NCBI GenBank assembly: GCA_002507175.1
Contig: DAZE01000020.1
Coordinates: 5,872-69,871 of the forward strand
Origin: Euryarchaeota archaeon UBA558
Lineage (GTDB): Archaea; Thermoplasmatota; Poseidoniia; Poseidoniales; Thalassarchaeaceae
DNA: 64,000 nucleotides
Reading direction: 5' to 3'
Positions 1 to 64,000 of this stretch are shown piece by piece; positions within the stretch are counted from its first letter, which is position 1, and the number at the start of each line of letters is the position of its first letter. Made by a program: the position numbers and the translations under genes. The notes beneath the pieces were generated by a model. The model had not been told where the DNA came from. It saw nothing but the letters and a program-made list of their open reading frames with translations, and ran no database searches.

Positions 1-345
1 GTCCTCGGCCATCAGGATAATCCGGTGCAATCCATGGTTTTGGATTTCGACTCTAACTATATCCGCCTCTGAAGGCGACACAATCTGGACTTGCCCCCCC
101 GTTTCAATTTCATACGATATGAAGTCCCGATTAGCATTTGTACTGCTGAAATCGAATTCGAAAATTGCAGGCTCCACCGATATCAGATCACCATCGACGT
201 AATTCTCTCTGATACTCTCATTTGGCTCTAACAGCTCTACATTAAAATCTACATTGCCAGAGTCATCACCAGTCATAATGCAACCTGACATCATCAATGA
301 CGATGTGAGAAATGGTAATAGAAGGTGTAGCACTTGGAAACCCAT
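1..345 (-). CDS. Hypothetical secreted or lipoprotein-like protein, partial (runs off window edge)
   Basis: My own minus-strand translation of 1..345 is open to the window edge. It is absent from the supplied track because there is no in-window stop. The ATG at 345 lies 10 nt after the stop of ORF 356..739. The N-terminus MGFQVLHLLLPFLTSSLMMSGC looks like a signal peptide with a lipobox-like SGC. Confidence 0.45.
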   Translation of the reverse strand, partial: MGFQVLHLLLPFLTSSLMMSGCIMTGDDSGNVDFNVELLEPNESIRENYVDGDLISVEPAIFEFDFSSTNANRDFISYEIETGGQVQIVSPSEADIVRVEIQNHGLHRIILMAED

Positions 346-355
346 AGTTTCCCGC

Positions 356-739
356 TTAATCAAACTCATCACCTTCGATTGAAGAAACCTCTCTTTCCAA
401 GTCAAGCAAGGCCGCAAGCAATACTTCTACGCGCCCCTTCAGCTCACTGACCTCAATGTCAGATGCACCGCTATCCTGAAGACGTATCATGCCTTCCAAC
501 TCCTTGATCCTCTCGGACATTTCCACCTTCGTGGAGGAAACACCCCTCACAGCACTGAGTTTGGCGATCTCAAGCTTTAGATTATTGATTTCAAACACCA
601 TATCCTTCATTGACGCTTCTGCTTCAGCTAAGACATCCCATGTTTTGAGCACCTCCTCAATAAGAGCCTCTTTTTTGAAATTAGACAGTCTCGCTTTGTG
701 ATCCATGGAATCTATCCCGTCTCCCTCCAAGTCGACCAC
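356..739 (-). CDS. Hypothetical acidic coiled-coil protein
   Basis: 127-aa ORF with heptad-like E/K/L-rich sequence (NNLKLEIAKLSA, ERIKELEGMIRL). It is tightly followed by the next minus-strand ORF. No family recognised. Confidence 0.5.
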   Translation of the reverse strand: MVDLEGDGIDSMDHKARLSNFKKEALIEEVLKTWDVLAEAEASMKDMVFEINNLKLEIAKLSAVRGVSSTKVEMSERIKELEGMIRLQDSGASDIEVSELKGRVEVLLAALLDLEREVSSIEGDEFD

Positions 740-1176
740 CAGTGTTAGTTATCCCACAAAGGATCTATGATATGGATTTTACATAATTCAACGATACATC
801 TACTACTATAACTGCCAGTTCAAAAGCCTCATGAAAAGAGCCGCAGTCACAAGTACCGACCGCTAAACTGCGCATATGAGTGGCCAATCGAAGTCCGCTC
901 CAATCCTCACTGCTGGAATAAGCAGCAGACCCTCTCCAATTACGGACGATGTCCTGGAAATCAATGGAGATTGTGTTTACTCTGACAGAATACCCAAACC
1001 AATACATGATGCCGATCACAGTGTAATTGGAACAGATCCTTCAATATATCAAGAAGAGAACACGAAAGTACTGATCTGAGATAGGAGAGCCGTGCCCGTA
1101 TCAAAGGACATCTTGAAATCTCAGGGGATCGCTTGTAATCTAATCATTAAATAATTGAATCGGAGGCTTAGATTTT

Positions 1177-3075
1177 TCACAAAAATACGTTGTTTTCATG
1201 AATTTCTAGAAATACCTCGAGATTGTACAGCATCCAGATTAGCATTGCTTCCTGGCTACTCATCGATTTTAACGATAGCAGTTCCTCTAATCCAGACCTC
1301 ATCACAATTCCATGTTTTACCATACTTCCTGAGAGTATTTTTTTCTTGGCTAAGTCAGAAAATTCTCCATCCATCCAATCTGTTAGGGGGACGGGGAAGC
1401 CCACTTTCTTCCTATTTATCACCGGAGAAGGAAGTAGGCCCACAGATGCCTGTTTTAATACCCATTTTGGAGTATCGTCAACCTCACTTGAGTCGGCCCC
1501 AATTTTTTCTACTGGCCCATCATGCCACCGCAGTTTCAATTCCTTGTCTATCCTAAATGATAGCTCGACGAGCTTGTGATCCACGAATGGAACCCTGGCC
1601 TCAACGCTAGCCCCCATTGTTGTTGTGTCCACTCTTTGCAATAAGCCCGGAAGATGTATCTTCTCAAAAACGTACATGTACTGAGTTGCTGGATCTAAAT
1701 CTTCAACCTCCGAGAAACTATTATGAAAACTAGATATAGATTCTCCCTTGTTAAAATCCTCTAGAACATTCGGAGAAAATAGTTTTTCTAGCCAATGAGT
1801 AGGAGTGTACCGATAGAGGTGCAAGAATCGTTCAACCTCACTTTTGAATTCACCACCATACCTCTCTGAAAGTCTTAGTCCCAAAGTAGAGTCAGTTTCA
1901 AAATTTCCTTCTTTCCAATTTTCGAGGAACCTGGAATCTTCAGCGGAACGGAAAATCCTCCCATACCCACCAAAAATCTCGTCCGCGCCTTCTCCGGATA
2001 GAACTACTGTAATGTCTTGTTTTAGGATCTTTGACATCAAGTAGAGTGGCACTTCATTTGGAACGCCCAATGGCGCATCTTTCAGATATACCAATTCTTG
2101 AAGCTTCTCGAGGTAATCATCCATTCCAATCATTATTTCGGTATGTTTTGTATTGTACTTCTCGGAGACCATTCTAGAATATTCGAATTCATTGAATCCA
2201 GAATTAGGAAATCCTATGGTGTATGTAGAAATTGGAGAGTCTTGCATTCTCGACATAATCGCAGTTATGAGACTAGAGTCAACTCCTCCGGAGAGGTATG
2301 CTCCTACTTTGACATCAGCCACCATTCGAAGACCTATCGATTTTTTCAGATTTTCTAAGACTAGTGAGACGGCCTTTTCCTGGTCCGAGATCTTTGGCAT
2401 ATCAAGAGATGCCTTCAAAGACCAATATTGTCTGATTTCTTTGATATTATGCCTATCTAACTTCATCCAATGGCCCGGTTTCAATGAGTTAATTCCTTCG
2501 AAGAAACTCGCTCCAGAAACTGGATAGCGGAAACAAAGATAAGAAATCACAGAGTCAATATTCAATTTAAAACTTCTATTTAATGATCTTATCAATGATT
2601 TTGGTTCTGAGGAAAACGTAAATCCCGAATCTGATGAATTAAAGAATAGTGGCTTAATACCGAGTCTATCCCTCGCCAAGAAAGTTTGAAGGGACTGATG
2701 GTCAAAAATAGCGAAGGCAAACATTCCATTGAATCTCTCAAGACATCCTTCTTCCCACTCAATGTAAGATAACAAGATTACTTCTGTGTCTCCTTCTGTC
2801 TGGAAAACGTGTCCTAGATCGGCAAGCTCCTTTCTGATGGCTCTATAATTGTAAAGCTCACCATTGTATACGATACTGAATCTTCCATCTGCGGAATGCA
2901 TAGGCTGATTTGACTGATCACTGATGTCGATGATACTCAATCTTCGGTGGCCTATACTAAATGGAGGAGAGAAGTAGGTAGCAGAGGCATCCGGACCCCT
3001 ATGATTCATGAGTTCCAATGCTTCTTCGAAGTCTATTCGGTTAATTTCACCGATATGGCCTAGAATTCCGCACAA
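1177..3075 (-). CDS. asnB: Asparagine synthase (glutamine-hydrolysing), AsnB family
   Basis: N-terminal CGILGH Ntn-amidotransferase motif, SGGVDSS PP-loop and C-terminal synthetase region. The track ORF starts at ATG 3114. The catalytic Cys must be residue 2, which fits the TTG at 3075 sitting 1 nt after the tagD stop. Confidence 0.9.
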   Translation of the reverse strand: MCGILGHIGEINRIDFEEALELMNHRGPDASATYFSPPFSIGHRRLSIIDISDQSNQPMHSADGRFSIVYNGELYNYRAIRKELADLGHVFQTEGDTEVILLSYIEWEEGCLERFNGMFAFAIFDHQSLQTFLARDRLGIKPLFFNSSDSGFTFSSEPKSLIRSLNRSFKLNIDSVISYLCFRYPVSGASFFEGINSLKPGHWMKLDRHNIKEIRQYWSLKASLDMPKISDQEKAVSLVLENLKKSIGLRMVADVKVGAYLSGGVDSSLITAIMSRMQDSPISTYTIGFPNSGFNEFEYSRMVSEKYNTKHTEIMIGMDDYLEKLQELVYLKDAPLGVPNEVPLYLMSKILKQDITVVLSGEGADEIFGGYGRIFRSAEDSRFLENWKEGNFETDSTLGLRLSERYGGEFKSEVERFLHLYRYTPTHWLEKLFSPNVLEDFNKGESISSFHNSFSEVEDLDPATQYMYVFEKIHLPGLLQRVDTTTMGASVEARVPFVDHKLVELSFRIDKELKLRWHDGPVEKIGADSSEVDDTPKWVLKQASVGLLPSPVINRKKVGFPVPLTDWMDGEFSDLAKKKILSGSMVKHGIVMRSGLEELLSLKSMSSQEAMLIWMLYNLEVFLEIHENNVFL

Positions 3076-3076
3076 T

Positions 3077-3505
3077 TTAATTTCCCTCGTTTCGGATTTG
3101 TAGAAGAGTTTCATTTATCAAAGTCGAAGAAGTACCTTTCATGTAGGGAAAGTAAACGATTTCAACATCTACTTCTGCGAACTGCCTTTCATATCCTTTC
3201 CACTTTGGATGCCCTTTCCAGTCGTCGCCGACGAACATGACATGGAATCCCAATCGTCTCCATGCTCCGAGTTTATCCATATCGGCCTGAGGAGTCACTT
3301 CATCGACATACCTTATCGCCTCAACTATCCTAATTCGCTCCTTGAATGGAATGACTGCCTTCTTGTGCTTATACGAAACGAGCTCATCAGTTGTAACTCC
3401 GACTATCAGATGGTCACATTTTTCCTTTGCCTTTCTTAGCAGGTTCAAGTGTCCGACATGAAACAAATCAAAAACACCAGTAGTATAGCCTATCCTTCCT
3501 CCCAT
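3077..3505 (-). CDS. tagD: Glycerol-3-phosphate cytidylyltransferase (TagD-like)
   Basis: GYTTGVFDLFHVGHLNLL (HxGH cytidylyltransferase motif), RYVDEV, GDDW, about 140 aa. GGTG Shine-Dalgarno-like element 7 nt upstream of the ATG. Confidence 0.9.
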   Translation of the reverse strand: MGGRIGYTTGVFDLFHVGHLNLLRKAKEKCDHLIVGVTTDELVSYKHKKAVIPFKERIRIVEAIRYVDEVTPQADMDKLGAWRRLGFHVMFVGDDWKGHPKWKGYERQFAEVDVEIVYFPYMKGTSSTLINETLLQIRNEGN

Positions 3506-3513
3506 ATAAACAC

Positions 3514-3732
3514 CTAATTAGTCGCATTTATCTGCGAGAAGTAAGAATTCACTACACAAACTTCTCTATAGAACCAATTCGAATCTTCGGAGTCGTAAAT
3601 AACTGAACTGTTAGCGAACTCTGAACGATCTACCGAATACTCCCTCTCTCCCCAAACTTCTCCACTAAGGTAATCTCTGAGGGATAAACGGTCGTCCACA
3701 ACGGACCCTTCCTCGAACTCCCCCTCTATCAT
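3514..3732 (-). CDS. Small acidic hypothetical protein (uncertain)
   Basis: 72-aa ORF ending 8 nt upstream of the tagD start, consistent with tagD being an internal operon gene that has its own SD. No motif recognised. Confidence 0.3.
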   Translation of the reverse strand: MIEGEFEEGSVVDDRLSLRDYLSGEVWGEREYSVDRSEFANSSVIYDSEDSNWFYREVCVVNSYFSQINATN

Positions 3733-3880
3733 TAGGTATAAGTCCGTAATAGGGGCGGTTTAAATTGAACCGTTGTCACGGCACAAATAGAATAGTTTGG
3801 ATTAGATCTGGATTAAGTGGATGGAGATCGACAATCATGACGATCCAGAGGCCGATCGTAATTTATGGTGAGGGGGAAAT

Positions 3881-5119
3881 TTGTCAAGTCTAAAGTCACT
3901 TGGAGCACCTCTGATGAAAGGCCATCTGCTTCTGAAGAAGATCCTACCATTCTACAGCCCATGGGGAGTATATTGGGCGCTCTATTTTGGCCCATGGACA
4001 TGGTTATTCAGAGCTTTGAGTTGGCTGGTTCCTAAACAAGATAATCTGTTTATTTTTGGCTCGAACGAAGGCAAGCATTACTCCGACAACTCAAGGTCAT
4101 TGTTCGAATATATTCAAAATAATGATAACTCGATCAGGGCCGTATGGTTCACTAACAACAGGGATGTTTACAGAGAGGTTGAGGAGAAATACCCTGGCAA
4201 GGTCGTCATGTCTCCCAGCCTAAAAGCCTCTTTTCTCTATCTCAGGGCAGGACAGGCTATCATCTCGTTCGGATATCAAGATATGTGTAAGATGCCATGG
4301 ATTCCATCCATAACAGTAAATCAATTATGGCATGGAGTGCCACTGAAGAAAATTGGTCTACTGAGGGCCAAAAATAAAACAGATGAAGACTACGGAGAAA
4401 CAGCAAGGCTTTTTCTGCAATGGTGTGGAAATGTTGACAGATTCTTTGTGACCTCAAGATATGAAAAAGAGTGTCTTAGCGAGGCATTCAACATCCCGCA
4501 AGATCGGTTTGAGATCACGGGTAACCCTAGAAACGACCTTCTGTACTTGAACAAAAACCCTCTGGACTCAGACACTAAAACAATCCTATACACGCCTACA
4601 TTCAGGGAAAGGGGCGAAGGCGAACATTCGAGAGTTCTGTTGCATCCCGATGTATCTGAAGGACAAATGCACGAATTCTTGGAGAAGAATCAAGCTAAGT
4701 TAATAATTAGACCACATTGGATTACTGAGGGCCGAGTATACAAATCAGATAGGATTGAAACTGTGACTCATTTTGATGAGCCACATCTACACAATTTGTT
4801 CATTAAATCTGACGTGTTAGTAACCGACTATTCTAGTGCATACATAGATTGGTTGATCTTAGATAGGCCAGTAGTATTCACCCCCTACGATCTAGAAGAA
4901 TACTCTGAGAAAAATGGTCTTTTGGATGATTATGAAAACCTCGTACCACCACCAATATCTACAACTTTGGAAGACCTATTTATCGATCTAGGGAGCGCAT
5001 TAGAGAATCCCCAAAAATATAGTGAAGAGAGAAACCAAATGAAAATTAAATACCTCGGGCCGTGGGGTTACGGGGCCTCTGAAAGAGTATTGTCAATATT
5101 GAAATCAAAGAATTTCTGA
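3881..5119 (+). CDS. CDP-glycerol glycerophosphotransferase (TagB/TagF family)
   Basis: Family motifs NQLWHGVPLKK, ILYTPTFRE and VTDYSSAYIDWLILDRPVVFTPYD. TTG start preceded by GGTGA 9 nt upstream. Alternative ATG at 3914. Confidence 0.85.
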   Translation: MSSLKSLGAPLMKGHLLLKKILPFYSPWGVYWALYFGPWTWLFRALSWLVPKQDNLFIFGSNEGKHYSDNSRSLFEYIQNNDNSIRAVWFTNNRDVYREVEEKYPGKVVMSPSLKASFLYLRAGQAIISFGYQDMCKMPWIPSITVNQLWHGVPLKKIGLLRAKNKTDEDYGETARLFLQWCGNVDRFFVTSRYEKECLSEAFNIPQDRFEITGNPRNDLLYLNKNPLDSDTKTILYTPTFRERGEGEHSRVLLHPDVSEGQMHEFLEKNQAKLIIRPHWITEGRVYKSDRIETVTHFDEPHLHNLFIKSDVLVTDYSSAYIDWLILDRPVVFTPYDLEEYSEKNGLLDDYENLVPPPISTTLEDLFIDLGSALENPQKYSEERNQMKIKYLGPWGYGASERVLSILKSKNF

Positions 5120-5127
5120 ATGCGGGG

Positions 5128-6171
5128 ATGATAGCTGTGATTGGTTGGATAACTACTTGGGGCATTAAGTGTGGTATTGCAACTTATTCCCGCTTTCTCA
5201 TAGAAGAAATGGACGACGACGTATTGATCCTTTGTCAATCTGAAGAAGGAAATCCAGAAGGGGCAATACCGTGTTGGAAAAGGGACTCAAACCTTTTCAG
5301 CGAGATGATCGATCAATTTGCCCCAAATGAAATAGACACTGTTGTTATTCAACACCAACCAGGGCTTCTAAGATTTTCATATCTCAACCAGTTGTTACTG
5401 AAATTAGCTGAAATGAACATCAAGGTATTCATAACAATGCACAATACACGGGATAAATCAATCTTATTTCGCAGTCGAAGAATCGAGAGAGCTGTTGAGG
5501 GCCTCAAGACCTGTTCAACTGTTATGGTACACTCAAAGGCCGACGTCGAGAATTTAGAAAAATTGGGGATTAAGACTAACGTTGTAATGATTCCTCATGG
5601 AATTTATCCCCCGCCTTCAGAATCAGTAGAAGCATTGCCCCTCAATGGCAGAGTTTTGGGAACCTTTGGATTTTTATTACCGCACAAAGGTCAGATAGAG
5701 TTGGTTGAAGCTTTTGAGCAGCTTTCTGGTTGGGATGAATTATTGTTGTTGTGCGCAACTCGTAAGGACAGTGAGAAAACTGAGAAGAGAATCAACTCAT
5801 TAATTAAAGAAAAAGGACTTGAAGAGCGTGTAAGATTTGTGACAGAATTCCTAGATGATGAAATTGCTATTGCAACCCTCTCAAAGTGTGACCTATTGGC
5901 GTTTCCCTATCAGAGAACGAACGAGTCTGCCTCAGGGGCAGTAAGGATGGGCGTCGCTTCCGGCACACCAATAGCCGTGTCACCGATTCATATTTTCGAT
6001 GATATCAAGGGGGCAATCAAAATGAGGGGAAAATCCGTCGATGACATTGTTGCGAGCATTTCCACACTCTCCGAGAAAGACCTTGAGTCCTCTAGGAAAT
6101 CAATAATTGAATTTCGAGATTCCCTGCAGTGGTCCGAAGTCGCCAAGCGAATTCAAGGGCGACTAAACTAG
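5128..6171 (+). CDS. Glycosyltransferase, GT-B fold (GT4-like)
   Basis: C-terminal half has the GT4-type signature FPYQRTNESASGAVRMGVASGTPIAVS (E-x7-E-like region). 347 aa. Directly follows the TagF-like gene. Confidence 0.75.
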   Translation: MIAVIGWITTWGIKCGIATYSRFLIEEMDDDVLILCQSEEGNPEGAIPCWKRDSNLFSEMIDQFAPNEIDTVVIQHQPGLLRFSYLNQLLLKLAEMNIKVFITMHNTRDKSILFRSRRIERAVEGLKTCSTVMVHSKADVENLEKLGIKTNVVMIPHGIYPPPSESVEALPLNGRVLGTFGFLLPHKGQIELVEAFEQLSGWDELLLLCATRKDSEKTEKRINSLIKEKGLEERVRFVTEFLDDEIAIATLSKCDLLAFPYQRTNESASGAVRMGVASGTPIAVSPIHIFDDIKGAIKMRGKSVDDIVASISTLSEKDLESSRKSIIEFRDSLQWSEVAKRIQGRLN

Positions 6172-6348
6172 TGCAATATTTGGTTGGCTGTATACTCTGT
6201 ATCAAGCCTCGATACCCTTTCTCTCTACGCTATTACAGAGGTTTCTAAGGCAGTGCGTCGATGAATAACTTGTGCAATAAGTATTTATTTTTCCATTATC
6301 CAAGCCCTAATTCTTATCACGATCGAACAAGTTTATGAACGCAAAAAA

Positions 6349-7272
6349 CTATTGTGTGAGATTGTTGAGTCCTGTCAATTCCTCTAGAAGATATTGGTCT
6401 TCCACAAGACTTTGCCTCACCAACTCTCTCTCACTATCCGTGATGATTCTACTTCCCGATGTCCTAGTCGAAAAAAATTTAGTTCTGTATATGTTAATGC
6501 CTCGACTCTGTAATTTTTTCGCAATCATTTCCCTGAGTCCTCGGGGGAGGATTCCCGCGGAATTTTTTACAAATCTACCAACGATATTTATGGTTCTTCT
6601 CTGACTTGTAAGATTGTGATCCTTCACTAGACCTAAATCAAAACTGTATTCCCTTACCCCAATATGGTTGCAAACTTCCTTCAAAACCTCATGTGGGAGA
6701 TTACGCATAACTTTCGTTTCGATAATCAAGAAAGAATCGATAGGGAAAAAAGCCAACCAATTCTTCAACGACTCGCCGTATAAAGAATCACATCTTAATC
6801 TTCCATCTTTCCAAGCTTCAGTGAATTCACTCCAATCCACACCAGCTTTCCTGTCATCACCGTAATCAAGAGCATGGTTCCATTGGGAGACTGCTCTCTC
6901 TACGGGGTCTCTTAAGGAGACAATAAATTTAGCCTCCGGCCAAATTTTTTTAATTCTTGAGGGTGCTTTTGGACAAGAGAAAGCATGGACAGAACAATCT
7001 ACTTTCACACCCTCACCTCGAAAGAATTCACCGTATCCGGATAGATCCAAACTTGAGTCGTCTCGGATAAAAGTCCCCTTGTGTGTCGCTACAATATTCG
7101 GCTCCTTCGGATTCGATATGCATATCTCAGGGTGTTGCGATAGAACATCAGCAAGCCAACTCGTCCCACACTTGGGTGCTCCCAGTAAGAATGATCCAAC
7201 CAGTGGAACGTCCATCATATCGAAACCTTTTGATTTGAATTTTTGCAGGGAATTGAGTTTTATTCTGTTCAA
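6349..7272 (-). CDS. Sulfotransferase family protein
   Basis: 5-prime PAPS-binding loop GAPKCGTSWL and 3-prime phosphate-binding motif SLRDPVERAVSQW. The start overlaps the upstream gene stop (ATGA). Confidence 0.8.
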   Translation of the reverse strand: MNRIKLNSLQKFKSKGFDMMDVPLVGSFLLGAPKCGTSWLADVLSQHPEICISNPKEPNIVATHKGTFIRDDSSLDLSGYGEFFRGEGVKVDCSVHAFSCPKAPSRIKKIWPEAKFIVSLRDPVERAVSQWNHALDYGDDRKAGVDWSEFTEAWKDGRLRCDSLYGESLKNWLAFFPIDSFLIIETKVMRNLPHEVLKEVCNHIGVREYSFDLGLVKDHNLTSQRRTINIVGRFVKNSAGILPRGLREMIAKKLQSRGINIYRTKFFSTRTSGSRIITDSERELVRQSLVEDQYLLEELTGLNNLTQ

Positions 7273-7784
7273 TCGTCATTATTTTCATGTACGTGAAGCA
7301 TGACAGGGTTCTCGTCACCCATAACTTCTGTGAAACCTTCCATCGTTCTTTTCCAGAGCTCCTGATGACCACTCCATTCCAACCATCTGTCCACAAAGTC
7401 AGTGTGATTCTTGATATCTTCATCATCCGAGAGCCTTTTGAGGATTTCATTAGTTTGAGCGAGTACCGCACCTACGGGCCCATTGAGCATGTAGGTTGTG
7501 TAGGGATTCCTCTCTTGGATTACCGACTGATGCGCTCTCCAAAGAGAAAAAATCACATCGTAGAGATATCCTATCATTAGCACACAAAATATCACAAATA
7601 ATCCAATAGAGGCTAAACCCCAATAGGTCATTGATATACCTAGGATATCTGTGTTGGGATCGAACCTCCATTTGACATAGGGCCAAGTCAACAGGGTGAG
7701 GGTCGTTACCCAGAATGCCATTGAGATTAGAGTTTGACTTTGTTGAACCCTCCAGTATTCACGCATTACCGTCTTCTTCAGCAT
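7269..7784 (-). CDS. Hypothetical membrane protein (2 predicted TM helices)
   Basis: Hydrophobic segments LISMAFWVTTLTLLTW and WGLASIGLFVIFCVLMIGYLY. 4-nt overlap with the sulfotransferase start suggests co-translation. Confidence 0.55.
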   Translation of the reverse strand: MLKKTVMREYWRVQQSQTLISMAFWVTTLTLLTWPYVKWRFDPNTDILGISMTYWGLASIGLFVIFCVLMIGYLYDVIFSLWRAHQSVIQERNPYTTYMLNGPVGAVLAQTNEILKRLSDDEDIKNHTDFVDRWLEWSGHQELWKRTMEGFTEVMGDENPVMLHVHENNDD

Positions 7785-7826
7785 AACATCATCTCGGAGG
7801 GTGTGTGTATCACTATTGTGACTTAA

Positions 7827-8063
7827 TCAGTCAGATTGCTCCCTGAATGCAGAGATAACACGAGGTTCCGTCGACTCAGAGGGGTCTATCTCTGTTAGAG
7901 AAGAGATAATCACGAATCTTCGAGGCACTCTGTGCTTGCTCCCGAAATTCGAATATACGTACTCTATCGCACCCTCTTTGTCATCAGCGACCACGTCAAT
8001 CGTGTACGGTTGATCTCGGGAGCCACTGCGGAAAGTACCCATTGCTCTGAATGCTTTTACCAT
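7827..8063 (-). CDS. rplX: Ribosomal protein L18Ae/LX
   Basis: 78 aa. MVKAFRAMGTFRSG...AIEYVYSNFGSKHRVPRRFVII resembles archaeal LX (FRV.G.F....EKVYSELGSKHKV pattern). Neighbourhood with pfdA and ftsY is typical for archaea. Confidence 0.75.
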   Translation of the reverse strand: MVKAFRAMGTFRSGSRDQPYTIDVVADDKEGAIEYVYSNFGSKHRVPRRFVIISSLTEIDPSESTEPRVISAFREQSD

Positions 8064-8180
8064 GGTCCTGCGGAAAGCGACCCCAATTTAATCCGAACGG
8101 ATGCAATTGACCAGTCATCCAAGCGAATTTCCAGGCAAATCTCCCCATCTTTTAGAAAAGTCGACCTACTACAGACCTCC

Positions 8181-8696
8181 ATGAGCATGGAAGAAGCAAG
8201 GCAGCTGACCCGCCTCATTGAAGCAAACCACAAACGGCTTCAGAGCATGAAAAGCCAAGTCGAAAGACTCAACTCACTACTTGAGGAACAGACTAGAGCC
8301 CAAAACACTCTGGAGTCAATTGGGAACAGTGACGGTGGCATGACCATGGTTCCACTTGGCAGTGGCGTCCAGATCCCCGTCCAGTTAGCGCAAGATCTTC
8401 ACCCAGTCATAGACATCGGATCAGGTGTCCAAATAGAAACGGACGTTGAAAAGACTCTCAAGATGCTAAACCAAAGAAACAGGGAACTGGAAGGACTCAT
8501 TCAGAACTTGTTGTTAGAAATAAAGCAAATCGATGAAAGCATCATGGACATGGAGGAGCAAGTGATGGAACTGAACCGAGAAACGAAGACTACCAAAGAG
8601 TCACCCGCCAGATCAAGTTCAGAACCAACGACCACACAGCCCAAGGCCAAGCAAAGAAGGCGGAAAAGGGGAACAGAACTAACATTGGATGACTGA
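8181..8696 (+). CDS. pfdA: Prefoldin alpha subunit
   Basis: Two coiled-coil arms flank a beta-hairpin core (MTMVPLGSGVQIPVQL...VIDIGSGVQIE). I chose the ATG at 8181. The longer track ORF from 7932 overlaps LX antisense. Basic C-terminal tail KAKQRRRKRG. Confidence 0.8.
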   Translation: MSMEEARQLTRLIEANHKRLQSMKSQVERLNSLLEEQTRAQNTLESIGNSDGGMTMVPLGSGVQIPVQLAQDLHPVIDIGSGVQIETDVEKTLKMLNQRNRELEGLIQNLLLEIKQIDESIMDMEEQVMELNRETKTTKESPARSSSEPTTTQPKAKQRRRKRGTELTLDD

Positions 8697-8707
8697 GGTA
8701 ATGTTGC

Positions 8708-9961
8708 ATGGGTTTCCTCAGTCGGTTCCGTCGCTCTGCGAAAACATTGGATGACATTGGATCCATAGCTTCGGAAGAAGACCTTACTATCGTTCCAGAA
8801 AATGTAAATGAGGCCTATGAAGTGAAAACTTCTCCTATCTCAGAACATGAGGTGGAAAGCGAATGGGAATCAACGGAAATGATTGATTCAATTCACTTGG
8901 ATAGGGATAAAAAATCTCAAAAACTAATGGAGAGAAAACAACAATCCCAGAAGATAACGAAAAAAGCCAGCATTGAGAAAAGACGTTTGAAACTTGTTCC
9001 AAGACCATCACAAGGGCTATCAATAGACATCGACCATTTGGTTGACAAGAAGTCTAGAAGAAAAATATCCGCCACACCAACCTTCGCGAAATTGATGTCA
9101 GAACTAGAAATAACACTATTGGAAGCCGATATGGGGCATGCGGCCGTAGACGAAGTTCTGACGGCGATGAGAGCGAGGTTGATCGGCGCCCCGCTACCCA
9201 AGAAAGGGGACCTTGAAAGGATAATCGACTCTGCACTTATCGGAGCTCTTGACTCGTTGTTGAGGGTCTCGTATTGGGATTTCGACCAGACCGTTCAAAG
9301 CCTGATGAAAGACGAGATTCCTATCATAATTATGTTGGTTGGAGTGAATGGAACTGGTAAGACGACCACAGCAGCCAAGATATCACACAGACTAGTCCAA
9401 GAAGGCTTGAGCGTCGTATTAGCAGCTGCAGATACATTCAGGGCGGGCGCAATAGATCAGTTGAATGATCATGCAGAGCGTATTGGTGCCCGGTGCATAC
9501 GGAGTCAACGAGGTGGCGATTCGGCTGCCGTTGCAAGAGATGCGATCGACAGCGCGGTAGCCAAGGGGGACGACGTCGTGATAATAGATACTGCTGGGAG
9601 GATGCAGAACAAGACCAACTTGATGCAGGAACTGAAGAAGGTACACAGAGTCGCCTCGCCTCATATTGTCCTGTTTGTTGGGGATGCACTTGCAGGTAAT
9701 GATGCCGTAGAACAGGCAAAAACCTTCCAATCGTTTTTGAATTTCGACGGTGCAGTCCTTTCAAAGTTGGACACAGATGCTAGGGGTGGTGCTGCACTTT
9801 CTATAGCCCATGCCACAAACAAGCCTATCGTACTGGCTGGGGTCGGACAGGGCTACGACGATCTCATCGACTTTGAGCCATCCAACTTTCTAACACAGCT
9901 TCTTTCGGATGACATGGACCCAATGTCGTTCACAATTGTCGCGAGGGATCAAAATGAATGA
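8708..9961 (+). CDS. ftsY: Signal recognition particle receptor FtsY
   Basis: SRP-GTPase motifs VGVNGTGKTTTAAK, DTAGR and SKLD, plus the NG-domain layout. About 120-aa charged N-terminal A-region. GAGGT upstream of the ATG. Confidence 0.95.
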   Translation: MGFLSRFRRSAKTLDDIGSIASEEDLTIVPENVNEAYEVKTSPISEHEVESEWESTEMIDSIHLDRDKKSQKLMERKQQSQKITKKASIEKRRLKLVPRPSQGLSIDIDHLVDKKSRRKISATPTFAKLMSELEITLLEADMGHAAVDEVLTAMRARLIGAPLPKKGDLERIIDSALIGALDSLLRVSYWDFDQTVQSLMKDEIPIIIMLVGVNGTGKTTTAAKISHRLVQEGLSVVLAAADTFRAGAIDQLNDHAERIGARCIRSQRGGDSAAVARDAIDSAVAKGDDVVIIDTAGRMQNKTNLMQELKKVHRVASPHIVLFVGDALAGNDAVEQAKTFQSFLNFDGAVLSKLDTDARGGAALSIAHATNKPIVLAGVGQGYDDLIDFEPSNFLTQLLSDDMDPMSFTIVARDQNE

Positions 9962-10556
9962 AAGTCCCTCATCGTTGATATCAATGAGGGATTCAATCAC
10001 AGCCGGTAGGATCAATATGATAATGAGACAGAGGGGCTGGCGATCAAAAACAATCCAAGGCAATGATGGGTTAGTTGAGTCATATTTGAAAATTAGACCT
10101 AGAGTGACATTCTTGGGATTTGATACAGGATCGACTTCAGGTGAGTTAGCAGCCTTGAAGATAAGGGATATTGACGATCAAGCACGGATTGTTTTTGTTT
10201 GTTCTAGGTCCAAGTTGGAAGCAGCCAGACAGGCATCTCATTCTGCAGGAGCCGTGGGGGTGATCTCAACGCCTATACTAGCCTCAGATATCGAGGAAGC
10301 ATGGCCCAAAATAATGGGCGTCGTGCCATACGCCCCAGGTCTAGCGACGCTCGAATCAGATATCCCCTCACCCCCAGCCAACTTGCCCCCGCCTCCTGCG
10401 CCAGCAACACCACAAAAACATCCATCTGTCACCAGCCAAGCCAACCTTCCAGTCGATGGCCAGGTCAAGCAGGGAAACCGTGGAAGGGTATGGATAATTA
10501 CCTCGTTAGTCGCCTTGGCCATTTCAGGGTCGATTGCCTATTATCTGACCATCTGA
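9954..10556 (+). CDS. Tail-anchored membrane protein with receiver-like (pseudo-REC) domain
   Basis: The ATG at 9954 overlaps the ftsY stop (ATGAATGA). The middle region aligns by eye to CheY-like receivers (FLGFDTGSTSG, RIVFVCS, GAVGVISTP). Pro-rich linker PPANLPPPPAPATP. C-terminal TM VWIITSLVALAISGSIAYYL. Confidence 0.5.
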   Translation: MNESPSSLISMRDSITAGRINMIMRQRGWRSKTIQGNDGLVESYLKIRPRVTFLGFDTGSTSGELAALKIRDIDDQARIVFVCSRSKLEAARQASHSAGAVGVISTPILASDIEEAWPKIMGVVPYAPGLATLESDIPSPPANLPPPPAPATPQKHPSVTSQANLPVDGQVKQGNRGRVWIITSLVALAISGSIAYYLTI

Positions 10557-10781
10557 AACCTCTTCTTCAAGTGGGACCATTCTCAACGCATTAACCTCGT
10601 GACTACCCTCAGGCCCTTGCGCTATGTTAACGATTTTCACACGACTGTCCTCTAGCAGGCTCTCATCTCCCGTCACCACTCTGAGCCTCATTCGCCATCG
10701 AAACAAAATTTCCCTAGCGACCAAGATCAAGAGTAGGAATACAATTACGATGGCAGAAACGTCAACCAATTCAAGCATCAT
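10524..10781 (-). CDS. Small hypothetical membrane protein
   Basis: 85 aa with N-terminal TM VSAIVIVFLLLILVA. The start overlaps the pyrF stop by 4 nt. Confidence 0.4.
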   Translation of the reverse strand: MMLELVDVSAIVIVFLLLILVAREILFRWRMRLRVVTGDESLLEDSRVKIVNIAQGPEGSHEVNALRMVPLEEEVSDGQIIGNRP

Positions 10782-11536
10782 ATATCATCCATGGTGGCAT
10801 TAGCGTATTGAGCAGCGGCACTAGATATTGAGTCACTACGAATTATGCCCGACCCCACAATAACCGCATCAGCCCCAGATCGTATGGCTTCTGTCGGGTG
10901 ACCGTATCTTTGCCCCATAACAGACTGATTCGGATCAAAATTGATACCCGGTGTTAAAATCAGTTTTTCAGAACCCACTGCATCCCTAAGTGAAGCTATG
11001 GACCTCGGATTACTCCCATTTCCGATAAATCCACACACTCCAGGCATACCCTTGCAAGATGCTACCGTTTTTTCTGTGTAACGGGCGTCGAGAAGATTTT
11101 CGGAACTAGACATCTGTGCGAGCACGAGAACCGACCCTTTACGGCCCACTTCTTCCCAAGCAGAATGGATACCATCAATGACATCCGGACCTGATATTCT
11201 ATGTGCAGTGACTATGTCGGCCCATCTAGCAATTCTCTGGTGGCCCAGCATCTGGATCTTGGAAACGTGCCCGATATCGGCAAATTTTCGATCCTCAAAG
11301 ATTAGAATCCCCATGTCGCGAGCAGGTCGAATAACCTCGTCCATCCAACGAGTATATTCGAAGTCCACCACACCATCCACGTGAGTCTTCAACATGCATA
11401 TGCTTGGTCCGGCCTGTGAAAGCGAATGCGATATTTCAGAAATTGACTTTTGATCTGCAGCAAGTACGACTCTTGTCCTTCTAGAAGCCATGGAGGACCG
11501 AATTTCATCTGCAGACATGAACCCCAAACCAGACAC
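10778..11536 (-). CDS. pyrF: Orotidine 5-prime-phosphate decarboxylase
   Basis: LKTHVD and FEDRKFADIGHV motifs (DxKxxD signature) and the LILTPGI region. The overall pattern resembles URA3-type enzymes. Confidence 0.9.
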   Translation of the reverse strand: MSGLGFMSADEIRSSMASRRTRVVLAADQKSISEISHSLSQAGPSICMLKTHVDGVVDFEYTRWMDEVIRPARDMGILIFEDRKFADIGHVSKIQMLGHQRIARWADIVTAHRISGPDVIDGIHSAWEEVGRKGSVLVLAQMSSSENLLDARYTEKTVASCKGMPGVCGFIGNGSNPRSIASLRDAVGSEKLILTPGINFDPNQSVMGQRYGHPTEAIRSGADAVIVGSGIIRSDSISSAAAQYANATMDDI

Positions 11537-11653
11537 CTTCTAACCTCCACGTGTCGTTAGGTACCTCAACATTGCCGAAGTAAATTGGTAAATATGTTTA
11601 AAGCACCCCCCCATTAGTCAACCTCGGGTTGTATAGCCTAGAGATGGTAACGT

Positions 11654-13605
<1,952 letters not shown>

Positions 13606-13626
13606 GTCCCCAGAAGCGCATCCTTC

Positions 13627-16600
13627 ATGGGCGTCCAGCATTGCATAGACCGCATGGCGCATGACAGTCCACACATTTTGCGCGTGGATGTTCTGCCTAT
13701 CCTCCGATCTGGGTTAGTCGACAGTCGGGCAAACACACTGATAAGTTCGCTACCCAAGCATCTTGCGGGCAAAATAGCTGCTACTAGGACCAGCCTGGGG
13801 TATACTATCAAGGGAGACTTTTCTGAGGAAGAGGCAACCCACGCGGCAACAAACCTATTTTCTGATCCAATCATTGAGACCTTCACAATCGATGGATCGA
13901 TAGGAGCAGGCCAATTGCCAGATGGCAGCTACTCTGATCTGACAGTTCAAGTTGGTTTCAAGCCAGGTGTGACGGATAATCGAGCCATGGCTGCAGAGGA
14001 TGGCCTGGGTACGATTTTCCCGAACAAGTCAAACAAAGTAGCATCGACCATCTCCTACCATTTCTGGTTGCATGATGATCATCTTGAGCTGGAAGAGCTC
14101 GTAGATCACCTCCACAATCCCATGCTTGAAGAATATTCCATTTTGGACGGCAAAAATAGAACTGGCAATTTAATCCGATTCCCAAATTTGAAACCACAGA
14201 ACTATGTTGAACCAAGGATAATCGACCTTGATGTCGACGATGGAGAGTTAGAGCGAATAAGCGATGATGGTCTACTTGCATTAAATTTGGTAGAAATGAA
14301 GGCGATTCAAGGTTATTTCAAACAACAAGACACACAACAAATACGATCACAGCACGACCTCCCTGTCGATTCGCCTACGGATGTAGAGCTTGAGTGTCTG
14401 GCACAGACGTGGTCAGAACATTGTAGTCACAAGATATTCTCAGCTAAGATACGACATACTGACAATCAGAATGGAACCACTTCCACGATCGACTCGCTAT
14501 TCAAAACTCACATTGTGGCCCCAACGAATGCGATATCGAAGGAGGTGGATTGGCTGCTCTCAGTCTTCCACGACAACTCTGGTGTAATCGCATGGACGGA
14601 TGAATGGAGCCTCTGTATGAAAGCTGAAACTCATAACTCACCTTCTGCATTGGACCCTTTCGGCGGAGCCATGACAGGGATTGTCGGCGTCAATCGCGAT
14701 ATCCTGGGAACCGGTCTCGGGGCCAAGCCTATAGCAAATACAGATGTATTCTGTTTCGGTCCTCCTGATTACTCAGGAACCCTCCCAAAGGGATTATTTC
14801 ACCCTTCTCGTATATTCTCCGGAGTGCATTCAGGGGTAAGGGCTGGGGGCAACGAATCAGGAATACCAACTATCAATGGATCGATCGTCTTCGATGATCG
14901 ATACATTGGGAAACCCCTGGTGTATTGCGGTACGGTTGGCTTAATGCCGAGGTACCTGCCAGACGGGCGAGAATCACACGTGAAAACCCCAAGACCTGGC
15001 GATTTAATCTACATGGTCGGAGGAAGAGTTGGAAGCGACGGTATCCATGGCGCGACGTTTTCGAGTCTTGAGCTTACTGAGGATAGCCCCAGTAGCGCGG
15101 TTCAGATCGGCGATCCAATCACACAGAAAAAAATGCTAGACATGATCCTTGAGGCGAGAGATGCGGGCCTGATCCAAGTCATCACTGACAATGGTGCAGG
15201 AGGACTGTCAAGTAGCGTTGGCGAAATGGCAGAATTAACCGGTGGCGCAACCATCGATTTAGGCATGGTTCCATTGAAACAATTAGGATTAAAATCTTGG
15301 GAAATATTGGTATCTGAATCCCAGGAAAGGATGACTGTCGGCATCCGGGGAGATGATTCTGATGAGTTTGAAAGACTAGCCCGGCTACATGAGGTAGAGG
15401 CTACGGCAATTGGTACATTCTCCGACTCTGGATTTTTCCAAATAAACCACAACGAAAAGTGTGTAGGACTGATACCGATACCATTCCTTCACGAAGGGTG
15501 TCCCCAATTACAACTGGAGTCCGAGTGGAATCCACCAACTAATCCTGATGTTGTATTACCAATCCCAACTTTAAGGTCACTTTCGACGGCTCTGGAGAAA
15601 ATTCTTGAAAGACCAAATGTTGCAAGTAAAGAGTGGTGGGTCAGATCCTATGATCATGAGGTCATTGCCCAGACAGTCGTCAAACCGTTTGTGGGACTAG
15701 ATCACGATGCTCCCGGTGATGCCGCTGTCATAGCCCCCTTACCGGGTAGCATCATTGGGGCGGTTATTTCCAATGGAATTGTGCCGAGATATTCAGACAT
15801 AGACGCCTATTCGATGACAGCAGCAGCGATAGACGAGGCAGTAAGGAATGCAGTTTGCGTAGGAGTGGACCTATCCATGATCGCTGGACTAGATAATTTC
15901 TGTTGGCCCGATCCAATAGAGTCTGAAAAAACGCCAGATGGAAAACAGAAACTCGCCCAACTAGTTAGATCAAATCAGGCACTTGATGACGTATGCAGAG
16001 CCTATACACTTCCATGCATAAGTGGCAAAGATTCGATGAAAAATGATGCAGTCATTGAGGGTCAGAAAATAAGCGTTCCACCAACCCTACTGTTCAGCCT
16101 CATTGGACGCCATAAGGACATTACTAAAGCAGTGACGAGTGATTTCAAGAGCTATGACGACCGCATATACCTGCTCGGCTTGACCAAACAGGAAATAGGG
16201 GCTTCCGAACTCGCGTTCATGATTAGAGAAAGCGACAACTCCAGTGGAATTGGTACTAGCGTCCCCATACTCGATCCGGAAAGAAATATCGCTTTGTACA
16301 GGGCCTTAGGCAATGCCATGGAAAATGAGATGATCAGGAGCGCGCATGACTGTAGTGATGGTGGCCTTTCAGTCAGTTTAGCAGAGTCATGCTTCGGATT
16401 TAGTGGAGGAGCTAATATCGATGTATCAGAGATTCTCCTAGGAGACGATGAACTGGATGAATGGGGAGCGCTCTTTGGAGAGTCCCTGGGGAGAATAATC
16501 GTGTCAGTCTCGCCTGAATGTGCCATGGAGTTTGAAAAGAAGATGAAAGGACACGCCATATACAAACTTGGGAGGACAACCTCTAGCCGTGAAATTAAGA

Positions 16601-16686
16601 TATCTGCGCATGGAAAAACGATACTAAATTGCGACGTCGATTCTCTAAAGGCTGCTTGGAAGGGAACTCTGGACAGGAGGGCATGA
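13627..16686 (+). CDS. purL: Phosphoribosylformylglycinamidine synthase, large-type synthetase lacking the glutaminase domain (PurS-like N-domain + PurL)
   Basis: AQTWSEHCSHKIF, AETHNSPSALDPFGGA and GVNRDI motifs. 1019 aa, with about 270 extra N-terminal residues that include a lgPurL-like N-domain (VGFKPGVTDNRAMAAEDG, HNPMLEEYSI). Alternative ATG at 13654. Confidence 0.95.
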   Translation: MGVQHCIDRMAHDSPHILRVDVLPILRSGLVDSRANTLISSLPKHLAGKIAATRTSLGYTIKGDFSEEEATHAATNLFSDPIIETFTIDGSIGAGQLPDGSYSDLTVQVGFKPGVTDNRAMAAEDGLGTIFPNKSNKVASTISYHFWLHDDHLELEELVDHLHNPMLEEYSILDGKNRTGNLIRFPNLKPQNYVEPRIIDLDVDDGELERISDDGLLALNLVEMKAIQGYFKQQDTQQIRSQHDLPVDSPTDVELECLAQTWSEHCSHKIFSAKIRHTDNQNGTTSTIDSLFKTHIVAPTNAISKEVDWLLSVFHDNSGVIAWTDEWSLCMKAETHNSPSALDPFGGAMTGIVGVNRDILGTGLGAKPIANTDVFCFGPPDYSGTLPKGLFHPSRIFSGVHSGVRAGGNESGIPTINGSIVFDDRYIGKPLVYCGTVGLMPRYLPDGRESHVKTPRPGDLIYMVGGRVGSDGIHGATFSSLELTEDSPSSAVQIGDPITQKKMLDMILEARDAGLIQVITDNGAGGLSSSVGEMAELTGGATIDLGMVPLKQLGLKSWEILVSESQERMTVGIRGDDSDEFERLARLHEVEATAIGTFSDSGFFQINHNEKCVGLIPIPFLHEGCPQLQLESEWNPPTNPDVVLPIPTLRSLSTALEKILERPNVASKEWWVRSYDHEVIAQTVVKPFVGLDHDAPGDAAVIAPLPGSIIGAVISNGIVPRYSDIDAYSMTAAAIDEAVRNAVCVGVDLSMIAGLDNFCWPDPIESEKTPDGKQKLAQLVRSNQALDDVCRAYTLPCISGKDSMKNDAVIEGQKISVPPTLLFSLIGRHKDITKAVTSDFKSYDDRIYLLGLTKQEIGASELAFMIRESDNSSGIGTSVPILDPERNIALYRALGNAMENEMIRSAHDCSDGGLSVSLAESCFGFSGGANIDVSEILLGDDELDEWGALFGESLGRIIVSVSPECAMEFEKKMKGHAIYKLGRTTSSREIKISAHGKTILNCDVDSLKAAWKGTLDRRA

Positions 16687-16687
16687 T

Positions 16688-17512
16688 ATGGGTAAACCCA
16701 ATGTTGCGGTTCTCTCGGGTTTTGGGATAAATTGTGAGACTGAGACAATTACCGCGTTTGAAATGGCTGGAGCGACGGCAAAAAGGACCCATGTCAACCG
16801 CTTGGTTGACGGGGAACTCAAACTATCGGACTTTGATATTCTCGCAGTGCCTGGAGGTTTCTCGTTCGGAGATCATTTGGGGAGTGGCAGACTCCTAGGC
16901 AATCGATTGAGATTCTCCTTGAGAGAAGAGGTCAGAGCCTTTGTGGCATCCAAAAAGCCGGTGATTGGTATATGCAATGGATTCCAAGTGCTGGTAAAAA
17001 TGGGCCTTCTACCGGGAGACGAGGATCTTTCCATGAGTCAGACAGCGTCTCTTACGGCAAATGATTGCGGCAGATACGAGGATAGGTGGGTCACGCTTGA
17101 ATTTGATAGAAACAGCCCCTGCATATGGACAAGGGGTATAGAAAGGCTGAGGGTACCTGTACGTCATGGAGAGGGCAAATTTGTCACCAACGATCACAAG
17201 TTGTTGGACAAGTGGGCTCAAAAAGGACAACTTGTGGCAAAATACGTCGATCCAGATAGCACGTACCCCTCCTCCTCGGATGAGATCCTGCCATTTCCGA
17301 TTTCACCAAACCAGTCATGGAGGAATGTGGCCGGCGTCTGTGACCCCACTGGGCTAGTGTTCGGTTTAATGCCACACCCCGAAGCCTACCACTCCACTTG
17401 GCTCTCTCCAGATTGGACAAGAGAGACATCACTCAAACACGGTCCATCTCCAGCCATGTCAATCTTTCGAAATGCGGTTGAGCACTCAAGAAACAATAGA
17501 GAGGTTGCCTGA
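16688..17512 (+). CDS. purQ: Phosphoribosylformylglycinamidine synthase glutaminase subunit
   Basis: Class I amidotransferase triad context GICNGFQVLVKMGLLPG and MPHPE. The start is 1 nt after the purL stop, with GGAGG upstream. Confidence 0.93.
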   Translation: MGKPNVAVLSGFGINCETETITAFEMAGATAKRTHVNRLVDGELKLSDFDILAVPGGFSFGDHLGSGRLLGNRLRFSLREEVRAFVASKKPVIGICNGFQVLVKMGLLPGDEDLSMSQTASLTANDCGRYEDRWVTLEFDRNSPCIWTRGIERLRVPVRHGEGKFVTNDHKLLDKWAQKGQLVAKYVDPDSTYPSSSDEILPFPISPNQSWRNVAGVCDPTGLVFGLMPHPEAYHSTWLSPDWTRETSLKHGPSPAMSIFRNAVEHSRNNREVA

Positions 17513-17515
17513 ATA

Positions 17516-18057
17516 ATGCCTCTGAAAAGCATTTTGCTTTCTCCCGTTGGTAGATACTTTCGAACGAAGAGAATGTTCAAGCAGGCGGCGAAATATGCAG
17601 AAAAGAAACAAAAGCCGTTGATGATGATAGGCGATCCTTGCAGTGGTAGTTACTTTCAACTCATGTCTAATTGGTTCCCGAATTCTGACCACGGAGATAT
17701 AACAATCGACCTTTACGGTTGCGAGAAATGCCACAGGATGGATATCAACGACATGACTCATGGGGGACCTTCGAGGACGACTCGTTCGTGATCATGGAAA
17801 CCGGAGTGCTGGGTTTCTCTGAATATATTGCTTCTGTGGCCTCCCAGATCGCTAGAGTGTCCGGAGGAGAATTCTTCTCCGCTGGAGGGAACAAGGGTTT
17901 TCTCTGGGAATCTATCTTTTACAAAACATACTGTAAGAAATTGAATTACACCATGAATCCCTTTGATTTTAGAGAGAGTATCGCATATACGGGGAGAAGA
18001 CTGGGTAGGAAGGAAAGGATAACCATAGATTTCTGTGACTTGATCGGTGGCGCATAG
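17516..18057 (+). pseudogene. Class-I methyltransferase-like gene split by a frameshift at a G5 run (pseudogene, slippage site or sequencing error)
   Basis: ORFs 17516..17791 and 17719..18057 overlap in adjacent frames. Adding one G to GGGGG (17762..17766) joins them into ...CHRMDINDMTHGGTFEDDSFVIMETGVLGFSEY..., about 180 aa. Weak SAM-MTase-like motifs LMMIGDPCSG and DITIDL. Confidence 0.45.
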
Positions 18058-18092
18058 GAAGGCGCTTTGTACACCCTCCACAACCGAGCCAT

Positions 18093-18728
18093 GTGTACCA
18101 ACTACTCCCGTGTCGTGACAGAGTTGCTCTGAACGCGCCATTGTTCATGCAACCTCTCCCAAAGTCAATACCTTGGGCTGGGTCAATTGCTTACTTGGAT
18201 AGAGATGGGGTCCTGAATAAAGGATCTTCCAATTACATCAACTCGCCATCTGAGCTTGAGATGCTCCCGAACGCAGGAAAATGCATTGCAAAACTCAGGA
18301 AGTCCGGAATGAGGATAGCGGTTGTTACCAACCAATCTCCCGTTGGTAGGGGACTCTGGAACTCAGAGAACCTCGCAATGATACACGAAACCTTGCAAGA
18401 GATGTTGCTACTTGACGATCCTGAGGCGATAATTGACCTCATACTACACAGCCCATACCCGCCATTTTATGATGCCTGGGCAAGAAAACCACGACCTGGA
18501 ATGCTTGAGGCAGCGAGACAACTCCTCGATCATGCCGAATCTGGCGAAGACTGGTCTAAGCTCGATTTGAGGTTTGGATCGGAATGGACGAATCGACCAT
18601 CTGAACAGTCATCAGTAATGGTTGGAGACCGTATATCGGACATGGAGGCAGCGAGATCTTTCAATGTCAATGGCCTATTATGCCCTCCCGATGTTGGGCT
18701 ATCAGGTGTCATCGACCAGATTCTCTGA
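18093..18728 (+). CDS. HAD-IIIA phosphatase (GmhB / histidinol-phosphatase-like)
   Basis: HAD motifs YLDRDGVLNK, VVTNQSPVGRG, RKPRPGML and VGDRISDMEAA. Alternative start ATG at 18147. Confidence 0.8.
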   Translation: MYQLLPCRDRVALNAPLFMQPLPKSIPWAGSIAYLDRDGVLNKGSSNYINSPSELEMLPNAGKCIAKLRKSGMRIAVVTNQSPVGRGLWNSENLAMIHETLQEMLLLDDPEAIIDLILHSPYPPFYDAWARKPRPGMLEAARQLLDHAESGEDWSKLDLRFGSEWTNRPSEQSSVMVGDRISDMEAARSFNVNGLLCPPDVGLSGVIDQIL

Positions 18729-18823
18729 ATGGGGCTATACTCATCAGATAATTTTGCGAGGCTCGTGCAGAATTCTGCCGTATGCGAAAATAAGACCAAT
18801 TTCATTGAAATTTACTATATTTT

Positions 18824-18899
18824 TGGCGCCCCGACCGGGATTTGAACCCGGGTCGCAGCCTCGACAGGGCTGCATGATAGGCCACTACACCATCGGGGC
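18824..18899 (-). tRNA. tRNA-Asp (GUC), CCA encoded
   Basis: Hand-folded. Acceptor GCCCCGA/TCGGGGC, anticodon stem CAGCC/GGCTG, loop CUGUCGA, T-arm CCGGG-TTCAAAT-CCCGG, discriminator G followed by CCA. 76 nt. Confidence 0.9.
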
Positions 18900-19002
18900 T
18901 TACCCTTCGTCCGAATCATTACTTGATTTTCAATCTGCCTCTTCTTTCCTCTCAGTTCTTGGAGGCAATGTATTGATGGCCTGCCTGCTTTAGAGAAGCA
19001 AC

Positions 19003-19647
19003 ATGGGGCAGGGCCGTTTGGTAATTGATGTAATTGATAATGGCGGCCAGTGGACTCACAGGGAATGGCGGATGTTGCGTTATCTAGGTGTGGATACAAA
19101 AATACTGCCAAATGATACTCCTCTCGATCAGCTTAGAGACATGGATGGACTCATACTCTCTGGGGGGGCTGCGCGTGTTGGTTTGACTGGTGAACTGGGC
19201 CGTTGCGCTGAGTACCTGTCGTTAGAAATTCCAATACTGGGCATATGTGCCGGCCTTCAATTCATGGCTGGTCATTATGGCGGACAAGCCACAGAGGCCC
19301 CTCAACCTGAATTCGGTGCGGCGACAATCAGCCTGTCCGAAGATCCTGGGCCTTTGTTTTCAGATACGCCACCTACCCAGACCGTCTGGGAGAGCCACAA
19401 TGACGAAGTTAGTATGATTCCAGAGGATTTCAGAATAACAGCATCGAGCCAGTCATGCAGAGTTCAAGCCATGCAAAATCACACTAATACCAGATTTGGC
19501 GTCCAATTCCACCCAGAAGTGAATGATTCCGAATACGGTGAGGCCATATTCAGGAACTTCGTTGATATTTGCAAAAGAGCACGAATTACCAAACAGGCCA
19601 ATGGGCAAGTTGAAGAAGGCAACCAATCCGTCAAGCACTATGACTAA
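19003..19647 (+). CDS. guaAA: GMP synthase (glutamine-hydrolysing) subunit A
   Basis: VIDVIDNGGQWTHREWRMLRYLGVDTKILPNDTP, GICAGLQ and VQFHPE. A stand-alone GATase subunit is the archaeal split form. Confidence 0.9.
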   Translation: MGQGRLVIDVIDNGGQWTHREWRMLRYLGVDTKILPNDTPLDQLRDMDGLILSGGAARVGLTGELGRCAEYLSLEIPILGICAGLQFMAGHYGGQATEAPQPEFGAATISLSEDPGPLFSDTPPTQTVWESHNDEVSMIPEDFRITASSQSCRVQAMQNHTNTRFGVQFHPEVNDSEYGEAIFRNFVDICKRARITKQANGQVEEGNQSVKHYD

Positions 19648-19906
19648 CCGCATGACCCTATACAAGTGCAGGTCTTGCAATCGAACAGACAGGAAGCCGT
19701 TTGACGCAGATGGCCCTGCCACTTGCAATCATTGCTCCTCCCCCATGGACCCACTGGAGATCAGGTACAGATGTGTTCGATGCGGTCACATCGAATGGAT
19801 AGAAATCGGTACCACGGGGAAATCATGCCACAAATGCGGATATCGTATTTTTGTCAAGCCTCGGAAAGAAGGGCCAGATGGAATAAAGACGCTGCGTGCT
19901 GAGTGA
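19640..19906 (+). CDS. rpoP: DNA-directed RNA polymerase subunit P (Rpo12) with a duplicated zinc ribbon
   Basis: The C-terminal half YRCVRCGHIEW...KSCHKCGYRIFVKPRKEG..IKTLRAE matches the RpoP pattern. An extra N-terminal CxxC-x16-CxxC ribbon is present (YKCRSCN...TCNHCSSP). Start is ATG 19640 (overlapping the guaAA stop) or 19652. Confidence 0.7.
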   Translation: MTNRMTLYKCRSCNRTDRKPFDADGPATCNHCSSPMDPLEIRYRCVRCGHIEWIEIGTTGKSCHKCGYRIFVKPRKEGPDGIKTLRAE

Positions 19907-19943
19907 CGGGCATTTCAAGACCCCCCTCTCGCCAGGCTAATAC

Positions 19944-21068
19944 ATGGCGGGATGGCTGACCGAATACGCTCCTCGGACCTTCGACCAGTTCGCTGCCCCA
20001 TCTAGGGTGTTGAAGCGTATCAGCGCCCTATCTTTATTGCCTCAACCCCCCCATTTGCTCATCACGGGCCCACCGGGCTCAGGGAAAACCGCACTTTGGA
20101 GGTTGTATGCCAGACAAGTCCTTGGCCCTTCATGGACCTCCCGAGTCCACGTTAGGAGTGTCAGGGACATGAAAAGGTCAAGAGGTGCAATGGACTCTTT
20201 CGAGCAGTTTCTGAGGCCTCAGGGAAAGGGATCATCTGACACTCTGGCCGGGATGACATCACTAGCTGCATTTCCCAATGGGGAGAATAAGCCCTCTGAT
20301 ACAGACCCCCCTCCTGCTGGAAGGGAGACAAGCAGCGATGACATCCAATCCCTCAGCCGACTAATTGTTCTAGAAGACGCTGATCATATGTCTCTGAGGT
20401 GGCAATCATATTTGCGGAGGATGATGGAGACTGTGGGCGTTGCCTCGAGATTCATATTCACTGCTAGGGCACCATCGGCAATTATTGATGCCTTGCGGTC
20501 CAGGACTCAGATGATCAGGATCCCAGCATGCAGGGAAGAGGGGATAACGAACGTATTGGACCAAATTATACAAAAGGAGGGTTGCATAATAGAGTCAGGG
20601 ATAATTGAGGACATTAGCTACATGAGCCAAGGTAACTTACGCCGAGCGATCTTCACCTTAGAACTTCTATGGGCACAAAGCGAACTTGGTAAGCGATCTT
20701 CTGTCCACGACTTAATGCAAGCAGCCACCATGCAAGCAGGCCGAGACGCAATCGAAAAGGCATTGAGAGGCCAAGTCGCAGATTCAAAGTGGATCGATCG
20801 CAAGGGGAAAAGAACCAAGATCAGAGTTGGGGCAGTAGCTGAAATAGACGCTCTATTGAACGATCATGGACTAGACCCCGATGACGTGGTAGATCAAATG
20901 CACAGCGCAATCGTCAGTCGACGACTACCCCTCTCGGACCTACTAAGAAATGAGCTGCTTCAAGCATTGGCAGAGTGCAGCAAGAGCCTTCAAACGCATA
21001 CTCATCCCAGAATACATTTCGAGCACTTCCTTCATCAGGTCGCGAGAGCAGGGCAGTTATTTGCATAA
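19944..21068 (+). CDS. rfc: Replication factor C-like clamp-loader subunit (divergent)
   Basis: WLTEYAPRTFDQF (RFC box II-like), Walker A GPPGSGKT, Walker B region LIVLEDADH and sensor region FIFTARAPSAIIDALRSRT (SRC-like). Confidence 0.75.
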   Translation: MAGWLTEYAPRTFDQFAAPSRVLKRISALSLLPQPPHLLITGPPGSGKTALWRLYARQVLGPSWTSRVHVRSVRDMKRSRGAMDSFEQFLRPQGKGSSDTLAGMTSLAAFPNGENKPSDTDPPPAGRETSSDDIQSLSRLIVLEDADHMSLRWQSYLRRMMETVGVASRFIFTARAPSAIIDALRSRTQMIRIPACREEGITNVLDQIIQKEGCIIESGIIEDISYMSQGNLRRAIFTLELLWAQSELGKRSSVHDLMQAATMQAGRDAIEKALRGQVADSKWIDRKGKRTKIRVGAVAEIDALLNDHGLDPDDVVDQMHSAIVSRRLPLSDLLRNELLQALAECSKSLQTHTHPRIHFEHFLHQVARAGQLFA

Positions 21069-21075
21069 TTTTCAG

Positions 21076-21153
21076 TGGCGGGCGCGGCAGGATTCGAACC
21101 CGCGGTCCCCGGCTTAGGAGGCCGGTGCATTATCCAGGCTATGCTACACGCCC
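21076..21153 (-). tRNA. tRNA-Arg (CCU), CCA encoded
   Basis: Hand-folded. Acceptor GGGCGTG/CGCGCCC, D-arm GCAT/ATGC, anticodon stem CCGGC/GCCGG, loop CUCCUAA, T-arm GCGGG-TTCGAAT-CCTGC. 78 nt. Confidence 0.9.
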
Positions 21154-21264
21154 AGCACGGCGAGGAGACTCCACAAAAGAAGCCCTCGCATAGAATTAGC
21201 CTTTTTTCTCTAGAGCGAGCGATGAACTCAAACCTACTGACAGTGAGCGTATGGTGAGGATAGG

Positions 21265-22689
21265 ATGGATCTGCCAACTCCTTACGCCCAGCAAGATGAC
21301 GAGGAGTCAACGCCATCGGCGATGAAAAGCAGGATCGAATCGAGAGACAAATGGCGAGGTCGTTGGACAAAATTAGCAGTAAATCCCCCCTCAGGACTTC
21401 TAAGATATTCCCTCTCGATCACATTACTGGTAGTTATCGTACTCTCTTCGACAACACTTGACCAGACTCTCCTAGACGCATCAAGGTTCATTTGGGCCCT
21501 TTCAGTAATTTCATTCATTCCACCATCAATTGCCGCTACCTATGCCAGAATGACCGCCAAGGATAGATTGGAGCTTAGAAAGAAGGGGTTTTCTCTAAGA
21601 GAGTCTTACGTTGGTGTTGAGAGAATCCTAAATCAACTCGATGAAAACAAGTTAACGGAAAGAACAAGGCTTTCCGCAGCCATCATAGGCTTGATACTAT
21701 CATCAACGATGGCATCAAACACACTCCAGACCGATTTGTCATTGACACTATTGGGGGTAACAGCACTTATGGCCGTCGTCGTCTTGTTAGCGACTATATC
21801 GGTAGAGAGACAAAAGACCATGGAAATGGGAAAGACACCCTTGCTCAAACTACACAACCCATCATTATTTGACACTATAGCAGACCCTCTGTTAGTTGAC
21901 TTGGTGTATGCACACCTCGACCCCGAGACCTCTAGCAAGTGGAATGACTGGATGGAGACGATTACCCTTAACGTTAGGAGAAATCAAAAATCCGAGCATG
22001 CAGTAGAAACCGTCCTCAGGAGCATATACTTCACAATGACAGACAAGATGGACCTTGGTGAGAGACGAAGAATATGCACGCAAGTCCTTAATATGCCAGC
22101 GGTCGAACGGCTAGAGTCACAGGATGAATTTTTTAACTTCGAGGAACTCGAGAATTTCCTCCTACATGTAGTTCAGAGAAAGCCCGGTATATTCAGATTA
22201 CTTTCCAGAACAATACAGAGGGCTGACAGGCTTAGAGCGACAGAGGACTGGACACTAGATGCTGATCTACCGCCCAGAGCCACCCATGGTGAGAGTGACT
22301 TATTCGTCTTGGCAAGCCCTGGAAAGTCATCGGCCGCCCCTTTCGAAATCGACATAATAACAGTCGAGGGGGAGCCTGAAACTCAAGTAATTCGACTGCC
22401 ACCCATAGATCGAATAGAAAGACCAGGGAGAGCCGAGGGTGCCGAAGACTGGCAGACTTTCAATTCGGTCATAGATCGCTCGCATGTACTTTGGATAGGC
22501 ATGGCCTGGAATAAATCGGGGCATGAGGGCCGATCTGTTCAGGTAAACCTCCTTTCCGAAAACTCAAAAACGGTGAAATCTCAAGTGCTTTGGACGATCA
22601 TGGAAGATGGAGACGGCTTACTAGTATCCACAGTGAGAAAATCCTTGAAAGAGGTTTATTCAATGATAACTCGGAGCATAATCCGATAG
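21265..22689 (+). CDS. Hypothetical membrane protein (about 4 TM helices plus a roughly 280-aa soluble domain)
   Basis: 474-aa ORF with hydrophobic helices such as LSITLLVVIVLSSTTL and LTLLGVTALMAVVVLLATI. No family recognised. Confidence 0.6.
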   Translation: MDLPTPYAQQDDEESTPSAMKSRIESRDKWRGRWTKLAVNPPSGLLRYSLSITLLVVIVLSSTTLDQTLLDASRFIWALSVISFIPPSIAATYARMTAKDRLELRKKGFSLRESYVGVERILNQLDENKLTERTRLSAAIIGLILSSTMASNTLQTDLSLTLLGVTALMAVVVLLATISVERQKTMEMGKTPLLKLHNPSLFDTIADPLLVDLVYAHLDPETSSKWNDWMETITLNVRRNQKSEHAVETVLRSIYFTMTDKMDLGERRRICTQVLNMPAVERLESQDEFFNFEELENFLLHVVQRKPGIFRLLSRTIQRADRLRATEDWTLDADLPPRATHGESDLFVLASPGKSSAAPFEIDIITVEGEPETQVIRLPPIDRIERPGRAEGAEDWQTFNSVIDRSHVLWIGMAWNKSGHEGRSVQVNLLSENSKTVKSQVLWTIMEDGDGLLVSTVRKSLKEVYSMITRSIIR

Positions 22690-22731
22690 TTAGGAGCGTC
22701 ATGTTCATTCATAGGGCCTAACTGGCGTGCC

Positions 22732-24147
22732 ATGAGTGCAATGGAGTCATGGGACGTCATCGTCATTGGAGCAGGCCCTTCGGCGCAAAGAGCAGCAATA
22801 GCCTGCCACGATTCTGGGGCAAAAACAGTGATGATCTACCAGACTCCAGGAACTATCACTCCTGCATCAGTAGCCGGCTTGGCGACTTCACTGGGTGAGA
22901 TTTCCCCAGAATCACACATAGAGGATACTTTGGGATTAGGTGACCTAGGGTTGAATGAGGCGACTGTTAGGAGAATATGCTCATCCGCTGAAGAGATTGT
23001 CGCTGAATTTGAGCAATGGGGAATGATATTCCGAAGGGATGAGAGTGGTATGCCACATTTGGCCGAAGCCCCCGGACACAAGTCATCCAGATTATCAGGG
23101 GCAGGCGACTCCACTAATCGATATGTCAGCAAGATATTAGATGAACAACTATTGAAGCGAGCCCTTCAAAGAAGACAGAACAACGTGCCCCTGTCCTTGA
23201 TCATGGACAACGGACAGGTACGCGGTCTTGTCACATTCGACCTCATGGACGGCGAAGTCAAAGCATTTCAGTGTAAGAGCGTTATACTTGCATGTGAGGG
23301 ATATCAGGGTCTTTGGACGAGCGTATCCGAGGGCTCAGGAAATGCGATCGCATTGGCAATTAGAGCAGGGATAGAGCCCCAAAGGATAACCGACATCCCA
23401 TTCCACCCTATGGTGATCAGGGGCACGTCAATACCCATACCATACGAGGTACTGTCGGCTGGGGGAAGATACAGATCAGAGTCTGGCGACGATATAGACC
23501 CACTTGCGAACGAGGGCGATGCTGTCATAGATCTCAGGTTCATAGAAAAAGATGAATTGACCTGGTTGGAATCAATACGAAAAGTGATATTAGACTCAAC
23601 CGGTTTGAATATCAGCGTGGATGTCGTTCCTGTGACGTCTGGAGTGATCTACACAACAGGGGGGCTCCCGGTCGACCAATTGGGCAGAGTCACGATGGAG
23701 GATGGGAAGATGTGGGCCACCGGGGTATTCGCCGCCGGACCCTCTGCTAACACAGGCTTTCACGGTTCCAAAATCCTGCCTGGGAACCTTCTGCTTGCAA
23801 ACCTCTCAACAGGGGCCACAACTGGACATGAGGCAGGAACCTGGGCCAAAAACTGCCAGTTTGGTGGCACGAAACTGATCCTAGAAGGATTAGAAGACTC
23901 AAGGAAAATGATCGGGAACCTCAACAGAGAAGACGGAATAAGCGTGGGATCAGCAGAGGCTAGAATAACTAATCAAGCGAAATCCTTCTTGTCCGGTGAG
24001 ATAACGACAGAATCATTCGTGGAGACTGGGAAAGAAGTATCCAATTCAGTTCGGACGAGCTCGCCAGCTGGTGTAATGAATCAAGAGTTTGCGGCAGCCC
24101 TCAGGATCATAGACCTCGGCACTATTGTTTCATCAATACCTCTGTGA
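22732..24147 (+). CDS. FAD-dependent oxidoreductase, SdhA/FrdA/NadB-like flavoprotein (divergent)
   Basis: N-terminal dinucleotide fold WDVIVIGAGPSAQRAA and late motif ATGVFAAGPSANTGFHGSKILPGNLL (compare GLYAAGE..HGANRLGGNSL). 471 aa is shorter than typical family members. Confidence 0.7.
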   Translation: MSAMESWDVIVIGAGPSAQRAAIACHDSGAKTVMIYQTPGTITPASVAGLATSLGEISPESHIEDTLGLGDLGLNEATVRRICSSAEEIVAEFEQWGMIFRRDESGMPHLAEAPGHKSSRLSGAGDSTNRYVSKILDEQLLKRALQRRQNNVPLSLIMDNGQVRGLVTFDLMDGEVKAFQCKSVILACEGYQGLWTSVSEGSGNAIALAIRAGIEPQRITDIPFHPMVIRGTSIPIPYEVLSAGGRYRSESGDDIDPLANEGDAVIDLRFIEKDELTWLESIRKVILDSTGLNISVDVVPVTSGVIYTTGGLPVDQLGRVTMEDGKMWATGVFAAGPSANTGFHGSKILPGNLLLANLSTGATTGHEAGTWAKNCQFGGTKLILEGLEDSRKMIGNLNREDGISVGSAEARITNQAKSFLSGEITTESFVETGKEVSNSVRTSSPAGVMNQEFAAALRIIDLGTIVSSIPL

Positions 24148-24152
24148 TAAAA

Positions 24153-24566
24153 ATGAAAACCATATTTACAGAGATAATTGAGGGACGTATACCTTGCAAC
24201 TTAGTTTATGAGAATGATAGCGTAATCGCCTTTCTTGATATCAATCCAGCCTCGAGGGGGCATACGTTGCTCGTACCGAAGGAGCCCGTTGAGAGAATAG
24301 ACCAACTGAGCAGAGATGCCGCTGCCGAACTCGGAGCTGCCATCCCAAAGGTATGTCGAGGGGTCATGAAAGCAACAGGGGCCATCGCCTACAATCTGAT
24401 ACAGAATAATGGTCGAGAGGCAGGAATGACGGTTCCGCACGTCCATATCCACATTATTCCACGGTACCCCGAATCTTGTCACAATTTCACTTGGGATCAT
24501 GGGTCATTGGAACAAACCGAAGCAGTCGAACTCGCAAAGAGCATCAAAGACAGTATCGTGGACTGA
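24153..24566 (+). CDS. HIT family (histidine triad) nucleotide hydrolase/transferase
   Basis: HVHIHIIPR histidine triad and FLDINPASRGHTLLVPK. ATG 24153 preferred over the GTG at 24144 that overlaps the upstream stop. Confidence 0.9.
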   Translation: MKTIFTEIIEGRIPCNLVYENDSVIAFLDINPASRGHTLLVPKEPVERIDQLSRDAAAELGAAIPKVCRGVMKATGAIAYNLIQNNGREAGMTVPHVHIHIIPRYPESCHNFTWDHGSLEQTEAVELAKSIKDSIVD

Positions 24567-24602
24567 ATCCTTACAAGTCTTGAGTTCTCTCGTGAAAATA
24601 TC

Positions 24603-26084
24603 ATGAGCGAGCAAATGGAGGCTTTGACCCCCGAGTTGTCCAGAAGCGCCATGCGACTGAACAAGGAAAAGCTCCAGGCAGTCCCTTGGAACCACCAGGG
24701 GAATCATCCTGGCTCCTTGATTATATGGAAATTGTTCAGAACCATGGTGACCTTCGGCCACAAGGCCATATTTCGAAGATCAAAGTCAGACAATGCACCA
24801 GAAATCGACGGAGGAAGGATATCCGTTTCCACTCACATAAACGGGTTGGTTGATCCGCTGGTAATCGTAAATAGTCAAGAAAGGCGCTTCACCGCACTTG
24901 GAAGACATGATCTGGTCACACGCCCTCTTCTTGGATGGTGGTGCAGAGGGCTGGGTATCCAACCGATCCTGAGAAGGGTTGAGATGTCTGAAGGCGTGAC
25001 GGACTCTGAGTTTGCCAGATTCATCAACCAAAGGAGTATGCTCACAGTATCAAATTGCATATCTACAGGACATTCCGCCGTGGTTTTCCCGGAAGGAACA
25101 TCCCACCAAGATTCTTTGCTTCATGGCTTCAAAACAGGCCCTTTCAGGACTGTTTTCGCAGCTTCAGCCATAGCAGAACTTCGTAATTTGCCTCTACCAC
25201 ACCTCCAACCAACGGGATTGCATTGGCGAAATCATACCCAGTTTAGAACCGACCACTATGTTGAGTACCTGGACCCGATACCCATACCAAATCCCTACAA
25301 CGAGAAAGAGGCTAAGGAACTGATCTTGGGGAAATGGGTTGAACCACCAGAGAAAGCAGTCATATCCATGAGAGACAGGGTTTACCAGATCCTAAAGGAA
25401 ATAACCCCTGATGCACCGGATTGGGATACGTACCGGTCATGGACACTGATCGCCAACAGAAGTCGAAAGGAGGAAGAATTGGATCTTCATCAAGAGCTGA
25501 TTGAAACTAGGAAAGTGCGAGAGATTTGGAGGCAAGGAAAACTTAACGAGGACCTTATGGACAATGCGAGAATATCCTCAAAATTGCTTTTCGAGAATGG
25601 CTTGGACGGGAGGGACCTCGACCAAAACGGTCAGTTGAAGCGGGAAGACGGGGCGTTCCTGAACTTAGTTCTTGGAACATTCATCATACTCCTTTCATCA
25701 CCTCTATTTGTCTTGGGCACTTTCCCACAGGCATTCATGGCATGGTGGCTTGGTGATCGTACCGATGAAGGAATAGATGCAAGAACTACCTATCATCTTC
25801 TGGCAGCAATGTTTTCTATTCCCATATTCTGGCCCTTTTTCTCTATTATCTGGACCTTGCTCGCCATCAATGTGGTGGGAATTGAGGCAATTTATGCTCC
25901 AATTATCTTCATAATTCTACTGCCTTCATTCTACATAGCCACCCTTACGACAGCATACGGATATGATTTGACTCAAGATTTTCTACGCAATCGAAGGAGG
26001 GTTAAACTGTCAAGAAAAGATGATTCGGTGAAGCTGCAAAATTCAATAATCCGAGTCGACAAACACTTAGTTGACCTCATATAG
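24603..26084 (+). CDS. Phospholipid/glycerol acyltransferase family protein (PlsC/GPAT-like) with a C-terminal membrane domain
   Basis: STHINGLVDPLVI (H-x5-D variant of the acyltransferase HxxxxD block) and VVFPEGTSH (FPEGT block). Three or four C-terminal TM helices. Confidence 0.65.
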   Translation: MSEQMEALTPELSRSAMRLNKEKLQAVPWNHQGNHPGSLIIWKLFRTMVTFGHKAIFRRSKSDNAPEIDGGRISVSTHINGLVDPLVIVNSQERRFTALGRHDLVTRPLLGWWCRGLGIQPILRRVEMSEGVTDSEFARFINQRSMLTVSNCISTGHSAVVFPEGTSHQDSLLHGFKTGPFRTVFAASAIAELRNLPLPHLQPTGLHWRNHTQFRTDHYVEYLDPIPIPNPYNEKEAKELILGKWVEPPEKAVISMRDRVYQILKEITPDAPDWDTYRSWTLIANRSRKEEELDLHQELIETRKVREIWRQGKLNEDLMDNARISSKLLFENGLDGRDLDQNGQLKREDGAFLNLVLGTFIILLSSPLFVLGTFPQAFMAWWLGDRTDEGIDARTTYHLLAAMFSIPIFWPFFSIIWTLLAINVVGIEAIYAPIIFIILLPSFYIATLTTAYGYDLTQDFLRNRRRVKLSRKDDSVKLQNSIIRVDKHLVDLI

Positions 26085-26104
26085 GTCACGTATCATGACA
26101 TTCC

Positions 26105-26743
26105 GTGGACGCCAAAGCTGCAGCCGACTCTATCCGCCGATGGCTTGGCAATGAGAAGCTCGAAACAAGACAAGTCGAAGATGGCAAAGCACTATTGCAT
26201 CTGCACGTCAAGTACCCCCCGACAAAAGACGGTCATATATTCAACATAGTGATTCCAAAGGAGCGTTCACTGGTCCTGATTTATTCGGTAACAAGGGTTG
26301 ATCAAGGACAGCAGAATGAGATGACTGAATTTAGAAATGAAGACTTAATTGGATGGAAGGGGTGGCTCCACGAGACTAGAATGAACCTGACTCGATCCAA
26401 ATTAGATTGGGTACTCCACGTAGGAAAGGAGGATGACAAAAAGCTTCCAGGCCCATTACAGGCATTCAATATATCAAAACCCATATGGTTTGATGGACTC
26501 ACCCAGAACGAACTCATGCAGACCATGCGAGCCGTTTGGCTCACGAAACTTTCAATCATCCACCAAATAAAATTCGATTACGGCAAGGGCGTCGGCAAAC
26601 CCGGCCCCGTCGACGATTGGAAGGGAAGGAAGAGAAGCAGTCCAGTTAGATCCAGCCAAAACTCAGCAGTAGAATCACCAGAGGTCAATTTTGACGACGA
26701 TGCAGGATTCGGTCAGGGTTTTGACCCCACTGAATGGGCTTGA
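26105..26743 (+). CDS. Hypothetical protein
   Basis: 212-aa ORF with a GTG start and compact spacing to its neighbours. No confident family assignment. Confidence 0.6.
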   Translation: MDAKAAADSIRRWLGNEKLETRQVEDGKALLHLHVKYPPTKDGHIFNIVIPKERSLVLIYSVTRVDQGQQNEMTEFRNEDLIGWKGWLHETRMNLTRSKLDWVLHVGKEDDKKLPGPLQAFNISKPIWFDGLTQNELMQTMRAVWLTKLSIIHQIKFDYGKGVGKPGPVDDWKGRKRSSPVRSSQNSAVESPEVNFDDDAGFGQGFDPTEWA

Positions 26744-26783
26744 TCAAAACTGACCTGAATGGGTTGACATTAAGTATGCAAAA

Positions 26784-29700
26784 ATGAACATCCAATTCCC
26801 AGAGGGTATTGCAGTGGACTCCAAGAAGAAAAAAAACAGCTTTTTGATGACTTTCCTCATGCTATCCAGCCTGATCGCTGTGATGGCGGTTCCAGCTCCC
26901 GTTCAAGCGAGTGAAATTGTACTAACCGATGCCATAAACGTCGTGAATAGTGGCCCTAACTCAGACAACATGGTCGCAGTGAATGCTGACTCCGAGGGGA
27001 ATGTTCACTTTGTATGGAGTAGAAATACACAACACTTGTATTACAAGATGCTAGGCCCTGCGGGCGAGACACTGATCTCAGAGACCCAGATTTCAAATCC
27101 TGGGGCACATCAAGCATGGCATCCCGACATTGCGATTGACTCAGAGGATCGGGTGCACATTGTATGGGCAGACAGGTCAGGTCAGTGGACCATTTGGTAC
27201 CAGATGCTGGACCCAGAAATGCATGAACAGGACGGAACTACTGCAGTTGACGGGCTAAATGGAATATCAATAATCGACGATTACGAAATAAAAACCGCAT
27301 CTCAGGACCGGGACTGGCCAGCAATTGCGATCGACTCCCTTGATAATGCCCACATCGTATGGCAAGACAATCATGACCCGTTGGACTTGTACTACTCCCA
27401 GACTCAGATTTACTACGAAATGATTGAGATTGACGTGTCGAGTAGGGAGGCGCAGACCAAGATAGACGCCACTCTACTCACACCGATAATCGGAATGAAA
27501 GGACATCCGGATATTACCATTGATAGCGAGGATTTCGTCCAAGTTGTATGGGACGACACCAGAGGCGGCAAGGTCGAGATGGTTGTACCCATCGATACCT
27601 CAGGGTCTATGGGCACTGAGTGGGCAGACATGTGCACCGTGTTTTATGGGGGGCAGTTCTCTTCAGGTGGCAATTTTATCGGATTGAAGCCGATGTTGGA
27701 ACAAGCCAACATGACAGTCTTCGAGACACTTTATGGAATAGGAGGTGTCCAGCAAGTTGCAGCCGCCACATCTGGCTATTGCACAACAGCCTATCAGACG
27801 GGAGGATCTGGTAGTCAGGGGCCAAGGGCGAATCATCTAGGTCAGACACCAACAGATACATCAGGAGGTATCAGGAAACTCACTGGCGCTGTGTTAGGCG
27901 GTTCAGCCATATCTCTGAGCTACGATGGTGGTGGCCAAGGTTCAGAGGCATGGGGACCATCTTCAACTTGGTCGTGCCTCTCATGGAGAGATGCCCAGGG
28001 CAGGCTGGGTAACCTGGCGAACCCTCCTACAACGGAAGATCATAGATGGAACCCCAACGCTACGAAAATCATCATACCCATCTCTGATGAGAATGCTAAC
28101 GATGGAAGCCCTGAGGATGCCACAGACCGTGAATCAGTGGATGAGGCCCATGACGCATGTGTGTTAGCTGGCATATCCCCCGTGCCCCTCTGGGCAGGGT
28201 CTGACAATTCCGTAGGATCTCAAATGAGGGACTTAGCGGAATGTCCGAACAATCAACCCGGGACACCATCAGTCACACGATATTGTCCTGGTGGAACACC
28301 AAGAACCTCTCATGCACAAGGGGCTGTATATGCATTCCCAACGGGCCAATCTGCAGCAACGGAACTTCAATTCATGGTTGAAGCCCTAATCTACCTTGCC
28401 ACCAACGCCTCTAGAGAAATTTTCCTGACAGTGCTCGATCCATATGCTCTCCTGGATAATCCATGGGTTGGGTTCACCCCCGGCCAACCAGCCACGCAAT
28501 GTTTCCCACAATGTTCAGCTACCAGCGGCTCAAGGTACTACATCGAGGACGTCGGTCCATCACTGGATCTCGAAGGTTACGGGCATCTGGTCGTCGTCAA
28601 TGACACACGTGTCACCCTTCAGGATGCGTATAGCCTGCACCCAAGCATAGCCTTGGATAGCCAAGGCAATACCCACATAGCCTGGATGGATGGACGTCCC
28701 TACGGCTTCGACCTGGAGGTTAACTACGAGGTCTTCTACACTAGATTGAAACTCAAAGGGGCTGGTATATGGGACGGCGCCAGCGACGGTTTGCCGTCCT
28801 TCGGGATAAAACAGATAATGGATTCTGCAATATCTAACGTCGAGGGATTGGATTGGTTTGACGATAACCCCGATCGTGGTCTTTATGATGCGACTTCCTA
28901 CCTACCAGAGATATTAGTCGATGATTTTGACAACGTACACATCGCTTGGTTGGACAACAGTAACTTAAGCCAAGGCGAGTCAATAATGTATACCCGATTG
29001 AATAGTACTACCGATGAGTATCCAAATGGGTTCCCGACGCTCAATAATCTAGCCCTCGCTGTTCTGGATCAATGGGAAATATTTGAGGTCTCGTCATGGA
29101 AATCTGGTAAACTAGGCCCCAACTCGGGTCGAAACCCACAACTCGGCACACCTCCCGCTTTTGCCAACGACCTAGGAAGTGGAGCTCATGTCGCATGGTC
29201 CGACTCGACAAAATGCGGGGAGAGCAACAGTGCTAAGGAAACCCTCTGCTATGTACACGTTCTTACAGGTTTGGTGGATGTAGCGCTTGCTCCATCCGAG
29301 ACTTACTATCACGTAATCGAACCAGGGGAGAGCACGATTTACAACCTGACGATAGACAACCCTACCCCAGGCCCCTCCGATCTAGTGGCTGACACATTCC
29401 GCCTGACCGTCGAAAACGTACCGATGAATTGGAGCGCTACCCTGTATTACGCGTCGAATCACACTCCAATTTTTGACTCGACCCCCATCTACCTAAAAGG
29501 CAATTCAGACGGTCAAAACCTTGTGCCATTGTACCTGAGGGTCAGAGCCCCAACGATATACCAAGCTGAAGGAGACCAACTTGCTGAGATCAATGTGCGA
29601 GCGGTTTCTTACAAGGATCCGGCAATTGATGATGATCGACAACTTGTCGTGTTGATGGATGTAGTCCATGGAATAGATCTCTCCACCATCAACAAAAACA

Positions 29701-31949
29701 TCGATGTAGAGCAAGGGGGATCTGGGACCTTTTCAGTGATTATCAGAAACACTGGCAATGTTTACGACACATTCGCATTCCACGATCCGACGACATTGGA
29801 TGGCCAAATGGAATGGGGCCTGCAATTTGGATGGGGTATCGATTTCCCTACGGAGGTGTCTTTGGATCCCGGCCAGGCTGTGACAAAGAATCTGAGGGTC
29901 ACGATACCCACATCTCAAACCCCTGGAACCTACATCATATATCTCAAGGGCTGGTCCACAGGTGAACCAATATTCTCTATTGACCATGGTACATATGATG
30001 TACTTGGTTTGTGGATAAACGTCTCAGTAAAGACCTCTGGTAATATCGTATTCAAGATACCCGATGGTACAAACATGAACGTACTTCCTGGTGATTGCGC
30101 AGAGTTTGACATTGAAGTGACCAAGAACTACTCTCCAGGCTCGCTGATTTTTACAACTCCGGGGGGCCCACAGGATCGCCCATCTGACATATCTCAGAGC
30201 GTTTGGAGATATGACCACTGGACGGTCGATTTGGATTTCTCATCTGCGCCCGGAGGCAATGGGATCCCAGATTCGGCCCCACGATATTTTGCCATGGTTG
30301 GCAGTCCGTACATCGTGACAGCCAAAATGTGCGCTCCTTACAATGCCACCGCTGGATTTGGCGAGTCAGTTGTAGTAAGGGCCCATCTTGAAGGAACACC
30401 CGAGGTTAGAGATTCAGTCCTCCTCCTCACCGATGTAATGCAAGTTTATGAGCTGGAGGCAGTAGTTGATACAACGCTATTAGAATTATACCCAGGGCAA
30501 TCATTCCCACTCTCTACCGAGATCACGAACACAGGAAACGGTCCCGACAGATTCGACATCACTGTGGAATCCATAACTGGGCCGGAAGGATCCTACATCT
30601 GGGATATCGATATCCCTAGAGCGAACTTTGGAGAACTCCTTAGAGATCAATCCAAAGAATTCGATCTAATAATCAACGTACCTGAGAGAACGCTTGCTGG
30701 GACCTATAATGTCGTCCTCAATGTTCTCAGCGAAGAGGAATTCGAGGAAACCAAAATCAGGGATACAATTGACCTACAAGTTCAAATCGGTGAGTTTCAT
30801 GATTTGAGAATCACACTTGACCCATCAATGGAATCAAAGATCAAGACGAGCGCCCCAGGAAGAACCGTCAGATTCCTAATGAATCTGACTAACGCTGGGA
30901 ATGTACCAGACACCCCAATGTTGCACAACCACACCAAGTTAGAAAATGGAGGAGGTTGGGATGCCGTACCTGGTATGAACACCCTTTCGAAATGGGTGAT
31001 TTCATATGCATTGGTGGAGAATTTTGATACTGAATTCCCCCAGGAAATTCCCTGCCTTGCTGCTGATCCTAGCTTAGAGACCGACCAGGGTCAATGCTAC
31101 CTATCAACGACAAACACAGTCACGTTCCCAGAGATGGCAGCATTCACGACTATCCAGTTCGTCGCAATTATATCAATCAGTGATGAGGCATCGTTAAGCG
31201 ATCGTATGATTGGAATAAAAACGACATCATCTTATGGCTCCGCCGCAGATGGAGGTGACTTCGATGAAACTCCACAATGGGACGACTCGTGTGCACTCGA
31301 TGAGAACAAGGACGGCCTCCCTGACAACTTCCTTCCAAACTGTGATACTAATGAGCAGGTACTCCAACTGATGCTGAGGGCACCAGACCTCAAGATTCTA
31401 ACAGCAGAAGCCTCCAAGCCTAGGGCTGCTGTTGGAGAAATGATATCCGTGACCGTGAAATTGCAAAATGTTGGGAACATCCACGCAACTGACGTAAGCG
31501 TCATTTTGTGTTCAGATCAGACACCTTCACATATTCGAAAGAACGGTTGTGAGGAAGACAACATAGTATACAGACAGATGATCGAGGCCGTGATGCCGAT
31601 CTCCCAATCCAACAACCAAGAACTCTTGGAGATCTCCTTGCTCTACATAGTTGAGGCGGGGTCCCAAGACATCGTTGTCTATGTCGATCCTGACAATGAT
31701 ATCATTGAGTCGGAGGAGTCGAACAATTACTACAGCATGGAAGAGAAGATGGGATCCAACAATCGCTACCTCGACCCGCTTCTGCAAGCAGTTGCAACCT
31801 ACTCCGTGCCAGTGATCATCATAGGCGCTACCATTGCCTTAGGAGCAGTGGCGGCGGTTGTCATATGGGGTCGCAGGATCGAGGCTATGAGAGAGTATGC
31901 CGAGAAGAAGAGCATGATGACTTACACAGACGACGATATGGAGTTCTAG
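26784..31949 (+). CDS. Giant surface protein: signal peptide, 7 propeller-like repeats with a nested vWA domain, multiple CARDB/NEW3-like beta-sandwich modules, C-terminal TM anchor
   Basis: Signal/TM FLMTFLMLSSLIAVMAVPAPVQA. Repeats carry the HxxW(x)D core. MIDAS VVPIDTSGSMG at 27594..27608. Repeated N(T/A/V)GN..D..F modules (IRNTGNVYDTFAF, ITNTGNGPDRFDI, LTNAGNVPDT, LQNVGNIHATDV). C-terminal helix VPVIIIGATIALGAVAAVVIW. Confidence 0.85.
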   Translation: MNIQFPEGIAVDSKKKKNSFLMTFLMLSSLIAVMAVPAPVQASEIVLTDAINVVNSGPNSDNMVAVNADSEGNVHFVWSRNTQHLYYKMLGPAGETLISETQISNPGAHQAWHPDIAIDSEDRVHIVWADRSGQWTIWYQMLDPEMHEQDGTTAVDGLNGISIIDDYEIKTASQDRDWPAIAIDSLDNAHIVWQDNHDPLDLYYSQTQIYYEMIEIDVSSREAQTKIDATLLTPIIGMKGHPDITIDSEDFVQVVWDDTRGGKVEMVVPIDTSGSMGTEWADMCTVFYGGQFSSGGNFIGLKPMLEQANMTVFETLYGIGGVQQVAAATSGYCTTAYQTGGSGSQGPRANHLGQTPTDTSGGIRKLTGAVLGGSAISLSYDGGGQGSEAWGPSSTWSCLSWRDAQGRLGNLANPPTTEDHRWNPNATKIIIPISDENANDGSPEDATDRESVDEAHDACVLAGISPVPLWAGSDNSVGSQMRDLAECPNNQPGTPSVTRYCPGGTPRTSHAQGAVYAFPTGQSAATELQFMVEALIYLATNASREIFLTVLDPYALLDNPWVGFTPGQPATQCFPQCSATSGSRYYIEDVGPSLDLEGYGHLVVVNDTRVTLQDAYSLHPSIALDSQGNTHIAWMDGRPYGFDLEVNYEVFYTRLKLKGAGIWDGASDGLPSFGIKQIMDSAISNVEGLDWFDDNPDRGLYDATSYLPEILVDDFDNVHIAWLDNSNLSQGESIMYTRLNSTTDEYPNGFPTLNNLALAVLDQWEIFEVSSWKSGKLGPNSGRNPQLGTPPAFANDLGSGAHVAWSDSTKCGESNSAKETLCYVHVLTGLVDVALAPSETYYHVIEPGESTIYNLTIDNPTPGPSDLVADTFRLTVENVPMNWSATLYYASNHTPIFDSTPIYLKGNSDGQNLVPLYLRVRAPTIYQAEGDQLAEINVRAVSYKDPAIDDDRQLVVLMDVVHGIDLSTINKNIDVEQGGSGTFSVIIRNTGNVYDTFAFHDPTTLDGQMEWGLQFGWGIDFPTEVSLDPGQAVTKNLRVTIPTSQTPGTYIIYLKGWSTGEPIFSIDHGTYDVLGLWINVSVKTSGNIVFKIPDGTNMNVLPGDCAEFDIEVTKNYSPGSLIFTTPGGPQDRPSDISQSVWRYDHWTVDLDFSSAPGGNGIPDSAPRYFAMVGSPYIVTAKMCAPYNATAGFGESVVVRAHLEGTPEVRDSVLLLTDVMQVYELEAVVDTTLLELYPGQSFPLSTEITNTGNGPDRFDITVESITGPEGSYIWDIDIPRANFGELLRDQSKEFDLIINVPERTLAGTYNVVLNVLSEEEFEETKIRDTIDLQVQIGEFHDLRITLDPSMESKIKTSAPGRTVRFLMNLTNAGNVPDTPMLHNHTKLENGGGWDAVPGMNTLSKWVISYALVENFDTEFPQEIPCLAADPSLETDQGQCYLSTTNTVTFPEMAAFTTIQFVAIISISDEASLSDRMIGIKTTSSYGSAADGGDFDETPQWDDSCALDENKDGLPDNFLPNCDTNEQVLQLMLRAPDLKILTAEASKPRAAVGEMISVTVKLQNVGNIHATDVSVILCSDQTPSHIRKNGCEEDNIVYRQMIEAVMPISQSNNQELLEISLLYIVEAGSQDIVVYVDPDNDIIESEESNNYYSMEEKMGSNNRYLDPLLQAVATYSVPVIIIGATIALGAVAAVVIWGRRIEAMREYAEKKSMMTYTDDDMEF

Positions 31950-32692
31950 CGTACTAGCCACCAGGGTAGGGGAGACCCCTCACCTCCCGCGATCACATTC
32001 CCTTTGCCTTTGGCTAAGTCTCTGATCAATCTGTCACGCAGGCCCGCCATTATTTTCTCTGCATGTGAAGACTGAATTCTGATACTCTGCGAGAACAGGT
32101 CCAAATCAACCGGCCTCCTTGGCTGATCTAACATTGCGTGAGCCAACTGCCTCTCTTCATAATTGTCAGTTAACTCATCTATGCTCGGGGCCACCTTCAT
32201 CATGACTTGTTGGTGAAGCGCAACCAATGCGTCACGTTGCTCATCTATCTGCTCAAGCCTTGTCTGGAGTTCCGTCATGATTGACATGGCTTCAGTTAGG
32301 GGGATGGTCCTGCGTGTACCCATCTTGTCAATTACTTCCTCTAACCCATCGGGGAGTTTGGATGATAGGCGCATTGGTCCCCCAGATGGCATCATTCTGC
32401 CACTAGCCTTGAACAGACTTGGCCCTAAATCTAATCTCAAACAATATGATTCGGTCACCTTGTAGATCTTCCTTGGAGGCCCACCTTTCTCCGATGGGAC
32501 CTTCTCAATAGAAACAAAACCCGCAGCTTCCAGAATATCTAGGTGTTTGACGACAGCCTGTTGACTTATGTGCAATAGTTCTGAAATTTGTAGAGCGTAA
32601 TGAGGCTCTTTTGTCAATAACTCAAGTATATCTCTTCTCGATTTATTTTCTAGTATTGACAGGAATTCATCGAACCCGACCACACTAACCAA
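31946..32692 (-). CDS. ArsR-type winged-helix transcriptional regulator with a long C-terminal helical extension
   Basis: N-terminal RRDILELLTKEPHYALQISELLHISQQAVVKHLDILEAAGFV. 248 aa. Confidence 0.75.
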   Translation of the reverse strand: MVSVVGFDEFLSILENKSRRDILELLTKEPHYALQISELLHISQQAVVKHLDILEAAGFVSIEKVPSEKGGPPRKIYKVTESYCLRLDLGPSLFKASGRMMPSGGPMRLSSKLPDGLEEVIDKMGTRRTIPLTEAMSIMTELQTRLEQIDEQRDALVALHQQVMMKVAPSIDELTDNYEERQLAHAMLDQPRRPVDLDLFSQSIRIQSSHAEKIMAGLRDRLIRDLAKGKGNVIAGGEGSPLPWWLVR

Positions 32693-32737
32693 CTGATGGT
32701 TGGGTAGTGGACCCTCGGATAAACCATGCGAAGGATG

Positions 32738-33520
32738 TTAACCCTCATCCCAGCCTTTCCAATCATCATCCTGATCTGAATTCTTTTGATCTGTTGGGCT
32801 GGTGATCTCAAATGATGGGGGAACATTCAGCATTGGATCAAGTTGATTATCTTCGATCCATGGATCTGGAGCAGTGTGCTGAACACCACTCTTTTTCTCT
32901 ATTTGGTTTAGCGAGTTATACAGCTCCTCTGTGGTGGGAACTCCTCCTGGTCCGAATACCAGAATCTTTGGTTTGGATTCTGCTCGTTCAGTTCCCCTGA
33001 TCACACCGATCATTCCAATCAGCGCGAATACTGGCCCCAAGCAACAGAAAGCGGCCATGAACTGTACGGATGGTTGATCCCAAAGACCCTCGCCCATCAT
33101 AACCATATCCACTAGGTAAAGGGTGGGCTGACCGTTGTTTTCGATGAGCAGATCACCCTCGAATCCTGGACCTATTTTCACTGAGGGAGAGTAGAACCTA
33201 GTACCATCTTCGCTGATCAAAGTGGTATCGAGGAAGTTGGGTTCCGTGCCGGAGTAACCCTCTCCTTCTGTTGACATGGCAAAGTCGACATCCGTCAAAT
33301 TGTCTTGAGGAACATATACCCAAACTTGGTCTGTTTTTTCGAAAGAACCCACAAAAGCTTCCCCACTCTTGATAATAGCAAGATTGTTCTGCTCAGGATC
33401 TAGGTCCTCATAACTTTCAAAATTATAGTACGCGGAAATAAAACCTACGACACAAAGAAGACACGCGACCAAAGCAAATGTCGCATATCTCTTGCGTGCC
33501 ATGACACCAAGAACCGACAC
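32738..33520 (-). CDS. Hypothetical membrane protein (2 TM helices, extracytoplasmic domain, acidic C-tail)
   Basis: TM helices FALVACLLCVVGFISAYY and FMAAFCCLGPVFALIGMIGVI. Located downstream of top6A on the same strand. Confidence 0.6.
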   Translation of the reverse strand: MSVLGVMARKRYATFALVACLLCVVGFISAYYNFESYEDLDPEQNNLAIIKSGEAFVGSFEKTDQVWVYVPQDNLTDVDFAMSTEGEGYSGTEPNFLDTTLISEDGTRFYSPSVKIGPGFEGDLLIENNGQPTLYLVDMVMMGEGLWDQPSVQFMAAFCCLGPVFALIGMIGVIRGTERAESKPKILVFGPGGVPTTEELYNSLNQIEKKSGVQHTAPDPWIEDNQLDPMLNVPPSFEITSPTDQKNSDQDDDWKGWDEG

Positions 33521-33533
33521 TATGTTTTGGAGT

Positions 33534-34652
33534 TTAGCCGATTTGGATACCTAATTTCTGACGGAGCTTCTCTGGAAGATACGTATCGGTAACAAAATCA
33601 AGCCCATATTTCGCCAAAGACTGCTGCTCCGCTTTTTCTCCCAATTCTAACATCAAATCAATTTGGTCAGCCCACTCCTGATTTTGGAATCGAGGATCAC
33701 TCTTTTCCGCCTTTAGAGCCTCAATGTCCCTGGACGTTAACTCATCAGAAGGCAAATCATACGCTTTAATGTCATCAGAATCAATCCCAAGGTAAATTGC
33801 ACTTGGAGTAGCCAAGTACTCCGATATATGTGCAGTCTTAATCGCCCCGTAAGCTATGGATGCGAATATTCTGAATGACCATGGATCACAGTCCGTGAAA
33901 ACGACGATCGGCAACCCCCATTCTTCATTTATCCTTTTCATTATCCTGCGAGTTGAGCGAGCAGGCTGACCCTTTAGATGAATAAGTCCACATCTCGCAG
34001 ATTCATCAAACCCATTCTCAACTAGTCTGTCGAACATCCCACCCGTTTCAATAGCCATCATGAAATCAATATCATGGCTAATTAATCGCAATTTTTCTGA
34101 CTCAACATTATACGGGACGCCATATCCAGAATCGCCGACATCATCTCTGCAGTTTATTCTCATCCATTCACCACGCCTGTTTTTTTCCTCAAACGTGAGG
34201 TTGCCAATAATCCTAGCACCGTCCTCCTCCGGCCTCAGTTTGAAGTCCTCGCGTAAACAACCAGTTACAATTTCTAGGTCTTCTGCGAGATTGTTACTTT
34301 CGTTCTGGGATCCGAACTTCCCATATCCCCAGCCCTCAGAAATATAGTACATCTCCCTCAACGTCGATGATTTTTGACCCTCAATCATTTCTTCCATAAA
34401 TTCTGTGACGAACAGGGCTCTGAGTAACTGATGCGCAGATCCAAGACTGGTAGCATCCCTAATCGTTTTCTTTTTTCCGTACTTGTACACATTCAACCTC
34501 TCATCGAAATTTATGTTCTTCTTTGATCTTACAGGGAGCGTCATTCTCGGAGGCTCACCCCTCATCATTCTATCATGCATTTCCGCTGCTACGGCGTGCA
34601 ATGCTTCTATTGTGTCTTCTTTACTGCGGATTCTTTCCTTCATGATCATCAC
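33534..34652 (-). CDS. top6A: DNA topoisomerase VI subunit A (Spo11 family)
   Basis: Toprim motifs [12 protein letters not shown] and [12 protein letters not shown]. The winged-helix region contains the REMYY catalytic Tyr context. Confidence 0.95.
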
Positions 34653-34653
34653 C

Positions 34654-36867
34654 TCAAAACAATTTGTCTCCAGCTTCCCATACTTCTGAACTCACAATAT
34701 TCGAGTCCAAAGAGAATGTATCTTTTTCGTGAGATGACGTGGAGGCACCGGGTACGACAAATTCTTCGACTACCTCTTGCAGGCGCTCCTGCTTCCTAGC
34801 TTCCTCAAGCAGAGTCTCGTCTATCTTCTCAGACCCGATCATCTCCCCATTCCCTCTGTAGAAGACTTCTGCCTCCTTCCAATCGCCTTTATTCAATCCA
34901 CTCACTGTGAAATCAATCGATGCCATGCTCCCTGGATCAATTGCATCTAACCTCCATGCCCACAAGCCTCGTGCTTCTTTTCTTCCTCCTTTTTCATTCT
35001 TCACTATGGAGGTTGAATCACTCTCAGGCCACTTGGCGATAATCGTGTAAGCCCTGGCTCTTGCTGTGTAGTTGTATATCCTAATGGAGCATTTCGCAAG
35101 CTTCTCCTTTGGCTCCCAAATTACCTGCTCCTCGCAAAATACTGCATTCATAATCTTCGTGATTATGGGAGATAGATCAGGAGCTTCTCTTCCCAGCATT
35201 GAGGATGATTTTGAGGCTATTTCTGGTAGAATTTTGTTAATTAGGTCAAATTTCTCCCGTGATTTCTCTCTTTGTCCAACTCGTTTCCGGTGACTTTGCA
35301 AACCTCTACCCACCTCGAAGAGCGCCCTTCGCAGCTCGTCATGGACCTCCTCGTTGTCTGATACCGCCTCTTTAGCTTCACTTGTGAATTGAACATTTGT
35401 TGAGGCAAGATGAACTAGAATTGCCGCTGGTCCTTTGGGGACGCCTTTCCCCCCCGGCTGTTCAAGGCCATATCTACGCCAGTCTATTGACTCTATAGCC
35501 TTCGTCAAGAGGCAACCCCCTTGCTGGTACATCAAAGGTACGCGATTGGCAAAACGGAGGAGTTCCACAGCTCCATCTGACGGCAGGTCACCACCGAAGA
35601 CCAATCCAACTTCTACTTGGAAGGGATTCCCTTGGCTAACTGATGGATTCCGAGTTACCGTGGCAGCGTATCGTGAATCAATAGCCTTCTCTAGCCCCTT
35701 CTTTATCAACAAGTCTTCTATTGGCGATAGGCAATCAACCGGAGGTGATTGAATCTTCACCTCCATGAAGGCGGCGAGTAGACTCTGTATACCCTCTACA
35801 GAAAGCCCGGCAGGCCGTCTTTTTTCGTCTAACTCAGCATGCTCAAGAATTTTTTTTGCGACTAGTGGGGACACTTTCTCGAACTCTTTTCTCAAAAAGG
35901 ACTTCACTGTCCGCTCTTTCGTATTCTTCAACATTCTTTGCAATGTTCCAAACTGCATGCCATGCGGGTGTGGTTTTATTTCGACTACAGTCCTAGGTAA
36001 CTTACTTGTTGATCTTACCCACTCTCCCTCATCTACTATTTCACCCTCTTTCCCAATCACCTTCAGTCGTATAGTAGCGTGAGGATTCACGATAGATGTC
36101 ATCCTGAGATACTGGTGTACGGATTGGCGTCCGCGTTGGTACTTCGCGCTCATTACGGTTTTTATCCGCAATCCATGAAGCGTTTGCATTCCACTTTCCT
36201 CAAACCATTCTTCCATTGGAATCCGCTCTTCGTTGGATTTCAATGCTCGATTATTTTTCGTGTCCAGAGCTAGATCGACCTTGACTGCTGTAGATTCAGC
36301 CTCAATTTTTGATAATACTGTAGTCGAAGATCCTGTCGTGAGTTGAGAATACATTACCACGCCAGTTATGCCTATTCCTTGCTGCCCTCTCGTTTGCCTG
36401 ATGGCATGAAAGCGGGAACCTAAAAGGAATTTTCCAAATACATTCGCGATTGAATCCCTAGGTATCCCTGGGCCGTTATCCTGAATTATGAGTTCTAATT
36501 TCCCCCCCTCAATGCGTTTGATATATACGTGAATATCTGGAAGAATTCGACTTTCCTCGCACGCATCTAGAGAGTTATCTACAGCTTCCTTGACCGCCGT
36601 GATAATCGCCCTCTGATGTGTATCAAAACCAAGGAAGTGCTTGTTTTTCTCGAAGAACTCACTTATTGAAATCTGCTTTTGTTTGTTCGCAATTCTTTGA
36701 GCCTTATCCATTCCAATCACCATTCCACTAGGTCCTCCCAATGTCCCGATGACATGGGGCCTGCTGTCGGTATGGAGTTGATCACCAAAGATAGCACTTA
36801 GAGCATGCCCTCTAAATTTTTGATTCAGTATCGAATTGACAGGCTCAAAGCGGATCGGGGAGTTCAA
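34654..36867 (-). CDS. top6B: DNA topoisomerase VI subunit B (GHKL ATPase), long form
   Basis: Bergerat fold motifs EAVDNSLDAC, IQDNGPGIP and RGQQGIGITG, plus a transducer domain. About 190 extra C-terminal residues. Confidence 0.95.
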   Translation of the reverse strand: MNSPIRFEPVNSILNQKFRGHALSAIFGDQLHTDSRPHVIGTLGGPSGMVIGMDKAQRIANKQKQISISEFFEKNKHFLGFDTHQRAIITAVKEAVDNSLDACEESRILPDIHVYIKRIEGGKLELIIQDNGPGIPRDSIANVFGKFLLGSRFHAIRQTRGQQGIGITGVVMYSQLTTGSSTTVLSKIEAESTAVKVDLALDTKNNRALKSNEERIPMEEWFEESGMQTLHGLRIKTVMSAKYQRGRQSVHQYLRMTSIVNPHATIRLKVIGKEGEIVDEGEWVRSTSKLPRTVVEIKPHPHGMQFGTLQRMLKNTKERTVKSFLRKEFEKVSPLVAKKILEHAELDEKRRPAGLSVEGIQSLLAAFMEVKIQSPPVDCLSPIEDLLIKKGLEKAIDSRYAATVTRNPSVSQGNPFQVEVGLVFGGDLPSDGAVELLRFANRVPLMYQQGGCLLTKAIESIDWRRYGLEQPGGKGVPKGPAAILVHLASTNVQFTSEAKEAVSDNEEVHDELRRALFEVGRGLQSHRKRVGQREKSREKFDLINKILPEIASKSSSMLGREAPDLSPIITKIMNAVFCEEQVIWEPKEKLAKCSIRIYNYTARARAYTIIAKWPESDSTSIVKNEKGGRKEARGLWAWRLDAIDPGSMASIDFTVSGLNKGDWKEAEVFYRGNGEMIGSEKIDETLLEEARKQERLQEVVEEFVVPGASTSSHEKDTFSLDSNIVSSEVWEAGDKLF

Positions 36868-38864
36868 TCAAAAAGATCAGGCCGCCATGCCGAAATCTTT
36901 CCGGTAAATGCACTGGCCATCACTGTCAACGGGCTAGCCAAATATAGCCTTCCCGGGCCAGACCGGCCCTGAAAATTTCTGTTTATGGCGGATACCGTGA
37001 CTTCTTCGGAGTCACTCGAAATTCCGGGGCCTGCTCCTATGCATGCCCCACAACCGGGATCGATCAATTTCACTCCCGCCCTCTCAAACATTTCAGACCA
37101 ACCGTTTCTCTCCGACAACTGCTTCACAGCCTTTGATCCAAATTGTATGTAGCAATCCACTCCGTCTGAGATCGTAATTCCAGCGTTCAATGCAGCCTCT
37201 GTGACCCTGGCATAATAAGCAAAGTCATCGTCTTTTCCAGCCGTACAAGAACCCGCATATGCGATGTCTATGGGTACTTCTCCTAAGTCTTCGATATAGG
37301 CACCATTCGTTGGGTCAGATGGAATCCCTTCATCTGGGTTCCCCGGGTGAGCAACCATTGGTCTAATGTCGTTTAGGTGGATTTGATGGACGCCCCCATG
37401 ATAATGTGCGTCTGGGTCTGGTAAAACGAAGGAAGATCTAATCTCATCTTCAATAAGTCCTTCCCTTCGCCCCATTATCCACTCAACTGTGGCTTCATCA
37501 GGTTCACAGATACCAGTTTTTGCACTGCATTCTGTAGCCATATTGCACAATGTCGCTCTCTCGTCCATGGATAGGGATTTCAACCCCTCCCCCCCGAATT
37601 CCATCGACCGATCTAGTGTATCGGAGTTCTTAGCATAGTTCCAGAGAATATGTAAGATCACATCTTTAGCTGTGCAGCCTGGATCTAATTCTCCCGTCAA
37701 TTCAAATCGTATGCTTTCGGGGACTTTGACGAATGCAAATTGATTGTGAACAAGGTTGGCATACTCAGTCGAGCCGACTCCATATGTGAGGGCATTGGAG
37801 GCCCCACCCATACAAGTGTGGCTATCTGTCGCTTGGATGAAATCTCCGATATCAATAAATTCCTCTCTAGCTACTTGATGGCAAATACCAGGGCTTATGC
37901 CATTATCAGCAGAATAATCCCTCACGCCCGTATGCTCTTGGAATTTTTTCTGTAAGCCCCTAAGAGTTTCTATCTTTGATACAAAGGGACCATACCTTGG
38001 AATGTCAGTAGCGTAGAGGAGATGATCTTCGAACACTGCAAATTTTGAGGGGTTGGGTATTTGGTAATCACTTCCATATTCTGCAGACAGGAAAGAATGA
38101 ACCTGAGCAGTTGTGTATTCATGGGAGTAGCCCCCATCTACCGAAGCTAGGACAGCATCACCCGGGGAAACATAGCAGTCTTTTTCTCCCTTGCCAATCA
38201 ATTTCCTCGCGACGATTTTTTCGACCATCGTCATCGGCTTCGGCTTTTGTGAAACAGCTGGCAGATCGATCAACCCCTCTCGCATCTTTTTAGCAAAGGG
38301 GAGGATCCCTCCATTTTCCAAAATTAACCTCGTCACAGGATCATATTTTTTTGTGAATTCTGATAGAGGTATGTCCTCCCCTGCTTGCAGTCTTGAAAGA
38401 AGGGCATGGTCTCCCATGACCTGACCGAGATTTATGTTGTTCCTTTCGTGTATAGGAGCGAATGATGCGGCAATAACAATACGTATACCAGACCACCTTT
38501 CACATTGCGCCGCAGTTTCCCTACTACTACCCGTCCCCTTTCTATGTCCACTCACTATGACCTCAAAACCGCCACTCTTCAGGGCCCCAGGCCTGAAGAT
38601 CCTCTCTCCCTCATGCAATAAGCCCGCATAGGCATTTTCTGCTATCTCTGACGGCTCATGGTCGAAACACACCCATGCAGGTGTCATGACATCAGTGTTG
38701 ATGTCGTCCAGTAAATCATCAACACTCATGTCGCTCATCGATAGATTTAGTCCGTCATAGAGTTGTGCTCGAATGAGGGACAGATCCTTTGTGAGGAACA
38801 AGATCCTAGCTTCTGAGGACAGTGAAATCATCTTCGGTGGCCATTCATCCATGCGTCTCCCCAT
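36864..38864 (-). CDS. Aconitase-family Fe-S hydro-lyase with an N-terminal swivel domain (permuted domain order)
   Basis: The swivel-type motif GHRKGTGSSRE lies near the N-terminus. It is followed by catalytic motifs ATDSHTCMGG, YAGSCTAG, PGCGACIG and AINRNFQGRSG. The stop overlaps the top6B start by 4 nt. Confidence 0.85.
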   Translation of the reverse strand: MGRRMDEWPPKMISLSSEARILFLTKDLSLIRAQLYDGLNLSMSDMSVDDLLDDINTDVMTPAWVCFDHEPSEIAENAYAGLLHEGERIFRPGALKSGGFEVIVSGHRKGTGSSRETAAQCERWSGIRIVIAASFAPIHERNNINLGQVMGDHALLSRLQAGEDIPLSEFTKKYDPVTRLILENGGILPFAKKMREGLIDLPAVSQKPKPMTMVEKIVARKLIGKGEKDCYVSPGDAVLASVDGGYSHEYTTAQVHSFLSAEYGSDYQIPNPSKFAVFEDHLLYATDIPRYGPFVSKIETLRGLQKKFQEHTGVRDYSADNGISPGICHQVAREEFIDIGDFIQATDSHTCMGGASNALTYGVGSTEYANLVHNQFAFVKVPESIRFELTGELDPGCTAKDVILHILWNYAKNSDTLDRSMEFGGEGLKSLSMDERATLCNMATECSAKTGICEPDEATVEWIMGRREGLIEDEIRSSFVLPDPDAHYHGGVHQIHLNDIRPMVAHPGNPDEGIPSDPTNGAYIEDLGEVPIDIAYAGSCTAGKDDDFAYYARVTEAALNAGITISDGVDCYIQFGSKAVKQLSERNGWSEMFERAGVKLIDPGCGACIGAGPGISSDSEEVTVSAINRNFQGRSGPGRLYLASPLTVMASAFTGKISAWRPDLFD

Positions 38865-38937
38865 GAGTCGACTGAGGAAGGAGGGTTATGATGCCAACGG
38901 GGAATTAATAAAAAAAAATAATATTAAGTGAGTCACC

Positions 38938-38945
38938 TTTATAAG
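38938..38945 (+). promoter_or_regulatory. Candidate archaeal TATA box for tfb
   Basis: TTTATAAG sits in an AT-rich divergent spacer about 45 nt upstream of ATG 38986. GGTGG lies just upstream of the start. Confidence 0.4.
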
Positions 38946-38985
38946 AGTTGGAAAAACAAGAATATAATGCTTCCCTTTGGTGGTT

Positions 38986-39915
38986 ATGATGTCAGATTAC
39001 TTAGTTGAAGACATAGTGAAATGTGATGAATGCAGCAGTAGAAACTTAACTCGTGATGAGACGCGTGGAGAAGTTGTCTGCGACGATTGCGGTTTGGTTC
39101 TGGAAGACAAGGTAATCGACCAAGGTGCAGAATGGCGTGTTTTCAGTCCCGAGCAAGGAGATCAAAGGGCTAGGACCGGAGCACCAATGACGGTCATGTT
39201 GCATGACAAGGGACTATCCACTGACATAGATTGGCAGAACAAAGACTACTCTGGTAAGACAATCTCCAGCAGATACAGATCCCAGTTCTACCGCATGAGA
39301 AAGTGGCAGAAGAGATCCAGGGTCTCGAATGCCACAGAGAGAAACCTCGCGATGGCACTTGCTGAGTTGGATAGGATGGCCAGTCGATTGGACTTACCAA
39401 AAACAATCCGAGAAACTGCTGCTGTGAACTACAAGAAAGCCGTAGAGAAGAGGCTAATTCGAGGCCGTTCGATTGAGGGTGTTGCGGCAGCCTCTCTCTA
39501 TGCAGCATGCCGTCAATGTAACAATCCGCGGACCCTAGACGAAATAGGCGAGGCTAGTAGGACTGGCAGAAAAGAGATCGGACGGACTTACAGGTTCATG
39601 GTCCGAGAACTAAAAATGAAGATTCCTCCTACCAAGCCGGAAGACTACATCCCGAGATTCTGCTCCGGATTGGACTTGGACGCAGAAGTACAATCGAAAG
39701 CGTATGAACTCATCCAAAAAGCGCAAGAGAAAGAACTCACAAGCGGTCGGGGACCGACCGGCATTGCCGCATCGATAATTTACATCTCAAGCGTTTTATG
39801 TGGAAAGAGAAGGACACAGAGAGAGGTCGCTGAGGTAGCTGGGGTCACTGAGGTGACAATTAGAAACCGATACAAGGAGCTCATCCAAAACCTAAACATC
39901 GAATTAGAGATATGA
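38986..39915 (+). CDS. tfb: Transcription initiation factor IIB (TFB)
   Basis: N-terminal zinc ribbon CDECSS...[13 protein letters not shown]-finger/linker region and two cyclin folds ([33 protein letters not shown]). The track ORF starts at TTG 38977. ATG 38986 or 38989 is more likely. Confidence 0.95.
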
Positions 39916-41177
39916 GTGCCGGTGCCAGAATGCGCCTGAGAGACCCAGAGAATGTAATCTATGAGGAAGTAGGAAAGTCAATTGAGGCATCGATAATCCT
40001 TGCATGGTCGACATTTAATATTCCTGATCCCATCTATGAGTTACCTGAATTTCCGGCAATCCGTCCTAATGGGCCCCTAGCCCTGACGCAACAGGCACTC
40101 GGACTCCATTCTGCGGACAAAACGGGATTCAGGTTGAGACTTGAAGAAAGCGTCAGGAACCACTATCGACCCGTGCCCGGCTATTTTGATGAAGAGGAGA
40201 GGCGTACTAATTGGATGGCAAACAATGTAGGTCTACTAACTGATGATGTCTGCACCAAAACAGCATGTGTTTGGTTGGAACAGGCATTGGACGAGGAACA
40301 CCCAGATACAGACAGGTGGTACCTTGGCTATTCCCTGCTTGCAGGTAGGGTATTGAGCGGTTCCGAGTCTGCGTCATTGAGCCAATCAATACCAATCATG
40401 CTCGTTTTCGGCGGTCTTGATAGAGACTACTCGTCAGATGCACCTCATCCATCGGGAGTCAATGCTCTAAATTGCCTTCTCGATGCATCAGAGCAATTTA
40501 GTGACTCACCCTCCTTAGGATCTTGGATTTCCATACTTTCAATGCATCGATCTACATCTAGGATGTTAAGCATATCAGACCGCGCCGCGAGTCGTATAAT
40601 TCGGGAACAAAAAAGGATACCCAGCGGATGCATGGAGGCCTTGATCAATCTGATTTCTCATGACTTAGAGTCTGCTGAGAATGGGCTAAATCGTGTGGTT
40701 CTAGAGGGTAGTGGCTCAGCACGGATGATATTGGCAGGTAATCTCGACTCAATTGCTGGCAGAGATAGGAAACTCGCGTTAGATCTGTACGATGAGCTGT
40801 CTCAGAATTCTGATACTGGTGTCTTACTTGTTCTTTCATCATCGCTTTATTCTCTGTGCTATGACGATCCCGTGGCATTTCGGGTTAGGGCAATGAGACT
40901 GATCGAAACGGAGGATGATAAGGTAATCAGGAGACTGATTGAGTCGGGCTTTAGAGGATATCTCGATAGGGACCCCCAAGATAAATCATCATTGTTGGTG
41001 ATGGCTTGGAAGTATGGTGGCTCTCTATCCAAATCACGATTGAAAGGATTGATTTTCCAACAGAAGCAATCATCGGAGCAAAGCTTTCTCAAGACACTGT
41101 CTGGAATTCAGAAGTTCTCGGAGACTGAGGCTCTTGGCCTGCTTGAGTACATAGAGGGGCGCGAAGCCCCCCGATGA
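39912..41177 (+). CDS. Hypothetical protein translationally coupled to tfb
   Basis: 421-aa ORF whose ATG overlaps the tfb stop (ATGA). Mostly helical-looking sequence. No family recognised. Confidence 0.6.
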
Positions 41178-44100
41178 TCAGGAGCACCCTGTTGTTGAAC
41201 CACAGGCATTGCACTTCAGACAAGTTCCATTTCGCACCATCTGACTGCTCCCACACTCATCGCAGATGTCTCCAGTAAAACCTCTCTCCCTGGCCAATCT
41301 CCTCGTTTTCGTGACCTCATCTTCATCAGTTTCTAGAGTCGAGGAGGTCAGGGTCATTTGCACTTCTCTCTTCTCCCCCTGATGCCTGAGCAGACCATCA
41401 TCTGTAGGGACTGGCCTGCTGATCGAGGTGGTTTCCAGATCCTCTTCAGATACGTGAGCCAAGTCATTCCTGTCTAGATATTGAATCGCGAGTTCTCTGA
41501 AAATGTAGTCTACGATGCTTGTGGACATCTTCACTCTTCCACTACCACCCTGAACCATTCCACTCGGTTCGAATTTTTGGAATGTGAAGGACTTCACGAA
41601 GGCATCTAGCGGCACTCCGTACTGCAAACCAATTGATACGGCAATGGCAAATTGATTCAACATGGACCTCCAGGCTGCGCCCTCCTTCGAGGTCGTTATC
41701 ATAATCTCCCCTAGTCTGCCATCTTCATACTCGCTGGATGTGAGGTAGACTGTGTGTCCTCCAACACGTGATTTTGTGGTTTTTGATGAGCGTACGTCTG
41801 GAAGGGCCTTCCTCGCTGCTATGAAGCTCTGAACAACATTCTCCGCGATAGGCCGAGCTAGATCATCTGGGACAGGTATCGCCTTGACAGCATCCTCGAC
41901 CATGGTCTGTACTGCTCCAGACGAGTCTTCCTCCTCGAGTATGGAGGTATCAACTATCTGACTCATCAAGGGTTGGGACAGTTTACTTCCATCTCGATAG
42001 ACTGCACAGGCTTTGTTCATTGTGCTGTGACTTAGCTCATATGCCTCACGTATATCATCGATTGAAGCTGAGGCGGGCATGTTGATTGTTTTGGAAATCG
42101 CGCCTGAGATGAATGGCTGGGCAGCCGCCATCATTAGAACGTGGGCTTGCCAATCAATGGACCTCGTACCGTGCTTGCCGCATGGTGTGGCGCAATCGAA
42201 TACAGCTAAGTGTTCTTCTTTTAGTCCGGGGGCCCCCTCGATACTCCCATATCCGAAGATTACGTCATTTGCCCGCTCGATGTCTTCGGGAGAAAGGCCG
42301 ATGTGAGCCAGGGTATCGAAGAATACGTTCTGACAATCTTCATCCGACATAGTCAAGACAGTCTTGCAGAAATCATCTCCCAACACCGATGGAGAAAAGG
42401 CCGATCTAATGTCAAAAACATCTGGCATCGAGGACTCTATGTTTGATAGAACCTCGTCTGTGAACCCCTTTTCTTTCAAAATTCGGGGATCGAGGCCGGG
42501 GCTGCCTGAAAGTCGTCCAGTCCCCATGATGTGGTCTACGATCGAAGTGACCTCTGAATCCGTGTAGCCTAATCGCTTCAGTGCACTCGGGACCCCTCTG
42601 TTGATTATTCTGAGCGTCCCACCTCCTGCTAGTTGCTTGTACTGCACCAGTGAGAATTGTGGCTCGACCCCAGTTGTATCAGCAGCCATAACCAGGCCTA
42701 TGGTTCCAGTTGGAGCGATGACGGTGGTCTGAGCATTTCTGTAACCGTATTCCTCCCCCCCTTGCACCGCTCGATCCCAAGCAGATTTTGCGGCATCCAA
42801 GAGATCGCTGGGACATCGTTTTGCGTCTATTCCCATGGGGGTTATGGTTAGACCCTCGTATTCGCTTCCTTTCGCATCATAAGCCGCTCTCCTGTGGTTC
42901 CTCATCACTTTGAGCATGTGATCAGCATTCTCGTGATATTTCGGGAACGGCCCTAACGAACCTGCGAGTTCTGCCGATGTGGCATAGGACTCACCACACA
43001 TGATCGATGATAATGCTCCACACACTGCGTAAGCTCGGTCATCCGCATATGGCAACCCCATGTGCATTAGAAGAGACCCCAAGTTGCAGTACCCGAGACC
43101 TAATGTCCTGTATTCGTATGATTTCCTGGCAATCTCTTCAGAAGGAAACTGAGCCATCAGGACACTGATCTCTAGCGTCATCGTCCATAGCCTCACGCTG
43201 TGTTGGAATGATGGAATGTCGAACTTTTGAGCATCGGTGTCGAAGTAGTGCAACAGGTTGATGCTCGCGAGATTACATGCTGTATCATCTAAAAACATGT
43301 ATTCTGAACATGGGTTTGACCCATTGATTCGTCCACCCTCTGGGCACGTATGCCACTCGTTTATGGTAGTATCAAATTGTACGCCTGGGTCAGCACATGC
43401 CCAAGCAGTGTAGGCAACCTTGTCCCAGAGTTCTTTGGCAGGCATGGACCTACAGGGCGTGGGTTCCCTGCCACTCTCATTGGCGTTCTTCAGCTCAGTT
43501 CTATGATAAAGGTTCCAAGTCCCATCGTTTTCCAGAGCATCCATGAATGAGTTTGGTACACGGACCGAGTTGTTGGAGTTCTGCCCAGAGACGGTGCCAT
43601 AACCTTCACCCTGCCAGTCTGTATCCATCTTATCGAAATGGATCGATTTCCATCCCTGTTCTGCAAGGTCCAAGAATCTCTTGACGTGAGAATTGGGAAC
43701 ATGGTTCTTTATCGCCTTAGCGGCAGCCTTCTTCAATTCTAGATTGTCATTCATGTCAAGCTTGTTACCTTTGCCGTCGAAGCTCCATATTGCATCCATG
43801 ATTGCGTCGGCATGACCCTGTAGCAGATTAGATCCAATAACCAAGGCAGAAACCTTCTCTTCCTCGGATAACTTCCAATCTATGTATTCCTCGATATCGG
43901 GATGGTCCAGATCTAATGTGACCATCTTTGCAGCTCTTCTCGTGGTGCCACCGGATTTTATAGCACCAGCAGCCCTATCTCCAATTTTTAGGAATGAAAT
44001 TAATCCACTTGAGGTGCCACCTCCTGAGAGTGGCTCCCCTGAACCCCTTATGTTTGAGAAGTTTGAACCTGTTCCTGATCCGTATTTGAACAATAGTGCT

Positions 44101-44879
44101 TCCCGGTTCCAGAGCCCCATTATTGAGTCTGTGCCACCAACCAGCGAGTCTGAGACAGATTGAATGAAGCAGGCATGTGGCTGGGGGTGTTCATATGCAT
44201 TCGTAGAGGTCATCAGTTCTCCGGTTGACGGGTCGATGTATCGATGACCCTGGGCAGGTCCCTCTATCCCGTAGGCCCAATGCAATCCTGTGTTGAACCA
44301 TTGAGGGCTGTTTGGCGCTGATCGCTGGCTGGCGATCAAGTAGCACATTTCGTCAAAGTAGGCCCTTGCGTCTGCTTCGGCTGCGAAGTAGCCATGCTTC
44401 CATCCCCAATATGTCCACGTTCCAGCCAAGCGACGGAATAGCTCTCTACCGTGACTTTCACCAATGAACCTTTTTTCGGGATCCAGAGATTGTAGTTTCT
44501 CATGATCTGGTTCGCTCCTCTGTAACCATGTTGGTACTCCCTTCTCTTTCACCCTGCGTAGTATCGCTGGAACCCCAGCTTTTCTGAGGTACTTCTGGGC
44601 AAGCACCTTCCCTGCCACCCCAGAGAAGCCCGAAGGCAATCTGACGTCATCTATCCTGTGTGCGAGAGACCCATCAGCATTCCGAATCTCGACGTCCATC
44701 TCTATCCAATCGAATTGATCGAAGGGGTCTTCCCCGACCGTCGTGAACCGTCTTTCAATGACTAATCCGGTTTCAATCGGCCCTTCTGAATTCTTGCCTC
44801 CTTTTTCAGTTCTGGTCTGCATAGTATCGTCTTCCTTGTCACCCTCCGCCCCGATAACCCAGAGCGAGGGATTCAACAT
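41178..44879 (-). CDS. nrdJ: Adenosylcobalamin-dependent ribonucleotide reductase (class II, NrdJ)
   Basis: TACNLASINL, NPCSEY and C-terminal zinc ribbon CDECGSSQMVRNGTCLKCNACGSTTGCS. Alternative start ATG at 44822. Confidence 0.95.
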   Translation of the reverse strand: MLNPSLWVIGAEGDKEDDTMQTRTEKGGKNSEGPIETGLVIERRFTTVGEDPFDQFDWIEMDVEIRNADGSLAHRIDDVRLPSGFSGVAGKVLAQKYLRKAGVPAILRRVKEKGVPTWLQRSEPDHEKLQSLDPEKRFIGESHGRELFRRLAGTWTYWGWKHGYFAAEADARAYFDEMCYLIASQRSAPNSPQWFNTGLHWAYGIEGPAQGHRYIDPSTGELMTSTNAYEHPQPHACFIQSVSDSLVGGTDSIMGLWNREALLFKYGSGTGSNFSNIRGSGEPLSGGGTSSGLISFLKIGDRAAGAIKSGGTTRRAAKMVTLDLDHPDIEEYIDWKLSEEEKVSALVIGSNLLQGHADAIMDAIWSFDGKGNKLDMNDNLELKKAAAKAIKNHVPNSHVKRFLDLAEQGWKSIHFDKMDTDWQGEGYGTVSGQNSNNSVRVPNSFMDALENDGTWNLYHRTELKNANESGREPTPCRSMPAKELWDKVAYTAWACADPGVQFDTTINEWHTCPEGGRINGSNPCSEYMFLDDTACNLASINLLHYFDTDAQKFDIPSFQHSVRLWTMTLEISVLMAQFPSEEIARKSYEYRTLGLGYCNLGSLLMHMGLPYADDRAYAVCGALSSIMCGESYATSAELAGSLGPFPKYHENADHMLKVMRNHRRAAYDAKGSEYEGLTITPMGIDAKRCPSDLLDAAKSAWDRAVQGGEEYGYRNAQTTVIAPTGTIGLVMAADTTGVEPQFSLVQYKQLAGGGTLRIINRGVPSALKRLGYTDSEVTSIVDHIMGTGRLSGSPGLDPRILKEKGFTDEVLSNIESSMPDVFDIRSAFSPSVLGDDFCKTVLTMSDEDCQNVFFDTLAHIGLSPEDIERANDVIFGYGSIEGAPGLKEEHLAVFDCATPCGKHGTRSIDWQAHVLMMAAAQPFISGAISKTINMPASASIDDIREAYELSHSTMNKACAVYRDGSKLSQPLMSQIVDTSILEEEDSSGAVQTMVEDAVKAIPVPDDLARPIAENVVQSFIAARKALPDVRSSKTTKSRVGGHTVYLTSSEYEDGRLGEIMITTSKEGAAWRSMLNQFAIAVSIGLQYGVPLDAFVKSFTFQKFEPSGMVQGGSGRVKMSTSIVDYIFRELAIQYLDRNDLAHVSEEDLETTSISRPVPTDDGLLRHQGEKREVQMTLTSSTLETDEDEVTKTRRLARERGFTGDICDECGSSQMVRNGTCLKCNACGSTTGCS

Positions 44880-44977
44880 CGACGCTGGAGGGTGTTTAAT
44901 GGTTCTCTAAGGGAAACCTAGGTAGACTACAATTGTGCTGGGTTCTTTTCCAGTAGAAAATCATGTAATTGTAAAAT

Positions 44978-45421
44978 CTAAGCTTTGAAATCCAGCTCCC
45001 ACGTGAGATTCACTCCACCTCGAGTTAACATGATGCCAACTGAACATAGCTTTTCGTGAGATTGATGGATTATGCGATCGAGGAGTGCTACTGGGACATC
45101 CCCCCTTACCACATATACGAAGTGGATCTTCTCGAAGACCCTTGGTGATTCTGAAGCCCTTGACGAGTCTATTTCTATTCGAGCTTCCCTGAGGTTTCCT
45201 CGTCTATCTTTGAGCCCTCCAATCACGTCGATCAATGAACAGGTAGCATGGGCATGCAGAACCATCTCCATTGGACTGGGAGAATCTTGATCATAAATTG
45301 AGAACCGTTTGCCACCTTCAGTTTGTCCATCAAAACCATTGCCATTCCATGTCACCGAGCCTCGCATGGCGTTTCCTGCCAGAGCCCCATCAAGAGGGTT
45401 GGCTTCATGAGGGGGATCCAT
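44978..45421 (-). CDS. OsmC/Ohr family protein
   Basis: [22 protein letters not shown] and the later conserved CSV context. 147 aa. Confidence 0.75.
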
Positions 45422-45444
45422 GTGAGGTTCATAGGGACGGTACC

Positions 45445-46668
45445 ATGGGATCGACGATTCAAAATCTAAACACGGAAATTTCCGTGCCTAACGATCCAAT
45501 AATCAACTATATCGAGGGCGACGGAATCGGGGTTGACATCACTCCGGTTATGATCAAGGTGGTAAACGAGAGTGTCAAAAAGGCCTATTCCGGGGCTAGG
45601 ATCATAACGTGGAATGAAGTTCTCGCAGGGCAGAAAGCATTCGATTTGACCGGCGAGTGGCTGCCGGAGGAAACACTGCAATCGATGAAGCAAGGACTGA
45701 TATCCATCAAAGGCCCACTAACGACGCCAGTAGGCGGGGGCATTAGAAGTCTGAACGTTGCACTAAGACAAAAACTCGACCTTTATGCTTGTGTCAGGCC
45801 AGTCAGATGGTATGTAGGAACCCCAAGTCCTGTAAAGCAGCCTGAGGCAGTTGACATGGTGATCTTCAGGGAGAATAGTGAAGACGTGTACGCAGGGATC
45901 GAGTGGGAGTCCGGGAGTGAGGGTGCCAAGCGAGTCATAGAATTCCTCCAAAAGGAAATGGGGGTGGATAAGATAAGATTCCCAGAAACCTCTGGGATCG
46001 GAATCAAACCCGTTAGTAAAGAAGGCACTGCCCGCATAGTTAGGGCAGCAATCAATCATGCGATAACAGAGGATAAGTCCAGTGTCACACTCGTACACAA
46101 GGGGAACATCATGAAATTCACTGAGGGGGGATTTCGAGATTGGGGCTATCAACTGGCTCGCGAAGAATTCGGAGCCAAAAAAATAGGCGAAGGACCCTGG
46201 TGCGAGCTTGAAAATCCAACTACGGGAAATAAAATAGTAATCAAGGACGTGATTGCTGACGCAATGCTGCAGCAGGTTCTCACCAGGCCCAGGGAATACA
46301 GTGTCCTCGCAACTATGAACCTCAACGGTGATTACATCTCAGACGCATTGGCAGCACAAGTGGGGGGGATAGGGATCGCCCCAGGTGCGAACATCAACTA
46401 TGACACTGGAATAGCAATATTCGAAGCAACTCATGGGACGGCACCAAAATACACCGGCCAAGACAAAGTGAACCCTGGCTCCATCATATTGTCAGCTGAG
46501 ATGATGCTGCGCCACATGGGCTGGATCGAGGCAGCCGATCTCATAGTAAGAGGCGTAGAAGGCGCCATCTCATCAAAGACAGTGACTTATGACTTTGAGA
46601 GGCTTATGCCAGGCGCGAAATTGCTAAGATGTAGTGAGTTTGGGGATGCAATAATCTCTCATATGTGA
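45445..46668 (+). CDS. icd: Isocitrate dehydrogenase (NADP-type, prokaryotic homodimeric)
   Basis: [37 protein letters not shown] and [20 protein letters not shown] 45445 chosen. The upstream part of track ORF 45271 overlaps osmC. Confidence 0.95.
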
Positions 46669-46733
46669 ATATTCATCTTGACATTTGACTAGCGATCTGC
46701 CAGATCACAGAATCGATCATGAAGTGGGACCTT

Positions 46734-46778
46734 GAAAAATAAAAAATGGCGGGAGGGCCCGGTTGGGCCCCCACCGCC
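46734..46778 (-). terminator. GC-rich hairpin plus T-tract downstream of the rhodopsin gene
   Basis: GGCGG-GA-GGGCCC-GGTT-GGGCCC-CCA-CCGCC (46748..46778). On the minus strand it is followed by ATTTTTTATTTTTC. It lies 40 nt after the rhodopsin stop. Confidence 0.5.
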
Positions 46779-46818
46779 TTGTTGCGTATTACTTGGGTAA
46801 TTGACTCAGTTCACTGAA

Positions 46819-47688
46819 TCAAGCCATGGCTGCGGTAGCCTTCTTGGCTCCCATCCATGCTACTACACCGAAACCGATCTTGTTGATCATGTCAGCGATG
46901 TTGTATAGAACGCCCATTAGCTCCTGGTTGCCGTCTAGTAGATTGGCCTCAGGGCTGTACAAGTAGCCGATTGGGTAGATGACCCACCCTACGACTATGA
47001 ACATCCTTAGTGCGTTAAGGCTCCACTCTAGTTCGGCCTTCACCTTGCTGTTGTCGATACCCTTTGGCTCCATCATTCCGAATGGATCTCCGACTGCAAC
47101 AATGATCATTGCCCAGCCCACACCGCTCAATATCAAGCAGATTAGACCAGCGGAGTCACCGAATGTGCCATCCATGAGGCCTGTCTCGCCGGCGAATCCC
47201 CAGCCAATCATCCAAACTGCACCGAAGAAACACACGTTTGCGAATCCTCCGATTCCTGGGATCTTAGCGTCGGTGATAGCATCCTTCCCCACCAAGCTTG
47301 GGAACTTGAGAGCCATCAGCGGGACTGTGATGAGCCAGTCCATGTATCTGTAGTGGACGCTAACTATTCCATCCTCGACATAGGCGCCACGCATGTAGTA
47401 GTAGTGGAACGCTGCGATACCCACAATTAGTGCGGAAATCGTCATTGTTGTCCTGTACTCTTCAGCAACGCTGTTTCGCTCCATGACGAAGAAGATGAAC
47501 GCCGCTCCCATCGAAATGTACCCGACGAAGAAGAGGAAGAAGGTCAATAGAGCCATTCCCTCGTAGTCGTTTGGGTTTGCGTATTCCGATGCGGATGCAG
47601 TGGACAGTCCCAGTACTCCCAGCGTCATCAGGGCGAGTATTGGGGCACTCATTCTCAGGCCATTTTTGTAGGATGGATTAAGATCCAT
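46819..47688 (-). CDS. Proteorhodopsin-family microbial rhodopsin (DTK motif)
   Basis: Helix C RYMDWLITVPLMALKF, FHYYYMRG (PR-type His), helix G YNIADMINKIGFG with the Schiff-base Lys, and seven hydrophobic helices. Confidence 0.95.
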   Translation of the reverse strand: MDLNPSYKNGLRMSAPILALMTLGVLGLSTASASEYANPNDYEGMALLTFFLFFVGYISMGAAFIFFVMERNSVAEEYRTTMTISALIVGIAAFHYYYMRGAYVEDGIVSVHYRYMDWLITVPLMALKFPSLVGKDAITDAKIPGIGGFANVCFFGAVWMIGWGFAGETGLMDGTFGDSAGLICLILSGVGWAMIIVAVGDPFGMMEPKGIDNSKVKAELEWSLNALRMFIVVGWVIYPIGYLYSPEANLLDGNQELMGVLYNIADMINKIGFGVVAWMGAKKATAAMA

Positions 47689-47709
47689 GGGGGAACCCTA
47701 AAATTACCT

Positions 47710-47717
47710 TATATAAA
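47710..47717 (-). promoter_or_regulatory. Candidate TATA box for the rhodopsin gene (near-leaderless transcript)
   Basis: Minus-strand TTTATATA is centred about 26 nt upstream of ATG 47688. Confidence 0.4.
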
Positions 47718-47763
47718 TACCTGTCACTAGTCTAATTTAAACAATACGCTTCATAGGCCCTTT

Positions 47764-48444
47764 TTGCCTCGCTCGGCCATGGACAACCCAAGGGAACTAC
47801 TCCTGTCACTTTCTGATGCTGCCGCTGGAACTGACAATCCACTTTCTTGGTTTGAAGACCTTTATTCCAGAGCAAATAGGGATGATAGCTGGATTCCATG
47901 GTCTGATGGAAATCCCAATCCACTGTTGGTTGACTGGGTGATCGGGCAACCTGCGGGGAAAGCATTAGTTGTTGGCTCAGGACTAGGGGAAGATGCTGCG
48001 TTTCTAGAAAAAAAGGGATGGCAGGTAACGGCTTTCGACATCTCAGAAACTGCGATAAAATGGTCTTCGGACAGGTACAGTCACACGTCTGTTTCTTGGA
48101 TGGTAGCTGACCTGCTGAACCTTCCTCCAGAGTTGTGCGGTGACTTTGATTTGGTACTTGAAGTCCACATCTTACAGGCCATGCCCGTCGAACTAAGGAA
48201 AATAGCCTCACAAAAACTAGCCCCCCTGGTATCAGAAAACGGTTTCTTGGTCTGTATTGGACGCTATGCTACAGAGGACGATCTTACTATCGGGCCACCA
48301 TGGCCATTGAGCTATTCATTTATTGAGTCCATAGGCGCGAGTCTCGGTGAAATGAGCTTGAAGAAAATCAGGCTTGAGTCCGATGATAGTTCCGTTTCCC
48401 GCTACAGGGCTATTTGGAGACGAACGAAAATTAAGAACGATTGA
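47764..48444 (+). CDS. SAM-dependent methyltransferase (TPMT-like class I)
   Basis: ALVVGSGLGEDAAFL (motif I), VTAFDISETAI (acidic post-beta2) and a Trp-rich N-terminus as in thiopurine-MTase-like proteins. Alternative ATG at 47779. Confidence 0.75.
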   Translation: MPRSAMDNPRELLLSLSDAAAGTDNPLSWFEDLYSRANRDDSWIPWSDGNPNPLLVDWVIGQPAGKALVVGSGLGEDAAFLEKKGWQVTAFDISETAIKWSSDRYSHTSVSWMVADLLNLPPELCGDFDLVLEVHILQAMPVELRKIASQKLAPLVSENGFLVCIGRYATEDDLTIGPPWPLSYSFIESIGASLGEMSLKKIRLESDDSSVSRYRAIWRRTKIKND

Positions 48445-51400
48445 TGGACTTGGTAATCTGGTCGGCATTTTCGACCACCACAAATCCGTATTGTTCCTCG
48501 AGCGACCTTCTTATCATACGAAAATCTGAATCTCTCGTGGCCACCAATACAGAACCGACGTCCCGGAGCTTCGGCGATATGCTGCTCGAATAAGAAGCCA
48601 AACTAGCTGCATCGATGATTATCTGTCGATCCCCCTCCTCGGGGTAGATCGCCTTACCATTAATCACGGATCTTGATGGCTCGTCATCTCTTCTTTGCCG
48701 CTTGCTTTCATCTATTTTCGCAAAGATGTTTGAGTGGCTTTCGAGGAAGTTGCTAAGACTACTAATGATCGAATTGTCCTGCTCGAATGCAAGATTGACC
48801 CCACTGAATACCTCAATGACATAATTTCGAATTTCCTCTATCCCTGCATTTTCTATAGATGACCATAAGCCTTGGTCTTGGTATTCGCCGTGAAAAAGCC
48901 TCTTTGAGGTAGAGACGTCGCGTGTTCTATTGGAAAACTCCTTCATAACTGATTCTGGTAAGTAGGTTTTGATCGACCCTGCGTCTTTCTGTCTTCTCAA
49001 TGCCCATTGAAACGCTCTTTCCAGGGACCAATCCAGATTACCCAAACCATAAGGTGAACCCCGCTTGATCAATTCGTCTTTGAATGCGTCAATTAGCAAG
49101 TTGGTGTCTACAATGACAAGCGGTTTCAAACTTGTTATGTTGAAGGTTCTTCGGTCCTTGATAGGTATGGAAGACTCCAATGTGGTGAACATAGACCTTT
49201 GAGATCGCCGAAGTCTTCTGACTCCCTCCTCATCGAAACCCCCGTGATTAATTGCAGATTGGAACATTCTCAATCCAGAAAGTGGCTTTCTCTCAGCCTG
49301 TTCTTGTGCAATTAAGGATATTTCAAGCACGTCCCTCCCCTTCTGCAATTCCTCTTTTAGTCGCCTCTCAAGTCTATCTTCATTCCTGCGCCCTGGCCTA
49401 TCAAGCCTCTTTAATGCCGCCTTTACCCGGCCTTCGAAAGGATCACTCGGAAGTCCTAACTCATCTGGATAAGTCCTCAATCCGTTAATTTCCTGGGTCT
49501 TTTCTTCTTGATCCATATCCGAAGCATATCCCAACACTAGATTGGTCGCAACGTCGCTTCTGCCCTTGTCGTATTCACTACAAACTCTGAGAAATAATTG
49601 AAACCTTCGGGTTATCGCAGCCATCAATTCGGCATTTCGATCAATTAGGTCAACAGCCTGTTTCCATGCTTTGGCGTGTGCGAAGTGAATCAGTGCCATC
49701 CGCCGAAGTTGTGTAGTTCTCTCAAACCTTTGAGGCTCCAATCGCCTCGCAGCCTCTAGGAAACATCTTCCTGCATTCAGATGGTCTCCTTTACCGATCG
49801 AGATAGCGGCTCTCACTATCTGTGAACCAGATGAATCGGGAGCATGTTCTCGATACCATTCTTCCATTACGGGGAGGGCTATATGGTATTCTTCTATCAT
49901 TTCAGAGATTGATATCACCAATTGTATGGATAACCGTCCTTCATTGACAATCGAAACGAGAGTATCGGTCGCGGACCTCTTTTTGTCTTCGTCTTGCATT
50001 TGTAATTCAATTCTCGCTCTGTTCAGCCGTAGCAAGGTGATCAAGGAATCAAAAAGGGAAGACTCAATGTCACCTAGGCTTGAATTATCGGCAGCGGTAA
50101 TCAATTGCTCTATGCTATTTTCCCTCACTATGCCCGTTCCGTCCTCCAATAGGGCCCTTCTAGTTTGATTCAAGGCCTTGATTCCAGTCGTGCCAAGCCT
50201 ATCATGAAGGGCATTGAGGTCATGGGAGAATCCGTTTATTACAGCTAGCAATGCCACAGAAACCTCGGAAAGACAAGGATCCTCAATCCTTTCTAAGGCC
50301 TCTATCGATTTCTTTCTGAGGTCGACCATCCTGTCCATTTTGTTGATCCCGATTCTTGCCGACAAAAGGTGCCATACGAGCAACCCCCGCATTGGGTTTC
50401 TAACAACCGCTTCTCCGACAAGAATTTCGGATAGCAGCTTTATTTCATTTCCTTCGGTTGCTATGTCGGACAAGACTTCCAAATGGCCTGCTTTCAGACC
50501 TCTGGCAATGACCTCTTTAGCCACTATAGTCCTGATTTTTACCGATTTTGAACCATCATATAGTATCTCGATCAACCCTGATGAGTCTATTTTTTTTGCA
50601 CTTTCGGAAGCCATTTCCATCAAATCCTTATCATTCCCAGAAAATCTTCCCACTGCAATTAGCACGTCGATCGGCCACATTGGACGGCCAAGAATGACTT
50701 CTCGAGCCCCATCAAGTCGATTTCCGTCAATCAGTTTCGATGCAATCATGAAACTCAACTTAGCCGGCCAAGCCGAACCGTGACTGTCCAACAAGTCCCC
50801 ACCTCCCGTAAGTGCATCTAGGTCTAGATCTAAATCTGGGAGACTCACGGCCCGCCAGGCCTCAATTATCACAGCGTAGGATAGCCTACTCTCAGGCTCT
50901 TTTTTGATCCACGAGGCCACGTCTTCTTCACTTTTGGAATGTCGGAACGAGTTTAGAGTCAGATACAGTGTTGCTATCTTCTTGAGATCCGGGTCGCTAG
51001 AAGCAGTTCTGAATAACGCTTCGGCGTCCTCGCCAATCGATGCCATCATTATGCCGACAAAGAGGGATCCTACACCCGTATCCGTACCAAAATCTCCAAT
51101 TTGCTTCTTGACCCTGCGCGAGTCCACTTTCGTTGAATACTCACGCCTCAACATGAGAAGTGATTTTCTCTGTTTCTGGGATAGCTTCATTGGAGGATCG
51201 ATTGATAGCCAATCATGCAATGCGGAATGGTCGATTGGATCAAAATTGGCCTTTTCCAACCATGTTTCGATATTCGACTCCGCATTTGAGACTTCCAGTA
51301 CCGGGAACCTACTCAATTCAGCGAAGATCGGAGCCTCTCTGGCCAACCTCTCCCAAGCTGGATGAACACCCTCATCGCACCTCTTTCTGACATCAGAGGC

Positions 51401-51739
51401 GTCTCTTGTGTCTTTCATTACATCGGATTGTAATAATATGTATCTGCAGAGACGAAAAGCAGGGTTGTCTTCTTCCTCGTCTCCAATAATCGCTTCCCTT
51501 GGATCTGAGGTCGATCGGCGAACCCTTCTGCCGGCACGTCGAGAGGATTTCTTGGATTCAGATCCATTATCGTCTTGACGCTCAGGACTGGTTTTCGCCG
51601 CAGCGATCCTCACTAGAGCCCTCCACGATTTCGGCAACTCCTCATATCCAACCGTACGAGAAACCTTCCTCAATCGCGCTCTCTCATCATCACCTGCAGA
51701 GGACAGTGCCTCCAGGCATTCAAGGAGTTGAGATTCCAT
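48431..51739 (-). CDS. Large helical-repeat protein with a C-terminal PIN-like nuclease domain
   Basis: The last 231 aa (48434..49126) carry the four PIN acidic positions in order: LVIVDTNLLID, PESVMKEF, IIIDAASLA, VATRDSDF. The preceding roughly 870 aa are alpha-helical-looking with no recognised motif. Confidence 0.75.
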   Translation of the reverse strand: MESQLLECLEALSSAGDDERARLRKVSRTVGYEELPKSWRALVRIAAAKTSPERQDDNGSESKKSSRRAGRRVRRSTSDPREAIIGDEEEDNPAFRLCRYILLQSDVMKDTRDASDVRKRCDEGVHPAWERLAREAPIFAELSRFPVLEVSNAESNIETWLEKANFDPIDHSALHDWLSIDPPMKLSQKQRKSLLMLRREYSTKVDSRRVKKQIGDFGTDTGVGSLFVGIMMASIGEDAEALFRTASSDPDLKKIATLYLTLNSFRHSKSEEDVASWIKKEPESRLSYAVIIEAWRAVSLPDLDLDLDALTGGGDLLDSHGSAWPAKLSFMIASKLIDGNRLDGAREVILGRPMWPIDVLIAVGRFSGNDKDLMEMASESAKKIDSSGLIEILYDGSKSVKIRTIVAKEVIARGLKAGHLEVLSDIATEGNEIKLLSEILVGEAVVRNPMRGLLVWHLLSARIGINKMDRMVDLRKKSIEALERIEDPCLSEVSVALLAVINGFSHDLNALHDRLGTTGIKALNQTRRALLEDGTGIVRENSIEQLITAADNSSLGDIESSLFDSLITLLRLNRARIELQMQDEDKKRSATDTLVSIVNEGRLSIQLVISISEMIEEYHIALPVMEEWYREHAPDSSGSQIVRAAISIGKGDHLNAGRCFLEAARRLEPQRFERTTQLRRMALIHFAHAKAWKQAVDLIDRNAELMAAITRRFQLFLRVCSEYDKGRSDVATNLVLGYASDMDQEEKTQEINGLRTYPDELGLPSDPFEGRVKAALKRLDRPGRRNEDRLERRLKEELQKGRDVLEISLIAQEQAERKPLSGLRMFQSAINHGGFDEEGVRRLRRSQRSMFTTLESSIPIKDRRTFNITSLKPLVIVDTNLLIDAFKDELIKRGSPYGLGNLDWSLERAFQWALRRQKDAGSIKTYLPESVMKEFSNRTRDVSTSKRLFHGEYQDQGLWSSIENAGIEEIRNYVIEVFSGVNLAFEQDNSIISSLSNFLESHSNIFAKIDESKRQRRDDEPSRSVINGKAIYPEEGDRQIIIDAASLASYSSSISPKLRDVGSVLVATRDSDFRMIRRSLEEQYGFVVVENADQITKSINRS

Positions 51740-51776
51740 GTTGTGATGCTCCGCAAACTTGCTCCGGAGATGAGGC

Positions 51777-52778
51777 CTACATCAACACATCGTCGTCATC
51801 GACAATCCTGGCATTCCACATCTTGAGCCATTCGCTAATGTTTTGCTCGATGTCATGTTGTTCAATTCGCCTCTCAACCGGCAGACCGTTTTCTAGGGGC
51901 TTAATTCTACAGCCACAGGCATCTCGATGTCCACCCCCATCTACATCAAATCTTGTGGCCAATTTCGTGAGGTCGAATAGGCCACCATTCTTATGAAGAA
52001 ACGAGTTTGTGTAAAATGAGGCCGAGACGGGATAATCCAGACCGTTGTCGAAGGAACCATCTAATGAGCCATGTATGATCATGCATGCATCACAATCATC
52101 ACCAGCAAACGCAGTGATTGCGTAGCCGTTTGATCTCATTCCAAGGTCATTCATCTTCACTATTGCCATTCGGTCGATGATCTCAACTCTACCCTCTATC
52201 TCCCTCGCGAGGATCTCATTTTCTGTTTTCCTTGTGGATATCGCATCTGAAACAAGCACATCGCTAACGATGTCAACAATACTGTATCCCTCAGTAAAAA
52301 GCTCCAGGACTCTCAAGGCCACACCCTCTGAGACACCCAAACAACGGCCTATCCAAACCATCGGTTCATCAGACAGATATTCGTTTCTTGTGATATCACC
52401 GCTGTCCAGTTTATCCGTCCAATACAATGCGCTTTCTAGATCACTCAGATCTATTCTATCTTTGAATAAATTAGCCGCAACCCTTGCCGCAGATGGTGAG
52501 GACCCCCAGATTCTATTAGCAGGCCATTCATTTTCCGAAGGCTTATTCGATAGGTGATGATCAATTGAAAGCCCACAACTTGGGTGATAAGGAAGATCAC
52601 AAATAGCAGTTGATGAGTCTATCCAATAGTCGAGCATTCCGTCTTTTAGTGCACCGGGATGTCCAAACTTAACCTTTGCATCTGGAAATGCCCTTAGGAG
52701 GATCGCTCCGCACAAAACTCCGTCGAGATCACCATCTGTGAGGATTTTCTCCACCTTGAGTTCTGATAACCAGCTCAT
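51777..52778 (-). CDS. DHH/DHHA1 family phosphoesterase (nanoRNase/pAp-phosphatase-like)
   Basis: TDGDLDG (motif I), ICDL, SIDHH (DHH motif) and DVDGGGH (DHHA1 GGGH). 333 aa. Confidence 0.8.
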   Translation of the reverse strand: MSWLSELKVEKILTDGDLDGVLCGAILLRAFPDAKVKFGHPGALKDGMLDYWIDSSTAICDLPYHPSCGLSIDHHLSNKPSENEWPANRIWGSSPSAARVAANLFKDRIDLSDLESALYWTDKLDSGDITRNEYLSDEPMVWIGRCLGVSEGVALRVLELFTEGYSIVDIVSDVLVSDAISTRKTENEILAREIEGRVEIIDRMAIVKMNDLGMRSNGYAITAFAGDDCDACMIIHGSLDGSFDNGLDYPVSASFYTNSFLHKNGGLFDLTKLATRFDVDGGGHRDACGCRIKPLENGLPVERRIEQHDIEQNISEWLKMWNARIVDDDDVLM

Positions 52779-52855
52779 GCACTCCGGGCCTCACCATAGG
52801 ATGTATTGGTTCCGCTTCCGAAGAGTTTTATCCTTGAAGAATCATCGGATAAAAC

Positions 52856-53263
52856 ATGGAAACCTCATGCGGTTTTGTTTTACTGAATCACAGCAGCATA
52901 CTTCTGTTGCAATACCCCCAAGGGCACTGGAGCTTTCCCAAGGGGCACGTCGAAGATGGAGAGGACCACCACACAACTGCTAGAAGGGAGTTGCTAGAAG
53001 AGACAGGAATCAGTGAACTGACCATAGTCCCTGGATGGACTAGGCGAACCGAATACACCTATTCCCGCCGTGGCTCACCCATGAAGAAGCAAGTGTTCTG
53101 GTATCTTGCAACAACTGAAGAGTTCATGGTCAAGTTGTCACATGAGCACACAAACTTCCTCTGGCTGGATCTAAACAGGGCAAAGGAACAGCTCACATTC
53201 GATCAAGAGAAGGTCATATTGAGTGAAGCAGGCCAATTTGTCGCTGAGATTGGTTTGATGTGA
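52856..53263 (+). CDS. Nudix hydrolase (Ap4A hydrolase / RppH-like size class)
   Basis: Nudix box GHWSFPKGHVEDGEDHHTTARRELLEETGI. 135 aa. TTTTATCC about 25 nt upstream of the ATG. Confidence 0.9.
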   Translation: METSCGFVLLNHSSILLLQYPQGHWSFPKGHVEDGEDHHTTARRELLEETGISELTIVPGWTRRTEYTYSRRGSPMKKQVFWYLATTEEFMVKLSHEHTNFLWLDLNRAKEQLTFDQEKVILSEAGQFVAEIGLM

Positions 53264-53265
53264 GC

Positions 53266-53898
53266 TCAAGCATTCCGCTTTCCAAGAGGAACCCAGAGCG
53301 TTTCATCTTCTCCTTGTTTCAGTGTGAACCACCTAGCCAAAACAAAAAGCCAATCTGAGAGTCTGTTTAGATACATAACCACTGTATCGCGCAGGCCATT
53401 GGGATCCTCTTGGATTATGGAACAGGCATATCTTTCTGCTCTTCTTACGATAGTACGTGAAAGGTGACATGCGGATACAACAGCAGTTCCTGTGGGAAGT
53501 ATGAAGCTCTCGAGAGGCTCCAGTTCAACAAGCATTTCGTCCATTTCCCGCAAGAGCAATTCACAGGCCTCGTCAGTCAACAAAGCCATGGCCTTTGGAA
53601 GCGAATCTGGTGGGCATGAGCATTCGCCCCCTAGGTCGAAGAGCTCTTGTTGCACCCTTCCCAGCATAGCCTCACCACGATCTCTGGATGTCAGGAATGT
53701 GGTGAGTGGGCCCCCATCTGGAGCCTCAGTTGGCGCCCTCATTAATTCACTTCGAATCATCCCAATGAATGAGTTTGCCTCATCGATAGTTCCGTACAAT
53801 TCAACCCTTGGATTTGATTTGGATACTCGAGAACCATCAAGAAGATGTGTCTCTCCACCATCTCCTCCGCCCGTATGCACTCTGTTAATTCTGACCAT
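53266..53898 (-). CDS. pduO: ATP:cob(I)alamin adenosyltransferase, PduO type
   Basis: HTGGGDGGETHLLDGSRVSKSNPRVELYGTIDEANSFIG matches the PduO-type N-terminal signature. Confidence 0.9.
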   Translation of the reverse strand: MVRINRVHTGGGDGGETHLLDGSRVSKSNPRVELYGTIDEANSFIGMIRSELMRAPTEAPDGGPLTTFLTSRDRGEAMLGRVQQELFDLGGECSCPPDSLPKAMALLTDEACELLLREMDEMLVELEPLESFILPTGTAVVSACHLSRTIVRRAERYACSIIQEDPNGLRDTVVMYLNRLSDWLFVLARWFTLKQGEDETLWVPLGKRNA

Positions 53899-53917
53899 GA
53901 GTTCTGGGAAATGCTAC

Positions 53918-54646
53918 TCACATATCATCAGTCGGTTTGGACCATGAGGAATTTTTCAAACTATGAAGAGCATTATCAACAGCCTCGTTCCATGCTGAAT
54001 CAACAGCACCCCATCCCCCGAGCTCGTTCAGCTTGTCCTCATTCTGATCCGCGAGATCGGTCCGACCGAGATGTCTGTAGATTTTTGTGATTGCGGCATA
54101 ACTCATCGCTCCAAGCCAATCTTCCTCTGCGTCCCAAGAATTTTCAAAGTACGCCAATGCGCCAGAAGGACCCTCTAGAAGCCCCCTTTGGATCTGTCTT
54201 AGCCCAGCTTTGGACCACGCTATACCCGGCACCCCGATTATTAGACCCTTGAAAATGAGATAGATTTCCATTAGAATCAAAACCGAAGCCAGTATAAACG
54301 AAGAGAGATGTTCTTGCATACCCCCATTGTCCCAATAACCTACCATGAGCGAAATACTACCCACAGTCAAAAGGCAGCCGCCAAATGGACCCACAATGAA
54401 ATCTTTTGAGGTTCTAGACATATCCCATGATCCGCGGAGTGTTCCATACGCCCCGAGCACAAGGGCGATTATCGCGGGCACCTCTGGACTTGTATCCCTG
54501 GGCCCCTGCTCAGAAATTATCAAGAAGGCACCAGAAATCAATACAAAGTAAGAAAACCGTCTGGAAATCTCGGGAAACGGCTGGTAACCGGACAGGTAAA
54601 AACAAGCACCTCCCAACGCGATCAAAAAGGCTATCCATGCGATCAT
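53918..54646 (-). CDS. Hypothetical polytopic membrane protein
   Basis: 242 aa with about 6 hydrophobic helices. The start overlaps the upstream ORF stop. Confidence 0.55.
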   Translation of the reverse strand: MIAWIAFLIALGGACFYLSGYQPFPEISRRFSYFVLISGAFLIISEQGPRDTSPEVPAIIALVLGAYGTLRGSWDMSRTSKDFIVGPFGGCLLTVGSISLMVGYWDNGGMQEHLSSFILASVLILMEIYLIFKGLIIGVPGIAWSKAGLRQIQRGLLEGPSGALAYFENSWDAEEDWLGAMSYAAITKIYRHLGRTDLADQNEDKLNELGGWGAVDSAWNEAVDNALHSLKNSSWSKPTDDM

Positions 54647-54969
54647 ACACTATCCCCTTTCCATCCCGGCATCCAGAAACGATCGTTATCCAGCCATTCT
54701 GACCACTCTCTGTCAGTCGCCCTCAACAACCTCAGAGCCCGCCTGTCCAGGCCTTGTTTGAGAGCATCATCTACCTCCTCCCTTTTCCATGAATCCTCCC
54801 ATTCTATCTGGAGCTCCCTCACAAACCGCTGCCCTTCAGGCCGATTGTCAAAGTGCCGCTCACAGATTTCCCTAAGCTCCTGCAGCCAAACTCTGGTACC
54901 AAGCATCTGGGGGTCATTATCCATGTGGCCAGTTCCCTTTTTGCGAAACAGCCAATCCCAGAACATCAC
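54643..54969 (-). CDS. Hypothetical Trp/charged-rich small protein
   Basis: 108-aa ORF with a 4-nt overlap with the downstream membrane protein gene. Confidence 0.5.
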   Translation of the reverse strand: MMFWDWLFRKKGTGHMDNDPQMLGTRVWLQELREICERHFDNRPEGQRFVRELQIEWEDSWKREEVDDALKQGLDRRALRLLRATDREWSEWLDNDRFWMPGWKGDSV

Positions 54970-55027
54970 GCCACCGTATCACGCGTCTTGACAAACGGCT
55001 ATAGTCACTTGTTGAAGTATTTGTGTT

Positions 55028-55462
55028 ATGGGAAGGGTAGTTGTTCACCTTCACGGACGGGCAAAAGACGCTTCTTTCAGGGCTTCCATATCAGATTATG
55101 CGAACAGGCTGTCAACCTCAGGTGTCACACTTGTGGAGCACAGGAATCAAACAGAACCAGATGTTTACCTAAGGGAAATAGCTGATAAAAATCCCGACCA
55201 CAACATCATACTTCTTGAAGAGAATGGCGAACAATTGGATAGTCTTCAGTACGCTGAGAAGCTCAAGCAGTGGTCATTAGATCGCTGTGATACCCACCTG
55301 GTAGTGGGACCACCCGGTGGTTTTGGACCATCCAGCAATCCACATACATCGATTTCCCTTGGTATGATTACTTTGCCACATGAGCTTGCAGCGGTGGTAC
55401 TCTTGGAACAGTTATATCGGGCGTCAACAATAAACAAAGGGTTGCCTTATCATCGAAGGTGA
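55028..55462 (+). CDS. rlmH: 23S rRNA (pseudouridine-N3)-methyltransferase RlmH (SPOUT)
   Basis: C-terminal HLVVGPPGGF...SLGMITLPHELAAVVLLEQLYRASTINKGLPYHR matches the RlmH signature (IGG..G...LS...T..H...R..L.EQ.YRA....G.PYH). Confidence 0.85.
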   Translation: MGRVVVHLHGRAKDASFRASISDYANRLSTSGVTLVEHRNQTEPDVYLREIADKNPDHNIILLEENGEQLDSLQYAEKLKQWSLDRCDTHLVVGPPGGFGPSSNPHTSISLGMITLPHELAAVVLLEQLYRASTINKGLPYHRR

Positions 55463-55474
55463 CTACGTATCGGA

Positions 55475-55852
55475 TCATAGGTTCCCTTCATCTTCGCTGA
55501 CGCTGGCTATCTCGTTGTTTTCATTCACGATGACGATCTTGGGTTTATGCTCATGGACAGAATCGACATCCACGTGCAGAAAAGAAAGAATGATTACCAG
55601 ATCACCTGGTTTCACAAGGTGTGCAGCGGCCCCGTTTATGCATATCTCCCGAGATCCCCGGGGCGCCTTGATCGCGTAAGTCTCGAGCCTTTCCCCATTA
55701 GTCACATCCAATATCGCGACTTTTTCCCATTCGATGATGTCAGCGGCCTCCATCAGGTCTACGTCTATCGATACGGAACCAACATAATTCAAATCAGCTT
55801 GGGTCACTGTTGCTCGATGAATTTTGCCGTTCAGTAGCACTTTCGACGCCAT
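55475..55852 (-). CDS. panD: Aspartate 1-decarboxylase, pyruvoyl-dependent
   Basis: KIHRATVTQADLNYVGSVSID contains the Gly-Ser self-cleavage site. 125 aa. Confidence 0.92.
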   Translation of the reverse strand: MASKVLLNGKIHRATVTQADLNYVGSVSIDVDLMEAADIIEWEKVAILDVTNGERLETYAIKAPRGSREICINGAAAHLVKPGDLVIILSFLHVDVDSVHEHKPKIVIVNENNEIASVSEDEGNL

Positions 55853-55982
55853 AAGATACTACCTCCTGAAACTATTCAATCCAAGTGGGCCAGATTTGAT
55901 ACTCCGACTCCCTCCATGATACCCACATGCAGCCTTTCCGGGTGCGATTCAAATATGTGTCTGAGGTAAGGGGCAACCCGGT

Positions 55983-58900
55983 GTGGGTATGATAGCAGAT
56001 TTTGGTAGAAGGAGAGAAGTGAGTAGATCCCTGTTCCTTGTTGTTCTGATGGTAGCAAGTTTACAGACGCCGACCTTGGCCGCAACAACCACAGGTACCT
56101 CTGATAATCACAGTCCATACGAGTCTCCGCCCCAGATCCAAATTCAATCTGAGGATATCGACACTACGACAAATTATGCCCCCAATTTTGCGATGCTTCC
56201 TGACCATCCAGCCTTCAAAGACGCATCATGGTCTGACCCAGGCTTACTTTACGGGAGAATAACTGACATCTCCTTCTTGGACGAGGGATACAGATTCATG
56301 GTTGAAGAGACCGAAACGGAGGACCATGATAATGACGGAATCAACGACCTTGATGATTTGGATGATGACAACGATGGGATTTCAGACCTCATAGAGCGGT
56401 TTGATGGATGCTTCGGAACAGACCCATATGACCATGACAATGACGGTTTGAAAGATGAGTTTGACTTTGATGACGATAATGACGGTATTTTGGAGGGGCC
56501 TATCGACTATTCACAGGGCACAGATCCTTGGAATGTCAGCACTGATCGATACGTGGACCCCCAGACTACCCATCCCTGGACGGGCCTCCCAGTGGGAACT
56601 GGATACTTGGTAGATCAGGATCCATACGACCACGACAACGACGGGGTCCCTGACGAGGATATAGATGGGTCAGGAAAAGGGTCCTATGACGAAGATGATG
56701 ATAATGACGCCAGAATTGACCAATTCGTCTGGCCCTGTGACTTTGATGGCGATGGCCTTCAGGACTACTGGGATGCAGATGACGATAATGATGGCGTGAT
56801 CGATATCTGGGACACACATCCATGGAACAGTTCTGAAACTCGGAACATAACTGCTACCGCGCAGAACTGGAGCGCCGCTGAATCATGGGCATCTAGCAAA
56901 ACTCACCAGGTATCCATAACCGAAAACGGGTACTCAACACCTAATTTGGCCATAGAGATCGGAGACTCGGTTAGGTGGACAAATGACGATATCGAGAACC
57001 GTACTGTGACGGCAGCAGACGGCTCATTCGACAGCGGCATAATCCCCCCCGGCGGATTCTTCGTCCACTTGTTTGAAAATGAGGGCCAGACAAGATATTC
57101 CGAAACAGCAGGAACAGGTGTTGGAGATGGAACAATTACTACAAATGCTGCAACTGGCTTGCCCTTCCCAGACGCATTCAACCTCGACTTCGATACATAT
57201 GGTAAAGAGAAGCTCGACTTCGCCTTCAAGGAGCAAAATCTATGGCATCCTCGGAATCCTGCATTCGATCAGATTGTTGACGGAGATCTGGATGGCGACG
57301 GATTACCCAATTTCATCGATCCCGATAATGACAATGACGGAACACCTGATTCCGCGGACACTGATGACGATAACGATGGCTTGCTGGACATGTGGGACAT
57401 AGACGATGACAACGATGGCATCCCAGATAACTGTCTGAATGTCCTTGGCCCACAAGATAACATGGAGGGCTTCTCAGAATACTTTGGCCAAACTCCTGGA
57501 GTTGATTGTGAGATCGACTATGACAGGGACGCCGACGACGATGCCTACAGAGCGATCGATTCGGACTATGATTTGGTTTGGGATTGGAAGGACACAGATC
57601 TTGGCGCAGCAGATCCTGCAGATAACCTACTCGGAAATCCATCCTTAGATCCGAACGACCTGCCTTATGATTTGGACAATGATGGAATTTTGAATCAGGA
57701 CGATCCATATCCCATGGTGCATTCCGATGTAATTGATACCTGGAACTGCGAGTCGCTGCAGAACCCGAATCCAGTGAACCCAGACCCTAGGTGCTTAACA
57801 GAGCGAAAATCGTACACAGGAAACAACGATTGGGACGGCGACGGCTTCTCTAACTGGGAGGACGTCGATGATGACAATGACGGCGTTCTGGACTGGCTGG
57901 ACATAGATGAGAACTGCGATCTTGATGACGATAACGATCTTCATCTCCTAAACGGTTCCAGATACCGGGACGATGGTCCCAACGCCATTGATACTGACAT
58001 TGATGGCGATGGCCTGTCAAATGATGAGGATTGGGATGATGACAATGACGGAATATCCGACCTGTACGACCCAGACGACGGGAATTGCGGTGTAGTGGAC
58101 ATTGATTCCACCGATCAATTTGACAACTCGTATTCTCACCAAGACGGCGACATCATAGACGGTAGCGCCGATAGTCAAATCTATGTCGGCACAGGGACAC
58201 TGCAATGGGATATGTTCTGGCACTTTAGCCCATTTTTCGTAGATCATGGATTCGTTCTTCCATACAATGGATACCAAGATGACTTCACATTTGGACCTCC
58301 TACGATCGTTTCCAATGGAAATGTCCCAGAGATGTATTGGCATGTCATGATGAAATGGAGCCCATGGAATGGCAACAACTACTTTGACCTCGATATGGAT
58401 GGAGACTCTTTGATCAATGGTATCGATGTTGACATAGACGCTGATGGCGTCCCAAATTGGTGGGACAGGGATGAGGGCTCCGACGGAAGACTGGATGTGA
58501 ACGATCCAGCATATGGTGGCTCATTGGATGACGGAGAATGCGACTTGTCCATGTCTTTCCTGTTGGGTCTGGACGACGATCAAATTAGCTGTGGCATAGC
58601 CTTGGCATGGCTCTATGGATTCCCACTCAGTCAGGCTAGATCCAGTAATGGTGTCCCATTCGTCCTACCATATTCCTCTAGGCCAGATCCACTCTACACT
58701 GATGGCCCATACAACGGAGAGAATTCTGCTGGTATTAATGACTTCACCTGTGAAACCAACTGCTTTCACTTCGATTTCCTCGGCCCTGCAGACGCAGGCC
58801 CTTCCGCTGCCGTGACATTTGATGACATGATCAACAACAGGGACCTGTGGACGGCCTACGTTGGAATTAATTTTGGCATGTTCCAATGGGTCTCCGACGG

Positions 58901-61900
58901 GAACGGGAACCTCTTCCCAGATGAATTCGCGGACCTGTTGAATAACAATGAAGATCCTGATGACGATTGTGGAGCCCCCGTCACAGGAACTCCAAATCCA
59001 TCATGCATGGTTAACGATACAGCCGATCTAGATGACGATTTCGACGGCGTTTTCGACCATTGGGACGTTGACGATGACAACAATGGCGTTTGGGATTTCT
59101 TCGAGGTTGACGTCAACGATGACTTGGATGATGATACCAACACGGAACCCCTGGGGAACTTTTTCACCGGATACAACTGCGATGATCAGGACGATGACGG
59201 TACGGATACAGATCCCGATGGGGATGGTTGGTACCAATCGGTTTGGGATCGAGGCAGATTAGGACAGGGATTGCTCTTCCCCCAATATTACGACGTCGAC
59301 AATGACAACGATGGCGTCCCGGACGGGGAGGACCCCGATGACGACAACAACGGAGTCTTGGACACCGACCAGGAATTGATTTGCTTCCAAGGGGAAGAAC
59401 AGAGCCCATGGGACCACGACAATGACGGTATTCCAGATTGGGCAGACACGGATTGGGATGGCGACGGCTTATCCAATACCATCGAGCTTGCTGGTGGGGG
59501 AGCCTCCCATCCAATCGCCCCATGGGACCACGACAACGATGGCCTTCGTGATGACATTGATCTCGATGATGATGAAGATGGCATGAACGATGAAGACGAG
59601 GTGATGCTTTGGCCAACGAGGTTCAACTCCAATTCAACAAATCCCTGGGATCATGATGATTACGGAACCGGGTCAGGAATTTATGATCCAACAAACGCAT
59701 CCACGGGTCCAGACGCTCAGGATGAAGATGACGACTCAGATGGCATACCAGATATCGATTGGGACCACTTGGAGGAGAACGAACTATGCACCGACTCAAG
59801 CGGAGCTCTATACCCTGCAAGTGATTGGGACAATGACAACGATTGCATATTAGATGCAGACGACAAACCACCCACCAGAATTACGCTCAATCCAATCCAA
59901 ACTGTCTGGTTAGACGCCCAATTCCCTGCAGTATTTACCGGTCGCGTGGATGTTCTCGATATGGAGACCGGAGCATTTGTTCCCGGAACAGACCTACCCG
60001 TTAGAATAGTGATTGAATACGCAAGGAACTCGACTGAGGCCCTACGAACAGTGGAGGTTCTTACGAACGAAATGGGGAATTTCACAGTAGGACAATACCT
60101 CTATCCAGAGGATATTGAAGTAGGTCCATCCTCTATGTACAACCTTCGTGCTGATGTGATAGAGATGTTTGCCCACGACGGGTCGTCTTCAACCCCCGTC
60201 CCCCTACAGGTCAGGGGAAACACGACCGTCGATTACGTATCCTGGACTTATTTCAGGAGTGACGAACAACCCCTCTTTGTGGATTTCAAGGTGCATTATG
60301 ACGCAGATTGGCAGAGGGGTATATTTGACAATAGAATAAAACACGCTCCAGTCTCATTCACAGTCGCCGGAGGTCCATTCGGAAACCGCACGGAACCTAC
60401 TATGTTTGATGGATACGGATTCGGATACAGGGCCGACTCAAACGGTTGGGTGTCCCTCACTTTCGTCCAACAACAGGGTGCTCAAGGTTTCTGGAAACAG
60501 GTTCGATGGAACTCCACCATGGACAACGGTGTGGGGCAACCCAGCGGCGGATACGAGGAAATTGTGTGGGACGACAACGCAAAGGAACATCAATACGTGT
60601 CAAGATACGAATATACGAACACATCTTTGCCAGTCGGAGATTATGAGTTCATAGGCTTCTCGAAACCAGATTTGGGAGCTGAGTGGCCCTTCCCATACCT
60701 CAACGGCAGCGAATCAGAGACATTCTACATACGCTCAATGCACAGAATGTACATCGAGGCCGTCATACACACGACCTCATTGAGACCCGTTTACTTCTGG
60801 GATGCCACCCAATTTATCGGATCGTCTTTCGGCGCATGGAGGGCTCTATTCCACGCTCCATCACTTCAAGCAGCAGACATATCCTTTGAGAATGCCAGCA
60901 TTGGCAAGCCATACCCCATCCTTTGGGATGGAACATCGGCAGGGCTTACTGGTGAGGCTGCTAAGCTGAGGCCCTTCCTTTCGGCCAATCTGACTCATTG
61001 GTCTATAGCAATGCAAAATGGAGGAGACTTCAACGCCCCACCATGTGGACCCGCAAACCCAGCGGATCCATTCAGTCAAACTCGTTGTGAGATTATGCCA
61101 GAATTATTTACTGGTGAGTCACTCAGGGTGGTAGGGGAAGTTTACAATCGAACCTTTGTACCATGGTCTAGCGACCCGATTGCCTTGCAGGTCGATCTCG
61201 ATCAAAACCTAATATTCTCTGGCGCCCAAGAAACTGGTTTCGCCAGGGTGCCAAACATGATTGATGGCAAAGCAAAGTTTGACTACAACTGGACATGGTA
61301 CTCACAGTATGCAGCGGGCACATACGGCATCAAGGCAGATTTCACGAACTCCAATTTCTACTTCACGGGCAATCAATCATCCGTTTTGTCCGCCACTGGA
61401 GCCTACGTCAACGTTTCAGTAATCGGAACGAGCCAATTTTTACCGATTGAGGACTCCCGTCTATATCGCGGAGTAAACAGAACCGTGGAAGTGAGGCTGG
61501 TGGATAACTCCCTGCAACCACTGAGGGAGGTCCCAGTCACATATTCGTGGAACGCAGACGGCACCAATGGACTGACATCAACCGACAAAAATGGAATATT
61601 CAGGGTCAATCTCTCAACCGGACAGAATCACCCTCTAGGTGCATTCACACTCAGCTATGAATACACAGGAGACGCTTTCCACCAATCCTCGACAGGTCAG
61701 ACGGAACTATGGGTCGTTTCTCGAACCTTCATCGACCTACAATCCAGCGTCTCTGGAGCATTAGTGAGCGGTCAAGACTGGTTCTTCACAGCCCAGGTGA
61801 CCGATGACAATCGAACTGCATTTACGAAGGACTCAGGACAGGCATTGGATGGGTGCGAGGAAAACGGAGGAAATATCACTTTGATTCTGGAAGGATTAGA

Positions 61901-63971
61901 CTTCGAGGACAGAGTTCACAGAAAAATCGTGGAGACTCTGTGCCCGAGTGCCGGTGCCATCACGCACCAACTTACCTTGGATCCCGAGATACTCACCTCT
62001 GATGCTGAATCATTCCTCCCAGATGGTTTTGGACCAGTAAATGTAATTCTCAGATTTAATGAAAACCTTCCCCACGAGGGATGCGGCCCACTAGGCCCCG
62101 ACGCCTTGGAGATCGCTGGAGCATGGGACGAATGTACTCTCGATATCTACAACGACCATTACAGGAGAGTACTTCAGTTCCAAGAAGAGGGATTCTATCT
62201 CCTCGGAGGGACATCGTTGAGTGTTGATGAGCAAACAGTCTACACTTCCGAGGCCGATCCCATAACAGGTGAATCTATTCAAAAGCCAATGTCTGTTACT
62301 GGTCAATTGGTAGATGAACTTGGTAGGAACCTAAGCTTCCGAAATGTGAAGGTGACCTATGAGATGCTGGGAAGTCAGCTCGGAATACGAACATGCCTTC
62401 CGGGTACCACCGATGCCAACGGATTCTTTGAGATACTATGCTCACTTGACGGCGTTCAAGCAGGTCAAGCAAAAGTACAGGTGATGTACAACTCATGGGA
62501 AAATGCAGATCGTTATCGATATCTGAATGCAACAAAAACCATGTTATTCCCAGTATACTCCAATTCTACATTGCAGATGATCGAAATCGGCCCATTCAGG
62601 AATGACGTCGACACGTACACGTTTGCAAATGGCAGCACATTCCCAGTTCTTTACCTAAAGGAATCGTTCCACCTCGATGCAAGACTTACCCAGGTGAATG
62701 GAAATCCAGTTGGTGGCAAGTGCCTGAACATCTATCTCGATCCCGAGACCAATACTAGACCTTTCGCAACAGCAAGGACAAACGACGGAACAGGCTCAGT
62801 TGAGTGGTTTTCAGGTGACAAGGAGGATAATCCAAGCCAAAGAGGAGTAGACCCAAGCGGCGACCAGCTCGAGGGCTTCAGAACCGTGAGAGTCGCCTAT
62901 GAACCCACAAGATCTGTCCCTGGGGGATGTGAGATAGAAAACAGCCCAGTGATTAATGGCTCTTTCGTGGACGTTGAAGTTCTAGTACAGAGCAGAGTCG
63001 ATATTCTACTGAGCCAGCAATGGGCACGCCCCGAGGGGTATCAAGTTGGTGAGATTGTCGAGGGTTCGGTCGCAATACTCCGAGATAGGATCGATTTGGC
63101 AGTGGAAGGGCAGACCGTCATATTCTCCCAGTACTACAACAACGGAACCGGTTGGGAGCTCTTCAAGGTCTATATCACTACCACTAACGAGCAGGGTACA
63201 GCCAATTTCAGTTTCGAATACACAGGCCGTGATCTCCCAGGGGAACAATCCGCCATCCTCGGAGGCCCTGAAGCAGTAAACGGGGAATGGAAAATAGAGG
63301 TAGAGTTCCAGGGTGATTATCGATTCGTAAGCTCGGAACTGAGCAACACTCCCAGGATAAAACTTGCAGATCCCGTCGACCCAGACCAACAGAGCTTCTT
63401 TACGGCCAGGGTCATGACAGTTTTGGCCCTCATCCTGGTCTCGACACTACTACTAGCTGCCTACATGTACAGGAATTACGTAGAAAGAAGGAGAATAGAG
63501 GTACTCAGGGGCATACTGACAGATTCGTTGTGGGCTTTGCAAGGACGAAATTCGTATATTGAGACCATTTTCAACTGCTATAAGGACTTAGTCAAGTTCT
63601 TCAGACAGAGAGGAGCAATGAAGAAAGTTTACGAAACCACTAGAGAATTCGAGTACGCAGTAGATAAGATGCTTGGCGGAATAGCGCCCCCGGAGGACCT
63701 ATCAGAATTCTTCAGCATATTTGAGGAAGCAAGATATTCAGATCATGAGATCGGAGCAGACCAGAGAGATAGAGCCATAGCGGCACTTCAAAACATCATC
63801 ACCCATCTATCAAAATCATTGGGAGAGAGCATGCTCAGCCGAATACGCTCCGAGGGCTTAGAGATGTATGGCGCATCGACCAAAGCTGGTACCTTTGTGG
63901 ACTCCGAAGGCCAGGTCAGAATTGCTGGAGAACAGGACGACTCAGACGAGAAGACGGGATTCAACATATGA
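55983..63971 (+). CDS. Giant Ca-binding surface protein: signal peptide, about 30 TSP3-like DxDxDG repeats, cupredoxin-like module, about 1100-aa beta-rich region, TM anchor, cytoplasmic DUF4129-like domain
   Basis: Signal LFLVVLMVASLQTPTLAA. Many DHDNDG/DDDNDG units. TM helix VMTVLALILVSTLLLAAYMY (63395..63470). C-terminal TREFEYAV...FEEARYSDHEI. GTG at 55983 or ATG at 55989. Confidence 0.9.
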   Translation: MGMIADFGRRREVSRSLFLVVLMVASLQTPTLAATTTGTSDNHSPYESPPQIQIQSEDIDTTTNYAPNFAMLPDHPAFKDASWSDPGLLYGRITDISFLDEGYRFMVEETETEDHDNDGINDLDDLDDDNDGISDLIERFDGCFGTDPYDHDNDGLKDEFDFDDDNDGILEGPIDYSQGTDPWNVSTDRYVDPQTTHPWTGLPVGTGYLVDQDPYDHDNDGVPDEDIDGSGKGSYDEDDDNDARIDQFVWPCDFDGDGLQDYWDADDDNDGVIDIWDTHPWNSSETRNITATAQNWSAAESWASSKTHQVSITENGYSTPNLAIEIGDSVRWTNDDIENRTVTAADGSFDSGIIPPGGFFVHLFENEGQTRYSETAGTGVGDGTITTNAATGLPFPDAFNLDFDTYGKEKLDFAFKEQNLWHPRNPAFDQIVDGDLDGDGLPNFIDPDNDNDGTPDSADTDDDNDGLLDMWDIDDDNDGIPDNCLNVLGPQDNMEGFSEYFGQTPGVDCEIDYDRDADDDAYRAIDSDYDLVWDWKDTDLGAADPADNLLGNPSLDPNDLPYDLDNDGILNQDDPYPMVHSDVIDTWNCESLQNPNPVNPDPRCLTERKSYTGNNDWDGDGFSNWEDVDDDNDGVLDWLDIDENCDLDDDNDLHLLNGSRYRDDGPNAIDTDIDGDGLSNDEDWDDDNDGISDLYDPDDGNCGVVDIDSTDQFDNSYSHQDGDIIDGSADSQIYVGTGTLQWDMFWHFSPFFVDHGFVLPYNGYQDDFTFGPPTIVSNGNVPEMYWHVMMKWSPWNGNNYFDLDMDGDSLINGIDVDIDADGVPNWWDRDEGSDGRLDVNDPAYGGSLDDGECDLSMSFLLGLDDDQISCGIALAWLYGFPLSQARSSNGVPFVLPYSSRPDPLYTDGPYNGENSAGINDFTCETNCFHFDFLGPADAGPSAAVTFDDMINNRDLWTAYVGINFGMFQWVSDGNGNLFPDEFADLLNNNEDPDDDCGAPVTGTPNPSCMVNDTADLDDDFDGVFDHWDVDDDNNGVWDFFEVDVNDDLDDDTNTEPLGNFFTGYNCDDQDDDGTDTDPDGDGWYQSVWDRGRLGQGLLFPQYYDVDNDNDGVPDGEDPDDDNNGVLDTDQELICFQGEEQSPWDHDNDGIPDWADTDWDGDGLSNTIELAGGGASHPIAPWDHDNDGLRDDIDLDDDEDGMNDEDEVMLWPTRFNSNSTNPWDHDDYGTGSGIYDPTNASTGPDAQDEDDDSDGIPDIDWDHLEENELCTDSSGALYPASDWDNDNDCILDADDKPPTRITLNPIQTVWLDAQFPAVFTGRVDVLDMETGAFVPGTDLPVRIVIEYARNSTEALRTVEVLTNEMGNFTVGQYLYPEDIEVGPSSMYNLRADVIEMFAHDGSSSTPVPLQVRGNTTVDYVSWTYFRSDEQPLFVDFKVHYDADWQRGIFDNRIKHAPVSFTVAGGPFGNRTEPTMFDGYGFGYRADSNGWVSLTFVQQQGAQGFWKQVRWNSTMDNGVGQPSGGYEEIVWDDNAKEHQYVSRYEYTNTSLPVGDYEFIGFSKPDLGAEWPFPYLNGSESETFYIRSMHRMYIEAVIHTTSLRPVYFWDATQFIGSSFGAWRALFHAPSLQAADISFENASIGKPYPILWDGTSAGLTGEAAKLRPFLSANLTHWSIAMQNGGDFNAPPCGPANPADPFSQTRCEIMPELFTGESLRVVGEVYNRTFVPWSSDPIALQVDLDQNLIFSGAQETGFARVPNMIDGKAKFDYNWTWYSQYAAGTYGIKADFTNSNFYFTGNQSSVLSATGAYVNVSVIGTSQFLPIEDSRLYRGVNRTVEVRLVDNSLQPLREVPVTYSWNADGTNGLTSTDKNGIFRVNLSTGQNHPLGAFTLSYEYTGDAFHQSSTGQTELWVVSRTFIDLQSSVSGALVSGQDWFFTAQVTDDNRTAFTKDSGQALDGCEENGGNITLILEGLDFEDRVHRKIVETLCPSAGAITHQLTLDPEILTSDAESFLPDGFGPVNVILRFNENLPHEGCGPLGPDALEIAGAWDECTLDIYNDHYRRVLQFQEEGFYLLGGTSLSVDEQTVYTSEADPITGESIQKPMSVTGQLVDELGRNLSFRNVKVTYEMLGSQLGIRTCLPGTTDANGFFEILCSLDGVQAGQAKVQVMYNSWENADRYRYLNATKTMLFPVYSNSTLQMIEIGPFRNDVDTYTFANGSTFPVLYLKESFHLDARLTQVNGNPVGGKCLNIYLDPETNTRPFATARTNDGTGSVEWFSGDKEDNPSQRGVDPSGDQLEGFRTVRVAYEPTRSVPGGCEIENSPVINGSFVDVEVLVQSRVDILLSQQWARPEGYQVGEIVEGSVAILRDRIDLAVEGQTVIFSQYYNNGTGWELFKVYITTTNEQGTANFSFEYTGRDLPGEQSAILGGPEAVNGEWKIEVEFQGDYRFVSSELSNTPRIKLADPVDPDQQSFFTARVMTVLALILVSTLLLAAYMYRNYVERRRIEVLRGILTDSLWALQGRNSYIETIFNCYKDLVKFFRQRGAMKKVYETTREFEYAVDKMLGGIAPPEDLSEFFSIFEEARYSDHEIGADQRDRAIAALQNIITHLSKSLGESMLSRIRSEGLEMYGASTKAGTFVDSEGQVRIAGEQDDSDEKTGFNI
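56322..59866 (+). repeat. Coding region rich in degenerate tandem thrombospondin-type-3-like repeats (D-x-D-x-D-G-x-x-D)
   Basis: By manual reading, about 30 copies of D[HDWNL]D[NG]DG-type loops. The recurring DNA core is gatgacgataatgacgg. The block is interrupted at 56904..57110 by a non-repeat module. Confidence 0.8.
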
Positions 63972-64000
63972 AGGGGCTGAAGTGCCCATGGGGACCCAAA

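Follow-up and report, generated by a model that had tools for sequence, protein, structure and literature searches.

Our analysis indicates that the adjoining genes for a Nudix hydrolase, a DHH/DHHA1 phosphoesterase and a large PIN-fusion protein in this archaeal genome are separate, constitutive nucleotide/RNA housekeeping genes, which are neighbours through the synteny of a conserved chromosomal backbone (a probability of about three in four). They would adjoin because gene order is maintained along this stretch of the Marine Group II (Poseidoniales) chromosome. A sequence-only reading of the same DNA had joined them into a linked RNA-turnover or signalling module. Its observation was confirmed and its interpretation partly supported: the domain identifications were right, but the module claim was unsupported, as the trio lies inside a collinear backbone of ~23 kb whose genes are functionally unrelated.

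All three ORFs are present at the coordinates originally reported for them (Table 1; the window is the whole stretch of 64,000 nucleotides that was analysed), and that each has many homologues marks them as real genes rather than chance ORFs. Both of the spacers described earlier, of 37 nt and 77 nt, were also recovered on reading the sequence. The TATA-like element placed in the latter is there too: its A/T-rich elements form a perfect 9-bp inverted repeat with the arms GTTTTATCC (52847-52855) and GGATAAAAC (52825-52833), which is kept only in the closest relatives. The same spacer holds a 23-nt motif, CTTCGGAAGCGGAACCAATACAT (52801-52823), recognisable in the loci L001-L009.

Table 1. Features of the Nudix, DHH and PIN-fusion genes and their spacers, in positions of the window
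Feature	Position	Strand	Length or residues	Remarks
PIN-fusion gene	48431-51739	(-)	1102 aa	ORF
Probable C-terminal PIN-like nuclease domain	48431-49132	(-)	~aa 870-1102	with helical insertion
Central alpha-solenoid (TPR-like) scaffold	49160-51277	(-)	~aa 155-860	
N-terminal region	51278-51739	(-)	aa 1-154	arginine-rich patch and conserved C121..G124.H126-P127.W129
Spacer, DHH stop to PIN-fusion start	51740-51776		37 nt	sequence read; without A/T-rich box
DHH/DHHA1 phosphoesterase gene	51777-52778	(-)	333 aa	PggH-like stand-alone subfamily
Divergent Nudix/DHH spacer	52779-52855		77 nt	9-bp inverted repeat and conserved 23-nt motif
Nudix hydrolase gene	52856-53263	(+)	135 aa	predicted NUDT2-type asymmetrical Ap(n)A hydrolase

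We surveyed about 100 related loci, which fell into 21 PIN-fusion lineage clusters and two DHH-only clusters. These 23 clusters are phylogenetically non-independent samples; the junction counts below cover assessable clusters only, and, on these metagenomic contigs, gene absence was scored within 3-10 kb only. Matched proteins bear names such as Thalassarchaeaceae. Across the surveyed loci the genes belong to the collinear block SPOUT–hyp–TM–CobAT–Nudix–DHH–PIN-fusion–ICDH–OsmC–RNR. In all nine genome loci with the PIN-fusion, ~23 kb are collinear with the window, spanning the genes for a Big surface protein, PanD, SPOUT, hyp, TM, CobAT, Nudix, DHH, PIN-fusion, MTase, rhodopsin, ICDH, OsmC and RNR, and distant PIN-fusion homologues (26-34% identity) are still found in the same backbone. 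The check proposed with the module was conservation beyond the expectation from synteny. The retention of the individual junctions speaks against the module: DHH and PIN-fusion remain neighbours in 14 of 22 clusters, less often than nearby unrelated genes, with CobAT–Nudix kept in 17/17 and ICDH–OsmC in 10/10; hyp–TM is kept in 16/16 and the Nudix–DHH junction in 16/17.

The DHH and PIN-fusion genes are also arranged in several different ways. First, direct same-strand adjacency, the arrangement that had been taken for an operon, was observed in only 4 of the 20 assessable PIN-fusion clusters, and tight spacing (about 40-130 nt) is confined to four lineage clusters; in the window's clade the gap is 37-41 nt. 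Second, in 10 clusters a small membrane gene on the opposite strand stands between them (DHH> <DUF4079-like PIN-fusion>); this gene is homologous across lineages and matches DUF4079 with E = 1.6e-5. Third, co-localisation in every genome with the PIN-fusion does not hold, as in six PIN-fusion clusters the DHH gene is missing or no closer than 3 kb: in two of these it lies 3-9 kb off, and in four there is none within 4.7-10 kb. In the locus L087, the 8.8 kb from DHH to PIN-fusion hold genes for quinolinate PRTase, phosphopantothenate synthetase, Iso_dh, GcvH and RNase H. Conversely, L010-L013 have the DHH–Nudix block with no PIN-fusion within 10 kb downstream. The commonest order, CobAT> <Nudix DHH> <DUF4079-like PIN-fusion>, is the one present in the lineages that diverge most; it comprises two divergent gene pairs with separate promoter regions. 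If this order is ancestral, the window's clade would have lost the DUF4079-like gene, thereby bringing DHH within 37 nt of the PIN-fusion, and any co-transcription of the two here would be a recent lineage-specific by-product rather than a conserved operon.

This layout raises the alternative that only Nudix and DHH are coupled, as a divergent pair with a shared bidirectional promoter that clears dinucleotides (Ap(n)A together with pNpN, or pAp), with the PIN-fusion unrelated to them and paired instead with the DUF4079-like membrane protein. We consider this an unlikely account, though one with several observations on its side: the divergent adjacency is intact in 16/17 clusters with spacers of 77-276 nt, persists where the PIN-fusion is gone and is accompanied by the conserved spacer motif in L001-L009, while the DUF4079-like and PIN-fusion genes are themselves divergently adjacent in 17 of 21 clusters across a gap of 81-131 nt. 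However, CobAT–Nudix and hyp–TM are equally well kept without an obvious functional link, so that adjacency is weak evidence in this region, and one locus (L014) has kept Nudix without DHH.

A functional chain, in which selection keeps 5'-end or Ap4A hydrolysis by the Nudix enzyme, endonucleolytic cleavage by the PIN-fusion and clearance of nanoRNA by DHH together, appears decidedly improbable. The three genes do lie within ~5 kb of each other in 14/22 clusters, at PIN-fusion identities of 27-94%, their activities would be biochemically compatible given the family assignments, and in the window's clade DHH and PIN-fusion are closely spaced on one strand. Against this stand the lower retention of the DHH|PIN-fusion junction relative to its unrelated neighbours (16/17 to 17/17, and 10/10), the opposite-strand gene parting the two, the housekeeping genes that break the linkage in six PIN-fusion and both DHH-only clusters, and the position of Nudix on the opposite strand, where it is tied just as much to CobAT. 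That no more than one gene parts DHH and PIN-fusion in those 14 clusters, down to ~27% PIN-fusion identity, may reflect weak selection for proximity. By homology, all three proteins would act on nucleotides or nucleic acids, a suggestive coincidence that counts against a pure-synteny reading.

PIN nucleases can act as defence effectors, and an analogy with defence systems had been drawn for this locus. In such a system, a PIN effector would be under a nucleotide second messenger that DHH and Nudix degrade. A DHH enzyme with this type of structure, NrN of B. fragilis, has PggH among its closest predicted structural matches and degrades SAM-AMP within a type III CRISPR system (PMC10600005). An anti-phage or abortive-infection locus is nonetheless very improbable here: PADLOC models gave no match to the PIN-fusion or DHH (Nudix matched a Nudix-type model and MTase a methyltransferase model), none of the examined loci showed a cyclase, a sensor, CRISPR or any other gene that would generate a signal among the neighbouring genes, and even between very divergent lineages the three genes keep a single fixed place in a housekeeping backbone, unlike patchy, variable defence islands.

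The Nudix protein has a Nudix box (Pfam PF00293, E = 3e-18), and its best relatives of known structure are asymmetrical Ap4A hydrolases, as had been suggested: human NUDT2 (3u53/1xsa; E = 1e-19, residues 13-132), together with Aquifex aeolicus 3i7u, C. elegans 1kt9 and T. thermophilus Ndx1. Like these it is small and single-domain, and it aligns with them end to end, including the C-terminal LSHEH..WL segment. On the NCBIfam equivalog models, RppH among them, it scores far below the cut-offs. By sequence it is thus nearest to the NUDT2-type enzymes; in contrast to the characterised members, its activity is predicted from homology, and it would cleave dinucleoside polyphosphates (Ap(n)A) and possibly 5'-triphosphate ends.

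The DHH protein and the PIN-fusion both went unmatched by Pfam and NCBIfam models at a threshold as loose as E <= 10 (Pfam DHH and DHHA1 both missed the former), and their family calls therefore needed other evidence. For the DHH protein, this came from Vibrio cholerae PggH (VCA0593; PDB 7d62), a stand-alone DHH/DHHA1 pGpG-specific phosphodiesterase and the closest known system, with E = 4e-8 for the single sequence and 9e-18 for the profile, over profile positions 11-304 against chain residues 20-314. This alignment bears out the original identification and makes the protein a full-length homologue of PggH by sequence, of similar size (333 vs 324 aa); its wider kin are nanoRNases of the NrnA/TM1595 type and the NrN associated with CRISPR. 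The motifs first quoted (TDGDLDG, SIDHH and DGGGH) are present and invariant in homologues, as are D17/D19, D61, D73-H74-H75, D125 and H284, which pair with the metal-binding and GGGH motifs of PggH; among these, D17/D19, D73-H75, D125 and H284 correspond to its DxD, DHH, DKxD and GGGH motifs, which contain the metal ligands and essential histidine. Unlike PggH, to which the similarity is distant, motif II has an Asp where Asn55 is aligned, and the invariant, subfamily-specific cysteine motifs CDAC (229-232) and ACGC (C-G-C, 288-290) lack an aligned counterpart; further, it comes from an archaeal host, and the gene families of the loci examined showed no c-di-GMP machinery. The protein is predicted to be a metal-dependent (probably Mn2+) phosphodiesterase of the PggH/NrnA kind, whose substrates would be short 5'-phosphorylated di- or oligonucleotides, or else some related small phosphodiester.

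No gene of the block evolves faster than the PIN-fusion (26-34% identity vs 73-85% for ICDH). Its N-terminal region is modelled by AlphaFold with low confidence. The solenoid is all-helical in the full-length model (pLDDT mostly 75-90), with Foldseek matches to Ski3, IFT-A, Ctr9, Naa15 and spliceosomal HAT/TPR scaffolds (E 1e-4 to 1e-3, low TM-scores). The earlier PIN call stands as probable, on remote evidence, for a PIN-like C-terminal domain: the acidic residues D878, E934, D1037, D1070 and D1072 are each kept in 91-92 of the 92 sequences; the Pfam matches to PIN, PIN_12, PIN_4, PIN_3 and NYN are all sub-threshold, though all begin in register at strand beta-1; and the model of the domain (pLDDT 89) has as top BFVD fold matches a 'PIN like domain' (probability 0.94, E = 0.025) and a Medusavirus PIN protein, with none significant among PDB folds (weak matches include Exo1 and a 2qip chain). 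Its beta-1 motif (V/L)-D-T-N-(I/L)-L-I and its C-terminal (T/S)-R-D-x-D-F are similar to those of VapC/PIN_4-type domains. Unlike the ~130 aa VapC toxins, it is part of a 1102 aa protein, carries a large helical insertion, lacks an upstream antitoxin gene and occupies a fixed chromosomal position in every lineage.

SMG6/SMG5 are eukaryotic helical-repeat and PIN proteins, and PRORP is a protein-only RNase P combining PPR repeats with an NYN domain. Like them, the PIN-fusion is predicted to have long alpha-helical repeats followed by a C-terminal PIN-like metallonuclease with an acidic tetrad; in contrast, it has no detectable sequence similarity to them, the fold matches of its solenoid are generic TPR/HAT scaffolds at low TM-scores, its nuclease domain has a ~75-residue helical insertion, and it is seen only in loci with a Marine Group II-type gene neighbourhood. 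With its catalytic residues intact, it would most likely be an RNA-processing or RNA-decay endonuclease recruited via its helical repeats. Among 1.84 billion representative proteins searched, there were 140 matches, all either full-length (~1090-1170 aa) or fragments, which by sequence define a lineage-specific family with one fixed full-length architecture. The PIN-fusion is thus an uncharacterised protein seen only in this lineage, and of modest interest by itself.

The three genes under consideration, coding for a Nudix hydrolase, a DHH/DHHA1 phosphoesterase (DHH) and a large alpha-solenoid protein with a C-terminal PIN-like domain (PIN-fusion), have the layout proposed by the sequence-only reading: the ORF list and the spacer sequences bear out the three reading frames and the two short spacers (see the table). 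The TATA-like element that it placed in the divergent Nudix/DHH spacer is also present, and corresponds to the arms of a perfect 9-bp inverted repeat (GTTTTATCC and GGATAAAAC). The same spacer contains a G+C-rich motif of 23 nt, CTTCGGAAGCGGAACCAATACAT, which is recognizable down to 60% DHH identity in the related loci L001–L009. Together, these elements could constitute a bidirectional promoter or an operator. A scan for sigma-70 promoters and terminators, which does not cover the non-sigma-70 types expected in an archaeon, showed no excess over shuffled sequence (9 vs. 7.9 and 8 vs. 5.6). An Rfam scan of the window recovered two tRNAs only, with no structured RNA in the spacers. The neighbors in the window include a rhodopsin, a PduO-type cobalamin adenosyltransferase (CobAT), SPOUT and TPMT-like methyltransferases, ICDH and a class II ribonucleotide reductase (RNR). 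This gene set, along with homologs labeled, for instance, Thalassarchaeaceae or fosmid HF70_19B12, assigns the window to a Marine Group II (Poseidoniales) archaeon.

Coordinates of the features discussed, in the window and in the related loci (prefix L)
Feature	Position	Strand	Size	Remark
PIN-fusion ORF	48431-51739	-	1102 aa	ORF list
DHH ORF	51777-52778	-	333 aa	ORF list
Nudix ORF	52856-53263	+	135 aa	ORF list
DHH/PIN-fusion gap	51740-51776		37 nt	contains no A/T-rich box; DUF4079-like gene absent
Divergent DHH/Nudix spacer	52779-52855		77 nt	
G+C-rich motif	52801-52823		23 nt	in Nudix/DHH spacer
Inverted repeat	within 52825-52855		9 bp	in Nudix/DHH spacer
TPMT-like methyltransferase	47764-48444	+		
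Methyltransferase/PIN-fusion overlap	48431-48444		14 nt	convergent
Rhodopsin	46819-47688	-		
Rhodopsin, L001	L001:14052-14867			
Rhodopsin, L004	L004:14052-14918			
RNR	41178-44879			no insertion
RNR alignment break, L004	L004:19071-19403		~330 nt	between residues 736 and 737
Acidic repeat protein	55983-63971	+	2662 aa	
DUF4079-like gene, L016	L016:7459-7956	-		
DUF4079-like gene, L014	L014:9407-9874	-		
DUF4079-like gene, L021	L021:7422-7895	-		
DUF4079-like gene, L087	L087:9425-9931	-		

Our survey of gene order showed that nine PIN-fusion genome loci (46–94% identity) match the window in gene order along ~23 kb, in a common order that includes PanD, SPOUT, CobAT, ICDH, OsmC, RNR and the 2662-aa putative surface protein. 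L010–L013, abundant relatives with DHH proteins of 53–56% identity, keep the left block through Nudix–DHH; DHH is followed there by genes for a small membrane protein, an acetyltransferase, an aminotransferase, AdoMetDC, deoxyhypusine synthase and enolase, and no PIN-fusion was found within 10 kb downstream of it. In L016/17 the order is CobAT, Nudix, DHH, an opposite-strand 165-aa gene, PIN-fusion, a methyltransferase, ICDH, OsmC and RNR, which L020 matches up to PIN-fusion, where its contig ends. DHH lies directly upstream of PIN-fusion in L018, while L021 has DHH, MMPL, a 157-aa opposite-strand gene and PIN-fusion, and L014 has CobAT, Nudix, two MMPL genes, a 155-aa opposite-strand gene and PIN-fusion, with DHH absent. 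A metagenome scan added 80 loci, and clustering of the PIN-fusion proteins at an identity of at least 70% yielded 21 clusters. Four clusters, including that of the window, have DHH directly upstream on the same strand with a gap of about 40–130 nt (type A). The commonest order (type B, 10 clusters), which is also found in the most divergent lineages, is DHH> <DUF4079-like PIN-fusion>, with a DHH–PIN-fusion gap of 550–650 nt. DHH lies 3 kb or 8.8 kb upstream in two clusters (type C), four have no DHH within 4.7–10 kb upstream (type D), and one had upstream sequence too short to be scored. The 8.8 kb interval, in L087, holds NAD, CoA, leucine and glycine-cleavage genes along with RNase H.

Several other genes of the block have features of their own. 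The TPMT-like methyltransferase gene converges on PIN-fusion in the window, and distant loci have this convergent pair too, with an overlap in L019 and a 65-nt interval in L016; the distance from PIN-fusion to the methyltransferase/ICDH genes grows to 7–9 kb, filled by other genes, in several further lineages (e.g., L083 and L022). Two very different types of rhodopsin occupy one fixed position: those of L002 and L004 are 96–99% identical to that of the window, and those of L001, L006, L007 and L009 only 30–34%, despite flanking genes that are 85–97% identical in L001, pointing to replacement of an allele or cassette at a single locus. No rhodopsin occupies this position in more distant lineages. 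The sequence that breaks the RNR alignment in L004 could be a mini-intein or another insertion. The 2662-aa protein, probably an adhesin on the cell surface or an S-layer-like protein, is highly acidic, with a C-terminal transmembrane segment and many D-x-D-x-D-G-type repeats that resemble calcium-binding sites, and is 56–96% identical across the loci.

Against this background, the Nudix, DHH and PIN-fusion genes do not constitute a conserved unit. The sequence-only reading had proposed that they form an RNA-turnover or signaling module built on a DHH–PIN-fusion operon, and had named conservation of the neighborhood as a test. We counted junction retention, where assessable, across the 21 PIN-fusion clusters and two clusters with DHH only. 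DHH–PIN-fusion, the key junction of the proposed module, is intact in 14/22 and is therefore less well kept than the surrounding junctions between unrelated genes, namely SPOUT–hyp (13/14), hyp–TM (16/16), TM–CobAT (16/17), CobAT–Nudix (17/17), ICDH–OsmC (10/10) and OsmC–RNR (9/10); Nudix–DHH is intact in 16/17. The short same-strand gap of an operon is confined to the four type A clusters, against 10 with an opposite-strand gene in between and six that either have DHH 3 kb or more away or lack it. The supposed operon junction is one of the less stable ones of the block, and the proposal of a module or operon fails the conservation test set for it. Within the clade of the window, DHH and PIN-fusion may be co-transcribed, to judge by their short gap devoid of an A/T-rich box.

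The tightest and most constant neighbor of PIN-fusion is instead a divergent gene for a DUF4079-like membrane protein. The small opposite-strand genes beside PIN-fusion are homologous across lineages (DUF4079-like, E = 1.6 × 10−5), code for proteins of ~125–170 aa and lie directly upstream of PIN-fusion in 17/21 clusters, with a gap of 81–131 nt; the gene is absent in the clade of the window and in L018. The DHH–PIN-fusion adjacency of the window would be best explained by loss of the DUF4079-like gene from between them in the type B order.

The domain assignments of the sequence-only reading are largely right. Nudix is recognized by Pfam PF00293 (E = 3 × 10−18; 66.5 bits against a cut-off of 21.1), and its translation displays the Nudix box GX5EX7REUXEEXGU as G30-HVEDG-E36-DHHTTAR-RELLEETGI. 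Its top nine PDB matches are Ap4A/Ap6A hydrolases or close relatives, the best being human NUDT2 (E = 1 × 10−19, residues 13–132), with Aquifex 3i7u, C. elegans 1kt9 and Thermus Ndx1 among the other top solved relatives. By closest full-length similarity, it is an ordinary NUDT2-type member of the asymmetrical Ap4A hydrolase subfamily and is predicted to hydrolyze Ap(n)A. The NCBIfam equivalog models for RppH are missed by a wide margin, the best scoring 36.8 bits against a cut-off of 118.

The DHH protein itself had no Pfam or NCBIfam match even at E ≤ 10, and its relatives reach only E = 0.038 and 0.1 with the Pfam models DHH (PF01368) and DHHA1 (PF02272). We therefore turned to the PDB, searched with single sequences and with profiles, and to alignments of the family, which established homology via PggH (7d62; E = 4 × 10−8 with the single sequence and 9 × 10−18, over the full length, with a 14-sequence profile). 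DHH/DHHA1 motifs I–IV (DxD, D, DHH, D) and the DHHA1 GGGH are all present, with D17xD19, D61, D73-H74-H75, D125 and G281-G-G-H284 invariant across 14 homologs and lined up with their PggH counterparts. The Mn2+-ligand motifs DxD, DHH and DKxD of PggH and its essential GGGH histidine pair with D17/D19, D73-H74-H75, D125 and H284, respectively. In contrast, the subfamily's invariant CDAC (229–232) and C-G-C (288–290), and likewise its invariant C60 and C68, have no aligned counterpart in PggH; these cysteines may provide an additional site for metal binding or redox chemistry. The gene is classed as PggH-like but divergent, with a cysteine signature in addition. PggH is a pGpG-specific phosphodiesterase that forms an intertwined dimer (PMC8861645), whereas NrN, a CRISPR-associated DHH enzyme with PggH among its closest predicted structural matches, is specific for SAM-AMP (PMC10600005). 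Given these differing specificities, the substrate can be narrowed only to a small phosphodiester, probably a dinucleotide or nanoRNA, and the predicted activity is hydrolysis of short 5′-phosphorylated oligonucleotides or dinucleotides.

PIN-fusion is an uncharacterized family seen only in this lineage. Pfam and NCBIfam gave no match even at E ≤ 10, and PDB searches, with phmmer on the full-length protein and with a profile of its C-terminal domain, found nothing relevant. Exhaustive searching of 1.84 billion representative proteins with a profile yielded 140 matches, each either a full-length protein of ~1090–1170 aa or a fragment of one, which indicates a single family of uniform architecture. 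In the full-length model, residues ~155–860 form an all-helical solenoid, for which Foldseek found only generic TPR/HAT scaffolds (Ski3, IFT-A and Ctr9) with low TM-scores. We place the probability that the C-terminal domain is PIN-like at about 85%, from several lines of evidence, each non-significant taken singly. A model of the last 268 residues from a 25-sequence alignment (pLDDT 89) has a beta-alpha-beta core with a helical insertion of ~75 residues. D878, E934, D1037, D1070 and D1072 are invariant in 91–92 of 92 sequences despite overall identity down to ~23%, and lie at the places that mark PIN-like nucleases (after beta-1, at the start of alpha-3, after beta-3 and after beta-4), which fits the secondary-structure order of the model. 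Sub-threshold matches to five PIN-clan Pfam families (PIN in 7/25 members, PIN_12 in 5/25, plus PIN_4, PIN_3 and NYN; best E = 0.007) all begin in register at beta-1. Foldseek with the C-terminal model against the PDB gave no significant match, the weak ones including Exo1 and 2qip, both PIN-like folds; against BFVD, the top match was a "PIN like domain" (probability 0.94, E = 0.025), with a further PIN protein at 0.80. One member, on a Marine Group II fosmid, already carries the UniRef label "PIN domain-containing protein". Across L001–L101, PIN-fusion shows 26–34% identity where ICDH shows 73–85%, RNR 54–80%, Nudix 48–69% and DHH 34–56%; it evolves much faster than its neighbors, yet its catalytic residues are unchanged.

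These features are consistent with a predicted scaffolded metallo-endonuclease acting on RNA, an architecture that, by analogy only, recalls the logic of eukaryotic SMG6 and PRORP. A more elaborate conjecture is that PIN-fusion might be a Poseidoniales-wide RNA-surveillance or processing endonuclease, an archaeal SMG6-like analog partnered with the DUF4079-like protein and, in the clade of the window, transcriptionally coupled to a nanoRNase-like DHH that clears its products; we regard this as a long shot. A defense-like signaling organization, as also suggested by the sequence-only reading, is unlikely, and we reject it on the PADLOC result and genomic context: no PADLOC model matches PIN-fusion or DHH, no cyclase, sensor or other signal-generating gene was seen in the neighborhoods examined, and no structured RNA was found in the spacers. 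PADLOC did match Nudix to PDC-S07 (Nudix-type, E = 4.5 × 10−8) and the TPMT-like methyltransferase to mad2 (a methyltransferase model, E = 4 × 10−11), which, given the housekeeping context, we take as domain-level similarity and not as a sign of defense. A VapBC toxin–antitoxin system is rejected because of the protein size, because no antitoxin gene accompanies it and because its core position is fixed.

Literature searches on Marine Group II PIN domains and Poseidoniales synteny found nothing bearing on the locus. Marine Group II archaea are among the most abundant uncultured archaeal groups of the ocean, and their chromosomes preserve gene order so strongly that little can be concluded about function from adjacency, even where protein identity has dropped to 27%; the main value of this case is as a caution against doing so. 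Neither PIN-fusion nor the DHH subfamily alters current understanding. The residual interest lies in two candidates for biochemistry: the fast-evolving, lineage-only family of ~1100-aa proteins combining helical repeats with a PIN-like domain, and the divergent, cysteine-bearing PggH-like DHH subfamily overlooked by current Pfam models.

Follow-up and report, generated by a model that had tools for sequence, protein, structure and literature searches.

The window analysed here is a stretch of 64,000 nucleotides from Euryarchaeota archaeon UBA558 (contig DAZE01000020.1). On its forward strand, an open reading frame at 55983..63971 stays open over 2662 codons from a GTG at 55983, and encodes a protein of 2662 amino acids with a mass of 296 kDa and a pI of about 4.05. 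Judging from the N-termini of orthologues (protein P0001 begins MIGDF...), the true start is probably the ATG at 55989. The gene and its upstream region contain the following features:

55897..55922, forward strand: the motif TGATAC twice in direct orientation, at 55897-55902 and at 55917-55922 (spacing 20 nt), in the intergenic region between panD and the giant gene.
55948..55955, forward strand: TATA-like box TTCAAATA, read from the sequence, about 38 nt 5' of ATG 55989.
55989..56090, forward strand: N-terminal signal-like segment, whose n-region is basic (RRRE..R) and is followed by the hydrophobic SLFLVVLMVASL and by TLA-AT.
56313..59879, forward strand: polyanionic loop region, residues 111-1299, delimited by loop counts, composition and alignments.
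56895..57167, forward strand: insert with a cupredoxin fold and without type-1 copper ligands, about residues 305-395, from phmmer, Foldseek and AlphaFold2.
58539..58919, forward strand: small loop-free alpha/beta insert, about residues 853-979, from AlphaFold2 and alignment.
59880..63380, forward strand: stalk, residues 1300-2466, made of about 10-11 domains of beta-sandwich type (Ig / MG / transthyretin-like).
63393..63476, forward strand: single transmembrane (TM) helix, residues 2471-2498, followed by YRNYVERRR (positive-inside), from hydropathy and sequence.
63477..63968, forward strand: cytoplasmic tail, residues 2499-2662 (164 residues), with a DUF4129 domain detected by Pfam at 2532-2603 (nt 63576-63791).

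Upstream of the gene, the two TGATAC repeats are unchanged in an alignment of the window with two other loci, L051 and L001, and are possibly the site of a regulator. The box TTCAAATA is partly conserved among the same three sequences, and we read it as a putative archaeal promoter element; the GGTG at 55980-55983 could be a Shine-Dalgarno-like element.

Hydropathy detects two hydrophobic segments in the whole protein: the peak at about residues 16-35, a putative signal segment with a counterpart in all orthologues examined, and the TM helix. Together with the glycosylation predicted from the sequons described below, this layout suggests a type I membrane glycoprotein. The initial annotation had described a giant surface protein of 2662 residues, with a beta-rich ectodomain followed by a TM helix; both points are borne out.

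The acidic region is dominated by short Asp-rich loops. The strict pattern D.D.DG occurs 32 times, which reduces to 28 non-overlapping sites; for the relaxed pattern [DN]x[DN]x[DN]G there are 35 occurrences, where 1000 shuffles of these 1190 residues give 3.2 +/- 1.8 (maximum 11). With a G or N allowed at the sixth position, [DN]x[DN]x[DN][GN], there are 33 non-overlapping sites, from residue 114 to residue 1293 (nt 56322..59861); an earlier count by eye of roughly 30 loops between residues 115 and 1295 was therefore right, both in number and in coordinates. The loops follow the consensus D1-x-D3-[NG]-D5-G6-[IVL]7-x-[DN]9-x-x-[DE]12. Twelve successive loops follow one another at a distance of exactly 13 residues; distances of 23-26 residues occur too. 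Asp makes up 22% of the region, for a net charge of -289, and antisense open reading frames of 106-150 amino acids run across the Asp-rich stretch, as had been expected from its GAY-rich codons.

Loops of this type are predicted to bind calcium: it is loops of this kind that hold Ca2+ in thrombospondin type 3 repeats, in EF-hands and in related folds. Mg2+ or trace metals could be bound instead. A 26-residue double-loop profile compared with the PDB matches EF-hand proteins, lanmodulin, calmodulin, anthrax PA, an OmpA-family protein and BamM. All these matches are weak (E of at least 0.02), and we count them towards the plausibility of Ca2+ sites, since all are Ca2+/Ln3+ loop proteins. The AlphaFold2 model of residues 100-1299 has a mean pLDDT of 42, mostly under 50 over the loops; as AlphaFold2 models carry no ions, such values are compatible with ion-dependent folding and are no evidence for it. 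The usable parts of this model are the cupredoxin insert and one small domain only, and Foldseek applied to it matched only cupredoxins.

The cupredoxin insert was overlooked in the initial annotation. Its beta-sandwich fold is that of cupredoxin / plastocyanin-like proteins (families PF00127 and PF13473): it has a phmmer match to 9cck_A (E 3.9e-5), and its model (pLDDT 87-94) superposes on 5fc9_A with a TM-score of 0.72 and on amicyanin with 0.67-0.72. The insert is clade-specific. In the window protein, which reads ENRTVT ... YSETAGTG, the type-1 copper site has lost its ligands (His, Cys, His and Met); they are intact in orthologues P0004, P0006, P0009 and P0010, which read DHTVT ... YSCTIHPxMTG. 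The alpha/beta insert is modelled with a moderate pLDDT of 50-76, and its Cys853, Cys870, Cys923 and Cys927 are invariant. A cryptic transglutaminase domain was sought in residues 690-1015 and rejected: a family HMM of this segment does not match the transglutaminase paralogues P0241 and P0182.

The stalk is better defined: in the AlphaFold2 model, residues 1290-2480 are all-beta and the mean pLDDT is 86. It contains 24 N-x-S/T sequons, against 9.1 +/- 2.7 in shuffled sequences, a 2.6-fold enrichment that none of 2000 shuffles reaches. The enrichment is retained in 18 orthologues, with 22-35 sequons each, and suggests a surface glycoprotein. Foldseek matches the stalk to tandem MG/Ig arrays, among them A2ML1, alpha-2-macroglobulin and ECAM, with E down to 7e-21, yet with TM-scores of only 0.1-0.17. 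Pfam gives weak matches to Big_1, MG2 and MG4 at residues 1834-1901; that of Big_1 (PF02369, residues 1834-1880) scores 33.9 bits for a cut-off of 34.9, and many orthologues have a precomputed PF02369 match. In fold, the domains resemble the MG arrays of alpha-2-macroglobulin and complement, and may also resemble Big_1 of intimin and invasin. An alpha-2-macroglobulin identity was rejected: the thioester motif (C[GLA]EQ) is absent, the TM-scores are those just given, and Pfam adds no further domain specific to alpha-2-macroglobulin. On these models, the stalk resembles tandem beta-sandwich arrays in general.

The DUF4129 domain (PF13559), C-terminal to the TM helix, is matched over the full profile length, 1-69, with 30.2 bits for a cut-off of 24.8. 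This tail, which had also been overlooked, is 48-88% identical across orthologues and conserved up to its last residues. It is common to giant paralogues, including some from Thalassarchaeaceae, at 25-39% identity: P0241 has both DUF4129 and a transglutaminase core; P0200 has DUF4129, and no transglutaminase was matched in it. DUF4129 proteins are typically found in the context of a MoxR / DUF58 operon. That context was considered for the present gene and rejected, its neighbours being panD and ribosomal-protein genes.

Full-length orthologues were found in 120 sequences named Thalassarchaeaceae, Poseidoniaceae or Poseidoniales, with lengths of 2503-2714 amino acids and identities of 49-86%. 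All 120 have between 27 and 37 loops. In 18 diverse orthologues, 27 of the 33 loops are positionally conserved in every one, and no other part of the protein is as well conserved as the acidic region (57-86% identity); loop positions are fixed down to 50% identity. The Asp and Gly columns of the loops are invariant in an alignment of 30 sequences, and invariant or nearly so (at least 90%) in one of 67 sequences. The initial annotation had proposed comparing repeat copy number between relatives: with 27-37 loops at fixed positions, a variable copy number finds no support, and the fixed count and positions point to strong purifying selection.

The gene is single-copy, with one locus per genome in the genomes of 46 GTDB species, and adjoins the L18e-L13-S9-RpoN operon in both Poseidoniales families. 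The giant protein is 86% identical to its L051 orthologue and 65% identical to its L001 orthologue; the corresponding values are 66 and 63% for PanD, 73 and 66% for the SPOUT protein, 59 and 57% for cobalamin adenosyltransferase, and 47 and 34% for ORF1102. It is better conserved than most of its housekeeping and metabolic neighbours.

Are the loops thrombospondin type 3 repeats, as first proposed? Type 3 repeats bind one or two Ca2+ per motif and fold only when loaded; each repeat has conserved Cys and a disulfide, and the array is followed by a C-terminal L-lectin-like domain. The motif part of the proposal stands. The protein has tandem DxDxDGxxDxxD loops in 13- and 23-residue units and, as in thrombospondin and COMP (PDB 3FBY, 1YO8, 1UX6), the loops D-x-D-x-D-G-hydrophobic-x-D-x-x-D are contiguous, have no flanking helices and are often spaced by 13 residues. 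A structural-cofactor role of Ca2+ would be expected by analogy. In a BLASTP comparison with the type 3 region of COMP (3fby_A), the best segment, DLDGDGLPNFIDPDNDNDGTPDSAD, lines up with COMP in the same 13-residue register, at a marginal 23.5 bits and a pairwise E of 0.015.

Membership in the family, on the other hand, does not stand. The profile search that had been suggested left both candidate families under threshold. Pfam TSP_3 (PF02412) has no match in the whole protein at E<=1, and the best of six acidic fragments scores 15.4 bits (E 0.015), below the cut-off of 25; TSP3_bac (PF18884, cut-off 25 bits) matches neither the whole protein nor the six fragments at E<=10. None of the 120 orthologues has a precomputed match to TSP_3 or TSP3_bac, and a search of NCBIfam gave a single spurious match of 13 bits. 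PDB searches with the protein, with a profile of the 30-sequence family and with the double-loop profile never returned thrombospondin or COMP; the loop proteins that they matched (EF-hand, lanmodulin, calmodulin, anthrax PA, BamM, OmpA) are weak, with E of at least 0.005. Unlike thrombospondin and COMP, the protein has no Cys pair per repeat: residues 111-1299 contain 18 Cys for 33 loops, at no fixed loop position, and at positions 10-11, the place of Cys in COMP, the residue is mostly Trp, Ile, Leu, Phe or Asp. Pfam finds no TSP_C domain, and the beta-sandwich array comes after the loops instead; unrelated inserts lie among the loops, and the protein is archaeal and membrane-anchored. Also comparable are bacterial TSP3 proteins (TSP3_bac; the OmpA-family 5WTL and BamM 9N2D), which are prokaryotic surface proteins with DxDxDG loops; the best PDB profile matches, weak as they are, include BamM 9n2d_D (E 0.005-0.03). 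The protein described here differs from them by the lack of a TSP3_bac match, by far more loops and by their fixed positions. Homology to thrombospondin is not demonstrable, and convergence on the DxDxDG motif is therefore equally possible.

Assuming that the loops do bind calcium, the initial annotation had offered adhesion, cell-cell contact and envelope rigidity as functions. Because of the conservation pattern, envelope rigidity is favoured over adhesion. We infer that the protein is a core, single-copy envelope component of the Poseidoniales (MGII), acting as a constitutive, Ca2+-stiffened, S-layer-like scaffold, and assign this reading a probability of roughly 0.45. The glycosylated beta-sandwich stalk would hold the acidic region tens of nanometres off the membrane. 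Seawater contains about 10 mM Ca2+, a concentration at which EF-hand-like loops (ligands 1, 3, 5, 9 and 12, with Gly at 6) would be permanently occupied. As a structural cofactor, Ca2+ would turn a self-repelling polyanion into a defined, rigid shape, as in the 'wires' of thrombospondin and COMP, with Trp and other hydrophobic residues in place of disulfides. This would give the cell a constitutive outer scaffold or canopy with a negative charge, closer to an S-layer than to a variable adhesin, and the DUF4129 tail would tie it to a cytoplasmic partner.

Archaeal S-layer glycoproteins, such as that of Haloferax volcanii, are secreted, N-glycosylated, acidic and membrane-anchored, with divalent cations in their structure; as a class they are the dominant protein of the envelope and build a 2-D lattice. 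The protein resembles them by its signal-like N-terminus and TM anchor, its pI of 4.05, its 24 sequons for 9.1 expected and its Ig-like multi-domain build, the glycosylation and the cations being predicted here; and all genomes of the lineage that were examined have the giant gene. It differs from them by a size three to four times larger, a conserved cytoplasmic domain and slow evolution. These differences count against a scaffold: 296 kDa is far above the typical size of an S-layer protein, and a conserved cytoplasmic domain is unusual in an S-layer and could serve signalling or another role. S-layer proteins and adhesins usually evolve fast, so that the unusual conservation is atypical for an S-layer, though it also argues against an adhesin. 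There is no S-layer protein among the top 50 Foldseek matches of the stalk.

The main competitor, which we regard as somewhat unlikely, is a Ca2+-dependent adhesin, whose loops would bind particles, polysaccharides, algal surfaces or other cells, and whose Ig-like stalk would be an extender. The succession of signal peptide, Ca-loops, Ig-like array and anchor indeed resembles the layout of giant bacterial adhesins, and the Foldseek matches of the stalk include the GhpA neck and mastigoneme arrays. Giant RTX adhesins of the LapA / MpIBP type are rigidified by Ca2+; like them, the present protein is very large and surface-exposed, and many bound Ca2+ would give it its extended shape. It differs by the lack of RTX nonapeptides, of a type I secretion signal, of an outer-membrane retention module and of variable tandem extenders, and by being conserved, with a gene whose DNA is not repetitive. 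Adhesins are typically patchy, multi-copy, length-variable and fast-evolving; this gene is single-copy, syntenic and order-wide, its loop positions are fixed, and it stands above most of its neighbours in conservation. Pfam shows no ligand-binding domain (lectin, vWA, PA14 or CBM) in it. Adhesion is also the reading given in the MGII literature to 'thrombospondin genes', whose wide distribution was taken to speak for adhesion in this order (Rinke et al. 2019, PMC6461757); the supplements of that paper, as far as they were accessible, do not name these genes. Most MGII cells, however, are reported to be free-living (PMC6864105).

With a net charge of -289 and about 30 metal-type loops, the protein might also form a layer that concentrates or buffers cations (Ca2+, Mg2+, trace metals, lanthanides or cationic substrates), or sense ions through its DUF4129 tail. 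This is improbable. The strict conservation of the cytoplasmic domain would suit such a role, as would the intact type-1 copper site in the cupredoxin insert of some orthologues, and lanmodulin and an EF-hand domain protein are among the best, though weak, profile matches. Lanmodulin loops, however, typically have a proline at position 2, which the loops here lack. The sites should be saturated in 10 mM Ca2+ and would therefore make a poor sensor, and Pfam recognises no signalling domain in the tail.

The paralogues suggest another possibility, to which we give little credence: the protein could be a non-catalytic relative of TgpA-like transglutaminase giants, working in the same envelope-maintenance pathway as DUF4129 / transglutaminase proteins. 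TgpA of P. aeruginosa, P0241 and P0182 share with it the C-terminal beta-sandwich, TM helix and cytoplasmic DUF4129 module, together with Ig-like arrays. Its last beta-domain, TM helix and DUF4129 match P0241, also from Thalassarchaeaceae, with 25% identity over 299 amino acids (E 1e-21); Transglut_core is present in P0241 and P0182, and P0241 has in addition a TSP3_bac repeat (27.4 bits). The homology is nevertheless limited to stalk and anchor. Pfam matches neither Transglut_core nor the polytopic TgpA_N domain here, a putative signal peptide and acidic loops being found instead, and the HMM of residues 690-1015 misses the transglutaminase paralogues.

Finally, despite an Asp-rich composition and spurious antisense frames, the chance that the gene is an artefact of assembly or annotation (collapsed or chimeric repeats, or a run-on frame in GAY-rich sequence) is negligible, as a protein of 2503-2714 amino acids with the same domain order recurs in independent assemblies (ENA, NCBI, JGI, Logan, Tara), the stalk model is confident, and the direct DNA repeats are short (18-72 nt) and only 60-81% identical, with no tandem array found by Tandem Repeats Finder. 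With copies so diverged, neither misassembly nor the proneness to recombination once ascribed to the repeats is supported.

The scaffold reading can be carried further, to a doubtful but specific proposal: that this is the principal, S-layer-equivalent envelope protein of MGII, a glycosylated stalk bearing a canopy of disulfide-free, Trp-packed Ca2+ 'wire' held by seawater calcium, with a DUF4129 tail that couples it to the cytoplasm, DUF4129 being a general anchoring and coupling module of giant archaeal surface proteins. In the literature searched we found no description of an MGII S-layer or cell envelope, and nothing specific on metaproteomic detection, on archaeal DUF4129 or on the giant protein itself.

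Poseidoniales are the most abundant archaea of the surface ocean, and are uncultured. One copy per genome where found, adjacency to a ribosomal operon and conservation make this 8-kb gene a concrete candidate for their main envelope protein. What was already known is the presence of 'thrombospondin genes' in MGII at the KEGG level (Rinke et al. 2019, PMC6461757). If the protein is no more than an adhesin, it belongs, as an ordinary case, to a class that is already well known. As a scaffold, it would be a thrombospondin-like Ca2+ wire without Cys in each repeat, with loop positions fixed across two archaeal families, and it would give the uncharacterised DUF4129 domain a part in anchoring giant surface proteins. 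As the main envelope protein, if that is what it is, it could be a phage receptor, the interface with particles, a target for metaproteomics and an epitope for cell sorting.

The reading frame of the giant gene is open on the forward strand from 55983 to 63971, 2662 codons counted from a GTG; the protein likely begins at the in-frame ATG 55989 (MIADF...), because its closest orthologue begins with MIGDF.... The sequence upstream and the predicted parts of the protein are as follows.

55897-55902 and 55917-55922: two TGATAC direct repeats, 20 nt apart, between panD and the giant gene
55948-55955: TATA-like TTCAAATA, upstream of the giant gene, partly conserved between loci
N-terminus: signal-like segment, basic residues followed by a hydrophobic stretch of ~12-14 residues
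Residues 36-110: poorly conserved linker rich in Ser, Thr, Pro and Gln
Residues 111-1299: loop region, DxDxDG loops with three kinds of insert
Residues ~305-395 (window 56895-57167): cupredoxin-fold insert, by phmmer, Foldseek and AlphaFold2
Residues ~853-979: small Cys-containing domain, an insert in the loop region
Within the loop region: short Trp/Pro-rich linkers, such as NPWDHDD
Residues 1300-2466: beta-sandwich stalk, modelled by AlphaFold2 with 67 orthologues
Residues 2471-2498: transmembrane (TM) helix, the only one, followed by YRNYVERRR
Residues 2499-2662: cytoplasmic tail, DUF4129 at 30.2 bits (cut-off 24.8), conserved as far as the C-terminal ...GFxI

The pattern D.D.DG has 32 regular-expression matches, or 28 non-overlapping sites, and [DN]x[DN]x[DN]G has 35 matches, where 1000 shuffled versions of these residues give 3.2 ± 1.8 (at most 11). 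With [DN]x[DN]x[DN][GN], 33 non-overlapping sites lie between residues 114 and 1293: the roughly 30 loops counted by the initial annotation, with their coordinates and quoted peptides, are correct. The consensus is D1-x-D3-[N/G]-D5-G6-[I/V/L]7-x-[D/N]9-x-x-[D/E]12, the spacing is exactly 13 residues for twelve successive loops, and the loop region is 22% Asp with a net charge of -289. The antisense ORFs also mentioned there do run across the repeats; they are a side effect of GAY codons, which appear as RTC in the antisense reading.

The cupredoxin insert, ~100 residues long and specific to the closest clade, matches 9cck_A by phmmer (E 3.9e-5) and 5fc9_A by Foldseek (TM 0.72), with a pLDDT of 87-94. 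Its type-1 copper ligands (DHTVT ... YSCTIHPxMTG) are intact in orthologues P0004, P0006, P0009 and P0010, which would give these surface proteins an extracellular blue-copper domain; the Cys ligand is gone in the window protein and in orthologues P0001, P0002, P0016 and P0017, and most of these five have lost other ligands too. The beta-rich region followed by a TM helix, described from the sequence, reappears in the model as an all-beta stalk of ~10-11 sandwich domains (mean pLDDT 86). Foldseek aligns it, with good E-values, to tandem MG/Ig arrays of alpha-2-macroglobulins, complement, a mastigoneme and the GhpA neck; the TM-scores are low (0.1-0.17), and the match is therefore to a generic array. 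A search of the giant protein for a thioester motif found none. The stalk holds 24 N-x-S/T sequons where 9.1 ± 2.7 are expected, a number reached in 0 of 2000 shuffles, and 22-35 in orthologues; the acidic region is not enriched (10 versus 10.2 expected).

Two other explanations of the gene are not supported. Full-length orthologues of 2503-2714 amino acids, 49-86% identical, in independent assemblies (ENA, NCBI, JGI, Logan, Tara) argue against an assembly artefact. A labile repeat array, which the initial annotation had called prone to recombination, is not supported either: Tandem Repeats Finder reports no tandem repeats in the gene, its direct-repeat families (18-72 nt) are only 60-81% identical, and the copy-number comparison that had been proposed gives 27-37 loops per orthologue (mean 33, n=120 proteins), and 27 of the 33 loops keep their position in 18/18 diverse orthologues.

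In the alignment with these 18 orthologues, conservation is highest in the acidic region (57-86% identity; beta region 48-90%, TM helix 16-84%); the linker is at 23-33%, the closest orthologue excepted. Among 30 aligned sequences the Asp and Gly positions do not vary, and among 67 they are invariant or nearly so (≥90%). We compared the protein with its neighbours by tblastn against two syntenic loci, L051 and L001.

Amino-acid identity of window proteins to loci L051 and L001
Giant protein: 86%; 65%
PanD: 66%; 63%
SPOUT methyltransferase: 73%; 66%
Cobalamin adenosyltransferase: 59%; 57%
ORF242: 63%; 46%
ORF333: 61%; 51%
ORF1102: 47%; 34%
Isocitrate dehydrogenase: 88%; no match

Among these neighbours, only isocitrate dehydrogenase matches the giant protein in conservation. 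Purifying selection of such strength is unusual in adhesins and phage-exposed surface layers, and points to a tightly constrained structure. ORF1102 (48431-51739, reverse strand; 1102 amino acids, no Pfam match, no TM segment) is syntenic in both loci and, unlike the giant protein nearby, fast-evolving.

The initial annotation assigned the loops to thrombospondin type 3 repeats. By motif this is right: the loops are tandem, helix-free DxDxDG loops repeating every 13 residues, and BLASTP against the type 3 repeats of COMP (a sequence 100% identical to 3fby_A) places two consecutive loops in register in its highest-scoring segment, at 23.5 bits. As to family membership, the answer is negative. 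The TSP_3 profile search recommended at the outset finds nothing on the protein, and 15.4 bits on one fragment (cut-off 25); Pfam TSP3_bac matches neither protein nor fragments; both are absent from the precomputed domains of all orthologues; and neither thrombospondin nor COMP is among the PDB sequence matches of the protein, the family profile or the double-loop profile. In contrast to thrombospondins, the protein lacks a TSP_C domain and per-repeat cysteines; Trp or another hydrophobic residue occupies loop positions 10-11 instead. Since HMMER composition corrections penalise Asp-rich matches, a below-threshold score is compatible with distant homology without demonstrating it. Every weak PDB match of the double-loop profile is to a protein with Ca2+/Ln3+ loops (EF-hand proteins, lanmodulin, calmodulin, anthrax PA, an OmpA-family protein, BamM), consistent with a generic, putatively Ca2+-binding DxDxDG loop.

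A search with residues 1463-2662 against 1.84 billion cluster representatives returned essentially one full-length representative; the family is therefore tight. The more distant P0223 (1983 amino acids) has the loop-stalk junction in common, at 32% identity, and many proteins of 300-3000 amino acids have only the last beta-domain, TM helix and DUF4129 tail in common, at 26-33%. Those named are from Thalassarchaeaceae or Thermoplasmatota; those examined carry Ig-like arrays (Big_3_5 / CarboxypepD_reg), some with Transglut_core (TgpA_N present or absent), and two have TSP3_bac matches (P0241 passes the cut-off at 27.4 bits, P0200 falls short of it at 21.3 bits). P0241, P0182, P0200 and others form a group of giant Thermoplasmatota/Thalassarchaeaceae surface proteins around this cassette, some with a TgpA-like transglutaminase core and TSP3_bac repeats. 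Because the tail recurs in these relatives while the window protein lacks a transglutaminase domain (Pfam; family HMM), DUF4129 looks like a common anchoring or coupling cassette of the lineage's giant surface proteins, and may generally act as their coupling module on the cytoplasmic side.

Orthologues with names come from Candidatus Thalassarchaeaceae, Poseidoniaceae or Poseidoniales (Marine Group II archaea, MGII). GTDB species genomes yield 46 loci, one per genome, all in Poseidoniales-type MAGs save three (L020, L043, L049; orthologues 50-55% identical) in MAGs assigned to Verrucomicrobiales, Acidimicrobiaceae and Gammaproteobacteria; these contigs are most likely Poseidoniales sequence that was binned wrongly. 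PanD and the L18e-L13-S9-RpoN operon flank the gene in MGIIb loci, and the operon is likewise 3' of it in an MGIIa locus; the window ends 29 nt past the stop codon, and the operon falls outside it. Three loci, with proteins at 65-86% identity, retain both TGATAC repeats unchanged; a transcription factor for one of the two divergent genes may bind there.

The window also encodes a thermosome, topoisomerase VI, a class II ribonucleotide reductase and a rhodopsin (46819-47688, reverse strand), only 31% identical to the one in the same syntenic slot of the closely related contig L051 (933-1709), although the genes on either side are 58-88% identical. The pattern resembles the in-place "overwrite" of proteorhodopsin through horizontal transfer described by Rinke et al. 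2019 (PMC6461757). Another large surface protein (26784-31949, forward strand; 1721 amino acids) combines CARDB and NPCBM_assoc/Ig-like domains with a signal-like N-terminus and, at the C-terminal end, a TM helix and a short tail; it has neither DxDxDG loops nor DUF4129. tRNA-Asp(GTC) and tRNA-Arg(CCT), at 18824-18899 and 21076-21153 (reverse strand), are ordinary.

Direct support covers architecture, topology (hydropathy and the positive-inside rule), retained loop positions, enriched sequons and core-gene behaviour. Since seawater holds ~10 mM Ca2+, the loops would be permanently loaded, with Ca2+ as a structural cofactor that neutralises the polyanion and gives it a defined, rigid fold; the stalk, probably glycosylated, would hold the loop region out from the membrane, and the tail would couple the protein to a cytoplasmic partner. 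The most likely function, at a probability of about 0.45, is a constitutive, S-layer-like envelope scaffold, rated so because adhesins are seldom as invariant; a Ca2+-dependent adhesin is an unlikely candidate, if the next best. A layer concentrating or sensing cations is more doubtful, and a non-catalytic component of the TgpA pathway slightly more so again.

Rinke et al. 2019 (PMC6461757) report thrombospondin genes as widespread in Poseidoniales and take them as evidence of adhesion, a statement repeated in a later paper (PMC8821943). Neither paper describes the giant protein or, in the supplements examined, lists the genes, which may be this ORF or the TSP3_bac-positive paralogues; we found no paper on an MGII S-layer, archaeal DUF4129 or the protein itself. 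Its elements, DxDxDG loops, Ig-like stalk and DUF4129 anchor, are known, and we found no description of their arrangement. The giant protein has an unusual conservation pattern, and its putative thrombospondin-like wire is cysteine-free.
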